A DNA stretch of 64,000 bases. Origin: Parachlamydiales bacterium. GTDB lineage: Bacteria > Chlamydiota > Chlamydiia > Chlamydiales > Rhabdochlamydiaceae. Below, piece after piece: positions 1 to 64,000 of the stretch; position 1 is the first letter of the stretch; each line of letters opens with the position of its first letter. The notes beneath the pieces are model-generated. The model did no database searches. It saw only the letters and a list, made by a program, of their open reading frames with translations, and had not been told where the DNA came from. A program made the translations under genes and the position numbers. The stretch is from positions 1,493-65,492 of the forward strand of contig DAHVFY010000002.1 in assembly GCA_027316765.1 (NCBI GenBank), given 5' to 3'.

Positions 1-278
1 GGTGTCAGGTGTTTCATTTTGAAAAATTTAAGCACATACTTACCATCTTCGCTTACAAATGCAAAGCTTTGAGCTCCATTGCCAAGATAATGAAAAGATT
101 GAGATACAATCTCTTTTAAGGAGGGATTCTCCTCTCCTATTACTTCCCACTCTGGATTAAACGGGAAATTTGAGCTGATTTTATTCACACTAAAGTCGGA
201 AGATTCACCAAAAAAAGCTAAAGCGACGAAAAAAAATAAAATTGGCCAAAAGGGAAGAAGCAGGGCGAGTTTTTTCAT
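1..278 (-). CDS. Partial CDS (N-terminus only, continues past the window start): signal/anchor peptide followed by a protein-kinase-like glycine-rich loop
   Basis: It is not in the ORF track because it runs off the edge. Reverse-complement translation from ATG 278..276 gives MKKLALLLPFWPILFFFVALAFFGESSDFSVNKISSNFPFNPEWEVIGEENPSLKEIVSQSFHYLGNGAQSFAFVSEDGKYVLKFFKMKHLT with no stop. Its ATG overlaps the rsbU TGA (ATGA at 275..278). Confidence 0.4.
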   Translation of the reverse strand, partial: MKKLALLLPFWPILFFFVALAFFGESSDFSVNKISSNFPFNPEWEVIGEENPSLKEIVSQSFHYLGNGAQSFAFVSEDGKYVLKFFKMKHLT

Positions 279-1963
279 AAGATTCTAATAAAAAGAAGGG
301 TTACATCATCATATTGAGGCGTATTTATACTAAATGCCTCTATATCTTGTAAAAGTTTTTGTGCAAGAGATGCGGCAGATTCTGCACCACTCTGCGTCTT
401 TAGAAAATGGATTAAGCGCGCTTTGCCATAAAACTGCGCCGTCGCGTTATGAGCTTCTGTAACTCCATCAGAATAAAGAAGAAGAAGATCCCCGGAAATC
501 AATTGAATATGCTTTGTTTCTATCGCATTCTCATTAGACGCTCCAAGCGCAATCCCAGCTGTTGCAAGTTCTGTAATTTCTCCATCCTTGCGTTTTAATA
601 ATCCTGCTGGGTGGCCTGCGCTTCCATACTCTAACTGCAATGTCAATGGATCAAAAATCCCAACCCATGCTGTCACAAAATGATGCGTATCCTCTGTGTC
701 TTTGCAAAAAACCGCATTCGTTGCATCAAGAACTTTAGAGAGATTATTTGCATAAGAAAGATTGAAGCTGCGCAACAGACTTCGAACTCCTAAAGAATAT
801 AAACAAGCAGAGATTCCTTTTCCTGAAGCATCACCAACTGCCACCATTAACTTGTTATGAATGACAAATAGATCATAAAAATCTCCAGCTACCTCCTGGG
901 CCGCTTGAAAGCCAGCTCCAATTTCAACGCCCGGAAATTCAACAAGACGTGTAGGCAAAAGGCTCTTTTGAATGCTCTTTCCTATTTTTAACTCTGTTTC
1001 AAGCGCTTCCTTCGCAGCTCTCTCGTTTTTTGAAATCTCAATTTGAAGAACAAGCGACTCAATCATCTGATTAAACGATGCGCCAAGCGTATTAATTTCT
1101 AATCCAAAAGGATCGTGTCGATAACGGGCGGCTAGGTCTCCTTTTCCCACACGACTCATCTCAAGACAAAGGGATGCTAAAGGTTTTGCCATCCGTCTTG
1201 TGATCAGATAGGTCATGAGAAATCCTAAAATAAAAATAGCGAAAAAAATGAACAGAAAGTTAGAGAGCCAAGAAAAAGCTGCGGTCGAACGAATCGCTTC
1301 GGTTGAGATCACAAAAACGAAAAAAAGATCGGTTCCCTTCCATGGTTTTTTCAATCCCACTTTGCCGACATTTTTGCGCATAATCTCAAAAAAATCACTA
1401 TCTTTGTAGGGGGTTTTTAAATACGCGATGTTCTTAAAGTCTGCTTCTGGATCGTCCGCAACAAAAAGGGTGCCATCAGATAAAAAGATACCCATGTGAA
1501 AATCAAAGGGTCTTCCAGGTAAGCGCGATAAATGTGCAACAAATTCTTTGGCAGGAATCCCCACAAGGCGTACACGCTCTCCTTGGACACTCTCTGCAAT
1601 ATAAATCATTTTTTGACCTGTTTTAGGATCACAGGCTGCAAAAATAACACTCCCTTTTTTTAAGGCCTCTTCAATTTGAGGTGCAAAAGGTCCCTCTTTT
1701 GGGGTAACAAAAACTCCTTCATCATTGCGCAAATCGGCGAGCTTTTCCCTTTCATCTTCAATAATTTCTTCTACAAGATTTTCTTGCCCTTCAGCGACAA
1801 GATTCAAAGAAATATAGAACGTTCTCATACGTGCCTGATACTCATGCACATACACCAAGAGCGAATCCAAAATCAGTGGGACGACAAGCAGTAATAAGCA
1901 AACAAATAAAATTCTCCGAACTAAAGAGGATTGTGACTTGCCGGAGAATCGAAAATATGACAT
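275..1963 (-). CDS. rsbU: Membrane-anchored PP2C-type serine phosphatase, RsbU-like partner-switching regulator
   Basis: The order is N-terminal TM (ILFVCLLLLVVPLIL), a long extracytoplasmic segment, a second TM (FLFIFFAIFILGFLMTYLI), a HAMP-like linker, then PP2C/SpoIIE motifs AGDFYD, VGDASGKG, LLLYSDGVTEA and DDVTLLFIRI. This architecture matches chlamydial RsbU. Confidence 0.8.
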   Translation of the reverse strand: MSYFRFSGKSQSSLVRRILFVCLLLLVVPLILDSLLVYVHEYQARMRTFYISLNLVAEGQENLVEEIIEDEREKLADLRNDEGVFVTPKEGPFAPQIEEALKKGSVIFAACDPKTGQKMIYIAESVQGERVRLVGIPAKEFVAHLSRLPGRPFDFHMGIFLSDGTLFVADDPEADFKNIAYLKTPYKDSDFFEIMRKNVGKVGLKKPWKGTDLFFVFVISTEAIRSTAAFSWLSNFLFIFFAIFILGFLMTYLITRRMAKPLASLCLEMSRVGKGDLAARYRHDPFGLEINTLGASFNQMIESLVLQIEISKNERAAKEALETELKIGKSIQKSLLPTRLVEFPGVEIGAGFQAAQEVAGDFYDLFVIHNKLMVAVGDASGKGISACLYSLGVRSLLRSFNLSYANNLSKVLDATNAVFCKDTEDTHHFVTAWVGIFDPLTLQLEYGSAGHPAGLLKRKDGEITELATAGIALGASNENAIETKHIQLISGDLLLLYSDGVTEAHNATAQFYGKARLIHFLKTQSGAESAASLAQKLLQDIEAFSINTPQYDDVTLLFIRIL

Positions 1964-1990
1964 TATTGTATTCCTATACTCTATAAATTT

Positions 1991-2724
1991 ATGATAACAA
2001 AAGAGATCAAGAGTTTACAACATCCGTTTATTAAGCATCTTGTTAAATTAAGAAAAGACGCGATTTATCGAAAAGAACATAACTGTGTTGTGGTCGCCGG
2101 GCGCAAACTTCTTAACGAGCTCCCTTCTGTCAAAATACTTCTAAAAGAAACACATGCAGCGTCTCATTTTCCTCATATAGAAGAAACCTATATTGTAACC
2201 GCTCCGATTCTTAAAAAAATCACAGGTCTTGAAAATCCAGAACCCATTGCAGGTATCGCGGCTATACCCCCTCCTGCAGATCTAAAAGGAAAACGGTTTC
2301 TATTGGCTCTTGATAAAATTTCTGACCCGGGCAACTTAGGGACTCTTTTGCGCACAGCTTTAGCTCTTGGGTGGGAAGGCGCGTTCCTCACAGAAGGCAG
2401 TGTCGATCCTTTTAACGAAAAAGCAATCCGCGCCGCAAAGGGAGCAACATTTCGGCTGCCCCTTCGTACCGGAACATGGGAAGAGCTAAGAGAGCTTATC
2501 ACAACCAATCATATGCACTCTTTCGTAGCGGATATGAAAGGAATGCCTTTAAATCAAATTCCCAAACAAACACCTCTTCTTCTCATCCTTGGTAATGAAT
2601 CAAATGGACCAAGTGCCTTTGCAAAAACGCATTTTCCAAGTATCTGTATTCCCATGCAAGACACAATGGAATCACTTAACGTCGCAACGGCAGGAGCTAT
2701 TCTCATGCATCATTTAAGAGGTCT

Positions 2725-2728
<4 letters not shown>
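1991..2728 (+). CDS. TrmH/SpoU family RNA 2'-O-methyltransferase
   Basis: SPOUT motifs are present: DKISDPGNLGTLLRTA, LLLILGNESNGPS and ESLNVATAGAILMHH. Confidence 0.8.
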
Positions 2729-5087
<2,359 letters not shown>

Positions 5088-5090
5088 AAT

Positions 5091-5936
5091 TCAAGTTATG
5101 AAATAGAAAGGCTCTGCTGTAATCAGCTGTGTATGTGCTGTTAAAGGGCGCAACCTTCTTAAAAGAGAAAACTCCTTAATCGCACCTGCAAGATGTCCAT
5201 ATTTGGGAACGCAATCGCCCTTTGTGACATATACCGTCATTTTATTATCGAGGTCTAATTCTCTCCACTTCTGATAGGCCTTTTTGGCAAACCCTGGGGG
5301 ACCAAAAACTGTAGCAGACTGAATCTCGTTGGGATGATAAAGAAGCGCATAAGCTGCAAGAATGCCACCCAAACTAAATCCAATCGCTTGAGGCTGATAT
5401 GCATTTTTTAGCCACGAAGAGATCTGTGGAAGCGCCTTCACAAAACAGGAATATCCCACTCCCTTAATATCAAGATCTGAAGCAATCGAGCGACGCCCTT
5501 TCCAAGAAAGCTCCGTTCCTCGAAAAAGAAGGAAAGAAGGCGCTCTATCATTCAACGCTACAAGACCGAAAACTGGCATCTCTTCATCAAGAAAGATCAC
5601 TTTATCTACGACATAGCGCGTGAGCTCTTTCTGCATCGGAATAAGCAGCTCCATCCCCTCTTTTAAAGAGCGAAAAGCCAAAATCTTAGCCAAGACCTCC
5701 ACAGTCATTAACTCCAAATCAGCTGCCGGTGCCTGATCAAAGATCAACTTTAAAAGATCTGCTACAAGCCAAATATCCTGCTCCCTTTCTGTAACAACAC
5801 CAATCAGAGGATGGTTGACTGAAAAAAAATGATGCCTATCTACAAACTTAACAAGATCAGGAATATAATTTTCCCTTTTTTCTTTTGTTGTTTTAGAAAC
5901 AAAAGAGCATGACTTTTCGGGAAAAATTACACCCAT
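5091..5936 (-). CDS. Class-3-lipase-like alpha/beta hydrolase
   Basis: It shows the LFRGTE...(~50 aa)...AIGFSLGGILAAYAL pattern, the FRGT strand plus G-x-S-x-G nucleophile elbow typical of lipase_3. The start is placed at MGVIFPEK (ATG 5936). The tracked ORF start 6029 would overlap the upstream gene by 68 nt. Confidence 0.5.
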   Translation of the reverse strand: MGVIFPEKSCSFVSKTTKEKRENYIPDLVKFVDRHHFFSVNHPLIGVVTEREQDIWLVADLLKLIFDQAPAADLELMTVEVLAKILAFRSLKEGMELLIPMQKELTRYVVDKVIFLDEEMPVFGLVALNDRAPSFLLFRGTELSWKGRRSIASDLDIKGVGYSCFVKALPQISSWLKNAYQPQAIGFSLGGILAAYALLYHPNEIQSATVFGPPGFAKKAYQKWRELDLDNKMTVYVTKGDCVPKYGHLAGAIKEFSLLRRLRPLTAHTQLITAEPFYFIT

Positions 5937-5961
5937 TGCAAAATTAGCAGTCTGAAGTGTC

Positions 5962-7752
5962 TTAGCGCGTAGAAAAGAGGTAATCAAACGCCTCTCCAAA
6001 TTCTTGAGCGATTTGCTTCTCTTCAACATGTTCTAAAGTGAGAATTCGCACCGCATCTGATTTAAAAATTTCGCCCTCATTAGAAAATCTAGCTAAGAGC
6101 TTGCATTTTCCATTATGAAGCATAAATTCATAAGGGGTTCTTCCTAAATTGTATCTAGCGGATACAAGAAATGGCCACCGATTTTTGGAAAAAATCGACT
6201 GCCCATCAAAGTATTCGCCATAACGATCATCTCCAACTAAATAATGGATAATACTTGGGAAAATATCGATGTGCGATGACATCTTTGCAAGAGGCTTTTT
6301 CCCCATCTTATAGTAAATAGGAACGCCTGTTTGTTCAATCGTAAGAGCTGATGCATGAAAAAGGTGCCCATTTTCATAAAATTCTTCACCATGATCTCCT
6401 GTGAAAACAACAATTGACCCCTTTTTGTCTTGAAGATGATCCATCACTTTTCCAAAAAGGCTATCAACATACGATAAAGCATTCCGATAACGGTTCTTAA
6501 GTGGTCCTAAATTTCCTTTGAAAAAAGCAAGCTTCACATAATTCACAGGATCTTCAATCGGGAGGAAAGTTGTCTCGGAGGGAGGCCAACTATACTCAAA
6601 ATGTGTGGAATCAAGAAAAACAATAAAAACTCTCCCGCCCACCTCTTTTTGCATGTCCTCGCAAAGTTTATCAATCACCCTGCCATCTCTTGCATAAAGA
6701 GGTTCGTTTTCAGTGCCAAAAAAAGTAAAAATAGAATCCGCAAGATAAGTATCCTCTCCAAAAATCACCTCATCCATCCGAAAAAAAGAAAGACGAGCCG
6801 ATGTATAAACATGAATCTTATACCCCATTTCCTTAAGAATTTTCATTGGAAGAGCTCCCTTGGGGATTTTACTTCCCCAATACATCGGGAAACGGGAATG
6901 AAAAATGGAAAACCAGGAGGGTTGTGTTGCGTTCGCATTAGAAAGAGTTAAATCCAACCGGATATTTTTTTTACGAAAAGAGGTAAGATTGGGCGCTACA
7001 TCTCGTGTAATAAAATCATCTCGTAGACTCTCGACCACAAACAAATAAATATCAGGTTTAGTTTTTAAAGGCTCCACGGCAACTTCTGTGGTAAATTCTC
7101 TTTCTTTTAATGTGAAAGGAAGCGTTACAAGAGCGCCATCGCGTTGCAAAATCCCTCTTTTCCAAGGTAAAGCTTGTGCGTAGTTTTCATAAGCAATCCC
7201 TCTGACGAAAAAAAGTCCAGCACACTCGATCACAACAAACAATAAACAAACGCTACCAAATGTCCAGATTAGCGATGGTAAAGACAGTTCACATTTTTTT
7301 GCGTATTTTTCAGTTAAGTAGAAAGCGACAACTGCGAGCTCAACAATTGCAAACCCAATAAGTGCCCCTGTAACCCACATTCCAATCGAGACATTACTTG
7401 AATACAGTTGCTCCACAAAATTATAAATGTGCTCCTTGGAAATCAGCGTTGTAGCATCCCAAAAGGAGAGGCCTAAAAGACGCACCAAAGGAAAATCGAC
7501 AATGCGCGCCACAAATAGTACTGCTGTTAATGTAATGATCCAAGGAAGAAAAGCTCTTGGCAAGATCTGGATCAAAATAAGAGCTGCAAGTGTTTCCAGG
7601 AATGACTGACCAATAGCCTGAATAACAAAATAGACACGCTCTATCGAGGTTGCACCGTCGATTAATAAGGCATGATACCCATGTAAACAGGATAACCCGA
7701 CAAACAAAAACCCGAAGTAAAATAAATTAACTGAAACCTTTTTAGAAAACAA
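5962..7752 (-). CDS. Multi-TM sulfatase/LtaS-like (alkaline-phosphatase superfamily) membrane transferase
   Basis: A hydrophobic N-terminal third is followed by an extracytoplasmic domain with VVESLRDD, LDSTHFEYSWP and FTGDHGEEF. These resemble the metal/nucleophile and GDHG motifs of phosphoethanolamine/phosphoglycerol transferases and LTA synthases. AAGGAGGA lies upstream of the ATG. Confidence 0.7.
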   Translation of the reverse strand: MFSKKVSVNLFYFGFLFVGLSCLHGYHALLIDGATSIERVYFVIQAIGQSFLETLAALILIQILPRAFLPWIITLTAVLFVARIVDFPLVRLLGLSFWDATTLISKEHIYNFVEQLYSSNVSIGMWVTGALIGFAIVELAVVAFYLTEKYAKKCELSLPSLIWTFGSVCLLFVVIECAGLFFVRGIAYENYAQALPWKRGILQRDGALVTLPFTLKEREFTTEVAVEPLKTKPDIYLFVVESLRDDFITRDVAPNLTSFRKKNIRLDLTLSNANATQPSWFSIFHSRFPMYWGSKIPKGALPMKILKEMGYKIHVYTSARLSFFRMDEVIFGEDTYLADSIFTFFGTENEPLYARDGRVIDKLCEDMQKEVGGRVFIVFLDSTHFEYSWPPSETTFLPIEDPVNYVKLAFFKGNLGPLKNRYRNALSYVDSLFGKVMDHLQDKKGSIVVFTGDHGEEFYENGHLFHASALTIEQTGVPIYYKMGKKPLAKMSSHIDIFPSIIHYLVGDDRYGEYFDGQSIFSKNRWPFLVSARYNLGRTPYEFMLHNGKCKLLARFSNEGEIFKSDAVRILTLEHVEEKQIAQEFGEAFDYLFSTR

Positions 7753-7874
7753 TTAACTCCTCCTTGGACTCTGATGCTGCCTTCTGAGGTAGCAATCAGG
7801 GTCTTGGCTCCTATATCGCTTTCTAAAAGAAATTTCACTTATAAACAAGAGAAATAAAGAGGTCTACAAAACAG

Positions 7875-8531
7875 TTACAACAAATAGCGAACAAGGCCTT
7901 CCCAGTTATGATGACGGACATAGTACTCCACCCTTTCCGGATCAATGTCAAGGTACTCAGCAAAACCTGCAATATAAGGAACCAAATTGTCTCTTGCCGC
8001 TTCCTCTCTCATTCGAGGAGAAAGGCCGTCCATAAATCCATCCCACTTAAAACTACTCTTTCGAATTTCTCGCATTGCATTTTTTAAGTGATGGCTGGAA
8101 AAAATAACACCAAGAAAACGAAAGGGATGAAGATGTTCAATCTGTTTTCCCTTTCTTTCTAACTCCCTTTTTTCAAACAACAAGGAAAAAATATTTTTAT
8201 CCGCCATTGTGGAGATAATTTTGTGAATAATCTTTTCATCTTCACTTGAGAGATGAAGTGTATGAAAAAAATCTAACGCATCATCATTGACACAGTAAAT
8301 ATCATTCCAAGATATTGCCTCAAACAATTGCTGAGATTTTGCAAATACGATCTCTTCCTCAGAAGAAATCCCTTCTAAACAACATTTTTGAAACTTAGCA
8401 TTCAAATCGTCTTTTGCCTCTTCCAAAGAAAAACCTTCATCGAGGTACCCTTTTAACACTTGAGTACACTCTTCCTTCGTGGGAGGAGCAAAATGACCAA
8501 TAAAAGCCACTAGCATTATGCAGTAGAACAT
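7875..8531 (-). CDS. Hypothetical protein
   Basis: This is a 218-aa ORF with no recognisable motif. It is transcribed divergently from 8641..9033. Confidence 0.45.
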   Translation of the reverse strand: MFYCIMLVAFIGHFAPPTKEECTQVLKGYLDEGFSLEEAKDDLNAKFQKCCLEGISSEEEIVFAKSQQLFEAISWNDIYCVNDDALDFFHTLHLSSEDEKIIHKIISTMADKNIFSLLFEKRELERKGKQIEHLHPFRFLGVIFSSHHLKNAMREIRKSSFKWDGFMDGLSPRMREEAARDNLVPYIAGFAEYLDIDPERVEYYVRHHNWEGLVRYLL

Positions 8532-8640
8532 CTTTCCCTCGTCAAATGAAACAATATAAAATAGATTTTAAATTAAGACCAACATTTTTCTTGCTTCAAA
8601 TAATTAAAATAATGTTTATAGAAAAATAAAGGGTATACTG

Positions 8641-9033
8641 ATGCAACCTACAAGGCGCACAATTTTCTTATTCGGAGAAGCAGAGAAAGGAGCTTTTTGC
8701 ACCCCTCTTGTATGTCGCTCACTCCCTCAGCTCATCGATACAGTTGGAAACCCGCCTGAAGAAAGCCAAGGAATCCTTTATGCAGTCCAAACCCTTCTCT
8801 ATGAACGAGAGCTCATTTTTTTTAGAGTAAAAGAAGAAGGGTTTAGCACACAAGATTATCTACGCGGACTTAACATCTTAAAACAAAACGCAAAAGCGCT
8901 CAACCTTGCAGCAATTTGCATGCCAGGCGTTGGAGATGTCGATCTCATCGATGCAATAAGCCCTATCTGTCAACTCCACAAAAGCCTTCTTATCCTCAAC
9001 GAAAAAGACCTCTATGACTACCTCATGGGTTAG
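8641..9033 (+). CDS. Hypothetical 130-aa protein; its pattern resembles the N-terminal region of contractile-tail sheath proteins
   Basis: Three segments (FLFGEAEKGAFCTPLVCRSLPQLIDTVG, LYAVQTLLYERELIFFRVKEEG, DYLRGLNILKQNAKALNLAAICMPGVGD...SLLILNEKD) follow the order of conserved sheath N-terminal blocks. This was judged by eye only. Confidence 0.45.
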   Translation: MQPTRRTIFLFGEAEKGAFCTPLVCRSLPQLIDTVGNPPEESQGILYAVQTLLYERELIFFRVKEEGFSTQDYLRGLNILKQNAKALNLAAICMPGVGDVDLIDAISPICQLHKSLLILNEKDLYDYLMG

Positions 9034-9622
9034 GGCTAAAATAATGAGCAAGACCTGCTGTCGACGGCTCGAGCGCCTTAGCACCGGCATGCCAATTCGC
9101 TGGACAAACCTCTCCATTCAGCTCATGGAAAATGATTGCATCTACAAGACGAAGGACCTCATCAACAGATCGACCAATCGGAAGATCGTTAATCATCTGA
9201 TGTCGTACGACCCCTTTTTTATCAATGATGAATAACCCTCTATACGCAATCCCATCATCTTCTTTAAGAACGGAATAATCTTTCGCGATCTCTTTGTTCA
9301 AATCTGCAACAATCGGATAACAAACTCCCTCAATCCCGCCTTGGCATTTAGGAGTATTTAGCCAGGCAAAATGGGAATATTGACTATCAACAGAACACCC
9401 GATCAATTGAACGTTTCTCTTCTTGAACTCTGCTTCTTTATCCTGAAAAGCGTGCAACTCTGTAGGACAAACAAATGTAAAATCCAAAGGATAGAAGAAA
9501 AAAACGACATACTTACCAAGAAAGCTCTCTAAAGAAAACTCCTCAACAATCTGTCCATTCATCACAGCTTTAGCTTTAAAGCCGGGAGCTTTTTTTCCTA
9601 TTAATAAACTTTGATTACCCAT
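9023..9622 (-). CDS. ahpC: Typical 2-Cys peroxiredoxin (AhpC/TSA family), cytoplasmic paralog
   Basis: It contains FFFYPLDFTFVCPTE (peroxidatic Cys) and EVCPANW (resolving Cys). The start is set at MGNQSLL (ATG 9622), which overlaps the stop of the upstream MBL gene (ATGGGTAA). Confidence 0.9.
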   Translation of the reverse strand: MGNQSLLIGKKAPGFKAKAVMNGQIVEEFSLESFLGKYVVFFFYPLDFTFVCPTELHAFQDKEAEFKKRNVQLIGCSVDSQYSHFAWLNTPKCQGGIEGVCYPIVADLNKEIAKDYSVLKEDDGIAYRGLFIIDKKGVVRHQMINDLPIGRSVDEVLRLVDAIIFHELNGEVCPANWHAGAKALEPSTAGLAHYFSPNP

Positions 9623-10256
9623 TACCAAATCTCCTTTTTGCATCCAGAAGCCAACTAGCTTCATTTTTAATTGTCGTCATCTCCCCGTGTCCGGGAATTA
9701 CCCTCGTATCTGGAGGAAGCCCAGCCAATCGTTTTAAAGAGCTCCACATTGCGTCGGCGTTCGACTGAGGAAAATCAATTCTACCCATTGAATTTCGAAA
9801 AAGCGTATCTCCGGAAATGAGAAGCTTTTCTTTTTCAAAGTAAAAGCAGACACATCACGGCGTATGTCCCGGAGTGTGAATTACAGAGAACGCAATTTCA
9901 CCCAGCATCAAAACTTGATGATCCTCCAGCAAATGATCGGGAATTACAGGTTTTGCGGGAATGAAAATCGGCAAAAGATCTGCACCCGGAGAGATTAAAT
10001 TAGGAGCATCTAATGTGTGAACATAAACCGGCATCCCCAATTTTTTCTTAAAAAGAGCAACTTCTGCAATATGATCCTGATGAGTATGCGTCAAAAGAAG
10101 CATTTCGACTGTAAGCCCAAGCTCCTTAATCCGTGGTAATATAAAAGAAGCAGAATCTTGCGGTGCATCAAACAGAGCGGCTTTTTTCGTACGCTCGCAC
10201 GCAACAAGTACGATATTGGTATCGACAGGGCCTGATGAGAAAATCTCAAAGATCAT
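9615..10256 (-). pseudogene. MBL-fold metallo-hydrolase (glyoxalase-II/YcbL-like) interrupted by one in-frame TGA
   Basis: The upstream part carries THTHQDHI and HTPGHTP, followed by TGA at 9855..9857. The same frame then continues for 79 codons (CVCFYFEKEKLLISGDTLF...VIPGHGEMTTIKNE) to TAA 9615..9617, keeping the remaining Asp and His metal-ligand motifs. The start is set at MIFEIF (10256) because the tracked ATG at 10298 lies inside the tRNA. Confidence 0.75.
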
Positions 10257-10290
10257 GGGATCTCCCGGCAGAATATCAAAAAATGGCAAA

Positions 10291-10367
10291 TGGTGCACCG
10301 GAGAGGATTTGAACCTCTAACCGCCCGGTTCGTAGCCGGGTACTCTATCCAATTGAGCTACCGGTGC
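10291..10367 (-). tRNA. tRNA-Arg (anticodon ACG), CCA encoded
   Basis: The reverse complement folds as a cloverleaf. The acceptor stem is GCACCGG/CCGGTGC, the anticodon stem is CCCGG/CCGGG with loop CTACGAA, and the T arm is AGAGG-TTCAAAT-CCTCT. It ends in discriminator A plus CCA. Confidence 0.95.
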
Positions 10368-10472
10368 TTGGGGACATCATTATGTCACGACCCATGATTT
10401 ACCGCAAGGTCAAAGGCACACTAACATCGTCAAAAAATGGATTGTTCAGACTATTTTTAGTATAAAAAATAA

Positions 10473-10511
10473 TTAAATCTTTATAATAAATTTAAATTAA
10501 TTTGTTATAAT
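10473..10511 (+). promoter_or_regulatory. Putative promoter cassette P1: TTAAATCTTTATA, 17 nt, TGTTATAAT (extended -10)
   Basis: The 13-mer is at 10473..10485 and TGnTATAAT at 10503..10511, 46 nt upstream of ATG 10558. It has the same two elements with the same spacing as P2. Confidence 0.45.
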
Positions 10512-10557
10512 CAAATGCACAAACCAATAATTTTTAAATAAAAAAGGTAGATAAAAA

Positions 10558-10908
10558 ATGAAAATAAATAAAGAAATACTTACTGCTATCGCTCTTGGCA
10601 AGGATCTCGCTTTCGATAAAGACGGAAACTTAGCCGAGGCCTCTCTTAAACAACAAATGTACAACGTTTTTACAAAAGAGGTAAACTCTGATCGAGCAAT
10701 TTGGCAAGCTTTCAATGAAATCGAGTCATTAACCTGCAACGTATACGACACGGAGATCAAAAACCAAGCCCTAAAACGTCTTGGATGCGCTCAATTATGC
10801 CTAAAGGGGCTGGAAAAGAAAGTATTACAAACTAACAATCAAAAGCTTATCAGAGAGCTGACTTCAATCCAAAAAACTGTCCGGAGTTGTATCAAAGATA
10901 TTGCTTAA
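10558..10908 (+). CDS. Hypothetical 116-aa protein, possible third member of the 11620/12629 family
   Basis: The ORF is preceded by AAAAGG and promoter cassette P1. Its N-terminus EILTAIALGKDLAFDKDGNL weakly parallels EIAAIAKADTHDLYTNFSGEL of ORF 12629. Confidence 0.5.
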   Translation: MKINKEILTAIALGKDLAFDKDGNLAEASLKQQMYNVFTKEVNSDRAIWQAFNEIESLTCNVYDTEIKNQALKRLGCAQLCLKGLEKKVLQTNNQKLIRELTSIQKTVRSCIKDIA

Positions 10909-10963
10909 GATATCGATAAAAATGCATGGAAGCGAGATCCATTTTTTGATATGATCCCTCTCC

Positions 10964-11530
10964 ATGCACGTTGACTGGGAAGAACAGTGGGCGCTTTTCG
11001 CGCCCAATTTTTATGAAGGATGCGCCCATATTAAACTAAAAAATGAGCGTACCCTGAAGCTTAAGCCAGGACCTGGCTTTGGCGATCTCTCGCATCCTAC
11101 AACCCGCCTCTGCCTTTCGCTCTTGGAAGGACACATCACCCCTAAAACAACACTCCTTGATATTGGCTGCGGTAGCGGGATTCTAACACTTGCCTCCTCC
11201 CTCCTCGGGGCTAAAAGTGCCTATGGCATTGACATCGACGAAGAAGCCATCGCCCACGCCCGTTTAAATGAACAAGAAAACTGCCTTCCAAATGTCCATT
11301 TCTCCAAAAAAATCCCCGAGAGCTTCACTCCTAACTTAATCATTATGAATATGATCCACTCCGAGCAACAGTGCGCTTGGAACTACCATTTTCAAGCAGT
11401 CCCCGTCATAACCTCAGGCGTTCTTAAAACACAACGCTCTAAGTATCTGCAACTTACACAATCTTGGGGCTGGACCCTCCTCTCTGAGCACCAAGAATCC
11501 TCCTGGCTGGCCTTCCTCTTTATTTCTTAA
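10964..11530 (+). CDS. PrmA-like class I SAM-dependent methyltransferase lacking the N-terminal L11-binding domain
   Basis: It starts at the conserved DWEEQW block, then carries PGPGFGDLSHPTTRLCL and LLDIGCGSGILTLA (SAM motif I). An in-frame TGA at 10952 prevents upstream extension. Confidence 0.6.
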   Translation: MHVDWEEQWALFAPNFYEGCAHIKLKNERTLKLKPGPGFGDLSHPTTRLCLSLLEGHITPKTTLLDIGCGSGILTLASSLLGAKSAYGIDIDEEAIAHARLNEQENCLPNVHFSKKIPESFTPNLIIMNMIHSEQQCAWNYHFQAVPVITSGVLKTQRSKYLQLTQSWGWTLLSEHQESSWLAFLFIS

Positions 11531-11547
11531 TAATTTATAAATAAAAT

Positions 11548-11586
11548 TTAAATCTTTATATAAAATTAATATTACTGTGTTATAAT
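11548..11586 (+). promoter_or_regulatory. Putative promoter cassette P2: TTAAATCTTTATA, 17 nt, TGTTATAAT
   Basis: The 13-mer is at 11548..11560 and TGTTATAAT at 11578..11586, 33 nt upstream of ATG 11620. It matches P1 in both elements and in spacing. Confidence 0.45.
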
Positions 11587-11619
11587 AATAATTAACATAA
11601 TATTAACCAATTTATTTTT

Positions 11620-12603
11620 ATGATAATTAACGATTATAAATCATTCAAGACTCAAGAACAAAGAGATGTTAAAACAATTAATAACAACCGTATTAATTGT
11701 GAAAAATATTTAAACATGATTTCCAGAGCCGACGCACATGATTTTTACGTCAATTTTAAAGGCGAACTAAAAATCATCACAAATGAAAAATCAATCCTAT
11801 CAAAAGCAAAGCGACTATTTATTAAAACACTATACGGCATTAACAACCATATTGTTGCTAGTAAAATACGTTACATTTACGAAGACAATAAAACAAACGA
11901 ACAAATTAAAGACATCTATGAGAATGCTCTCATGCATTTAATTGGCAAAAGCACAAAGGAAGGCGCAAAAGAAGCCACTACTCTTTATAAGACTCTCTTT
12001 CCACTTGACGATATTATTTACTCTGATAAAGACCCTATCCCAACTCAAGCTGAGCCACCATTGGAAGAGATTTTTGAATCTATTTACAACACCCCAAGTG
12101 TTCTTCTATCACAAATTACAGCAGCACTAGCTATTCTAAAAAATCCCGAATTTATCGGAGATCAAGAACAAACTATTCAAAATCTCAGGACACTTGCAGA
12201 AAAATACAACACAAGCACTCAAAAAGAAGAGCGCTTCAAACCAATCGATATAGAAAGCGCAATTCACGAGAGCATCCTCCAAGCTCATCGCGAAAGCCTT
12301 ATGACATCTATTAAATTTAACGCAAAACTCTTAAATGAAGCAACTCAACTAAATCAACCTTCTGAGCGTTCAAGACCTCAATCTGTTCATATGGGCCAAT
12401 TGCAACCAACGCGTAAAACAAAGAAAAGACCTCAGACTACGGTATATAGCACACCCACACCTCCCCCGGCCGTCTCTCAAGCTAATCGCAGCGCATATAT
12501 AGAAAGAACGCTTCATAAGCTTAGGGAACAAGTAGCGACTTACAACCAAGGCCTCAGAGAAGAGGAAACATCGATCAACGTAGAATCTTTATTAAATCAA
12601 TAA
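11620..12603 (+). CDS. Hypothetical protein, paralog family member A (candidate secreted effector)
   Basis: This 327-aa AT-rich ORF shares its N-terminal block ISRADAHDFYVNFKGEL...LYGIN...DN with ORF 12629. The C-terminal half is low-complexity and Pro/Thr-rich. Confidence 0.6.
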   Translation: MIINDYKSFKTQEQRDVKTINNNRINCEKYLNMISRADAHDFYVNFKGELKIITNEKSILSKAKRLFIKTLYGINNHIVASKIRYIYEDNKTNEQIKDIYENALMHLIGKSTKEGAKEATTLYKTLFPLDDIIYSDKDPIPTQAEPPLEEIFESIYNTPSVLLSQITAALAILKNPEFIGDQEQTIQNLRTLAEKYNTSTQKEERFKPIDIESAIHESILQAHRESLMTSIKFNAKLLNEATQLNQPSERSRPQSVHMGQLQPTRKTKKRPQTTVYSTPTPPPAVSQANRSAYIERTLHKLREQVATYNQGLREEETSINVESLLNQ

Positions 12604-12628
12604 ATCATTAACTAAAAAGGATAAAATT

Positions 12629-13249
12629 ATGGCTAATTATACTAATAACGAAATCGCAGCTATCGCAAAGGCTGATACTCATGACCTTTACACCAATTTT
12701 AGCGGTGAATTAAGAGCCGTTTCTAAAAATAACCTCGTGGCTCGATTTTTTGTCCATTTATTCCATGGAATTAATACGGATAACACCGTCTTAAGAACAA
12801 TCAAAGTTCTTAACGACAATTTAGAAGGCTTACACGTCAATGGCCAATATGCTACGCTCTTAAGCAGGTTAGACTCTTTAAAAGAAAAAGTGGGTCCTAA
12901 ACAACGTGAAAAACTTGTAGATGAGTTAAAGATAATGGAGCAAAAAACTACACTTATTTTTGAGAACAAACTAAGAAAGTTACAAACAAATATTAAAGAA
13001 AAAAGCGCAAAATCAGAAGATCTACAAACTGAACTTAATCAGTTAAAAAGAAATCAAAATTATCACCACGAAAAGCTAAAAACAAAACCTACCTCTGAAT
13101 TCATGAATCATTTAGAACAATTACAACAAATGTTAAATCTGAAAAAGATAGAAGAATTAGAAAAATCCATGAAAAACGAAAAAGACCTGATAATTAAATA
13201 CGAACTATCTTCAGAACTGAACAAACTTAAAAAACAATTATTTTCTTAA
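12629..13249 (+). CDS. Hypothetical protein, paralog family member B (coiled-coil C-terminus)
   Basis: This 206-aa ORF lies 25 nt after member A, with AAAAAGGA upstream. It has the N-terminal block IAKADTHDLYTNFSGEL...FHGIN...DN and a Lys/Glu/Leu-rich heptad-like tail. Confidence 0.6.
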   Translation: MANYTNNEIAAIAKADTHDLYTNFSGELRAVSKNNLVARFFVHLFHGINTDNTVLRTIKVLNDNLEGLHVNGQYATLLSRLDSLKEKVGPKQREKLVDELKIMEQKTTLIFENKLRKLQTNIKEKSAKSEDLQTELNQLKRNQNYHHEKLKTKPTSEFMNHLEQLQQMLNLKKIEELEKSMKNEKDLIIKYELSSELNKLKKQLFS

Positions 13250-13264
13250 TCTAAAACAATCTAA

Positions 13265-13294
13265 AAGTCCGCGAGGTGATCACCTCGCGGACTT
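13265..13294. terminator. Perfect 30-nt palindrome between convergent genes; probable groEL (and bidirectional) terminator
   Basis: The sequence is AAGTCCGCGAGGTGA/TCACCTCGCGGACTT. On the minus strand it is followed by TTTTAGATTGTTTTAG. It lies 18 nt after the groEL stop. Confidence 0.7.
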
Positions 13295-13311
13295 TGCTAC
13301 TGACACTTGAA

Positions 13312-14997
<1,686 letters not shown>

Positions 14998-15303
14998 TTA
15001 TACGGTTGCAAGTATTCCGAGAATTTCGTCTTCGGCCATAATCAAATATTCAACATCTCGTTCTTCAGTTTTCACTTCAGTGCCAGCATAGGCGCCAAAA
15101 AGAACGATATCACCCACATGCACGTGCATTGCAAGAAGATTGCCTTCATCATCCATCTTCCCTGGACCCACAGCAACAACTTGTCCTTGTTTGGGTTTTT
15201 CTTGTGCAGTTTCAGGAAGAAGAATTCCTCCTTTTGAGGTTTGCGCTTTAGATCTTTTGACAAGAACACGATTTCCTAACGGCTTAATATTTTCGTATGA
15301 CAT
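14998..15303 (-). CDS. groES: Co-chaperonin GroES
   Basis: It begins MSYENIKPLGNRVLVKR and includes the GGILLPE mobile loop. The start is at ATG 15303 with GGAG upstream. The tracked ORF start 15333 adds 10 non-conserved residues. Confidence 0.95.
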   Translation of the reverse strand: MSYENIKPLGNRVLVKRSKAQTSKGGILLPETAQEKPKQGQVVAVGPGKMDDEGNLLAMHVHVGDIVLFGAYAGTEVKTEERDVEYLIMAEDEILGILATV

Positions 15304-15372
15304 AGTGACACTCCTTAAAATGTTAGAAAGCAAGTGCTAGTGTAGAGAAAAACGAGCATTTTTGTCAAGTTT

Positions 15373-15399
15373 TTAGCACCCAAGAAGCACAAGTGCTAA
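15373..15399 (-). promoter_or_regulatory. CIRCE operator (HrcA binding site) upstream of groES
   Basis: The minus strand reads TTAGCACTT-GTGCTTCTT-GGGTGCTAA, compared with the consensus TTAGCACTC-N9-GAGTGCTAA. It sits about 70 nt upstream of the groES ATG. Confidence 0.85.
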
Positions 15400-15407
15400 G
15401 ACCCTGA

Positions 15408-16703
15408 TTAAGGCATTTGAGAAGGGTAGGCTGACTTGCAATGCGTTTCTTTAATCCGCAAAAGGCATAAGAGAGAAACTGCGAGAAAAATAGGTAAAAT
15501 AATAAATGCTATTTTATAGTCATGAACAGAAAAAACACGAGCCCCATTTAAGGTTGTACCATCCCACCCCATATCTAAAAATTTTCCTGTCAAAGGCTCA
15601 GAAAGGGCGCCGAGAAGTGCATCAAATGCGTTCATAAATCCGATAGCCGTTGCAGCAATTCCAGGCAAGGTGATCTCCCGAATCATTGTGAAGCAAAGCA
15701 AAAAACTGCTGATGCAAAATCCAAAAAAGAAGAAAAGAAAATTAAGCAGCGAAAAAGAGATCCCGGGAACGTAAACAATTGCAACAATTGCTAAAGCTGC
15801 AAGCATCGTTCCCCAAAACATAACGATACGCCGCCGACCAAGCCAATCGGAAAACCAACCAAAAACAGGTGCACCAATTGCAAAACCGATAAAAATCAAA
15901 GAGACAGCTTGAGCTGCAATGTTTTGCGATAAACCGAATGCTCCACTTGTAAACGAAATTCCCCACAATCCTCCAAATACCATTACGGGAGCAAAAGCTA
16001 GCCCGCTATACAGAGAAAGCCACCAGGCTTGAGGGTTTCTAAAAATTTGGAGCAGTGTATTGCCAATAGAAACTCTTTGCGAGGCGAGATTTTTCATATG
16101 CTTATGACTTTCTGCTTTATCGCGCACAATGAGAAAAAAGAGGGCTGCAAGCACAAATCCTCCAATTCCAATCACCTCCATTGCCTGACGCCAACTCATC
16201 GATTCGATGAATGCTGCAAGAGGAGCCTGCCCACCAACGGCACCTAACATACCAACTGTCATCATAAGTCCTGCCATAAAGGCAAAACGAGAAGCAGAGA
16301 ACCAATTCGCGATCAACTTTAGGCAATTAACTGCAGCAAACGCTGCGCCACACCCTGTTAAAAATCTGCCAATGCACGCTGTGGTAATTCCATCTGACTT
16401 TGCGAAGACAAAACTCCCAATAGCACATAAAGCGATCGCAACGGTTGTGACTTTGCGCGGACCAAACTTATCAATGAGTAAACCCGCCGGCAACTGCATA
16501 ATGAGGTAAGCATAAAAGTAACAAGCGGCGAGATTCCCAAGCTGAGTGCCGTTCATCTCAAAAGCACCCATCAAAGTCGTTGTCATCACGCTTGGGGAGA
16601 CTTCTAAAGCAAATTTATAAAACATGAAAATGGCGCTAAGCAGCCAAATAATCCATGCTAAAATAGAAACTTTTTTTGATTTTTTTCGTAACATACACTG
16701 CAA
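15408..16703 (-). CDS. MFS transporter, substrate unknown
   Basis: It is hydrophobic throughout, with the MFS loop signature LIDKFGPRKV between early helices and WLGRRR in the second half. Confidence 0.8.
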   Translation of the reverse strand: MQCMLRKKSKKVSILAWIIWLLSAIFMFYKFALEVSPSVMTTTLMGAFEMNGTQLGNLAACYFYAYLIMQLPAGLLIDKFGPRKVTTVAIALCAIGSFVFAKSDGITTACIGRFLTGCGAAFAAVNCLKLIANWFSASRFAFMAGLMMTVGMLGAVGGQAPLAAFIESMSWRQAMEVIGIGGFVLAALFFLIVRDKAESHKHMKNLASQRVSIGNTLLQIFRNPQAWWLSLYSGLAFAPVMVFGGLWGISFTSGAFGLSQNIAAQAVSLIFIGFAIGAPVFGWFSDWLGRRRIVMFWGTMLAALAIVAIVYVPGISFSLLNFLFFFFGFCISSFLLCFTMIREITLPGIAATAIGFMNAFDALLGALSEPLTGKFLDMGWDGTTLNGARVFSVHDYKIAFIILPIFLAVSLLCLLRIKETHCKSAYPSQMP

Positions 16704-16718
16704 TTATAAAGATCTATT

Positions 16719-17936
16719 CTAATAAAGTAAATACGATTTTCGTTTGACCAAATAGATTTCTTTCTCATTATGTTGATACTGGATCAATTTCCAAGCGATA
16801 TACTTCTCTTTCTCTATCCAATCTAGCATAACGGCATTTCCGCTTGCTTTGCAAAAAAGCTCCTTTTGAATGGGCGTAATTTTTGAAAGAGCCTCTTCAA
16901 ACTGTTTGGGATAAAGAGTTTTAAGAACACCCAAAATCAGATACTGAATCATTAAAGGACGATAAGTCTCAAAATTGGTAACCACAATTTTAACGCCTTG
17001 ACAATCTTTTCCTCTTTGAGAACCAAAAAAAGGGCGATAATGAAAGGGAAGAAAACGAACTCCCATCAGTTTTTGTGCATTGAGTGTTTCTGCAAATTTT
17101 TCCGCATCAATCCACGGAGCACCTACAACTTTAAAGGGAAGCGTATACCCGATCCCAATGTTAACAAGACCTAGCTCTCCAAGAAGCCCTGTTGATGCAT
17201 TATAAATTGGAGTGTCAGGTTCTGGGATATGAGGGCTTGTTGGCACCCATGTTAATCCAGTATCTTTGAACGTCATCGAGCGTTGCCACCCTTTCATGGG
17301 AATCACTTGCAATTTGCACTTGATCTCGTATTCCGCATTGAAAAAAAGAGCGAGCTCACCAATTGTCATTCCATGACAATAGGGGACGTTGATATAGCCG
17401 ATAAAGGAGCGCCACTTATTTTCTAACATCGGACCGTCTACGAGAATTCCACCCATCGGATTCGGACGATCAAGAACGATCATCTGAATTCCTCTTTTCG
17501 CAGCCTCTTCCATCGCATAAAAGAGTGTTGTGGCGTAAGTGTAGGACCGAATACCAATATCTTGAATATCGTAGATAAGAACATCTATTCCGTTTAGCAT
17601 CTCTTCTGTAGGACGACGCGTATCCCCCATCAGACTGTGTACGAGAATTCCATGAGGCCCTCTTCCTCCCTCTACCTTTTCCCATGCATACGCATCTCCT
17701 TTGAGCCCATGTTCAGGAGAAAAAAGAGCGACGACGCTGTAATGATGCGCATGCTCAACAAAAAGATCAATGGTAGAGCGAAGTTCTTTATCGACTCCTG
17801 TCTGATTGGTAATAATTCCTACTCGTTTATTTTCAAGCGCGGCATCAAACCTTTCTGAAAAAAAACGGTCAACACCGAGATCTACGCTTGCATTTAAGAG
17901 TCTTGTAAACAGGATGATAAATAGAAATACTCGCAT
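16719..17936 (-). CDS. DUF1343/YbbC family protein (NamZ-type exo-beta-N-acetylmuramidase) with signal peptide
   Basis: Blocks VGIITNQTGVD, ALFSPEHGLKGD, DVLIYDIQDIGIRSYTY, VLDRPNP, HGMTIGELA and VGAPWI follow B. subtilis YbbC/NamZ in order. An N-terminal signal peptide (MRVFLFIILFTRLLNA) is present. Confidence 0.8.
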   Translation of the reverse strand: MRVFLFIILFTRLLNASVDLGVDRFFSERFDAALENKRVGIITNQTGVDKELRSTIDLFVEHAHHYSVVALFSPEHGLKGDAYAWEKVEGGRGPHGILVHSLMGDTRRPTEEMLNGIDVLIYDIQDIGIRSYTYATTLFYAMEEAAKRGIQMIVLDRPNPMGGILVDGPMLENKWRSFIGYINVPYCHGMTIGELALFFNAEYEIKCKLQVIPMKGWQRSMTFKDTGLTWVPTSPHIPEPDTPIYNASTGLLGELGLVNIGIGYTLPFKVVGAPWIDAEKFAETLNAQKLMGVRFLPFHYRPFFGSQRGKDCQGVKIVVTNFETYRPLMIQYLILGVLKTLYPKQFEEALSKITPIQKELFCKASGNAVMLDWIEKEKYIAWKLIQYQHNEKEIYLVKRKSYLLY

Positions 17937-18014
17937 TGTTACACATATTAAATTAAATAACTCTTTGTGTAAACAATTCGCTTATGTTATGAGAAAATTT
18001 TGGAGGTTATGCTC

Positions 18015-21000
18015 ATGTCTGTAAATCCACTCGATTCTGAAGAAATCAAAAAGGCTGCCGAAATTATTCGTTCTGCGCACGGTAAGACATTGACACTTCA
18101 AGAAAGAGAAAAAGCTGCGATCGAACTTGCAGCGCACCTTCTTAATGAAGCAAATAGAATTCAAACGTTTAAAGAAAAAAGAATCCAAGCTCAGCTAGCG
18201 CGCATGATGCGAGACCCAAGAGGAAAAGCATTTACAACGAGCATGACAGATCAATGTTTTCGCAGCCATAAGAGCCCGCGTGTTGCAGCGCAACTCATCT
18301 ATCTCATCGAGCAGTTTGGGGTGCCGCAATACCTAGGAATTTTAAAAAGGGTACAGCTCTCTCTTTTCGCGATGCTCGGTAAATCAATTTCTTATCTTCT
18401 CGTTCCTGTTGTGATTTTCATGCTGAGAAAAGAAACATCAGCTGTCATCCTGCCTGGTGAAAAACATGCTCTTAAAAGTCACATGCAAAAAAGGCGTAAG
18501 GAAGGCGTGCGTTTAAACCTCAATCATTTGGGCGAGGCAATTTTAAGCGAGGAAGAGGCTCTCCAGCGTTTACACATCTATTTGAAAGATCTTGAAGAAG
18601 ATGAAGCTATTGAGTACGTCTCAATCAAAATCTCTACTATCTTTAGCCAAATCAACCTACTTGCCTGGGAAAAAAGTCTCGCAATTTTAGCGGATAGGCT
18701 CCGTCAACTCTATCGCGCAGCGATGCATCACACCTTCACGCGTGCAGATGGATCTAAATCTCCTAAGTTTGTAAACCTCGACATGGAAGAGTATAGAGAT
18801 TTAATCTTGACAAAAGATCTTTTCAAAAAAGTTCTTGAAGAGCCTGAATTTCATAATTTCTCTGCCGGCATCGTGTTACAGGCGTATCTTCCCGATTCAC
18901 ATGAGATTCAAAAAGAATTAACAGAATGGGCAATGCGACGGGTCAGCCAGGGCGGAGCTCCTGTTAAAATCCGCATCGTGAAAGGAGCCAATCTTGCCAT
19001 GGAGCAATTTGAAGCAAGCTTGCGCGGATGGCATCAAGCTCCTTATATGAACAAGCCTGATGTCGATGCTAATTATAAAAGAATGGTGTCTTACGGCTGT
19101 CAACCCGATCACGCAAAAGCTGTGCATCTAGGAATTGCAAGCCACAATCTTTTTGACATCGCCTTTGCGATGCTTGAGCGCTCTGAGAACAAAGTTGAAA
19201 AAGAGATCTCTTTCGAAATGTTGGAAGGAATGGCCGATCACATGCGTCGAGCTGTACAGAAAGTTGTGGGAGACATTCTTCTTTATTGTCCTATTGCTAC
19301 AAAAAAAGATTTTCAAAGCGCTGTTGCTTATTTGATCAGACGCCTTGATGAAAACACAGGGCCTGAGAACTTCTTAAGATACACTTTTGGTCTAAAACCT
19401 CACACGGAAGAATGGGATGAGCAGGTTGCTGTCTTTCGCAGATCTTGCGAAGGGATGAATAAACCTAGTACAAAACCACGCAGAACGCAAAATCGTCTAG
19501 AATCTTCCAAACCTTTTCCTTGTGATTCTCCTTTTGAAAATGAAGCTGACACAGATTTTGCCCTACCGCAAAATAGAAAATGGGCGGAAGAAATCGTTCT
19601 TAAATGGAATAAAAAGAACATTGAACCAATTCCTCTTGTCATTGCAGGTAAAGACATTCATCATCCACAGCCTGAAGGGGAGGGAGTCGATCCCTCAAAT
19701 CCCAAAGCGACTTCTTATCGTTACACGATGGCATCATGGGAAGAGGTGGATCAAGCTTTGCGCGACGCTAAAGCTTATGAGACTTCTTGGAGCGCCATTA
19801 GCGTTGCACAGAGATGTCAACTCCTTTCTAGTGCAGCTCACAAAATGCGCGAAAGAAAAGCGGACTTAATTGGCGTGATGATGCTAGATGGCGGCAAGAC
19901 GATCATGGAAGGAGATCCTGAGGTCTCAGAAGCGATCGACTTTGCAGAGTATTATAGTCGCAGCTTACTCAAAATGGATGCTTGTAAGGACGTTGCGTGG
20001 ACGCCAAAAGGGACAATTTTGATCACTCCACCCTGGAATTTTCCAGTCTCAATCCCTGCAGGAGGAATTCTTGCAGCACTTGCAGCTGGTAATTGTGTCA
20101 TTTTTAAACCAGCTCCTGAAGCCGTTTTAAGCGGTTGGATTCTTGTGAATGCGCTTTGGGATGCAGGAATTCCAAGAGAAGTACTTCAATTCATAAATTG
20201 CCCTGATGACCCAGTCGGCAGCAAATTAATTGCTGACCCTCGCCTTAATGCAGTGATTCTAACAGGAGCTACATCTACAGCAAAACTCTTCCTAAAAATG
20301 AACCCTAAACTGGATCTTGCTGCAGAAACAGGCGGCAAAAACAGCATGATTATCACAGGAATGGCCGATAGAGACCTTGCGATTAAAGATCTAATCCACT
20401 CTGCCTTTGGACATTCTGGACAAAAATGCAGCGCTGCAAGTTTGGCCATTTTAGAAGCAGAAGTGTATGACGATAAAAACTTCAGACGACAGCTCAAAGC
20501 AGCAGTTGAGAGTTTAACTGTGGGAACTCCCTGGGATCTTTCCTCTAAAGTGGTACCCCTTATTCGAGCCCCTCATGATGCACTCTTAAAGGGATTAACA
20601 TCTTTGGACCCCGGTGAAGAATGGCTAGTTGAGCCCAAGCAAGATTTGAGTAACCCTAATCTGTGGTCGCCAGGTGTCAAGCTAGGCGTCAAAGAGGGTA
20701 GTTTTATGCATCAAACAGAGCTTTTTGGACCGGTACTTGGTTTAATGCGAGCAAAAGATCTCGATCATGCGATCCACTTAGCAAATGGAACCCCTTATGG
20801 CCTCACCTCAGGACTGCAAAGTCTCGATGAAAGAGAACAAAAATTGTGGATGTCCAAAATTGAAGCGGGTAATTGTTATATCAACCGCACAATTACAGGC
20901 GCCATCGTTCGTCGTCAACCTTTCGGCGGTTGCAAAGCAAGCAGCTTTGGCAATGGAGCTAAAGCCGGCGGCCCCAATTATGTCCCTCAATTCGCTTTTC

Positions 21001-21641
21001 CGGCGCAAGTGAGTTTGCCTCAAGAAAAACTACCCGTTGATCAAAATGTCAATAACCTCATCAATTTTATTGAGAAAATTTCTTTATCGGCAGAAGATCT
21101 CGGAATCTTTTTTGCAAGCATTGCAAATTATTCCTACTGGGGCAAGCGATTTAGACAGGATCATGATCCTTCAAAAGTTGTGGGCCAAGATAACATTTTC
21201 CGCTATAAACCTCACACGCAAATGGCATTTAGGATCCAAAGTCAAGATAAACCCCTCGATATTTTCCGTGTCATTGCAGCGGCTCTAACTTGCGGCATTA
21301 ACTTAGATGTCAGCTTTTCACATAAAAACTCTCAGGTCGCGATCAACGATCAATGGCCGCATAGTTTCCACGAACTCTCCTTTACAGAAGAATCTGAAGA
21401 AGACTTCTTGAAAAGGGTGAAGGAAGGGACTTTTAAGCGGATTCGACTTATTTCCGCGCCAAGCGACCCTCTAGTCGAGGCGGCGGCCCGTTCGACAACC
21501 TACCTCGCTACAGCGCTTGTCCTAGCAAATGGTCGCTTTGAGCTGCTTCACTTTCTCAGGGAAGTCGCAATTAGTATTGACTATCATCGCTATGGCAACT
21601 TGGGCGTCCGCGAGGGAGAACTCCGCACTCCCGTTCTATAG
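18015..21641 (+). CDS. putA: Bifunctional proline dehydrogenase / L-glutamate-gamma-semialdehyde dehydrogenase (PutA)
   Basis: An N-terminal proline dehydrogenase barrel (NLNHLGEA, VKGAN, LEGM) is followed by an ALDH domain (FKPAPEA, ETGGKNSMII, GQKCSA). The start could be 18000 or 18015. Confidence 0.85.
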   Translation: MSVNPLDSEEIKKAAEIIRSAHGKTLTLQEREKAAIELAAHLLNEANRIQTFKEKRIQAQLARMMRDPRGKAFTTSMTDQCFRSHKSPRVAAQLIYLIEQFGVPQYLGILKRVQLSLFAMLGKSISYLLVPVVIFMLRKETSAVILPGEKHALKSHMQKRRKEGVRLNLNHLGEAILSEEEALQRLHIYLKDLEEDEAIEYVSIKISTIFSQINLLAWEKSLAILADRLRQLYRAAMHHTFTRADGSKSPKFVNLDMEEYRDLILTKDLFKKVLEEPEFHNFSAGIVLQAYLPDSHEIQKELTEWAMRRVSQGGAPVKIRIVKGANLAMEQFEASLRGWHQAPYMNKPDVDANYKRMVSYGCQPDHAKAVHLGIASHNLFDIAFAMLERSENKVEKEISFEMLEGMADHMRRAVQKVVGDILLYCPIATKKDFQSAVAYLIRRLDENTGPENFLRYTFGLKPHTEEWDEQVAVFRRSCEGMNKPSTKPRRTQNRLESSKPFPCDSPFENEADTDFALPQNRKWAEEIVLKWNKKNIEPIPLVIAGKDIHHPQPEGEGVDPSNPKATSYRYTMASWEEVDQALRDAKAYETSWSAISVAQRCQLLSSAAHKMRERKADLIGVMMLDGGKTIMEGDPEVSEAIDFAEYYSRSLLKMDACKDVAWTPKGTILITPPWNFPVSIPAGGILAALAAGNCVIFKPAPEAVLSGWILVNALWDAGIPREVLQFINCPDDPVGSKLIADPRLNAVILTGATSTAKLFLKMNPKLDLAAETGGKNSMIITGMADRDLAIKDLIHSAFGHSGQKCSAASLAILEAEVYDDKNFRRQLKAAVESLTVGTPWDLSSKVVPLIRAPHDALLKGLTSLDPGEEWLVEPKQDLSNPNLWSPGVKLGVKEGSFMHQTELFGPVLGLMRAKDLDHAIHLANGTPYGLTSGLQSLDEREQKLWMSKIEAGNCYINRTITGAIVRRQPFGGCKASSFGNGAKAGGPNYVPQFAFPAQVSLPQEKLPVDQNVNNLINFIEKISLSAEDLGIFFASIANYSYWGKRFRQDHDPSKVVGQDNIFRYKPHTQMAFRIQSQDKPLDIFRVIAAALTCGINLDVSFSHKNSQVAINDQWPHSFHELSFTEESEEDFLKRVKEGTFKRIRLISAPSDPLVEAAARSTTYLATALVLANGRFELLHFLREVAISIDYHRYGNLGVREGELRTPVL

Positions 21642-21742
21642 CACTTATATTAAATCTCTTAGAAGCAAGCTAAAATATTAAGTTTATATTAAATAAAATT
21701 TATGATATAATTAAAGTATAAAAAACAAATAAAAAGGCTATT

Positions 21743-30174: not shown

Positions 30175-32741
30175 TGGGTAGAGCATTGATCATTGTGGAA
30201 TCTCCTTCTAAAATCAAGACTCTAAAAAAATTTTTGGGACCAGAGTATATTTTTGAATCATCGCTCGGTCACATCCGCGATCTACCGGGTCGTGGATTTG
30301 GCATTGATATCGAACACGATTTTGAGCCTGAATATGTGACGCTTCCTGATAAAAAAGAAGTGATCGATAAATTAAAAAAAGCTGCTAAACAAGTCGACGT
30401 TGTCTATCTCTCGCCCGATCCTGACAGAGAGGGAGAAGCGATTGCCTGGCACATCGCTGCGATTCTTCCACCTGGAACTAAAATTAAACGCGCAACGTTC
30501 AATGCGATCACAAAAGAGGCTGTACTCGACGCCTTAGCTCATCCTCGTGACATTGATCAATCACTTGTAGATGCACAGCAAGCGCGCCGGCTTCTTGATA
30601 GAATTGTTGGCTACAAAATCTCTCCAATCTTGACAAGGCGTGTCCAAGGGGCTCGCGATGGGGGCCTATCAGCTGGTAGAGTTCAATCGATTGCTTTAAA
30701 ACTTGTTGTGGATCGAGAAGCTGAGATCACAGCTTTTACACCTGTTGAATACTGGAATATTGGAACTCTTCTTGGCCACAAAAAGGGGGAAGCACCTTTC
30801 CGCGCTTCATTGCATTCTGTCGAAGGCAAAAGAGTTGAGAAGGAAGCAGTACTCGGAAAAGATCTCTACTTAATCCCTAATAAAGAAACTGCGGACAAGA
30901 TTGTTTCAAAACTCAAAGAAGCAACCTATACCGTTCAACACATCGAAAAAAAAGAGAAAAAGCGCAATCCTGTTCCTCCTTTTATCACCTCAACGCTGCA
31001 ACAAGAAGCAAGTCGGCATTATGGCTTTTCAGCAGCGCGCACGATGAATATCGCTCAAGGTCTTTATGAGGGTATTGACATGGGCAATGAAGGAACTGAG
31101 GGTCTTATCACTTACATGCGTACCGATTCGGTCCGGCTTGCGCCTGAGGCTATCGAAGCTGCACGCGGTTATATCAACAAACACTTTGGTAGAGACTATC
31201 TTCCAGATCAGGGTAAACAATATTCAACAAAGAAAAGCGCTCAAGATGCGCATGAAGCCATTCGCCCAACTAACCTCAACCACCCTCCGGAGGTCATCAA
31301 AGAATTCCTATCTCCTGACCAATTCAAACTCTATCTTCTCATTTGGCGCAGGTTCATCGCATCACAAATGAATCCAGCAATCTACGATACGGTGTCCTAT
31401 GACGTTGCAACAAATAAAAATCTGCTTCTTCGCGCTACGGGCTCTGTCATCAAATTCCCCGGTTTTCTTGCTGCATACGAAGAAAAACAAGATAAGGGAC
31501 ACGAAGAAGAGGAGGAGGGAAAACTTACATTACCGGTGCTTGTAGAAGGACAATCTCTTAATCTTTTCGAGGTGCTCTCTGAACAGGCTTTTACAAGACC
31601 TCCTCCTCGTTTTACAGAAGCCTCTCTTGTTAAAGAACTTGAAAGATTGGGAATTGGAAGACCCTCTACATACGTCGCCATCATGAATAAAATCCAAAGC
31701 CGCGACTATACGACCAAAGAAAAAGGCACTCTAAAACCCACAGAGCTTGGCATTGTCATCGCAAAAATGCTAGAAGAAAATTTCAAGATGATCATGGATA
31801 TCACGTTCACGGCAACTATGGAAGATGATCTTGAAAATGTCGCAGAGAGCAAAAAAGAGTGGAAAGAGATTATCCGTCAATTTTGGACAAACTTCTTTCC
31901 GCTTGTTGAAGCTGCAGAAAAAGATGCCTTTGTCCCTAAAATTCTCACAGATATCGACTGTCCAAATTGTGGAAAAAAACTTCAAAAAATCTGGTCGAGA
32001 AAAAAATATTTTTACGGATGCTCCAACTATCCTGAATGTAATTACACAGCGCCGCTAGAGGCTCTTGAATTTAAAAAAGAAGACTATGATCCTGGATTTG
32101 ACTGGGAGCAACCATGTCCTATATGCAAAGAAAAAATGATCCTTCGTTTTGGTAAATTTGGTGCTTTTCTCGGTTGCAGTCGCTATCCTGAATGTCGTGG
32201 TATTGTCAATATTCCTAAAAAAGGGGAACCTCTTCCCCAAGAAATGCCCACATGTCCAGCTCATGGCTGTGATGGCAAAATGACGCAAAGAAGATCTCGT
32301 TTTGGAAAAATATTCTTCTCCTGCTCCAATTATCCTGACTGCGACGTAATTGTTAACGATCTTGATGACCTTGAAACTAAATATCCTGATCACCCTAAAA
32401 CTCCTTATGTCAAAAAAGAGAAGAAAGGTGCTAAAAAAGGAAATTCTAAAGCAAAAACTTCTGAAAAGTCAAAATCGGCAAAAAAGAAAACGGCATCAAA
32501 ACGGCAACAACCAACTCTTAAACTCTCAGCAGAACTACAGGCAGTTGTCAAAGATGCGGAACTTCCACGCACTGAGGTTGTCAAAAAAATGTGGGACTAC
32601 ATCAAAGAAAACAAGCTTCAAGATCCAAAAAATAAGCGCATCATCCTTCCCGATGCAAAACTTGCAAAAATTTTTGGCTCTAAAAACCCCGTTGATATGA
32701 TGAAACTTGCCGGACTTCTTAGCCCCCACATGAAAAAATGA
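30174..32741 (+). CDS. topA: DNA topoisomerase I with three Zn ribbons, a Lys-rich linker and a C-terminal SWIB domain
   Basis: It has a TOPRIM domain (IIVESPSK, DPDREGE), the active-site region YMRTDS, three CxxC...CxxC ribbons, and a KK-rich linker followed by SWIB. Confidence 0.95.
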   Translation: MGRALIIVESPSKIKTLKKFLGPEYIFESSLGHIRDLPGRGFGIDIEHDFEPEYVTLPDKKEVIDKLKKAAKQVDVVYLSPDPDREGEAIAWHIAAILPPGTKIKRATFNAITKEAVLDALAHPRDIDQSLVDAQQARRLLDRIVGYKISPILTRRVQGARDGGLSAGRVQSIALKLVVDREAEITAFTPVEYWNIGTLLGHKKGEAPFRASLHSVEGKRVEKEAVLGKDLYLIPNKETADKIVSKLKEATYTVQHIEKKEKKRNPVPPFITSTLQQEASRHYGFSAARTMNIAQGLYEGIDMGNEGTEGLITYMRTDSVRLAPEAIEAARGYINKHFGRDYLPDQGKQYSTKKSAQDAHEAIRPTNLNHPPEVIKEFLSPDQFKLYLLIWRRFIASQMNPAIYDTVSYDVATNKNLLLRATGSVIKFPGFLAAYEEKQDKGHEEEEEGKLTLPVLVEGQSLNLFEVLSEQAFTRPPPRFTEASLVKELERLGIGRPSTYVAIMNKIQSRDYTTKEKGTLKPTELGIVIAKMLEENFKMIMDITFTATMEDDLENVAESKKEWKEIIRQFWTNFFPLVEAAEKDAFVPKILTDIDCPNCGKKLQKIWSRKKYFYGCSNYPECNYTAPLEALEFKKEDYDPGFDWEQPCPICKEKMILRFGKFGAFLGCSRYPECRGIVNIPKKGEPLPQEMPTCPAHGCDGKMTQRRSRFGKIFFSCSNYPDCDVIVNDLDDLETKYPDHPKTPYVKKEKKGAKKGNSKAKTSEKSKSAKKKTASKRQQPTLKLSAELQAVVKDAELPRTEVVKKMWDYIKENKLQDPKNKRIILPDAKLAKIFGSKNPVDMMKLAGLLSPHMKK
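32520..32738 (+). other. SWIB/MDM2 domain fused to the TopA C-terminus
   Basis: The sequence is LSAELQAVVKDAELPRTEVVKKMWDYIKENKLQDPKNKRIILPDAKLAKIFG...MMKLAGLLSPHM. Confidence 0.85.
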
Positions 32742-33793
32742 AAGAAAGAGGAAACTCGGTTTTACGATGGCTTGATCGCTACTTAGGAATTCCTCTTATC
32801 TTTGCTTTGGGCTTTTTCAAGCGAAAAAAAAGGCTTCGAGCACAAGAGCGCATCGGAATCCTTATCTTAGGAGGCATCGGAGATACTGTCCTTCTAACAG
32901 CTCTACTGCAAGATCTTAAAGGAAAAGAGATTACACTTTTTACAAGTCAATCAAATGCAGAAATAGCACGTCTCATTCCTGGGGTCAATGTCGTTCCTCT
33001 CACTCTCTTTCTTCCTTACTGTTCGACAAAAAAAATTCGAAAAACTCACTTTGACGTCTGGATCGACGTCAATCCTTGGCCAAGAATCAACGCCTTTTTT
33101 TCTTTTTTTGCAAAAGCTGATTTCAAGATTGGATTCAAAACTAAAGGGCAATATCGTCATTATGTGTATGATCACGTAGTGGAACACTCAAATACCTGCC
33201 ACGAACTTGACAATTTACGCGCTCTTTTCAAGATCCTTTCTCTCAAAACAGCACATCTTCCCTTTATTCCCACTGGGGAAGGGACGCCATCTCCTCAGTT
33301 AATTGCGCTTCATCTCTACGCTTGCGGCGCGCGCGCACATCTCAAAGAATGGCCAGAAAAAAACTGGGTCCAATTAATGCATTGTTTACTAGAAAAGGGC
33401 TTTTCAATTGTGTTAACAGGCAGTCCATCTGATCGACATCGATTGGAGCTTATACGATCAAAATGCCGCCTTCAAGAAAAAATAGAAGTGGCAGCCGGCA
33501 AGCTAAATCTTCGTGAAACGGCATCTCTTCTCAAAAGTGTTCGCGCAACCATTAGCATTGATACAGGAATCATGCATCTTGCAGCAGCGGTAGGATCCCC
33601 CGTCATCTCTCTTCACGGTCCAACTTCTCCCAAGAGATGGGGCGCTATTGGTAAAATGGTGGTTCCCTTAACGTGGAAGGAGAGCTATGCACCTTGCATT
33701 CATCTTGGATTTGAATCCACTTGTTCCTCTAATCGATGCATGGAAGAAATTAAGGTGATCGATGTCATCAGCGCTCTTTCTACGACCTGTTGA
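32738..33793 (+). CDS. Glycosyltransferase family 9 (heptosyltransferase-like), copy 2
   Basis: It contains ILILGGIGDTVLLTALLQDL, DTGIMHLAAAVGSPVISL and a Cys-rich C-terminus. It overlaps topA by ATGA. Confidence 0.7.
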   Translation: MKERGNSVLRWLDRYLGIPLIFALGFFKRKKRLRAQERIGILILGGIGDTVLLTALLQDLKGKEITLFTSQSNAEIARLIPGVNVVPLTLFLPYCSTKKIRKTHFDVWIDVNPWPRINAFFSFFAKADFKIGFKTKGQYRHYVYDHVVEHSNTCHELDNLRALFKILSLKTAHLPFIPTGEGTPSPQLIALHLYACGARAHLKEWPEKNWVQLMHCLLEKGFSIVLTGSPSDRHRLELIRSKCRLQEKIEVAAGKLNLRETASLLKSVRATISIDTGIMHLAAAVGSPVISLHGPTSPKRWGAIGKMVVPLTWKESYAPCIHLGFESTCSSNRCMEEIKVIDVISALSTTC

Positions 33794-34776
33794 GGTTGTA
33801 TTCTTTTCATACAGAGATTGTTTTGGCAGCGTGCATAGGCTTTTCCATCATAACAAGGAGAACACTTCAATCCTTTTCCCCCAAAAAGAACATCGCAACT
33901 TTCTGCTACAACTTCGATAGGATTTGTAGGTCCAAAAAGAGCGAGCGTTTTACACCCACTAACTCTTGCTAAGTGAAGTGGCCCTGAATCATGTGTGATC
34001 ACAAGCTGGCATCTTTTATAAAAGGCGACAAGGTCTAAAAGAGTGGTTTTTCCAATCAAATTCTCAAATTCAAGCCCTGAAAAATGAGGAAGCACCCATG
34101 CGTCTTCCTCAGCCCCTGTTACGGCAACTGGAATCCCCATTTTGGAAAATCTTTTAATGAGGTCAGCATAATATTCAATGGGCCATCTTCGCAGCGCATC
34201 ATCTCTTAGCAAATTTTTCGCACCGCCTGGAGCCAATGCAATGGGAGCTTTTCGTGCGATATCATACAGATGTTCAGGAAGTGTGCACTGGATTTTAGGA
34301 AAAATAAGAGGATGATCTTCTTCTAAAGAAGCAAGTCGTAAATATTCACGCGATCTACATGCTCCTGAAGCTGGAGATGGCGGTTTTTGCTTTCTTGAAA
34401 AATGGCGATGCATCGTCTTGCGCACGCCTCTTGCAAGCCAAAGATAACGAGGATCGGGATGAGCTGTCAGCACAAGATCAAAAGAAAAAAGAGACAATTT
34501 TTTCCAAAGACCCAATACTTCTACTCCTTTTTGCCAAAGGTTTCCACAAAACAGCTTCCTCTCATCAATGAGAATCAGTCGGTCAACAAGACCTGTTGCT
34601 GCAACAAGGGAAGATGCAACTTTTCCAACAACCCATGTGATCTTGATTTCAGGATTTTGCTTTCGAAATGATGTAAGTAAAGGAAGCGCTGCTATGACAT
34701 CGCCAATTGCTGCGATTTTGATGATAAGCACGCTCTGTAACCGAGAGTGATCGCCATATGAACCCATACATAACAC
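33700..34776 (-). CDS. Glycosyltransferase family 9 (heptosyltransferase-like), copy 3
   Basis: It contains VLIIKIAAIGDVIAALPLL, HDSGPLHLARVSGCKTLALFGPTNP and CSPC...C...C. Confidence 0.7.
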   Translation of the reverse strand: MLCMGSYGDHSRLQSVLIIKIAAIGDVIAALPLLTSFRKQNPEIKITWVVGKVASSLVAATGLVDRLILIDERKLFCGNLWQKGVEVLGLWKKLSLFSFDLVLTAHPDPRYLWLARGVRKTMHRHFSRKQKPPSPASGACRSREYLRLASLEEDHPLIFPKIQCTLPEHLYDIARKAPIALAPGGAKNLLRDDALRRWPIEYYADLIKRFSKMGIPVAVTGAEEDAWVLPHFSGLEFENLIGKTTLLDLVAFYKRCQLVITHDSGPLHLARVSGCKTLALFGPTNPIEVVAESCDVLFGGKGLKCSPCYDGKAYARCQNNLCMKRIQPQQVVERALMTSITLISSMHRLEEQVDSNPR

Positions 34777-35984
34777 CGAAAAAGCCCGGGATTAAACTGC
34801 AACACCAAGATCATGACAAAAAGAGAAATAAAGAGCGAGCGCGCAATGCTTGCTTCTTTTTCTGGGAGCTCCTCGATTTTTCTGAAACTGATTCTCACAC
34901 TTTTTGCAAGCAACATAAAGGCTAAAACACCAAGAAGACCAAGTCCTGCAAGAATTTCTGTTGCGCTATTTGTTGGATCGTATTGCTCAGACTGCTGAAG
35001 GCTCAAACCAAACGAACTTTCGGGAAACACACCCACTTCGTTGCGATAAAAAAGATAAGGGCCTATCCCGCCGATGCCAACGCCAAGAAAAGGATGCTCG
35101 CAAAAAACGCTCCAAGCATTGACAATTCCTATCCATCTTTCTGAAAAAGAATGATGCATAAAAAAGTTGGAAACAAAAAATTTAAAGAAAAAAAGAACCA
35201 TTTGAGGAGCTAATAAAAAAAGCGCCACAAGAAAAGAACTAATACCTAAAACAAATGTTATAAATCTTTTATAAAAATGTTTTGTGCGCGGGGTTAGAAA
35301 AACGATAAGCGCAAGAAAAAAAATATAAGCAAACAAAGCACTCGTTGCAGTTGAAATTAAAAAAAGCACATTCACAAAAAGCAACTTAAAAAAACTCTTC
35401 TTTTCAGCTGAGAAAAAATAAAGAGCATTCATAAACATCACAAAAGCACACATATAAAGTGCATAAAACGAAGGTTCATAAGAAAGGCCATGGGGGCGTG
35501 CGAGACCTCCATCTATAAACTGTCGCAGCAAAGGAAGATAGATCCCCATCATCGAAAAAACGAGCTGACAAAGGGCATAAACTCCCATCACAACGAAAGA
35601 AAAACAATAACAATTCAGAATTTTTTCTCGATCAAAATGAAACAGCAAAGTGAATGGCACTAAAAAATAAACAGCAAATTCAAAGAGATACACAGCAACG
35701 TATCCTAAACACCTCTCCACATAAATACTACCCAAGGAGGAAAGAGTGAGAGAAAAAAAAATTCCAACAAATGGAAAAATTATCTCTTTCGGAATCACAA
35801 CTCCTCGTCTAGAAAAAACAAGGAAAATAAAAAGGGCTACTGCAAATAGATGATTAACTTTCATCTTGAAAAGGGCGACTTCCACGTGTAACACGTCTAT
35901 CGAAAGCGTCACAAAATAACAAAACACCAGGATATAAAAAAGATTGCGCCCGCATCCTTCTCTTTTTTCTAAGGCATCACTCAT
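34692..35984 (-). CDS. Multi-TM O-antigen ligase / Wzy_C family protein (WaaL-, Wzy- or PglL-like)
   Basis: It is highly hydrophobic with a late loop SERWIGIVNAWSVFCEHPFLGVGIGG...NSATEILAGLGLLG, which resembles the Wzy_C periplasmic loop. Confidence 0.55.
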   Translation of the reverse strand: MSDALEKREGCGRNLFYILVFCYFVTLSIDVLHVEVALFKMKVNHLFAVALFIFLVFSRRGVVIPKEIIFPFVGIFFSLTLSSLGSIYVERCLGYVAVYLFEFAVYFLVPFTLLFHFDREKILNCYCFSFVVMGVYALCQLVFSMMGIYLPLLRQFIDGGLARPHGLSYEPSFYALYMCAFVMFMNALYFFSAEKKSFFKLLFVNVLFLISTATSALFAYIFFLALIVFLTPRTKHFYKRFITFVLGISSFLVALFLLAPQMVLFFFKFFVSNFFMHHSFSERWIGIVNAWSVFCEHPFLGVGIGGIGPYLFYRNEVGVFPESSFGLSLQQSEQYDPTNSATEILAGLGLLGVLAFMLLAKSVRISFRKIEELPEKEASIARSLFISLFVMILVLQFNPGLFRCYVWVHMAITLGYRACLSSKSQQLAMS

Positions 35985-36699
35985 CGAACACTCTCTGATG
36001 AAGAACTACAGAAGTGGGAGCATCGAGGCGAAGACGCCCTTCTTCAAGCCAAAGAGTACGGGGACACAGAAATTGAAGAAGATCTAGCTGATGACCCACA
36101 AAAAAAAGTGTTCTTGTGCCTTGAGCGATCACTTCTTGCATTTTGCTTAAAGCTTTTTTCTGAAATGAAACGTCCCCAATAGAAAGAACCTCATCGATGA
36201 TGAGCACTTCACTTTTTAAATGCGCAATCACAGAAAAAGCTAAACGCAAGAACATACCACTTGAGTATTTTTTTACGGGGGTATCTAGAAAGGGCTCAAT
36301 CTCAGCAAAAGCGACAATCTCATCAAAGCTACGTGTGATCTCATATTTTCTCATTCCTAAAATTGCACCACTTAAAAAAATATTTTCTCTTCCTGTAAGT
36401 TCTGGATGGAACCCAGCGCCCACTTCCAAAAGAGCCCCCACTCGTCCCTGTACAACAATCTCCCCAGATGTAGGTAAAATTACTCGTGAAAGGAGTTTTA
36501 AAAGTGTGCTTTTACCAGCCCCATTCTTTCCGATGATCCCAATAAGTTCTCCCGGACTTACTTTAAAATTGACATCTTGAAGTGCAAAAAGTGATCGAAC
36601 CTTCTCTCTTTTATTCCACAAATGCGTAAGCTCTTCTTTCATTGTCTCTCTACGAGAAGACAAAGGAAACATTTTACTCAAATTTTTGACAATGATCAT
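35977..36699 (-). CDS. Polysaccharide/O-antigen export ABC transporter, ATP-binding subunit (Wzt/TagH/KpsT-like, short form)
   Basis: It has Walker A GKNGAGKST, signature YSSGM, Walker B LIIDE and an H-loop. No C-terminal carbohydrate-binding extension is present. Confidence 0.8.
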   Translation of the reverse strand: MIIVKNLSKMFPLSSRRETMKEELTHLWNKREKVRSLFALQDVNFKVSPGELIGIIGKNGAGKSTLLKLLSRVILPTSGEIVVQGRVGALLEVGAGFHPELTGRENIFLSGAILGMRKYEITRSFDEIVAFAEIEPFLDTPVKKYSSGMFLRLAFSVIAHLKSEVLIIDEVLSIGDVSFQKKALSKMQEVIAQGTRTLFFVGHQLDLLQFLCPRTLWLEEGRLRLDAPTSVVLHQRVFDE

Positions 36700-37520
36700 T
36701 AAATTACATCTGCAAAAGTACGTTCTAGTCGCTCAAAGACTACCATTCCAGTAAAAAACACCACAAAAGAAATCACCAGGGCAATTGTTAAATGCAACGT
36801 AGGGAAAGTCGTCATACCCAAAATAGCAAAACGAAAGCTTTCAGCAAAGCCAACAAGAGGATTGAGAGCAAATAACGTTTGCCATTTTTCCGGTACCAAA
36901 CTAAAGGAATAAAAAAGAGGAGAGGCATACATAAGAAGCTGTAACATGAATGGAATCACATGAATAAAATCTCGATAATGAATGTTCAAAGCAGCCAAAA
37001 ACACAGCAACTCCCGTGGCAAAAAGAACTTCAGCCAAAACGAAAGGAAAAATAAGGAGCATATGCCAGGTGAAAGGAACGCCGTATATAGGAAGTAAAAT
37101 AAGAATAATGCAAAACGCTACAAGAAAATCAACAAGCATTGCAGCAACACTTGCAAAAGGGATAAGCAGTCTTGGAAAATACACTTTAGAAATCAAGCGA
37201 GCATCTCCCAAAAGACTATTTGATGCGCGTTGCACAATCTGAGAAAACAATAACCATACCAGCATCCCAACAAAAGCAAAAAGAAGATATGGAGTTTTTT
37301 CAGGGATAGAAAATTTGGCAAAAGATCCAAAAAGAAGGCTAAAAAGCAGCGCTGTTGCAAGTGGTTGCAAAACAACCCAAGCGATGCCAACTGCCGTCTG
37401 CTTGTATTTGAGTTTGATGTCTCTTTGCACAAGAAGAAAAAAAAGATCGCGAAACTCCCACAACTCAAGAATTGCAGGAAATCCCCATCCATTTTTTGCA
37501 CAAATGCGGCGAGAGGTCAT
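36699..37520 (-). CDS. ABC-2 type polysaccharide export permease (Wzm-like)
   Basis: It has six hydrophobic segments and the N-terminal LVQRDIKLKYKQTAVGIAWVVLQP motif typical of ABC-2 exporters. Confidence 0.75.
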   Translation of the reverse strand: MTSRRICAKNGWGFPAILELWEFRDLFFLLVQRDIKLKYKQTAVGIAWVVLQPLATALLFSLLFGSFAKFSIPEKTPYLLFAFVGMLVWLLFSQIVQRASNSLLGDARLISKVYFPRLLIPFASVAAMLVDFLVAFCIILILLPIYGVPFTWHMLLIFPFVLAEVLFATGVAVFLAALNIHYRDFIHVIPFMLQLLMYASPLFYSFSLVPEKWQTLFALNPLVGFAESFRFAILGMTTFPTLHLTIALVISFVVFFTGMVVFERLERTFADVI

Positions 37521-38083
37521 AAAATTAAAGTATCGATCATCGTTTGAAGGAGAAAATGATGCGCAAGATCTACAAGCGATTCATCGTGTGCATCAATCCA
37601 AAAGTTAAGGTCCCCGGCTTCTCTCAAAGGATTGCTGCTCTCAAAACCGCTTAAAGTAATGAGAAGAGAACCTTTTTCTCGCGCCTCTTCTACAGCGTGT
37701 AAAATATTTGTCGATTTACCTCGCGTAGAAATCGCAAAAAGAAGATCTCCTTCTTTTAATAAGGTCCGAAGGGGATGGCGATAGGCTTCTGCATAGCCGT
37801 AATCACTAGCTATTGTCGTAATCCCTTGAGCATCAAAAAGCGGAAACGCAGCTATATGTGAATTTTTCAGTAGATGTGTGCAAAATTGAGAAGCGATTCC
37901 ACCGCTTGGTCCATTTCCTACTGCGTATACGTGTTTACGTTGTTCTTTAACCTGAGAAAAAAAAGCTGTTGATAACTCCATTGCTTCATCAAGATCTAAC
38001 AGATCATCTTGAGTTGTACAAACGCAGTTTTGAATCGCTCTCCCAAATTCTTCCAATTTTTTATTAACGAGAGTAATCATCAT
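37517..38083 (-). CDS. gmhA: SIS-domain sugar-phosphate isomerase, GmhA-like (sedoheptulose-7-phosphate isomerase)
   Basis: It contains VYAVGNGPSGGIASQF, ITTIASDYGY and LLFAISTRGKSTNILHAVEEAR. Size and block order are as in GmhA. Confidence 0.55.
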   Translation of the reverse strand: MMITLVNKKLEEFGRAIQNCVCTTQDDLLDLDEAMELSTAFFSQVKEQRKHVYAVGNGPSGGIASQFCTHLLKNSHIAAFPLFDAQGITTIASDYGYAEAYRHPLRTLLKEGDLLFAISTRGKSTNILHAVEEAREKGSLLITLSGFESSNPLREAGDLNFWIDAHDESLVDLAHHFLLQTMIDTLIL

Positions 38084-39093
38084 AAAACGAATGCCTCTTG
38101 TAGTACTTGTATAATATTCTTCCCCTCTACACTCCTGCAGAAAGGATTATCTGGCTTCCAAAGCCTTTGCAAATTGGGCGCCAGAACGAGATTTGGTGTT
38201 TTAAAACTACTAGCAATATGCATCACCACTGTGTCTGTACTAACCATTAATTTAGCCTTTTGAATTGAAAATACAAGCTGCTTCCATGTCAGTTGATCAC
38301 AAAGAGAAACTCCATAACCCGTTTGATCGATCAGCTTATCGATATTCTCTTTTTCTCTACAACCCCTTCCTGTCAAAAAAAGAGGATAATGACGTCTAGC
38401 AAAATATTCTATTACTCTTTTCCAAACGGTAAAGGGTTGTTCTTTTTTAGGATTCCCACTGCCCACATGAAGAACGACAAAAGCCTCAGGTAAATCAAAA
38501 GGTTCTCCTATAAGAAATGGAAATAGATCCTCTTTTATTCCTAACAGATCGGCATAGTAATGCGTGATCGATTGCGATTTTTCGATCCAAAGGAAAGGAT
38601 CCGTAAGCAAGGGACCAAAACCTCCACTTGTATAACCCACTCGGCAAGGAATTTCAGTTTTAGATAGAAGATGAATAGCGTTTGGAAAGTAAGGATAAAG
38701 ATCTATTGCACAATCATAATTCGTCGCTTGAATCTCCTGAATCGCTTTTTTTTTCATCTCAAAATAGCGAAACACTTTTTGCGGAAAGGAAAGAAAAGAA
38801 CGATTCAACTTCCAGTGATCGACAACATGCAATTTCGATACCAAAGGATTTCCTTCAAGCACATCTTTCGAGCCACTTCCTATAAGAAATCCTATCTCAG
38901 CTTCCGGATAAATTTTTTTTAAAGGTTTAAGAACGCTTGTAGCAGTGACAACATCTCCCATATGAGCTAAATTTGCAAGAAGGATCTTTTTTGGACTCTC
39001 TAATTTTTTTAAAGGAACTTGGCTTAAGAAAGTATCGCAACCCTTAAGAAATGTCAGCAGCAACGGGTTCTTTACTAAGTAATTGGGTCTCAC
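38080..39093 (-). CDS. Glycosyltransferase family 9 (heptosyltransferase-like), copy 4
   Basis: It contains ILLANLAHMGDVVTATSVLKPLKK and STDTVVMHIASSFKTPNLVL. It overlaps uvrB by 4 nt upstream and gmhA by 4 nt downstream. Confidence 0.7.
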   Translation of the reverse strand: MRPNYLVKNPLLLTFLKGCDTFLSQVPLKKLESPKKILLANLAHMGDVVTATSVLKPLKKIYPEAEIGFLIGSGSKDVLEGNPLVSKLHVVDHWKLNRSFLSFPQKVFRYFEMKKKAIQEIQATNYDCAIDLYPYFPNAIHLLSKTEIPCRVGYTSGGFGPLLTDPFLWIEKSQSITHYYADLLGIKEDLFPFLIGEPFDLPEAFVVLHVGSGNPKKEQPFTVWKRVIEYFARRHYPLFLTGRGCREKENIDKLIDQTGYGVSLCDQLTWKQLVFSIQKAKLMVSTDTVVMHIASSFKTPNLVLAPNLQRLWKPDNPFCRSVEGKNIIQVLQEAFVL

Positions 39094-41093
39094 AAATCCT
39101 CTTCTAAAAGTTGCAACTCTCTGTAACGACGTAGCTCATCTCGAAAATAAGCAGCGTCTTCAAAGCGATGTTCCTTTGCAGCTTTTTTCATTTCGGTTTC
39201 ACACTCACGAATCTTTGCATCTACTTCTTTTTGCGTTAATACATGAGTCTTCGGCTCCTCTTGCGGCTTCATCTCCTCAAACACCTCACCCAGATCTTCA
39301 ATTAACTCACGCTTGGTGCTTTTCGGAATAATTCCATGCTTCTCATTGTAGGCTTTTTGAAGTGCTCGTCTTTTGTTGGTGATATCAAGCGTTTTTTGCA
39401 TTGATGCCGTAATTCTATCGGCGTACATGATCACGCGTCCATCTACATTGCGCGCGGCTCTTCCGCAGGTTTGTACAAGAGCTGTTTCACTTCGCAAAAA
39501 CCCTTCTTTATCCGCATCAAGGATTGCAACAAGCGCAACCTCAGGAATATCCAATCCTTCCCTGAGAAGGTTGATCCCAACAAGAACATCAAAACCTCCT
39601 TTGCGCAATTCATTAATAATCTGCACTCTCTCAATTGTATCGATATCTGAATGAAGATATTTAGCCTTTACACCAATTTCATTTAAATATTTAGACAAGT
39701 CTTCAGAAAGCTTTTTAGTCAACGTTGTGACAAGAACTCTCCTTCCTCTTTCTGTTACCTTACGAATCTCTTCTAAACAGTCATCTACCTGAGTTCCTGC
39801 AGAACGCACCTCAATCATCGGATCCAAAAGACCTGTTGGGCGTATGATCTGTTCTACAATCTCTCCTGAAGCTTCTGCAACTTCCCAAGGACTCGGAGTT
39901 GCAGAAACATAAACCACTTGATCAAAGCGTTGATACACCTCTTCGAATTTAAGAGGCCGATTATCAAAAGCGGACGGAAGTCGAAACCCAAATTCAACAA
40001 GAGAACTTTTACGCGCTCTATCGCCATTATACATCGCATGTAATTGCGGCAAAGTCTGATGCGATTCGTCAATAAAAAAGATGAAATTTTTCGGGAAATA
40101 ATCTAAAAGGCAAGGGGGAGGATCGCCGGCGTTTCTTTTACTAAAATGTCTAGAATAGTTCTCAATCCCTTTACAAAAACCGATCTCTTTAATCATTTCC
40201 AGATCATAACTTGTCCGCTGCTTAATCCTTTGCATCTCAACGAGCTTATTTTCCTTTTCAAAAAGAGCAATTCTCTCCTGCAACTCTTCTTGAATGCTTC
40301 TTACTGCATCAAAACGTACTGCTTCGGGAGTCACATGGTGCGATCCTGGAAAAATCACAATGTGTTCAAGGCGTTGTCTAACTTTTCCTGTAAGAGGATC
40401 AATCTCGCTAATCCGTTCTATCTCATCACCGAAAAATTCAACTCTGTAGGCTCTTTCTTCCTCATAAGCTGGCATAATCTCTAGCACATCGCCACGCGCT
40501 CGAAATGTGGAACGAGAGAGTTCGTAGTCGTTGCGTTTGTAATGAATTTCTACAAGATGCAACAAAACTTCATCTCGTCGTCTTTTTTCTCCAAGGCAAA
40601 TCTTCAACTGCATCTGACTGTAATATTCGGGAAGACCCAACCCATAGATACAAGAAACTGAAGAAACAATGATGACATCCTCTCTTTCGATAAGCGAGCG
40701 CGTCGCGCTCAGGCGCATCCGATCGATTTGATCATTAATCGCAAGATCTTTTTCAATATATGTATCAGTACGAGCGATATACGCCTCCGGCTGATAGTAA
40801 TCGTAATAAGAGACAAAATATTCAACGGCGTTGTCGGGAAAAAAGTTCTTAAACTCCTGATACAGCTGAGCTGCAAGAGTTTTATTATGAGCTAAAACAA
40901 GTGCCGGCCTTTGAACTCTAGCAATCACATTTGCCATGGTAAATGTCTTACCCGAGCCTGTAACACCTAAGAGGACCTGTGCTTTTTTTCTCTCAAGAAG
41001 CCCTAAGGAGAGTTTTTCTATTGCTTGCGGTTGATCACCGCAAGGCTCAAACGCGGTTTGCAGTCGAAACATGGCAGATTTTGGCGTATTCAT
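39090..41093 (-). CDS. uvrB: Excinuclease ABC subunit B
   Basis: It contains FEPCGDQPQAI, GVTGSGKT, YFVSYYDYYQPEAY and the C-terminal UVR motif. The start is at 41093 (MNTPKSAMFRLQ) or 41072 (MFRLQ). The tracked start 41171 is unlikely. Confidence 0.95.
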   Translation of the reverse strand: MNTPKSAMFRLQTAFEPCGDQPQAIEKLSLGLLERKKAQVLLGVTGSGKTFTMANVIARVQRPALVLAHNKTLAAQLYQEFKNFFPDNAVEYFVSYYDYYQPEAYIARTDTYIEKDLAINDQIDRMRLSATRSLIEREDVIIVSSVSCIYGLGLPEYYSQMQLKICLGEKRRRDEVLLHLVEIHYKRNDYELSRSTFRARGDVLEIMPAYEEERAYRVEFFGDEIERISEIDPLTGKVRQRLEHIVIFPGSHHVTPEAVRFDAVRSIQEELQERIALFEKENKLVEMQRIKQRTSYDLEMIKEIGFCKGIENYSRHFSKRNAGDPPPCLLDYFPKNFIFFIDESHQTLPQLHAMYNGDRARKSSLVEFGFRLPSAFDNRPLKFEEVYQRFDQVVYVSATPSPWEVAEASGEIVEQIIRPTGLLDPMIEVRSAGTQVDDCLEEIRKVTERGRRVLVTTLTKKLSEDLSKYLNEIGVKAKYLHSDIDTIERVQIINELRKGGFDVLVGINLLREGLDIPEVALVAILDADKEGFLRSETALVQTCGRAARNVDGRVIMYADRITASMQKTLDITNKRRALQKAYNEKHGIIPKSTKRELIEDLGEVFEEMKPQEEPKTHVLTQKEVDAKIRECETEMKKAAKEHRFEDAAYFRDELRRYRELQLLEEDL

Positions 41094-42186
41094 TAAGAAG
41101 CAAGTAAAGGTAAAGATAAGTGCTTTCCGAGGAGAGTTCTGTCTTTGCAAATTCGGTTGCCCGTTCCGCAATCATTTTGCATTCAGCATCATGCGTACGT
41201 GCCCAATTCAACTGCACAAAAAAATCAGATAAATCTTCTCGACAAGGGATGAAGTGCTCATTTGGCTTTAAAGCTCCATAGTACCACTGAATATTGTCAG
41301 AGATTTGCTTAATTACGACAGAATTAGAAAGAAGCTCCCAATAGCAACGAGAATAAGAACAAGAATTTCCATCAACTTCTGGAAGATATTTGTACCGAAT
41401 ATGTTCAGAAGGTGCAGCCGGCATTCCTAAAAAACCGCGCGCTGAAAGAAAATACCGCGTCTCATTGTCCATTTGAACAAGGGAGGTAAACCTGGCATCA
41501 AGATCTCGAGGATTTCTAATAGAAAAAAGAACAAGTTTGGCTCTTGGAAATGTTTCCCAATTTTTAAGATCAAAAGTTCCCCCGGTTGAAGAGCCTCTCC
41601 AAAAGGCTCTTTTCACTTTCATTTCCCAAGGATATTGAGCATTGCCAGCTAAAATATTTGCTGTCAGTCTATCATAACCATTTAAAGCCTCAAAATCTGG
41701 GATGAGAACTCCTCCGACAGAGTTTTTATTCTTAGCAAAAGCTAACACAGGACAAACGTTCTCGACAAACCCTCTAGAATAATCATCATGTAGCGTGATG
41801 ATGAGATCTAGATCGGGAAGTTGTTTAATTGCATTTAGTCTATCAAAAGCCCCCTTGACAGCTTGCAAACGAACGACTTCTTTCTCAACAGTGCGATTTG
41901 TGATAGAAATATTTCCATTAACTATCTTAAAACGAACAAGCAATTTATCTTTGGAATTTCCATCACTATTCCAAAAACCGTCTAGCATGCCTGAAGTAAT
42001 CCCTTTTTCCCTAAAAGGAGCCAGATCTGACTCAATCTGTTCCATCATCCAGCTTGGAGGAACATGTTCCATTTTTTCTTTTAATACCTGCTCATCCAAA
42101 GCAAGACATCCTACAGGTAAACAATAGAGTGCCCTCAGAAAAACGGAACAAAAAATTTTACTCCAATTAACCGCGTGCCGTAACAT
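41047..42186 (-). CDS. GT90 / CAP10-domain glycosyltransferase (POGLUT/KDELC-like) with signal peptide
   Basis: It has KRAFWRGSSTGG and a downstream block KYLPEVDGNSCSYSRCYWELLSNSVV characteristic of CAP10. The N-terminus is hydrophobic. Confidence 0.6.
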   Translation of the reverse strand: MLRHAVNWSKIFCSVFLRALYCLPVGCLALDEQVLKEKMEHVPPSWMMEQIESDLAPFREKGITSGMLDGFWNSDGNSKDKLLVRFKIVNGNISITNRTVEKEVVRLQAVKGAFDRLNAIKQLPDLDLIITLHDDYSRGFVENVCPVLAFAKNKNSVGGVLIPDFEALNGYDRLTANILAGNAQYPWEMKVKRAFWRGSSTGGTFDLKNWETFPRAKLVLFSIRNPRDLDARFTSLVQMDNETRYFLSARGFLGMPAAPSEHIRYKYLPEVDGNSCSYSRCYWELLSNSVVIKQISDNIQWYYGALKPNEHFIPCREDLSDFFVQLNWARTHDAECKMIAERATEFAKTELSSESTYLYLYLLLNEYAKICHVSTANRV

Positions 42187-43378
42187 AAGAGGCTCCTAAC
42201 ATAATGGACAGTTGTATGCATAATACAAAAAGGGCGAAACCAAAAACACCAAATAATACGGAACGTCCACCTCTGACCTGATAAGAAGAGGGAATATGTT
42301 TTTTATACCTTCCAATCCACACCATGGTTGCAGGGATAATTCCAAAAAGAACGACCGCACAAATTCCGCCTGCAAAATTCAGCGCTTTAAAAAAAAGTTG
42401 CGGATAGATGACAGCAAAAATCAATGGAGGAAGTAGTGTCAGAGCACACAATCTAAAATCTTCCCGTTTCTCTTTTGGAATTTTCAAACCATCCGCCAAA
42501 AAATGCACAAGACTGAGCGCTTGAGCTAGAAAAGAAGTTAAAATAGCAAAAAAAGCAAGCCATTTGGCGCAAAAGCTGATCATCGAAGAACCTAAAAAAC
42601 CAGCTAATGCTTGTGAAGCTTCTTTGTCATGTTTTAAACTTTCTAAAATACCTGAAGCACCCTGCATAGGGACAATTCCTAAAACTAAAACTTCCCAGAT
42701 CAAATAAATAAAAAGGGATAATAAACTCCCTCCAATAATCGTTTTTTTTACGCGTTTAAGGTCCCCTTTCATATAGGCTGTCAAACTCGGAATCATATTG
42801 TGAAAGCCAAATGCGATAATTAAAATGGGCAGTGAGTAAATTGCGTAAGAGGGTTCTGTTCTAGCAAGCAAATAGGGGGATATGTGCCTTGCCCCTAAAA
42901 AAACAAGAACACAAAATGTACCAATTTTGAAAACCATCAAAACTCTATTCCAAAGATCCACCGATCTTGTTCCAAAAAAAACTATGCAGCCAAATAAGAG
43001 GACAAAAAAAAGACTTCCCAACCAGTTAGGAACTGCAGGAATAATTGTCGTTACAATACTGCCGCTTCCTGCCACATAAGCGATAAGAAGAGCGTAAAAC
43101 AAAAAAAGATACAAGACCCAACTGATTCCCTTACCAAATTTTCCTAAGGTTTTTTCAACCATTGAAATAAAGTTTACAGGATTTGGAAACCAACCATTCA
43201 CTTCAATAATAAGAAGCCCTGTCATTGTCATAAAAGACCAAGCACAAAAAAACATCACAAGAGAGGGAACAAAACCTGACAACCCGGTAAGAATAGGAAG
43301 ACCTAGCATACCGGCTCCAATACAACTACCTGCAACAAGTAACATACCGCCAATGACACTTCCTGGCTTATCACTCAT
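42167..43378 (-). CDS. tyrP: Aromatic amino acid (Tyr/Trp) permease, HAAAP family
   Basis: It begins IGGMLLVAGSCIGAGMLGLPI and is an 11-TM-type hydrophobic protein of about 400 aa. Confidence 0.75.
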   Translation of the reverse strand: MSDKPGSVIGGMLLVAGSCIGAGMLGLPILTGLSGFVPSLVMFFCAWSFMTMTGLLIIEVNGWFPNPVNFISMVEKTLGKFGKGISWVLYLFLFYALLIAYVAGSGSIVTTIIPAVPNWLGSLFFVLLFGCIVFFGTRSVDLWNRVLMVFKIGTFCVLVFLGARHISPYLLARTEPSYAIYSLPILIIAFGFHNMIPSLTAYMKGDLKRVKKTIIGGSLLSLFIYLIWEVLVLGIVPMQGASGILESLKHDKEASQALAGFLGSSMISFCAKWLAFFAILTSFLAQALSLVHFLADGLKIPKEKREDFRLCALTLLPPLIFAVIYPQLFFKALNFAGGICAVVLFGIIPATMVWIGRYKKHIPSSYQVRGGRSVLFGVFGFALFVLCIQLSIMLGASYVTARG

Positions 43379-45023
43379 TTAAATCTCTTGTCTGAAGTTT
43401 TTCTAGAACACGAATTTCTTGCCCAAGCCTTCCAAGCTCATACCCTTCATAATCCACAAATTTAAAAAATCGCTCGAAACAAGGCAGCACCTGACACACC
43501 TGTTTTGCAAGCTCTTGCGCAATATAGCGGTATGTCGGATGTCCTGCAGGTGCAGATCTGAGCTCGCACAGCCATTGAAGAGCGCGCAAATTAACATGAA
43601 AGTACCAGTGCATATTATATGCCATGGGAACAACATATTGAGCCTCTTCTGGGAACTCAGCAGCGATAGTATCAAATGCTTTTTTTGCAGATTCCATCGC
43701 AAGACAGTAAGAAGCTTCCATTTCCGTGTCTTTGACTTCTTGAGGAACGAAAAAGCCAAGATCACAAGAAAAAATCTGTCTTTCTTGAGTAAGCATCCTA
43801 TGACGTTGCAAATCCCGATAAATACCAAAATCAGCAACAATTTCAAAAGTAAATACCGCATGCTCAAGAGCGCGCGGAGACTTGTGACGTCTGTTTTCGC
43901 GATAGTTGCTCGCTGCATCAAGAATTTGATTAAGATCCTCTTCAGATAAAGAAAGGCAATGCTCCTGCAACTCCCAAAGTCCTGCTCCAGAGTTTGCAAA
44001 AAGAAGAGCTGCTGCAACTTTCGCAGGGCTCTTAGAATCATAACTTAAAAGGCGAACACCCGGCCCTTTCATAGAAGAAATCGATCCCGCATATTTACCC
44101 GCAAGCTCTTTTAACTCTCCTTGCATCTGCTCTTGATAGTCTGTGAATGTTTTCTGATATTTGTGCCCTGCATCAGCTCTACGGACAAAAGAAGGGATAA
44201 CTTTAGACAGTTCTTGAAATGCTTTCCTTCCTATATCTTGCATCTCGCTTAAAGTCGCCGCATTTAATTTTTGAATCAACGTTTCAAAAAAACGACCATT
44301 ACCAAAAACTCCCATATTCGTAAGAGCGCTTGCTGGTAAAAGCCCCCGTAAACAATCAAGAACTTTTGCACGAAGAGCTGCTGTGTAAGCAACTTTAGAA
44401 ACTTCATGTTCTCTTGGGAATTTCTTTTCCATTAACTCTGTTAGAGGAGGAATTAACTTGGAATAGGTCTCAAAAAGATGATTACATGTATCGACATAAA
44501 GATCGCGAAAAGCAGATGTCATTAAAATCGGCTCTCGAAGAAAAAGATACTCCCCATGTACTTTTTGATCAAAATAGATGTAACGTGTTGATTTTTCTAG
44601 GGGAGATCCTCCAATTCGACAATCTTCAATCATTTTGGCAGCAAGCATTGAAACATTTTCAACCGCCAAATGCGCCCCACCCAACTCACCGATCGAATCA
44701 TCTCCATAACCATCAAGAATTCTATCATAAAAATTTTGAGCTCTCTTGATCGCTGTGATTTGATCTTCTAAAACGGCATCTTCTCCTCCCTGGCCAATTA
44801 ACTGACCCGAAATCGACGCGAAGGCCGTCTCTTCATTCAAAATAAACTCTTTGAGAAGCAAAGATCTCAAACCCAAACTCGAACGAGAATATCTAGAAAA
44901 AAGAGCTCCCTTGATCACCTCTGGAAGATTTCGTAGGACAAAAACATTACTTTTCGCACTTGTTACATAACGATCCAAAATCTTAACCTGGGCATCAGAG
45001 AACTCTTCATAACCTTCAAACAT
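43371..45023 (-). CDS. thyX: Long-form FAD-dependent thymidylate synthase (ThyX-like)
   Basis: A ThyX-type LQRHRM motif lies in the C-terminal half. Its size is comparable to the ~530-aa chlamydial ThyX. The start is at MFEGYEEF (45023) or 45038. Confidence 0.7.
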   Translation of the reverse strand: MFEGYEEFSDAQVKILDRYVTSAKSNVFVLRNLPEVIKGALFSRYSRSSLGLRSLLLKEFILNEETAFASISGQLIGQGGEDAVLEDQITAIKRAQNFYDRILDGYGDDSIGELGGAHLAVENVSMLAAKMIEDCRIGGSPLEKSTRYIYFDQKVHGEYLFLREPILMTSAFRDLYVDTCNHLFETYSKLIPPLTELMEKKFPREHEVSKVAYTAALRAKVLDCLRGLLPASALTNMGVFGNGRFFETLIQKLNAATLSEMQDIGRKAFQELSKVIPSFVRRADAGHKYQKTFTDYQEQMQGELKELAGKYAGSISSMKGPGVRLLSYDSKSPAKVAAALLFANSGAGLWELQEHCLSLSEEDLNQILDAASNYRENRRHKSPRALEHAVFTFEIVADFGIYRDLQRHRMLTQERQIFSCDLGFFVPQEVKDTEMEASYCLAMESAKKAFDTIAAEFPEEAQYVVPMAYNMHWYFHVNLRALQWLCELRSAPAGHPTYRYIAQELAKQVCQVLPCFERFFKFVDYEGYELGRLGQEIRVLEKLQTRDLNE

Positions 45024-45166
45024 GGATAAACCCCTCATTTAGTCTATATACACAACAACTAGCCTTTGCCAAATTCTAAATCTTTACGTTCAGTCATGTA
45101 TAGCTAGCGTGACATATTCTCTACTACGGATCAAGAGAAATTTAAATGTGAACATCCAAATTTTTA

Positions 45167-47314
45167 TCACTTCGAATCAACTTGCGCATAGAAACGTTGT
45201 TCATTAAGGGTTGGATAAAGAGTCTTGCCGGTTTCAGCTGTGGCGCCAACATCTCGCAGCCAAGCAGACATTGCATAAGAGATAAAATTACGACTACTTT
45301 GCTTTAAAAACATATCAAGAGGAAGAGCAAAGAAAAAACCTTTATCGTAATAAGTTTGACCATTCACCTTATCGTGTCCATTTGTGAGAGTATACCAAAT
45401 CCCAAATCGCAATCCGCTTGAAAAGATACGCACTGCTTCAAAACGAGCACCGATGTCTTTTGCCAAAAACTGCCCTCCCATCGCTTTGAATTCAAGGTTT
45501 AACGGTTTAAACTGATAATAAAGACTCAAAAAATATTGAATACCGACAAAATGTTTATATTCAGGATGGTGCCCGTGCACCTCTCGAATGTTTGTCGTAA
45601 ATTTGATGCCTCTATAGCGTCTTTTCCAGACAGTTGCTCCTTCTATACCAACCGCCCAATTTGTGTTTACCGGGTAGTAGAGAGCTTCCGCTGCAAATCC
45701 TCCATAAGCTGCTTCAAAATATCCGCTTGCAAGACGCGCAAAAAAACCTTTACCAAGATTCCATCCTTTCTGAATATATGCTTTTTCAATGGACAATGAG
45801 TTACTTTGAAAATATCGAATGGAATCTGTGCGCACATTAGGAAGATGGGAGGGATTTAGCCGATCCGTTGCACTAAGGTCGGATAAACTCGATTTAATCG
45901 AATAACCAATTTGCAATTTATAATAAACCTGATCGAAAAGATAGCCTTCGGGAGCTGCAATCACTCCAAAATCGTATTTAAATTTTCCCTTAGCCCCCCC
46001 GAAATAGGTGAGCAATCTAGGGCGAAAAGTGAATGTCCAAATTTTTTTCTGTCTTTCAAACAATAAATCACTCTCGTATTCCTTGGGAACTCGCTTAGCC
46101 TCTTGCATGGGAGAAAGAATATACATCTCTTCATCAGAAATTCTTCTCTTTTGATATCGATATAAATCTTCTGCTCGAAAATGATAAGAATGGGATGCAA
46201 GTCCATCCTCTTCCATTACAACAATCACGGCTTTAATATTTGAGGGAGTAAGCGCCGAAAGAAGATGGTACAAACGCTCTCGCACAATCGATTCAAGACG
46301 ATACCGATTGTTAACAACTTTCAAATAGAGCACTTTGTTCAAATCATGATCAAACTTAAGGTAAGCCGTATAAAGATCAAGCCCTTGATCAGCAAAGGCA
46401 TAAACAAGCTCGTGCGCAAACTCTCTTTCAAGACGAATAATTCCTAAAGGTTCCGTATCACGCGGAGAACAATAAGGCAAAGCGTCATCAATTTTAGGAA
46501 AAAGCCCTTTTGTCGTCCCCAAAGGAAAGCGAAAAGAAGCAGCACCTGCAATTTTTTCCCCACGAATAGAACTCACTGAAAGCTGAAGAGTCTCAAATCC
46601 AAGATAATTCACTCCTAGATTCAGTCGACTTTTTACCTTTCTTCCCTGGGGATGTTCATGATGATGTTTTTTGTAATTATTCGCATCATACTCAGCTACA
46701 AAAGAAATATTTTTAAAAAAGGGAATATCTCTATGACGAAGAGGCGTCCATGAAATGCCGCCAAAAAAACCCTTAATTCTCCCGTGTCCCCACCCAAGAG
46801 TTGTTTCCAAATTCATATTAAGCCACTGTTTTGTTGCAACAATGTATTGAGAGTTAAACCGTTTTGAACCCATAAAATCTTCAGCGCCAATAACAAGGCT
46901 TGGAAAATTGGGCAAACCATCCTCTGGAAGCAAAATTCCTATCTTAATGTTCCCTATCCGATCCGCATCATCTCCAAAACCCTCATTACCAAAATTTCCT
47001 TCCAAACATCCTTTATAAACGCGATAATTAGCAGAAAGTTCAACTCTTTGAAAAACTTGAAAATTTACTCCATAGACATTATAGGGAGGAGATGACGCTG
47101 CGCCAACTGCCGTCATACCTGAGCCCGCCATCCTGGCGGAGGGCATTGTAAAATACCCCCCCATCATCGATTGATTGTAAAAGAAAGGGAGCTGATCTCT
47201 TAGTTCTTTGTTGATGGCTTCTACAAGAGCTAAATCATCAAAAAGAGATCCCTCTGCTCCAACTAAAAAATTGGGTAAAAAAAAGAGTATCAGAGCGCTG
47301 TAAAAGAATTTCAT
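45167..47314 (-). CDS. YjbH/GfcD family outer-membrane beta-barrel protein
   Basis: Its blocks parallel E. coli YjbH: MPSARMAGSG vs TPTARMAREG, VIGAEDFMGSKRFNSQYIVATKQW vs VGARDIGGTGLFDAEYLVASKAW, FVAEYDANNY vs LKLEYEGNDY, AEALYYPVNTNWAVGIEG vs AEVLYRPLDSNWAFGLDA, and FFALPLDMF vs YVSVPLDLF. The start is set at MKFFYSALILFFLP (47314), which gives a signal peptide. Confidence 0.75.
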   Translation of the reverse strand: MKFFYSALILFFLPNFLVGAEGSLFDDLALVEAINKELRDQLPFFYNQSMMGGYFTMPSARMAGSGMTAVGAASSPPYNVYGVNFQVFQRVELSANYRVYKGCLEGNFGNEGFGDDADRIGNIKIGILLPEDGLPNFPSLVIGAEDFMGSKRFNSQYIVATKQWLNMNLETTLGWGHGRIKGFFGGISWTPLRHRDIPFFKNISFVAEYDANNYKKHHHEHPQGRKVKSRLNLGVNYLGFETLQLSVSSIRGEKIAGAASFRFPLGTTKGLFPKIDDALPYCSPRDTEPLGIIRLEREFAHELVYAFADQGLDLYTAYLKFDHDLNKVLYLKVVNNRYRLESIVRERLYHLLSALTPSNIKAVIVVMEEDGLASHSYHFRAEDLYRYQKRRISDEEMYILSPMQEAKRVPKEYESDLLFERQKKIWTFTFRPRLLTYFGGAKGKFKYDFGVIAAPEGYLFDQVYYKLQIGYSIKSSLSDLSATDRLNPSHLPNVRTDSIRYFQSNSLSIEKAYIQKGWNLGKGFFARLASGYFEAAYGGFAAEALYYPVNTNWAVGIEGATVWKRRYRGIKFTTNIREVHGHHPEYKHFVGIQYFLSLYYQFKPLNLEFKAMGGQFLAKDIGARFEAVRIFSSGLRFGIWYTLTNGHDKVNGQTYYDKGFFFALPLDMFLKQSSRNFISYAMSAWLRDVGATAETGKTLYPTLNEQRFYAQVDSK

Positions 47315-47398
47315 GAAAGTCGAGATTAAGAGAATTGCTCTGTTTTTTTCAAGAGCATTGAACTTAATTAGATCTGCTTCTATACTCATCCAGTGTAG

Positions 47399-49576
47399 AT
47401 GTTCAAAAAGGAAGTTCCGATGAGTTATTTAAAAGAGTTTCTGACGCAAATTGCCAACCATGATTATCCTGCTTATCTTCGTTTATGGGAGGAGTATTGC
47501 GCCTCTGACGAAGTCGATGGCACAGAACTTTTGGAAATTCTCAAATCTGTTAAAGAATGTGAATTCAAAGACTCCTTTGGCCGCCACGTTGAGAGAATCC
47601 TTCCTCTTTGGATGAAAATCAAAGGTACAGAGATCGGTGATGAAGTCCTACGACTCCTCATCGATGTTCAAACTAGCAATAGTGAACAGCTCTATCAACT
47701 CACATGCGAACACCTCAATGAAAAATATGGAAAAGAGAGTACTTTTAATGAAAAATTACGCCTGATAGGATTGCGCAACAAAGAAAAATTTCAAGGAGCC
47801 ATCAGCAATTTTGAGCTACTGTCTCACATGAAGCCTGGAAACTTTGTATTTCACACCGGTGGCTGGGGCGTTGGAGAGATCATAGATGTCTCTATGATTC
47901 GAGAGCAGCTAAGTCTTGAGTTTGATTACGTTCCGGGTAAAAAAGATCTTTCTTTTGAAATGGCTTTCAAAACACTGATTCCCGTACCTAAAGATCATTT
48001 TCTTGCAGAAAGATTTGGAACACCAGATCTTCTCGAAAAAAAGGCTAAAGAAAATTCCCTTGAGGTCGTCCGCATGCTTTTGCGCGATCTTGGTCCTAAA
48101 ACTGCGGCTGAAATTAAAGATGAACTTTGCGATCTCGTTATTCCAGCAAAAGAATGGACGAGATGGTGGCAATCCGCGCGCGCAAAAGTGAAAAAAGACA
48201 CAATGATTCAATCTCCGGAAGATACACGCGAACCCTTCCGCATCCTCGGCAAAGAAGTTTCCCACGAACAAAGATTACAAAAAGCCTTAGAGACCAAACC
48301 GGATGCAAATACACTCATTCAAATGGTGTACAGTTTTTTCAAAGATTTTCCAGAAACACTTAAAAATGAAGAGTTTAAAGCAACTCTTCACTCCAAACTC
48401 AACGAACTTCTATCCTACGAAGAAATTACAAATGCTCAGAAGCTTCAAGTTCATTTCTTTTTAGAAGATCTTAGCAATGAAAAAGAGTCGCATAAAGTGG
48501 TTGAGCAGATCAAAAACCTTCAAAATATTGAAGAAATTGTTCAAGAAATTTCAATCCATTCATTCAAAAAGAGAACGCTTACGGAAGTGCGCAAGCTGCG
48601 TTCCGATTGGAAAAATATTTTCCTCAATCTCATCTTTGTCGTCGATCAAAGCACTTTGCGCGACTACATTCTCGGTGAACTCAATGAAGAGGAAACAAGC
48701 GCTGAGTTGAAAACTAAACTAGAAGAACTCTTGAACCATCCCTCTCGTTATCCAGAAGCGCTTATTTGGTACTTCCAAAAAATCACTTCTCAACCTAAAG
48801 CTATTTTTGCAGATTCTTTGGGCAAAAGCCGCTTCTTCGAAGCCTTTTTAATTCTTCTCAGCCATATTGAGCACAACAATGCTCAAAAAGATCTTGTGAA
48901 AAAAATGCATACGATTTTGTCAAATGGCAGGTATGCCATTATTCGTCAAATCATGCAAAGTGCTTCCATAGAAGAAGTTAAAGAATTCCTCCTTCTTGCA
49001 ACAAAGTGTCATTCCTTAAGCGATCATGATATCAAAATTTTCCACTCTTTAGCAGAAGTTGTACATCCATCTCTTGCAAAAGCTAAGAAAAAAGAAACTG
49101 CTTCGCATGACGCTCAAATCATCTGGACAACAAAAGAGGGCTACCAAAAACTTCAACAAAGAATTCAACAGATTGCAACTGTCGAAACTGTTGAAAATGC
49201 CAAAGAAATTGAAGTTGCAAGAGGTCACGGCGACTTAAGAGAAAATGCTGAATTTAAAGCCGCTCTTGAGAGAAGAGATCGTCAACAAGCAGAGCTTAAA
49301 CTTTTATCAGAACAACTGAATCGCGCGCGAATTCTTTCCAAGGACGACATCTCCACAACCGAAGTCGGTGTTGGTGCTATTGTTGAATGCAAGGGGCCAA
49401 AGGGCAACACCGTTACTTACACACTTCTTGGACCATGGGATGCTGATCCAGAAAAAAATATCCTCTCCTTCCAGTCGAAACTTGCGCAGGCAATGCAGGG
49501 ATTGAAGGTGGGAAATTCTTTCCATTTCCAAGGCGAAGAATTTATCATTACAGGAATTCGTGAAGCTTCTGTATAA
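47399..49576 (+). CDS. greA: Transcription elongation factor GreA with a ~570-aa N-terminal extension
   Basis: The last ~155 aa are GreA-like (RGHGDLRENAEFKAALERRDRQQAEL, then VGVGAIVE...YTLLGPWDADPEKNILSFQSKLAQAMQGLKVG). The N-terminal extension has no recognisable motif. Confidence 0.85.
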   Translation: MFKKEVPMSYLKEFLTQIANHDYPAYLRLWEEYCASDEVDGTELLEILKSVKECEFKDSFGRHVERILPLWMKIKGTEIGDEVLRLLIDVQTSNSEQLYQLTCEHLNEKYGKESTFNEKLRLIGLRNKEKFQGAISNFELLSHMKPGNFVFHTGGWGVGEIIDVSMIREQLSLEFDYVPGKKDLSFEMAFKTLIPVPKDHFLAERFGTPDLLEKKAKENSLEVVRMLLRDLGPKTAAEIKDELCDLVIPAKEWTRWWQSARAKVKKDTMIQSPEDTREPFRILGKEVSHEQRLQKALETKPDANTLIQMVYSFFKDFPETLKNEEFKATLHSKLNELLSYEEITNAQKLQVHFFLEDLSNEKESHKVVEQIKNLQNIEEIVQEISIHSFKKRTLTEVRKLRSDWKNIFLNLIFVVDQSTLRDYILGELNEEETSAELKTKLEELLNHPSRYPEALIWYFQKITSQPKAIFADSLGKSRFFEAFLILLSHIEHNNAQKDLVKKMHTILSNGRYAIIRQIMQSASIEEVKEFLLLATKCHSLSDHDIKIFHSLAEVVHPSLAKAKKKETASHDAQIIWTTKEGYQKLQQRIQQIATVETVENAKEIEVARGHGDLRENAEFKAALERRDRQQAELKLLSEQLNRARILSKDDISTTEVGVGAIVECKGPKGNTVTYTLLGPWDADPEKNILSFQSKLAQAMQGLKVGNSFHFQGEEFIITGIREASV

Positions 49577-49600
49577 TCGTTTTTAAAGGAGTGGACAAAG

Positions 49601-50206
49601 ATGGAACTTGTCATAGCGAGCAGCAATCTTCATAAAATTCGTGAATTTCGAGCCATTCTCAAAGCCACTTGTGATTTAGAATTACTCTCACTTCTTGATT
49701 TTCCAAGCTACTCTCCTCCGGAAGAAACAGGGAAAACATTTGAAGAAAACGCAACTCTCAAGGCCGTCCACGCAGCTTCCTACTTAAACCACTGGGTGAT
49801 TGCCGATGACTCTGGCCTTGTCGTCCCCGCATTACAAGATGCTCCAGGAGTCTACTCCGCTAGATATGCAGGTAATGAAGCAACTGATGCAGAAAACAGA
49901 CGTAAACTTCTTCACGAAATGCGCAATTTGAAAGATGAAGAACGGAACGCTTATTTCACATGCAGCATTGCCTTAGCAGCGCCAGAGGGTCTAAAAAAAG
50001 TAGTCACAGTCATCTGCGAGGGGTCTATTGTTAAAGAAGAACGCGGTGGCCACGGTTTTGGCTACGACCCTGTTTTTATCAAACATGACTATAGCAAAAC
50101 CTTTGCTGAGCTCGATGAAGACACAAAAAATCGCATTTCTCATCGAAGAAAAGCAATTGATAAACTCTTGCCCTTTTTAGAAACTATTCATGTTTTAATC
50201 GATTAA
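49601..50206 (+). CDS. rdgB: Non-canonical purine NTP pyrophosphatase (RdgB/HAM1)
   Basis: It contains VIASSNLHKIREF, ADDSGLVVPAL, GFGYDPVF and ISHRRKA. Confidence 0.9.
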   Translation: MELVIASSNLHKIREFRAILKATCDLELLSLLDFPSYSPPEETGKTFEENATLKAVHAASYLNHWVIADDSGLVVPALQDAPGVYSARYAGNEATDAENRRKLLHEMRNLKDEERNAYFTCSIALAAPEGLKKVVTVICEGSIVKEERGGHGFGYDPVFIKHDYSKTFAELDEDTKNRISHRRKAIDKLLPFLETIHVLID

Positions 50207-50667
50207 TGCACTATTTTGTGGATGGCTATAACCTCCTGTTTCGTCTTGCAAAGGATGAAACAAAGCCTTTACAAAATAAACGAGAGATCCTTCTTGCAGC
50301 ACTTGCTTCATTCAAACTCAATTTATCCATTGTTTTTGATAGTGCTTTGGCACGCCACGGTGCTCAAGAGCGCGGTCATTGGCAAGATATTGAAATTGTC
50401 TACACAGAACTTGGTCAATCAGCTGATGCCTATATCAAACAACAAATCATGGATTCTCCGACGCCCAGACAAGAAACAGTGATCACCTCAGATCGAGAAC
50501 TCGCTCGTATTTGTAAACATCTCGGTGCCCATGTACAGAGTATCGAAACTTTTGTCGGAAAATTAAATAACAAAAAATTAAAAATGCGCAAACCAAAAGT
50601 GCACCCTTTTAAAGAAAGTGACAAAGAAATCGAACGCCTTCTCAAAATCTTCGAAGAGCGTCTATAG
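50206..50667 (+). CDS. YacP/Rae1-like NYN-domain protein
   Basis: It begins with the N-terminal FVDGYNLLF and has SADAYI and TSDREL acidic motifs. It is about 150 aa. Confidence 0.6.
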   Translation: MHYFVDGYNLLFRLAKDETKPLQNKREILLAALASFKLNLSIVFDSALARHGAQERGHWQDIEIVYTELGQSADAYIKQQIMDSPTPRQETVITSDRELARICKHLGAHVQSIETFVGKLNNKKLKMRKPKVHPFKESDKEIERLLKIFEERL

Positions 50668-50669
50668 TG

Positions 50670-51683
50670 CTAATCAGTCGCAAGGACAGGCTCTAAAAGC
50701 TCCGTAGCAGTAAAATCAATCTCTTCCCAAGGGTACTCGATAAGAAGCTGGTGAATTTCAGCTGTAGATTTGGAACGATTAAGCGCCTCTCGCAATTTAC
50801 GCGCCCCCTTTCCATTTTTAAGATAAAAACAACCTACTCTGCGCATATCGGTTACAGCTTTTCGTTCATTTTGATAAGAAACAATATGTTGGAAATGCTC
50901 GAAAACAGCTTGTTTGTAGTCTAAAAATGTGCGTATGAGTGGGGGCTGCCCCGCAAGAATTCTATAAACATCTTCAATAATCCAGGGCTGTCCCATCGTG
51001 CCTCTTGCAATCAAAATCGCATCGCATCCCGTACTTTCAAAAAGCGCAAGAGCACTTTTGGCATCCATTACATCTCCATTCCCAATCACCTTGATTGTCT
51101 TGGCTGTTTCCTTACAAGCACGGATATAATCCCAATTTGCAGGTCCCTTATAGCCTTGAGATCTTGTTCTTCCATGAACACAAATTGCTTTCGCTCCAGC
51201 TTTTTCCGCAATCGAAACAATTTCAGTACAATTAATCTGGTTGAAATCCCAACCTATTCGAATTTTAACGGTAACGGGAATTTTGACAGCAGCTACCATA
51301 TTAGAGATGATTTCTCCAATCAAGTCGGGATTTCTTAAAAGCCCTGACCCACTTCCATCTTTTGTAACTTTATCTACAGGGCATCCGCAATTAAGATCAA
51401 GAACATCAAAACCAAGATCCTCGATGATCTTAGCAGATGGCCCTGCAAGTTGCGGTTTGCTTCCGCAGAGTTGAGCTCCAATCGGATGCATTTCTGTTTC
51501 ATAATCAAGAAGTCTGTAAGTATTAGGATCGTTTCGGACAAGCGCATCCATCTTGACCATTTCACAATAAATCAAACCGGGACGATAGCGCGCCGTCATC
51601 CTACGAAAAGGCAAATCAGAACAGCCTGCAAGGGGGGCACAAAAAATATTCGAAGAAAGCGGAAGCTCTCCTAAGTAAAACAT
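50670..51683 (-). CDS. dusB: tRNA-dihydrouridine synthase (Dus family)
   Basis: It contains APLAGCSDLPFR, LNCGCP, HGRTR and NGD. Confidence 0.9.
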   Translation of the reverse strand: MFYLGELPLSSNIFCAPLAGCSDLPFRRMTARYRPGLIYCEMVKMDALVRNDPNTYRLLDYETEMHPIGAQLCGSKPQLAGPSAKIIEDLGFDVLDLNCGCPVDKVTKDGSGSGLLRNPDLIGEIISNMVAAVKIPVTVKIRIGWDFNQINCTEIVSIAEKAGAKAICVHGRTRSQGYKGPANWDYIRACKETAKTIKVIGNGDVMDAKSALALFESTGCDAILIARGTMGQPWIIEDVYRILAGQPPLIRTFLDYKQAVFEHFQHIVSYQNERKAVTDMRRVGCFYLKNGKGARKLREALNRSKSTAEIHQLLIEYPWEEIDFTATELLEPVLATD

Positions 51684-51925
51684 TTAATTAAAATCACCTC
51701 TAAGAACTGCAGAACAAAAAAACCAAGCAATGGGCTTAAATCAAGGACTCCGCCAATTGGAGGGATTATCTTCCTGAAGATATTCAAGTAAGGGTCCGTA
51801 TAATAGGCGATAAATCTCATAAATGTCGAATGTGCAATACTTGGAAACCAAGAGCCCACAACTCGAATAAATAGCATGATCAAATAGAGATTTATAATCA
51901 ATTTAATAAGATAAATAACGATCAT
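51671..51925 (-). CDS. yggT: YggT family membrane protein
   Basis: This 84-aa protein has two TM segments and the pattern IRVVGSWFP...TDPYL...R...PPIGGVLDLSPL. Confidence 0.7.
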   Translation of the reverse strand: MIVIYLIKLIINLYLIMLFIRVVGSWFPSIAHSTFMRFIAYYTDPYLNIFRKIIPPIGGVLDLSPLLGFFVLQFLEVILIKCFT

Positions 51926-53187
51926 AATTTTTTATATTTATCATAAAGAGTTTTTGAATTTGTCATTAGATAATCATTTGTAATTTCATTTGATTCCCCA
52001 AAAATAATTTTCTTGGGTTTAACAAGATTCAAATAACGTTGTTTAAGATTCTTAAATTCATAATTATGAACCCATTCGCGGGCACCCACTGTCTTCTGCA
52101 AGTAATCTTGATAATTATGAAAAACATCTAAAAGAGCATCAGCGACATCATCCACTTCACAATCATAATGTTCACCACATACTTCTCCCCACCAATAAAG
52201 GGCAGGCTCTTCGATATTTGAAGGAATCACTCTAACATACCCGCTGTTACAGATTGTTGTTTGGGCTGTATTATTCGTTACAATCGCAGGAATTCCAAGA
52301 GCCATTGCCTCTCGAGGTTGAATCGAAAAGCCTTCACCCTTAGAAGGACTAATATAACAATCTAATGTTTTAAAATATTGCAAGTAAGCAGGATTATCAA
52401 GACGAAGGTCAGTAAATTCAACATTTTCTAAACCAAGAGAGGCTATCTCCTCCCTAATCTTATTAATAACATGCTCTTGCCCATATCTATAATTAATTTT
52501 CAAACGAACATCGGCACGGTTGCCAAAGGCTTTTGCAAAACCTTGAATAAGTTTAATATGATTCTTTCTCTCAAGACAGGAGCTTAAATAACCAAAAACC
52601 ATTGGTTTTTTAGATGCGGAGCGAAGAGGCTCTTCAAAAAAACCATCTAGATAAAGTCCAAGAGGCAACTCAAAAACAGGAATTTCTACACCAGAATTTT
52701 TATACACATCAATAAGGAAGCGATCCGGGACAACAATTGCATCAAAATGACGATTCATCGTAGTTGCCCAATCAGGAGGAATCTTTGTGGACTCAAGCAT
52801 TGAATACGCAATTCGAATTTGTTCAGAAGATGTTCTTCTAATTACTCTTTTCCAGGGTCTGTACCCAGGCATTTGAAAAGCATCTACAAGAATGGCTACT
52901 TTACTTCTATTTTTCCTGCCATTGGCTTTAATTATTTTGAGAACATCTTGAGGAATATCTGTAGGATCTGTTGCGCGTACTGGAAAATAAGCAATAGAAA
53001 CATCTTCTTTTAGGGCCTGCATCAATTCTACAGCCTGCCTTCCGATTCCATCTGCCATAATTGCTACGCCAAAAACCTTTAAGTGAACTTCCTTATATTT
53101 GTTCGCTATTAAAATTTTTTTCGTCACAACAACTACTGATGCAACACTACATACTACACCGAGTATCCACAAAATCAATTTTTTCAT
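51922..53187 (-). CDS. Membrane-anchored GT4-type glycosyltransferase, tandem paralog 1
   Basis: It has an N-terminal TM and SKGEGFSIQPREAMALGIPAIV (GT4 E-x7-E region). By eye, about half of aligned residues are identical to the adjacent gene. Confidence 0.7.
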   Translation of the reverse strand: MKKLILWILGVVCSVASVVVVTKKILIANKYKEVHLKVFGVAIMADGIGRQAVELMQALKEDVSIAYFPVRATDPTDIPQDVLKIIKANGRKNRSKVAILVDAFQMPGYRPWKRVIRRTSSEQIRIAYSMLESTKIPPDWATTMNRHFDAIVVPDRFLIDVYKNSGVEIPVFELPLGLYLDGFFEEPLRSASKKPMVFGYLSSCLERKNHIKLIQGFAKAFGNRADVRLKINYRYGQEHVINKIREEIASLGLENVEFTDLRLDNPAYLQYFKTLDCYISPSKGEGFSIQPREAMALGIPAIVTNNTAQTTICNSGYVRVIPSNIEEPALYWWGEVCGEHYDCEVDDVADALLDVFHNYQDYLQKTVGAREWVHNYEFKNLKQRYLNLVKPKKIIFGESNEITNDYLMTNSKTLYDKYKKL

Positions 53188-54464
53188 GATTTCCCATTAA
53201 TAATTTTCGTGTACTTTTGGTAAAGTTCTTTAGAAGTTGTCATTAAATAATTCTCTGTAATTTTATCTTCATCACCCAAAATTACTGTTTTGGGTTTAAC
53301 AAGATTTACATAAAAATTTTTCAAGTTTTTATATTCACAATTCTGAACCCATTCTCGAGATGCTTGCGCTTTTTTCAAAAACATGTCGTAGTTTGTATAA
53401 ACATCTAAAAGAGCATTTGCTACTTCATCTATTGAACAGGTATACCACACACCAAAACTCATATGCCCAAAATAAGGAGCCGGCTCACACTCATCTGAAG
53501 CCACAGCTCTCACAAGCCCCGTCTTACAAAGGGTTGACTGCGCAGTATTATCCGTCACGATAACAGGAATCCCCAAAGCCATTGCCTCCCGCGGCTGTAT
53601 TGAATATCCCTCTCCCTTTGACAAGTTCACCAAACAATCTAGTGTTTTGAACAGTTTTAAATATTCTGCACTGTCAAGAGGAAGCTGAGTAAATTCTACA
53701 TTGTGAAGACCTAAAAAGTCGATTTCTTTATTAATTAATCCTATTAAACTACGATCTCCTGAACGGCAATTAATACGTAAACGCGCATCGGGGCTGTCAC
53801 CAAAAGCTTTGGCAAACGCTCTAAGAAGGGTCAACTGATTCTTTCTATCTACGCAAGCTCCCAAGTTTCCAAACGTCAGCGGCTGATGCGCACAGCTTCG
53901 AAGAGGTTCTTTAGAAAACGCCTCCAGTTGGAGTCCAAGAGGCACTTCAAATACAGGCACACGAACGCCACATGCTTTATATACAGATACTAAAAAGCTA
54001 TCGGGAACAACAACAGCATCAAAATAGTTGTTAAAAATAAATACCCATTCATAAGGAATCATTGTGGACTCAAACATTGAGTACGCAATTCTTACCTGCT
54101 TTTTAGAAGTATGTCGAACAAACTTTTTATAAGAAGAGTGCTTAGGTAGCCAAACAATATCTTCTAAAATGGCAACTTTTCCTTTTGCCTTTCCTCCTTT
54201 CTTCAGAAAAGGAATCACTTCCTTAGGAACATCTCCCAAATGAACAGGATCTGTCGAAATGAAATTAATCGACATCTCATCTTTAAGAGCTTGGATCAAA
54301 TCAACGGACATTCTCCCGATTCCATCTTTCATATTCACTGCCCCAAAAATAGTCAAATCAGGATCCGTCCACCCATTCCACCCGTTATTATCGACATATA
54401 TCCATCCGAAAATAGCAGATGCCGAAAGCAAAACACCGAACATAAAAAACTGAAACTTTTTCAT
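53184..54464 (-). CDS. Membrane-anchored GT4-type glycosyltransferase, tandem paralog 2
   Basis: It has an N-terminal TM and SKGEGYSIQPREAMALGIPVIV. The start is at MKKFQFF (54464). It overlaps paralog 1 by 4 nt. Confidence 0.7.
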   Translation of the reverse strand: MKKFQFFMFGVLLSASAIFGWIYVDNNGWNGWTDPDLTIFGAVNMKDGIGRMSVDLIQALKDEMSINFISTDPVHLGDVPKEVIPFLKKGGKAKGKVAILEDIVWLPKHSSYKKFVRHTSKKQVRIAYSMFESTMIPYEWVFIFNNYFDAVVVPDSFLVSVYKACGVRVPVFEVPLGLQLEAFSKEPLRSCAHQPLTFGNLGACVDRKNQLTLLRAFAKAFGDSPDARLRINCRSGDRSLIGLINKEIDFLGLHNVEFTQLPLDSAEYLKLFKTLDCLVNLSKGEGYSIQPREAMALGIPVIVTDNTAQSTLCKTGLVRAVASDECEPAPYFGHMSFGVWYTCSIDEVANALLDVYTNYDMFLKKAQASREWVQNCEYKNLKNFYVNLVKPKTVILGDEDKITENYLMTTSKELYQKYTKIINGKS

Positions 54465-54602
54465 ATTTATCCTAATTGAATAAGAACTCATCTCTCTAAA
54501 ATAGACAGGTTCAAGTATCCAAATTTTTACTCTTTTTACCTAATTTAGGTCAAAAAAAAACATAGAGTTTATTGAAGCTAGTCGATACAATCTCGAGGTA
54601 AT

Positions 54603-56069
54603 ATGTATGCTTTAGGTTTACATGCAGACGGTCATCTTTTGAAGGTGGCTCTTTTACGTCGAGAAAAAGGTCAAATTTGTATTGAGCTTGTTCGAACGTT
54701 TAATCTTCAAGAAGTAAACGACGCTCTTTTCCTTTTAACTCCTATTCTTGCAAAAAAAAAGGCTGTTATTGTCACAGGATTAGATGCCTGGGAAGTCATC
54801 TTAAGAGACGTTGACATCAAGCTAAAACATAAAAAAGAAATTCTTTCCGTTCTTCCCTTTCAAAGTGAAGCTCAAATTCCTTATCCTTTAGAAGAGGCAA
54901 TTCTCGTTCCTTTCTTATCTAATTTGGGAAAAGAAGTTTCCTCCATTACAATTTTAGCGACAAAAAAAAAGTCGTTGCTCGAGCACTTAGAAAAAATGAA
55001 TGCCTATCAAATTGATCCTGATTGGGTATCGGCTATCCCGGCAGCTCTTTGGAGATATGCTAAATCTTACCTCTCTAAAGAACTCACTTCAATTCTACAT
55101 TTAGGAATGGAAAAAAGCTCCTACCTCTCTTTTTCAAATGAAAGGCTTGTTTTTTCCCAAACCATAAATTTCGGACTCAGTCATCTTCTTGATGCACTAC
55201 AAGAAGATGCACCAGAAAAAGAATTAGATGCCGTTAACTTTTCCTCCCTAAACTCCACAGAATTTCCGAAACTATCTCAAGCTTTGGAAAAATTCAAAAA
55301 AGAGCAGGAAAGGATTTTAGCATTTTTTGAAATAAAAGGACTCTCACAAGACTGGGCCCTTCTTGGAGATATTCCCCTATCTCTTAGACAATTTTTAGAT
55401 GGAGAGCAAAGAAAAGAAAAAGGGGATCATCCCTCTTACGCAATCCCTATTGGTCTTGCCCTCGATGCTATTTACCAAGACGAAAACTCTATACAGTTAA
55501 GACAAAATATTTATGTCTCAGAAGGTCAATTCAAAAAAAGGATGAAAAGTCTTGTTTTAAGTTTTTCAAGCATTGCTTTAGTTTTTTTCACTACATGGGG
55601 GAGCACTCATTTTTTCCTCAAAAAAAAAGAGGCTGCCTTGATCGAGCAAGCAGAAAAATATCGAGGAAAAAAGCTAGAAAAAAACCGCGAAGTTCTCCTA
55701 GAATCCTTACACGACTGGTCAAAAACTTTAAAAAACAAAAAAATTCCATTCCCTTACCAATTAACAGTTCCTAAAGTTAGCGATTTTCTCGCCTGGCTCT
55801 CTGTACACCCCAAGCTGAATCAAACAGGTGTTGAAATCAAAAAAATTCATTATTCTCTAGTTAAATACCCTCTTCTTGGAAAAACCAATATTCCCTATCA
55901 GGTCAAAGTAGAACTTGAATTTATCTCTGCATCCCCAACACTTGCTCGAGAGTTTCACGACAGTTTATTAAAAGGAGAGGGGCTTGTAAATCCAGGGCAT
56001 GAAATCGCTTGGAATGTCAATGAAAACAGATACTCGACAACTTTTATTCTTAAGGATTGTCCCCCATGA
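54603..56069 (+). CDS. PilM-PilN fusion / GspL-like bitopic protein (degenerate actin-like domain, TM, periplasmic domain)
   Basis: The N-terminus is YALGLHADGHLLKVALL and a second phosphate-like block is ILHLGMEKSSYLSF...INFGLSHLLDAL. These are followed by the TM LVLSFSSIALVFFTTWGSTHFFL, a coiled coil and an alpha/beta C-terminus. Confidence 0.4.
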   Translation: MYALGLHADGHLLKVALLRREKGQICIELVRTFNLQEVNDALFLLTPILAKKKAVIVTGLDAWEVILRDVDIKLKHKKEILSVLPFQSEAQIPYPLEEAILVPFLSNLGKEVSSITILATKKKSLLEHLEKMNAYQIDPDWVSAIPAALWRYAKSYLSKELTSILHLGMEKSSYLSFSNERLVFSQTINFGLSHLLDALQEDAPEKELDAVNFSSLNSTEFPKLSQALEKFKKEQERILAFFEIKGLSQDWALLGDIPLSLRQFLDGEQRKEKGDHPSYAIPIGLALDAIYQDENSIQLRQNIYVSEGQFKKRMKSLVLSFSSIALVFFTTWGSTHFFLKKKEAALIEQAEKYRGKKLEKNREVLLESLHDWSKTLKNKKIPFPYQLTVPKVSDFLAWLSVHPKLNQTGVEIKKIHYSLVKYPLLGKTNIPYQVKVELEFISASPTLAREFHDSLLKGEGLVNPGHEIAWNVNENRYSTTFILKDCPP

Positions 56070-56677
56070 AAAATGCTCGTGTTATCTGCTCTCATCCTTA
56101 TTTCTTCCTATCCGTTCTCGTTATCGCGACTCTTCCTATTATCTACTTGATTTTTTCCTTTTTCTCTTCAATGGCTGAACTTAATGAAATCAAACTTGCA
56201 ATCGATCAACTTCAACTCAAGGAACAAAGACTTCTTAATCGAGGACTTTCAGAAGAAAATTTCATTTCGAAAATGAAAAATGCTGATCATTTTTATATTG
56301 ATAAAAACTTGGAATCTCTTATTTTTCTAGAATCAGAAACAACTCAACTTGAATTTCAAACTGATCCTGTCTTCAAAAAAAGACTTCATTTCTTAACAGG
56401 AGGAGAAAATAAACTCCTCTTCGCTGAAGAAGGAATTCGACGTTGCGATATTTTTCAAGAAGTTGAAGAAAGACTTCAACATCCCGTGGAGATCGATGAA
56501 GAAGATCTTAAAAAAATTTTATGTTTCATTGAAGAGATCCCCATCTCCCCTTTTTCCCCTCCTACAAATGCTCCTCAGTTGATTATCAAAAACTTTGAGC
56601 TCGTTAAAAAAAGTATCGGTACAGACCAAGAAATTTACGTTGTTAATTTGAAACTCATCAAACGTGAAGGTATTTAA
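56057..56677 (+). CDS. Bitopic membrane protein, PilO/GspM-like topology
   Basis: It has an N-terminal TM (YFFLSVLVIATLPIIYLIFSFF), a coiled coil and a small C-terminal domain. It overlaps the upstream gene by 13 nt. Confidence 0.35.
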   Translation: MSPMKNARVICSHPYFFLSVLVIATLPIIYLIFSFFSSMAELNEIKLAIDQLQLKEQRLLNRGLSEENFISKMKNADHFYIDKNLESLIFLESETTQLEFQTDPVFKKRLHFLTGGENKLLFAEEGIRRCDIFQEVEERLQHPVEIDEEDLKKILCFIEEIPISPFSPPTNAPQLIIKNFELVKKSIGTDQEIYVVNLKLIKREGI

Positions 56678-57946
56678 GTGAGACTATCTTATCGTTTAAA
56701 ATTTTTACCCTTTTTTTTAATTCTTTGTGGCTGTGCTACAAAATCAACACAAAATGATTCCGATGTTTTAACCAGCATCCAAATCATCGATAGAAACGGT
56801 TTTTCTGAAACAATTAGTGTCAAATCTCGTCTTGCTAATTACGAAAATGTCAACTTTCTTGAACCGCAACCTTATAAAAAAGTGATGCAAGTTTTTGGGA
56901 AGATGAAAGGGAATCAAGCGGGAGCTAAAATCACCAGCTACCATCCTAATGGACAACCTTGGCAATATCTTGAGGTGGAAAGTGGAAGAGCTCATGGAAA
57001 CTATCATGAGTGGCATCCCAATGGTAAACTCCGTTTAACCTCTTATATCATCGAGGGTCTTCCCGATATCGGCGAAAGAGCTCAACTCAGTTGGATCTTT
57101 AATGGGAAAAGCACAGCTTACGATGAAGACGGTCATCTCATTGCAGAAATTTTTTATGAAAAAGGTTCTTTAGAAACCACTTCTCTTTACTACCACGCTA
57201 ACGGGCAAATCGCCAAGTCTGTTCCCTACCGAAATAATAAAGTTCAAAATGAAGTGTGTTCCTATAACGAGGCAGGCGAACTCATCGAACAGATTTCTTA
57301 TAAAGACGATTTGAAGGATGGTAAAGCTAAGGGGTTGTGGTCTCAAGAAATGTTAAAATATCAAGAAGAATACCACCAAGGACTCTTAAAAACGGCTGCT
57401 TATTACACAAAAGAGGGCGCACTCATTGCAGAAATTAAGGAAGGTAGAGGAACTCAGGCTTCTTTTATAGACGATAAGCTCCACTCCCTATCAGAATTTC
57501 AAGAGGGAGTAGCATGCGGTAAAGTGGAAATTTTTGATTCCGAAGGGTTTATCACAAATGTCTACCACATCCAAAATGAAAAAAAGCAGGGAGAAGAATG
57601 GGAGTATTTTTCCAAAACTCAGCAACCCAAACTCTATCTAAACTGGAATGATGATACAATTCAAGGGATGACAAAAACTTGGTATAGTAACGGCGTCTTG
57701 CAAAGCGAAAGAGAGATTCACGGCAACAAAAAACACGGTCTTGCCTTTGCTTGGTACGAAGAAGGACAGCTGATGCTCATGGAAGAATACGACAACGATA
57801 TCCTCATCAAGGGCTCTTACTATAAAAAAGGAGACAAACTTGCCGTCTCTAAAGTTGATGAGGGAAATGGTGTTGCTACTCTGTACGACAGCAAAGGACA
57901 CTTTCTAAAGAAAATCACCTATGAACGAGGAACTCCGCTTCTTTAA
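56678..57946 (+). CDS. MORN-variant (YwqK-type) repeat lipoprotein
   Basis: It has a GTG start and a lipobox-like LILCGC. Repeated units include YHPNGQPWQY...G..HG.YHEWHPNGKL, YYHANGQIAK and WYSNGVLQSE...HG...WYEEGQL. Confidence 0.7.
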   Translation: MRLSYRLKFLPFFLILCGCATKSTQNDSDVLTSIQIIDRNGFSETISVKSRLANYENVNFLEPQPYKKVMQVFGKMKGNQAGAKITSYHPNGQPWQYLEVESGRAHGNYHEWHPNGKLRLTSYIIEGLPDIGERAQLSWIFNGKSTAYDEDGHLIAEIFYEKGSLETTSLYYHANGQIAKSVPYRNNKVQNEVCSYNEAGELIEQISYKDDLKDGKAKGLWSQEMLKYQEEYHQGLLKTAAYYTKEGALIAEIKEGRGTQASFIDDKLHSLSEFQEGVACGKVEIFDSEGFITNVYHIQNEKKQGEEWEYFSKTQQPKLYLNWNDDTIQGMTKTWYSNGVLQSEREIHGNKKHGLAFAWYEEGQLMLMEEYDNDILIKGSYYKKGDKLAVSKVDEGNGVATLYDSKGHFLKKITYERGTPLL

Positions 57947-58033
57947 ACCTCGAATTGCGATTGATTGATAATAAAAAATCATCAAATGGATTGTTTTTAC
58001 GTTTTGCGTTGATTTTTCTTAGTGGGTTGCTGC

Positions 58034-58092
58034 AAATAGGTCACAATTCGGGGTAAAAATAAACTCAATAGGGAAAATAGGTCACAATTCGG
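58034..58092 (+). repeat. Two copies of an 18-nt perfect direct repeat (AAATAGGTCACAATTCGG), 41-nt period
   Basis: The copies are at 58034..58051 and 58075..58092. Similarity extends to about 25 nt (GGTAAAA vs AGTTAAAA). They lie in the intergenic region between convergent genes. Confidence 0.9.
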
Positions 58093-58106
58093 AGTTAAAA
58101 CCTACG

Positions 58107-58547
58107 TCATGGAGAAGGAGAGGGAGGGGGTGGAATCTCTGAAGGAACGGGTTGCTGTTGATAAAACTCAGTTTCTGGGAGTTGATTTGTTCCTCCGGGA
58201 TGTGGCGGCGGCTTTACCTTGCACTGTCTGTTTCCCTGAGATGTTTGCGCTGTTACCATGCCTGCATTCCCTACTTGAGGAGTCACCGAGTAGGGCGTAC
58301 CTTCTGAGCAGTACCAAAGGACGCTAAAGGGTGTTTCAGATTTCGAGGGTTCTTGATATCCTGTCATTCCACTGTTATCACTCCAAATCATCAACTGATT
58401 AGGTTGGATAAAAACCTCGCCCAACTTTTTTCCATCAGCGCCTTGAACAACAGCAATGAGCGGATAGGGACTATCATTATAAAGCCGTACTGATGATGCA
58501 AATGCTGAAAGAGAAAAACATAAAAACAACCCTAATTTTTTCATCAT
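58107..58547 (-). CDS. Small secreted protein with a Pro-rich C-terminal tail
   Basis: It has the signal peptide MMKKLGLFLCFSLSAFA and a tail PPPHPGG...PPPPSPSP. It overlaps oppA by 4 nt. Confidence 0.5.
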   Translation of the reverse strand: MMKKLGLFLCFSLSAFASSVRLYNDSPYPLIAVVQGADGKKLGEVFIQPNQLMIWSDNSGMTGYQEPSKSETPFSVLWYCSEGTPYSVTPQVGNAGMVTAQTSQGNRQCKVKPPPHPGGTNQLPETEFYQQQPVPSEIPPPPSPSP

Positions 58548-60154
58548 TTGACCTCTTCTTCAATCGATGCCCATTTTAGGTCAATTGCACCAAGGGAATT
58601 AACAACGACATTTTTCAGTCTCTCACTCTGTAAATAGAGCATGTTACCCTGACAAATCGGAATGATCGGCATCGCATTCATTAAAATTTTCTCACTCACT
58701 GAAAGAAAATATCGTCTTCTTTCAGCATCGCTTTCTTGATTGGAAGCATCCAAAAACTGCACGTATTCTGCATCTTCCCATCCCGTATTATTTGTGGACG
58801 CTTTGTTATATTTAAATACTTCAAGAAAATTGATTGGATCATTAAAGTCAGCTGACCAGCTACTAAAAGCTAAATCATAATTTCTCTTTGAAACTCGATC
58901 AAAATACACTTGAGGTTCCATTGCTTCCAATTGAATTCTAATCCCAAGTGCTTTAAACCATTGCTGCTCGACCGCCTGCGCTAGCAAATGTCGACGATCA
59001 CTTGATGCATAAATGCACGTGATTTCTGGAATATTTTCTAATTTTAATCCCAGATTTTCAAGCGCCTTATTAAAAAACATCTTTGCTGCTTCACTATCTC
59101 CATCTACAAAATAGGGGGTCTCTTGTAGACCCATGGAAACAGGCACAAGTCCTGTAGCTGGAATTTGTCCACATTGATAGATATGTTCGACAAGTTCTTT
59201 ACGGTTCATCGCAAGTGCTAATGCCTTGCGAAAATTAGGTTCAACAAGCAACGGATGCTCTATGTTACAGCGCAAAAAATCTGTCGCCAAAAAGGGCTTT
59301 GTGCAGATATTAACTTGGCTTTTAAGTGAGTCCAATGCATCTACCGGCAAAGAAGATAAAGGAGAGCCTGCCCAATCAAGATCCTTTTTTTCAAACATCT
59401 TAAATTCTGTATCGCTTGGAACCATCGCGAAATGAATTCTATCGAGCGCAACATTTTCCGCATCCCAATAGTTAGAATTTTTTATGACTGCAAACAGATG
59501 TTGATGCTGCCAAGTTTCTAGTGAAAAAGGACCATTACTCACAAAAGTGCGAACGGAAGCAGTCCATTTAGGATCTTCTCGATCGATGCGCTCATTAACA
59601 GGAAAAAACGTAGGAAATGCTAATAGTTCTAAAAAATAAGGTGTTGGCGCTTCAAGTTCTACTTCTAATTGATCTTCATTAAGCACACGAATTCCCACAT
59701 CGTCCAAGGCGCCATATCCAGATTTTGCAGCTTTTGCTCCCTTAATCACGTACAGTTGAAAAGCATTATCCGCTGCAAACTGAGGGCTCAAAACTTTTTT
59801 CCAAGAATAAGCGAAATCGTAAGCTGTAAGGGGATCTCCATTTGTCCAAAAGCTTTTGCGAAGTTTAAAAGAGTACGTTTTCAAATCTTCTGAAACAGTC
59901 ACGCTTTCTGCAAGTGCAAGCTCGGCTTTTTCAAACTTATTCAAGTGGGTGAGTCCTTCAAAGAGCATCCGAACAAGTGTTACTGCTTGTAAATCGCGCG
60001 CTTTTCTTGGATCAAGAGTCTGAGGCTCCGATACCAGATTAATGCGCGCCACAGCTCCTACTTTTTTTACAGGCTCTTTGTCATCCTGTGTTTTTGGCGG
60101 ATAACAAGCAGAGAGGATAAGTAATAAAAAAGTAGCGATCCGTGCAACTTTCAT
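58544..60154 (-). CDS. oppA: ABC transporter substrate-binding lipoprotein, family 5 (OppA-like)
   Basis: It has the lipobox LLILSAC. Its ~530-aa length and SBP_bac_5-like blocks (LFEGLT, WTNGDPLTAYDF, VIKNSNYWD) support the call. Confidence 0.8.
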   Translation of the reverse strand: MKVARIATFLLLILSACYPPKTQDDKEPVKKVGAVARINLVSEPQTLDPRKARDLQAVTLVRMLFEGLTHLNKFEKAELALAESVTVSEDLKTYSFKLRKSFWTNGDPLTAYDFAYSWKKVLSPQFAADNAFQLYVIKGAKAAKSGYGALDDVGIRVLNEDQLEVELEAPTPYFLELLAFPTFFPVNERIDREDPKWTASVRTFVSNGPFSLETWQHQHLFAVIKNSNYWDAENVALDRIHFAMVPSDTEFKMFEKKDLDWAGSPLSSLPVDALDSLKSQVNICTKPFLATDFLRCNIEHPLLVEPNFRKALALAMNRKELVEHIYQCGQIPATGLVPVSMGLQETPYFVDGDSEAAKMFFNKALENLGLKLENIPEITCIYASSDRRHLLAQAVEQQWFKALGIRIQLEAMEPQVYFDRVSKRNYDLAFSSWSADFNDPINFLEVFKYNKASTNNTGWEDAEYVQFLDASNQESDAERRRYFLSVSEKILMNAMPIIPICQGNMLYLQSERLKNVVVNSLGAIDLKWASIEEEVK

Positions 60155-60198
60155 GATAATCTCCTAAATTCACATAAAACAGAGGTTATCCAGCTTTT

Positions 60199-60969
60199 AT
60201 GAAATTTGCAATTGTTAAATCAGCAGCTCCTCTTTTAAACACACATGAATTTAACGCAGTTTTTAAACATCCCCTCCCCTTAACTACCGAAGGACTTTTA
60301 AAAGCTGTTGAAACTATAGCTACCGCTGGAACCAGCCTGGCTCTTATAAAAAAATGTAGCGAATATATCTATCAAGTTCAAACCTCAGATTATCTTAAAG
60401 ATCCTCTATTTACCGACGCTAGATTTTTAACATTTACTAACAACGAGAAAAAAGCTCCTCTCAAACTATGTCCTACGCCTAACCTACTATTAAAAAGATT
60501 AGAAGATCTCATTGGCACTCCTTATGTCTGGGGAGGAAATTGGAGCGATGGCATTCCGGAACTTTTAGAATTTTATCCTCCTCCTTATTCTTTAGATCCC
60601 TTCTCTCAAAAAAAGTGGACGCTTACAGGGGTGGACTGTTCAGGATTACTGCATCAAGTCACAGAAGGATTCACGCCACGCAATACCGCACAATTGATTC
60701 ATTTTGGAAATCCCGTTCTCATCGAGGGCCTATCCGTAGAGGCAATCGCAAAGCAACTTCTTCCTCTTGATCTCATTGTATGGGTAGGACACGTCATCAT
60801 CGTACTAAATCGTACAACAACAATTGAAAGCTCTGCTTCAAAGGGCGGCGTCGTTACAAGCGATCTTCATGGAAGACTTTCACAACTTTTTGAAACAAAA
60901 TCCCCCCAAAATAACTGGTCAGACACAGGTTCATTCGTCATCCGCCGTCACCACAGCTTTTTTTCTTAA
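60199..60969 (+). CDS. NlpC/P60 family peptidoglycan endopeptidase
   Basis: It contains GTPYVWGG, then GVDCSGLL (catalytic Cys), then VGHVIIVL (His). Confidence 0.75.
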   Translation: MKFAIVKSAAPLLNTHEFNAVFKHPLPLTTEGLLKAVETIATAGTSLALIKKCSEYIYQVQTSDYLKDPLFTDARFLTFTNNEKKAPLKLCPTPNLLLKRLEDLIGTPYVWGGNWSDGIPELLEFYPPPYSLDPFSQKKWTLTGVDCSGLLHQVTEGFTPRNTAQLIHFGNPVLIEGLSVEAIAKQLLPLDLIVWVGHVIIVLNRTTTIESSASKGGVVTSDLHGRLSQLFETKSPQNNWSDTGSFVIRRHHSFFS

Positions 60970-60972
60970 AAC

Positions 60973-61644
60973 CTATTTGAAATAATCAAGAAGGCCTTCA
61001 TTCGTAGGTTTTAAGGTCTTCTCACCAGATCTCCAATTAGCTGGACACACCTCACCGATATTTTCAACAGTAATAAGAGCATCAAGGGTACGAAGAACTT
61101 CATCAACACTGCGCCCAAGAGGAAGATCATTAATCAATTGATGGCGAATAATCCCTTCACGATCAATTATAAATAATCCTCTATAAGCAATCCCTTCTTC
61201 TTCACTAAGAACTTGAAAATGTCGAGAAATAGACTTGTCTAAATCGGAAACAAGTGGATAGCAAATCTCTTCAATTCCTCCCATGCTACGCGGTGTATTG
61301 AGCCACGCAAGATGGCTGTAAGCACTATCCACTGAGCAAGCCACAACTTGTGCATTTCTCTCTTGAAACTCTTTTGCCCTATCTTCAAAAGCAAGAAGCT
61401 CTGTTGGGCAAACAAAAGTAAAATCTAAAGGATAGAAAAAGAAAACAACATATTGACCGCGCAAATCGCGAAGGGAAAAATCATCGACAATCTCCCCATC
61501 AATCACAGCCTTTGCAGTGAACTCAGGGGCTGGTTTTCCCACTAAAAGAACATTTGCCGTTTGTTTATCTGCGCGTGGCGCTGCGTAACTTGTAGAGGTA
61601 ACAAAAAGGGATAAAGCGGTTAAAAATAAAAAAATGTGTTTCAT
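60973..61644 (-). CDS. Typical 2-Cys peroxiredoxin paralog carrying an N-terminal signal peptide
   Basis: The signal peptide MKHIFLFLTALSLFVTSTSYA-APR is followed by the same FFFYPLDFTFVCPTE and EVCPANW motifs. By eye, about two-thirds of aligned residues are identical to 9023..9622. Confidence 0.85.
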   Translation of the reverse strand: MKHIFLFLTALSLFVTSTSYAAPRADKQTANVLLVGKPAPEFTAKAVIDGEIVDDFSLRDLRGQYVVFFFYPLDFTFVCPTELLAFEDRAKEFQERNAQVVACSVDSAYSHLAWLNTPRSMGGIEEICYPLVSDLDKSISRHFQVLSEEEGIAYRGLFIIDREGIIRHQLINDLPLGRSVDEVLRTLDALITVENIGEVCPANWRSGEKTLKPTNEGLLDYFK

Positions 61645-61717
61645 AAGGTAGCTCCTACGTAGCTTTTTTTAAAAAAGTACACCTTAACTATATTTTGAAC
61701 AATATTTTTTAGTCACT

Positions 61718-63982
61718 CTAATGACGAAATTCGTCGATTAAATTCGCGACAAGTGCGCTCCAACCGGTTTGATGAGAAGCGCCAAGCCCCTCTCCCGTTT
61801 CTGGATTAAAATATTCATAGAAAAGAAGATAATCACACCAATGAGGATCATCTTTATAAGGATGTTTTCCAAAAAAGGGACGAGCGGCGTTCTTATCTTT
61901 CATAATAATGGAAATCAGTCTGTCTGCAAAAGAAGAGGCCATCTTTCTAAGATCAATCGGCACCTCATTTTCTACTTCAATTTCTAGCTTATGCTCAAAA
62001 GCTTTTGCAAATTTACTTAAAGCATCAATAAGAAGAAATGTAGTGGGCATCCAGACAGGCCCGCGCCAATTGGAATTTCCTCCCTTCACTTTAAAATACG
62101 ATTCTGCCGGTTCGTAACCCACCTTTTTATCCTCGTAAATAAAAGGAGAATTTTCATGAAATTTAGAAAGACTGCGAAGACCAAAAGAAGAGCGAAATTC
62201 CGCAGGATCCCAAACATAACGTAAAACACTTTTAAGTTGATGCTCATTCATCAAAGTGAGGACGTAACGAGTTCCTCCCTTTTTTTCTATTGGAATGATG
62301 CAAGGGTTGACAAGATCTTTCCGTTTAGCAATAAACCACTCGAAATTTCTTTTAAATTCAGGAAAATTTTTTAATTCACTCTCATCAAGAACATCTACTG
62401 CATATAAAGGAATTAAACCAACAAGAGAGCGGACTCGGAATTTAGAAAACATTCCATTAGGGTACGTGAGCACATCATAAAAAAATCCATCTCGCTCACT
62501 CCACATTTCATAATCTTTATTTCCTCTTTTTTTCATTGCATGCGCAATATAGATATAATGCTCAAAAAACTTCGTTGCCAAGGATTCATACACTTTGGAG
62601 CGTTTAGAAAGAATGAGTGCAATGCGCATCAAATTCAAACAAAACATCGCCATCCATCCCGTGCCATCTGATTGTTGTAGTTTCACACCTCCTGCAAGTG
62701 GTTGAGAGCGATCTAAAACCGTAATATTATCTAGTCCTAGAAATCCTCCCTCAAATACGTTATTTCCCGAGCTGTCAACTTTATTTACCCACCAAGAAAA
62801 GTTCATGAGAAGCTTGTGAAAACATCTTTCTAAAAAATCAAAGTCTTCTTTTGCAAACTTCTCTTTCTCTATCTCATACAGTCTAAGTGCCGCCCATGCT
62901 TGAACCGGAGGGTTTAGATCAGAAAACTCCCATTCACATGCAGGAATTTGCCCACTTGGATGTTGAAATTGATCAAAAAGAAGTAACCAAAGCTGATCTT
63001 TTGCAAACGCAATGTCAACAAGCGCTAAAGTGACACATTGAAATGCTTGATCCCAAGCGCAAAAATAAGAATACTCCCATTTATCCGGCATCGATAATAT
63101 GCGCATAGAATTGAGATGACTCCAATGATAATTTCTAATTCTATAACGTTCTTTGGGAGGGGGAAAATAAGAATTATCTCCTCTTAACCACAAAGCCACA
63201 TCATAAAGATAGATTTGTTTGCTCCAAAGCATACCGGCAAGAGCTTGTCTTTGAATCTGCTTTTCTTCTTTAAGAGCATTTTTAGGGTGGATTGTTTCGT
63301 AAAAAAGATCTGCTTCTTTTTTTCTTGTATTAATGATCGTTTGCACATCCTTAAGAGGATCTTTTGTCACATGCGGTGTTAAACGCAAAAATAAAGTCTT
63401 AGAGCCCTTGGGAGGGATTTTATCAAAAATATAATGTAAAGAAGCTTTTGTCCCCCTCTCTTCTAAATTTAGCGCCTGTGTTTCTTTCAAAATTAAATAG
63501 CGATGAAATGCATCTTTATAGAAACCACGTGGACTATCGGGATGTCTTGTCTCATTATTAGTAAATAAAAATTCCGCTCCCTCATCTGCATAAAGAAATC
63601 GTTTTCCAAGATGATAATCAAATGCAAGGCTATGAGGAGAACGCATTTCTTCATCATCTGCAATTAGGCAATTTTTACCTTTTGTAATTTTAGGTTCCAT
63701 TTCACGTACATCTCCCCAAGACCACTGATTGCGAAACCAAAGCGTTGGAAGAACATGTAAAGTTGATTCTTTATCCCCTCGATTAAACACTTCAATTTTT
63801 ATGCAAAGATCCTCCTCGGAGGCTTTTGCATATTCAATAAAAATGTCAAAATAACGATGTCTTGCAAAAACATCTGTATCAACAAGTTCATACTCTGAAT
63901 CATAAGTTGTTCTTTTTTTATTCTCTTCACGCAATTGAATGTAAGGAAATTCCTCTTGAGGATATTTATAAAGATACTTCAT
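61718..63982 (-). CDS. GH63-like (alpha/alpha)6-barrel glucosidase (glucosidase-I / MGH1-like)
   Basis: It contains FCAWDQAF, PSGQIPACEWEFSDLNPPVQAWA, GFLGLDN and GNSNWRGPVWMPTTFLLIDAL, which resemble GH63 catalytic-domain blocks. Confidence 0.55.
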   Translation of the reverse strand: MKYLYKYPQEEFPYIQLREENKKRTTYDSEYELVDTDVFARHRYFDIFIEYAKASEEDLCIKIEVFNRGDKESTLHVLPTLWFRNQWSWGDVREMEPKITKGKNCLIADDEEMRSPHSLAFDYHLGKRFLYADEGAEFLFTNNETRHPDSPRGFYKDAFHRYLILKETQALNLEERGTKASLHYIFDKIPPKGSKTLFLRLTPHVTKDPLKDVQTIINTRKKEADLFYETIHPKNALKEEKQIQRQALAGMLWSKQIYLYDVALWLRGDNSYFPPPKERYRIRNYHWSHLNSMRILSMPDKWEYSYFCAWDQAFQCVTLALVDIAFAKDQLWLLLFDQFQHPSGQIPACEWEFSDLNPPVQAWAALRLYEIEKEKFAKEDFDFLERCFHKLLMNFSWWVNKVDSSGNNVFEGGFLGLDNITVLDRSQPLAGGVKLQQSDGTGWMAMFCLNLMRIALILSKRSKVYESLATKFFEHYIYIAHAMKKRGNKDYEMWSERDGFFYDVLTYPNGMFSKFRVRSLVGLIPLYAVDVLDESELKNFPEFKRNFEWFIAKRKDLVNPCIIPIEKKGGTRYVLTLMNEHQLKSVLRYVWDPAEFRSSFGLRSLSKFHENSPFIYEDKKVGYEPAESYFKVKGGNSNWRGPVWMPTTFLLIDALSKFAKAFEHKLEIEVENEVPIDLRKMASSFADRLISIIMKDKNAARPFFGKHPYKDDPHWCDYLLFYEYFNPETGEGLGASHQTGWSALVANLIDEFRH

Positions 63983-64000
63983 ATAAGAATGAGTCGGTGT

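Follow-up and report, generated by a model that had tools for sequence, protein, structure and literature searches.

Glycan pathways that depend on ABC transporters export complete chains without a polymerase. Among those described, the D-rhamnan (CPA) pathway of Pseudomonas aeruginosa is encoded by the cluster rmd-gmd-wbpW-wzm-wzt-wbpXYZ, and the Klebsiella O2a galactan pathway employs a short Wzt. In the E. coli inner-core operon, which has the order hldD-waaF-waaC-waaL, GT9 genes directly adjoin the ligase gene and GmhA is encoded elsewhere. PglL/PglS of Neisseria and Acinetobacter transfer glycans en bloc from Und-PP carriers and, like WaaL, have a Wzy_C-type fold. WaaL and PglL-type enzymes are indistinguishable from sequence, and a catalytic histidine has been proposed for PglS/PglL (PMC12800693).

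Examination of the 64,000-nucleotide stretch analysed here (the window) reveals six intact, overlapping minus-strand ORFs at 33700-39093 that encode, in order, a GT9 glycosyltransferase, an SIS/GmhA-like protein, Wzm, a short Wzt, a Wzy_C protein and a second GT9 enzyme (Table 1). These, together with two further GT9 genes, lie where a preliminary description of this DNA had placed them, and the families that it named were all recovered in profile searches, the eight matches to the GT9, SIS, ABC2_membrane, ABC_tran and Wzy_C models exceeding the Pfam gathering thresholds (31.7 bits for Wzy_C). Taking the longest ORFs, successive genes from GT9a to GT9b overlap by 4, 4, 1, 8 and 85 nt, the last value falling to 40 nt with the JGI-called start; the stop of uvrB and the start of GT9a overlap by 4 nt (GTGA) or, with a TTG start instead, the two genes lie 27 nt apart. 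A chlamydial origin of the contig is supported by the TopA-SWIB fusion and by related loci that come nearly all from Chlamydiota MAGs. The GT32-like gene beyond dprA is a conserved neighbour in 12 loci, where it is often duplicated, and its membership in the pathway is uncertain.

Table 1. Genes of the glycan locus and its surroundings in the window
Feature	Coordinates	Strand	Profile match
GT9a, variable-cassette glycosyltransferase	38080..39093	-	Pfam Glyco_transf_9, 44.9 bits
SIS protein, GmhA lineage	37517..38083	-	Pfam SIS, 42.8 bits
Wzm, ABC-2 permease, putative glycan exporter	36699..37520	-	Pfam ABC2_membrane, 68.6 bits
Wzt, short ABC ATPase	35977..36699	-	Pfam ABC_tran, 76.9 bits
Wzy_C, WaaL-like membrane protein, putative terminal ligase	34692..35984	-	Pfam Wzy_C, 35.8 bits
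GT9b, overlapping 3' end of Wzy_C gene	33700..34776	-	Pfam Glyco_transf_9, 67.9 bits
GT9c, after topA, convergent with GT9b	32738..33793	+	Pfam Glyco_transf_9, 117.3 bits
GT9d, between uvrD and rpoN, candidate inner-core transferase	24638..25561	-	Pfam Glyco_transf_9, 38.8 bits
GT90 (CAP10-like) glycosyltransferase, upstream of uvrB, same gene run	41047..42186	-	Pfam Glyco_transf_90, 134 bits
uvrB, housekeeping, upstream anchor of variable cassette	39090..41171	-	NCBIfam UvrB, 1042 bits
topA-SWIB fusion, downstream anchor, chlamydial marker	30174..32741	+	Pfam Toprim, Topoisom_bac, Zn_ribbon, SWIB
GT32-like DXD glycosyltransferase, beyond dprA	28000..29178	-	Pfam Gly_transf_sug, 56 bits; weak TcdA_TcdB similarity

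The gene order GT90-UvrB-GT9-SIS-Wzm-Wzt-Wzy_C(-GT9-GT9rev-TopA_SWIB) was found again in three other contigs (L002, L058 and L059; the relatives of the locus are all MAGs), and given this recurrence it is more than a chance arrangement. Proteins of L002 are 66-89% identical to those of the window, with Wzm, Wzt and Wzy_C at 71-81%; in L058 and L059, where a GT61 gene is inserted, the SIS protein is 76% and Wzy_C 59% identical. The GT90 gene keeps its position in L002 and L058, and in L004 further copies lie beside Wzy_C. SIS is the most highly conserved protein of the operon, being 84% identical to its L002 counterpart and 73-76% to P0035-P0038, among which is the L058 copy, with a nearly invariant stretch of 40 N-terminal residues, indicating that it is under purifying selection.

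Beyond these close relatives the Wzy_C gene is present in 53 species-level genomes, nearly all of them Chlamydiota MAGs and mostly beside topA-SWIB (256 representatives at E<=1e-30), with an identity of 31-47% in most other lineages. The cassette that flanks it varies, Gmd, ManC and GT4 genes being found in most lineages, and so does the means of export: within 8 kb of Wzy_C, Wzm/Wzt genes occur in 5 loci, a Wzx-like flippase in 5 and a fused MsbA/HepA-like ABC transporter in 5, with no locus containing two of these. Three loci (L028, L029 and L030) combine Wzx and a second Wzy_C paralogue with the conserved Wzy_C; by gene content, each has the full Wzx/Wzy complement in addition to a putative ligase. 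Since Wzy_C stays invariant while the export routes interchange, it appears to behave like a terminal ligase rather than a polymerase. The comparison across 53 genomes with three exclusive routes thereby strengthens the earlier suggestion that Wzm/Wzt export a lipid-linked glycan, which is then handed to a WaaL/PglL-like protein. We propose, rating the chances as about even, that the operon represents the form taken in one lineage by a surface-glycan locus widespread in uncultured Chlamydiota, in which the glycan is exported and ligated to LPS by Wzy_C, and that the fixed part of this locus is the WaaL-like inner-membrane protein encoded beside topA-SWIB.

The adjacency of Wzm and a short Wzt, the cytoplasmic GT-B enzymes and a last step by a Wzy_C-fold protein are features shared with the CPA and O2a pathways. 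Wzm best matches the NCBIfam galactan Wzm/RfbD model (70 bits), followed by KpsM (37 bits), and is predicted to have several hydrophobic segments; Wzt matches the TagH-type model at 181 bits and galactan Wzt at 175 bits over 207 of 244 model positions. As the 240-aa Wzt aligns along its length with this 244-aa galactan-type model, it is a short form that lacks the C-terminal carbohydrate-binding module. Two sister chlamydial loci (L013 and L016) show the order Wzm-Wzt-Gmd-x-reductase-GT4-GT4-ManC-Wzy_C-TopA, where Gmd, at 540 and 430 bits, exceeds the equivalog threshold of 415, a gene set that we take to match the CPA cluster in its Gmd, ManC and paired GT4 genes. In contrast to the CPA and O2a systems, the glycosyltransferases of the window's operon are all GT9 rather than GT4 or GT2, the ligase-like gene sits inside the cluster and its product lacks the catalytic histidine, no initiating transferase is visible in the window, and the LPS studied in this phylum is rough.

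The AF2 model of Wzy_C (pLDDT 83.7, pTM 0.87) retrieves WaaL of Cupriavidus metallidurans (PDB 7TPG/7TPJ) as the best Foldseek match (7TPG, E 9.7e-6, TM 0.53/0.56), with FtsW-type polymerases next. The residues R163, E170, R283, E343, G349 and G352 are invariant in the family, as is the N-x3-E-x5-G-x2-G segment of the ligase motif, which is shared with WaaL, including the E. coli and Vibrio cholerae enzymes; conserved Arg and Glu residues are likewise a feature of PglL/PglS. On a residue mapping that depends on an HMM alignment of low significance (E 0.084), R283 aligns with R265 of 7TPG, whereas the position of the canonical WaaL/PglL catalytic histidine (7TPG H313) is occupied by T/M/S/K, with His in 1 of ~160 sequences. 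A different histidine is conserved next to the arginine (H277, or H-S-x3-R in distant members). Of the WaaL, polymerase and PglL-type labels given earlier, WaaL is the best structural match; the absence of the catalytic histidine implies that the family is not a canonical member of either WaaL or PglL and that the transfer chemistry is not the documented one.

The four GT9 copies are only 21-35% identical to one another. In all of them the G-D and D-[TS]...H motifs are preserved, and the region has the GC content of its surroundings; the enzymes look active. Their assignment to GT9 is borne out, but all four score below the equivalog cutoffs for WaaC, WaaF and WaaQ: GT9a best matches heptosyltransferase I (64 bits versus 185), and GT9b reaches ~70 bits with heptosyltransferases I/II, below their cutoffs, and 63 bits with PDB 3TOV. 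A BAHT (TibC/Aah) assignment is unsupported (22.8 bits versus 200). The K...W-P and D-T-G...H motifs of GT9c can be aligned with residues 190-293 of E. coli HepI. Orthologues of GT9a occur in five other chlamydial cassettes, those of GT9b in L035 and L051, and those of GT9c in L004 and L005, where they immediately precede Wzy_C. GT9d, found beside rpoN also in L003, L012, L019, L026 and L060, has 705 homologues at E<=1e-10, the named ones being from Chlamydiota or Rhabdochlamydiaceae MAGs; the best 120 of the 705 are 54-80% identical, far above the 31-47% of Wzy_C in most other lineages, as one would expect if GT9d served the inner core and Wzy_C the outer glycan. The GT9 genes flanking Wzy_C parallel hldD-waaF-waaC-waaL, with a GmhA-lineage gene in the same operon, and differ from it in lacking hldD and hldE as well as in their sub-cutoff scores.

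Consistent with a GmhA-like fold, the SIS model (pLDDT 92) is matched by Foldseek to GmhA (TM 0.80-0.86) and its non-enzymatic paralogue DiaA (0.81-0.84), and the S-T-x-G-x-S loop, which binds sugar phosphates, is kept. However, the protein scores 58-65 bits against GmhA models with cutoffs of 209-276, and its Zn/catalytic tetrad reads Q, H, D, Q versus the canonical H, E, Q, H and is variable within its clade. All four residues are retained in sister chlamydial copies, which adjoin an HldE-like kinase/nucleotidyltransferase gene that the window lacks. The preliminary step from GmhA to heptose is accordingly weakened, being upheld for the fold and not for the active site. Heptose may still be the sugar, given the GT9 family and the GmhA lineage, and SIS could be an isomerase that relies on other residues, or else an accessory protein that binds sugar phosphates. 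A scan of all ORFs of at least 150 aa in the window yielded no kinase, phosphatase, nucleotidyltransferase, WecA/WbaP or WaaA gene, in agreement with the absences claimed before (WecA/WbaP-type, hldE, gmhB, hldD, waaA), and ~1 Mb of sequence from related loci, scanned by motif and by census, likewise yielded no initiating transferase.

If Wzy_C were instead a PglL/PglS-type O-oligosaccharyltransferase, the locus would serve general protein O-glycosylation, with the glycan placed on Ser/Thr of periplasmic or outer-membrane proteins. The shared fold of the two enzyme types leaves room for this, as do the equal distance of the chlamydial family from WaaL and PglL (its sole PDB relative, 7TPG, is 13% identical) and the complete lack of NCBIfam matches for the protein, ligase models included; moreover, the chlamydial outer membrane is protein-rich, making protein acceptors plausible. 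We nevertheless regard this as unlikely and favour LPS ligation: the histidine proposed for PglS/PglL is missing too, the 430-aa protein does not have a C-terminal periplasmic domain like that of PglS, no gene for a pilin-like or dedicated acceptor was found nearby, and the context is LPS-like (GT9 genes, a Kdo_hydroxy gene in L060, and LptF/LptG in two loci). Wzy polymerases depend on arginines, and the several invariant arginines of a family devoid of the ligase histidine, as well as the FtsW-type structural matches, could point to a polymerase or other GT-C enzyme. The glycan might then stay lipid-anchored or leave the cell as capsule or exopolysaccharide, perhaps through the YjbH/GfcD-like outer-membrane protein whose gene (491 bits) lies 6 kb upstream. 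This appears distinctly unlikely, because a chain exported complete has no need of a polymerase, the Wzy_C gene is unchanged across swapped export routes, the second paralogue beside Wzx in three loci is the better polymerase candidate, and the census of related loci revealed no Wzz-like co-polymerase.

A further alternative is that the GT9 enzymes extend a Kdo-lipid A core at the cytoplasmic face, as in LOS, and that SIS-Wzm-Wzt is the decaying remnant of a larger heptose-glycan cassette whose polymer has been lost. An epimerase-epimerase-SIS-HldE-like module follows uvrB in L070, in place of the window's cassette, and in L110 and L132 it stands together with Wzm/Wzt of 41% and 56% identity; the window has SIS alone of this module, and the loss of the tetrad in its clade would fit such decay. 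Yet none of the six ORFs is disrupted, SIS is the best conserved of their products and apparently under purifying selection, and Wzm, Wzt and Wzy_C are conserved likewise, leaving this alternative very unlikely.

Returning to export and ligation to LPS, from the gene content, synteny, fold similarity and residue patterns established directly we infer a carrier lipid, an acceptor, a sugar identity and enzymatic activity. GT9a, GT9b, GT9c and perhaps GT90, as cytoplasmic GT-B enzymes, would build the glycan on polyprenyl-phosphate at the cytoplasmic side of the inner membrane, and the finished lipid-linked chain would be exported by the Wzm/Wzt ABC-2 transporter, whose short Wzt has no reader of a terminal cap. 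Wzy_C would then move the chain en bloc to an acceptor, most likely Kdo-lipid A, possibly extended first by GT9d. Such a pathway would give a smooth LPS, or one with an extended core, in contrast to the rough Kdo3-lipid A that Chlamydiaceae make. In the literature searched no characterisation of such a chlamydial locus was found, as had been stated before. Together, the occurrence of a ligase-like gene with differing sets of sugar genes suggests heavier glycosylation in many environmental chlamydiae than in the "rough" pathogenic Chlamydia.

ORF inspection and profile HMM searches recover the six-gene minus-strand arrangement exactly as the preliminary description had it, and the domains assigned to these genes and to the two further GT9 genes all pass Pfam gathering thresholds. 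The overlapping or abutting junctions that had been claimed are likewise borne out, with overlaps of 4, 4, 1, 8 and 85 nt when the longest ORFs are taken; the last of these (Wzy_C/GT9b) measures 40 nt with the JGI-called start. The co-oriented overlapping run reaches farther upstream, passing through genes for ThyX, a Trp/Tyr permease, GT90 and UvrB before the operon, and the uvrB stop overlaps the GT9a start as GTGA. The contig comes from a JGI metagenome and encodes a TopA-SWIB fusion, as is typical in chlamydiae. Recent horizontal transfer was rejected, as the operon has the same GC content (0.396-0.399) as the DNA around it. Promoter and terminator counts in 32500-45400 did not exceed shuffle expectation and have no bearing on the operon boundaries, and the only RNA element recovered from the window with Rfam is one tRNA. 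The order GT90-UvrB-GT9-SIS-Wzm-Wzt-Wzy_C is shared with the related locus L002 (protein identity 66-89%) and with loci L058 and L059, in which a GT61 gene on the other strand has been inserted; in L058 the series goes on with GT9-GT9(reversed)-TopA_SWIB-DprA-GT32-like. Given that the gene order is kept in these three loci, the operon is a real, selected arrangement within one chlamydial clade.

Coordinates of the operon, its flanks and other features in the window and in related loci
Feature	Location	Coordinates	Strand
Six-gene operon	window	33700-39093	-
GT9a	window	38080-39093	-
Wzy_C protein	window	34692-35984	-
GT9b	window	33700-34776	-
GT9c	window	32738-33793	+
GT9d	window	24638-25561	-
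uvrB	window	39090-41171	-
topA-SWIB	window	30174-32741	+
Sulfatase-family protein	window	5962-7752	-
1-Cys peroxiredoxin, first copy	window	9023-9664	-
1-Cys peroxiredoxin, second copy	window	60973-61644	-
MFS transporter	window	15408-16703	-
NamZ	window	16719-17936	-
LupA-like protein	window	21743-22543	+
ORF in the Kdo_hydroxy slot	window	26830-27765	-
GT32-like glycosyltransferase	window	28000-29178	-
YjbH/GfcD-family protein	window	45167-47389	-
GreA/GreB-domain protein	window	47399-49576	+
Tandem GT4, first gene	window	51922-53187	-
Tandem GT4, second gene	window	53184-54491	-
Unannotated ORF	window	54603-56069	
Fused ABC transporter	L062	11337-13097	
Fused ABC transporter	L061	18155-19930	
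Fused ABC transporter	L050	14997-16808	
Swapped-order HldE-like	L063	5693-7231	
Swapped-order HldE-like	L073	5008-6588	
Swapped-order HldE-like	L034	19259-19990	

The Wzy_C domain of the putative ligase is recognized by Pfam (35.8 bits versus a threshold of 31.7), and the confident AF2 model of the protein (pLDDT 83.7, pTM 0.87) has a single significant Foldseek match in the PDB, the WaaL of Cupriavidus metallidurans (7TPG_B; E 9.7e-6, TM 0.53/0.56), with FtsW next. The predicted structure thereby shares with WaaL its GT-C(B)-type multi-helix fold. The catalytic histidine of WaaL lies in what we take to be the motif H-[NSQ]-x9-G-x2-[GTY], with 7TPG H313 presumably equivalent to E. coli H337/338. 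In a profile alignment that is weak (E 0.084), though the remaining motif matches exactly, window P337-x-N339-x3-E343-x5-G349-x2-G352 falls on 7TPG A312-H313-N314-x3-E318...G..G, such that T338 faces H313 and the invariant R283 is placed on R265. Unlike WaaL, the window protein thus has no histidine at this column, and the same holds for all 22 of the 22 chlamydial family sequences. An exhaustive profile search yielded 2,349 relatives at E<=1e-3, with 256 representatives at E<=1e-30; among 176 aligned sequences column 338 is occupied by T (66), M (38), S (33), K (7) and a single His, or about one in 160. R163, E170, R283, E343, G349 and G352 are invariant in the family and R91 is mostly kept; the three arginines R283, R163 and R91 are candidates for binding the pyrophosphate of Und-PP, R283 alone among them being placed on 7TPG. 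The other conserved histidine, H277, lies six residues before R283 in 133 of about 165 sequences, and distant members have H-S-x3-R in its place. On these alignments the canonical histidine is quite likely truly missing from the family. As it retains the ligase fold and the greater part of the motif but not the documented catalytic residue, the Wzy_C family is a distinct branch of its superfamily.

The Wzy_C profile retrieved 53 loci from species-representative genomes, and in most of them the Wzy_C gene adjoins topA-SWIB. All but one are apparently from Chlamydiota MAGs (52 of 53, a few of them filed under a different phylum or none), and the remaining one is from a Myxococcales MAG. Clustering of 485 ORFs within 8 kb of the Wzy_C gene in 52 loci, and annotation of the recurrent clusters, reveals as neighbors Gmd-type dehydratases/epimerases (30 loci), ManC directly upstream of Wzy_C (26), two GT4 families, A (25) and B (23), a UDP-Glc/GDP-Man dehydrogenase (14), GT32-like proteins (12), a CmcI-type O-methyltransferase (8), a C-methyltransferase (7), an HddA-like GHMP kinase (6) and an HddC-like nucleotidyltransferase (5). 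Gmd scores above its equivalog cutoff (540 and 430 bits versus 415). GT2 and GT9 genes are also recurrent, LptF/LptG occur in two loci, and L060 contains a Kdo_hydroxy gene. An export route is visible in 15 loci, divided evenly between Wzm/Wzt (5), a Wzx-like flippase (5) and a fused HepA/MsbA-like ABC transporter (5), which are mutually exclusive. Three of the Wzx loci (L028-L030) encode a second Wzy_C paralog, which gives them a canonical Wzx/Wzy pair besides the conserved Wzy_C. Given that the latter is invariant while the export routes differ, it looks like a terminal ligase rather than a polymerase. In the sister loci L013 and L016 the order is Wzm-Wzt-Gmd-x-reductase-GT4-GT4-ManC-Wzy_C-TopA, which we take to be the set found in the P. 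aeruginosa cluster for ABC-dependent D-rhamnan (CPA); this likeness (ABC exporter with a Gmd/ManC/GT4 set) belongs to the sister loci and not to the window itself, whose clade has swapped the common GDP-mannose cassette for GT9a-SIS-Wzm-Wzt. The fused transporter (ABC_membrane and ABC_tran domains), encoded right after or near Wzy_C, has HepA (355 bits) and MsbA (336 bits) as its best NCBIfam matches and is a candidate PglK/Wzk-type flippase for a lipid-linked glycan.

The window Wzm (ABC2_membrane, 68.6 bits) and Wzt (ABC_tran, 76.9 bits) are encoded by adjacent genes with a 1-nt overlap and constitute a polysaccharide-export-type permease and ATPase. The best NCBIfam match of Wzm is the galactan Wzm (70 bits), and those of Wzt are TagH (181 bits) and the galactan Wzt (175 bits), all below equivalog cutoffs. 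With 240 residues and an alignment to 207 of the 244 positions of the galactan-type model, which is itself 244 aa long, Wzt is of the short form, as had been claimed. The absence of a heptose kinase, phosphatase and nucleotidyltransferase, of a WecA/WbaP-type initiating polyprenyl-phosphate glycosyl-1-phosphate transferase and of WaaA had also been remarked upon, and a scan of every window ORF of at least 150 aa agrees, finding none of these either beside the SIS gene or elsewhere in the 64 kb. An initiating transferase likewise gave no motif match across about 1 Mb of related loci and is not among the recurrent neighbor families.

The four GT9 copies all score above the Pfam gathering threshold and retain the N-terminal G-D and D-[TS]...H donor-site motif, with G46, D47, D287 and H292 invariant among them; K...W-P and D-T-G...H align to E. 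coli HepI. Their mutual identity is only 21-35% over partial lengths, and they are therefore old paralogs. The suggestion that they are heptosyltransferases thus stands as far as the domain and donor motifs shared with WaaC/WaaF/WaaQ are concerned, but the best scores (41-77 bits) fall short of the equivalog cutoffs of those types (135-569). The other option raised for them, protein heptosylation of the BAHT type, was rejected: the TibC/Aah model matches GT9c only, at 22.8 bits versus a cutoff of 200. Orthologs of GT9a, GT9b and GT9c are limited to some cassettes, whereas GT9d, which lies between uvrD and rpoN, has 705 homologs, the best 120 of them at 54-80% identity. This pattern would fit an inner-core transferase (GT9d) accompanied by cassette-specific transferases.

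The SIS protein belongs, as far as sequence and modeled fold indicate, to the GmhA lineage: its phmmer scores against GmhA chains are 45-60 bits, and Foldseek aligns its AF2 model (pLDDT 92) to GmhA at TM 0.80-0.86. The predicted single-domain SIS fold is closest to GmhA, with DiaA, a non-enzymatic GmhA paralog, scoring nearly as high (TM 0.81-0.84). The Zn/catalytic tetrad of GmhA, which we take to be E. coli H61, E65, Q172 and H180, corresponds to B. pseudomallei H64, E68, Q175 and H183, and the presence of mutants H64Q and Q175E in the PDB supports these as studied residues. A canonical GmhA (P0041) has H, E, Q, H at these positions and the SIS proteins of the chlamydial loci L034 and L042 have H, D, E, H, while the window protein retains the phosphate loop S-T-x-G-x-S but has Q, H, D, Q, and within its clade all four positions are variable. 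Its scores against three GmhA equivalog models (65.3, 58.7 and 56.7 bits) do not reach the cutoffs (276, 209 and 265). The GmhA-like isomerase of the preliminary description thus holds for lineage and fold but not for the active site. The SIS protein is nonetheless the best-conserved product of the operon (84% identity to L002, with an almost invariant N-terminus); given this conservation it is presumably functional, and probably not as a canonical GmhA.

In L034, L042 and L063 the SIS gene is followed by one for a protein combining CTP_transf_like and PfkB domains. The gene after SIS in L034 and L042 carries GVFDLLHPGH, and its products, both partial at locus ends, match rfaE_dom_II best (105 and 103 bits, below cutoff); full-length HldE-like relatives are 512-526 aa. 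The L063 protein, in which a cytidylyltransferase-like domain precedes the PfkB kinase domain, is predicted to be an HldE with swapped domain order. In L070 an epimerase-epimerase-SIS-HldE-like module takes the place that the operon has in the window, immediately behind a uvrB of chlamydial type (71% identity); in L073 it adjoins a GT9b-like gene, and in L110 and L132 it is joined to Wzm/Wzt 41% and 56% identical to those of the window. P0040, a more distant SIS relative, is encoded beside an HddA-like kinase, a GmhB/HddC-like fusion and a split transketolase. Modules of nucleotide-heptose type, HldE-like or HddA-like, therefore belong to this locus in some chlamydiae; of such a module the window retains only the SIS gene, in degenerate form. 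Heptose in the glycan of the window organism is somewhat less likely than not. The swapped-order HldE-like module is widespread and apparently undescribed: a metagenome scan with the chlamydial protein gave more than 570 matching contigs (among the best 80 of the more than 570, none from Ga0374081, the sample of the window). It is linked with a P0040-type SIS isomerase and two epimerase/dehydratases, in many contigs with a split transketolase or an E1-like TPP enzyme, and often lies beside Wzm/Wzt, methyltransferase and GT2 genes.

The best-supported model, to which we give about an even chance, is that the GT9 enzymes would assemble a glycan on a lipid carrier, Wzm/Wzt would export the lipid-linked product, and the Wzy_C protein would transfer it en bloc to Kdo-lipid A. 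An alternative is a protein O-glycosylation system in which the Wzy_C protein would act in the manner of PglL or PglS. The proposed catalytic histidine H313 of 7TPG is equivalent to that proposed for PglS, H324 (PMC12800693). Judged by this same column, the PglL/PglS-equivalent residue is absent from the window protein as well, and we consider protein glycosylation unlikely. The Wzy_C protein could instead be no ligase at all and the product capsule-like, a reading supported by a gene 6 kb upstream of the operon whose 740-aa product belongs to the YjbH/GfcD family (Pfam YjbH, 491 bits); no YjbF/YjbG partners are visible near it. In E. coli, YjbH/GfcD is an outer-membrane component of group-4 capsule/exopolysaccharide export. 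We hold this to be improbable, and a decaying cassette, whose GT9 enzymes act on the core only, to be more improbable still. The LPS context favors ligation to Kdo-lipid A over these alternatives because of the flanking GT9 genes, the Kdo_hydroxy and LptF/G genes and the CPA-like sister loci.

A broader picture may be drawn, which as a whole we regard as rather doubtful: most lineages of uncultured chlamydiae would produce a smooth-type LPS, or some other surface glycan held by a covalent bond, via an unrecognized His-less WaaL/Wzy_C branch encoded beside topA with interchangeable cassettes. In the present organism a chain that GT9 enzymes build on a lipid carrier instead of lipid A, and that could be heptose-rich, would pass through Wzm/Wzt to a ligase using the relocated H277 by R283 in lieu of the canonical histidine, and the SIS protein would have taken on a new role.

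Several other window genes deserve mention. The ORF occupying the slot of the L060 Kdo_hydroxy gene was considered as a KdoO, yet the two proteins are unrelated; it has no Pfam match and belongs to an unannotated family found in 16 related chlamydial loci (identity up to 42%). A tandem GT4 pair (mutual identity 50-53%), with a divergent unannotated ORF of 488 aa beside it, is unrelated to the GT4 pair preceding Wzy_C elsewhere, and its derivation from that standard pair by relocation was rejected, the identity being only 33-39% over about 56 residues. The GT32-like glycosyltransferase has a DXD motif and faintly resembles the catalytic domain of TcdA/TcdB; it is conserved past dprA in 12 loci, frequently as a tandem duplicate (L004, L008, L014-L016, L018, L021, L022 and L031); it could be a host-directed effector instead of a glycan-building enzyme. 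A possible deubiquitinase-type effector is a protein of 266 aa whose match to the domain of the Legionella ubiquitin-specific protease LupA is borderline (24.2 bits versus a cutoff of 25). The 596-aa Sulfatase-family protein (domain at residues 237-504) has the architecture of LtaS/EptA/OpgB-type membrane transferases and may modify envelope glycans as a transferase of phosphoethanolamine or phosphoglycerol. An exo-beta-N-acetylmuramidase NamZ (268 and 118 bits) adjoins an MFS transporter, which suggests peptidoglycan sugar recycling in a chlamydia-like organism. The window further encodes a 725-aa protein with GreA/GreB domains in its last 150 residues only, following a long N-terminal extension, and two 1-Cys peroxiredoxin paralogs (AhpC/TSA and 1-cysPrx_C) 51 kb apart.

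In combining an ABC-dependent glycan with a ligase-type enzyme the system belongs to a known kind, from which it departs in its apparently His-less ligase branch, its GT9-only glycosyltransferase set and a GmhA-like protein predicted to have no active site. Chlamydial LPS is a textbook case of a minimal, rough, genus-specific antigen, and most of what is assumed about the biology of the phylum derives from Chlamydiaceae and a small number of symbionts of amoebae; to our knowledge only rough LPS has been studied in Chlamydiota. Full-text literature searches for O-antigen, WaaL, Wzm/Wzt or heptosyltransferases in Chlamydiota found no study, one preprint merely naming the phylum among those with KO-assigned HepI. 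This may be because none of the 53 genomes is from a cultured isolate, as judged from a scan dependent on one invariant peptide motif. The source pipelines label these genes 'D-sedoheptulose 7-phosphate isomerase' and 'heptosyltransferase I', which the residue evidence does not justify. A large Wzy_C branch keeping the ligase motif except its catalytic histidine poses a mechanistic question for glycobiology. The ligase-centered locus combines, across 53 species-level genomes, at least three export modes with sugar cassettes of many kinds (for GDP-mannose derivatives, of HddA/HddC-like or HldE-like type, or with GT9 genes only). Variation in surface glycans may therefore be a major and neglected factor in how environmental chlamydiae interact with their hosts.
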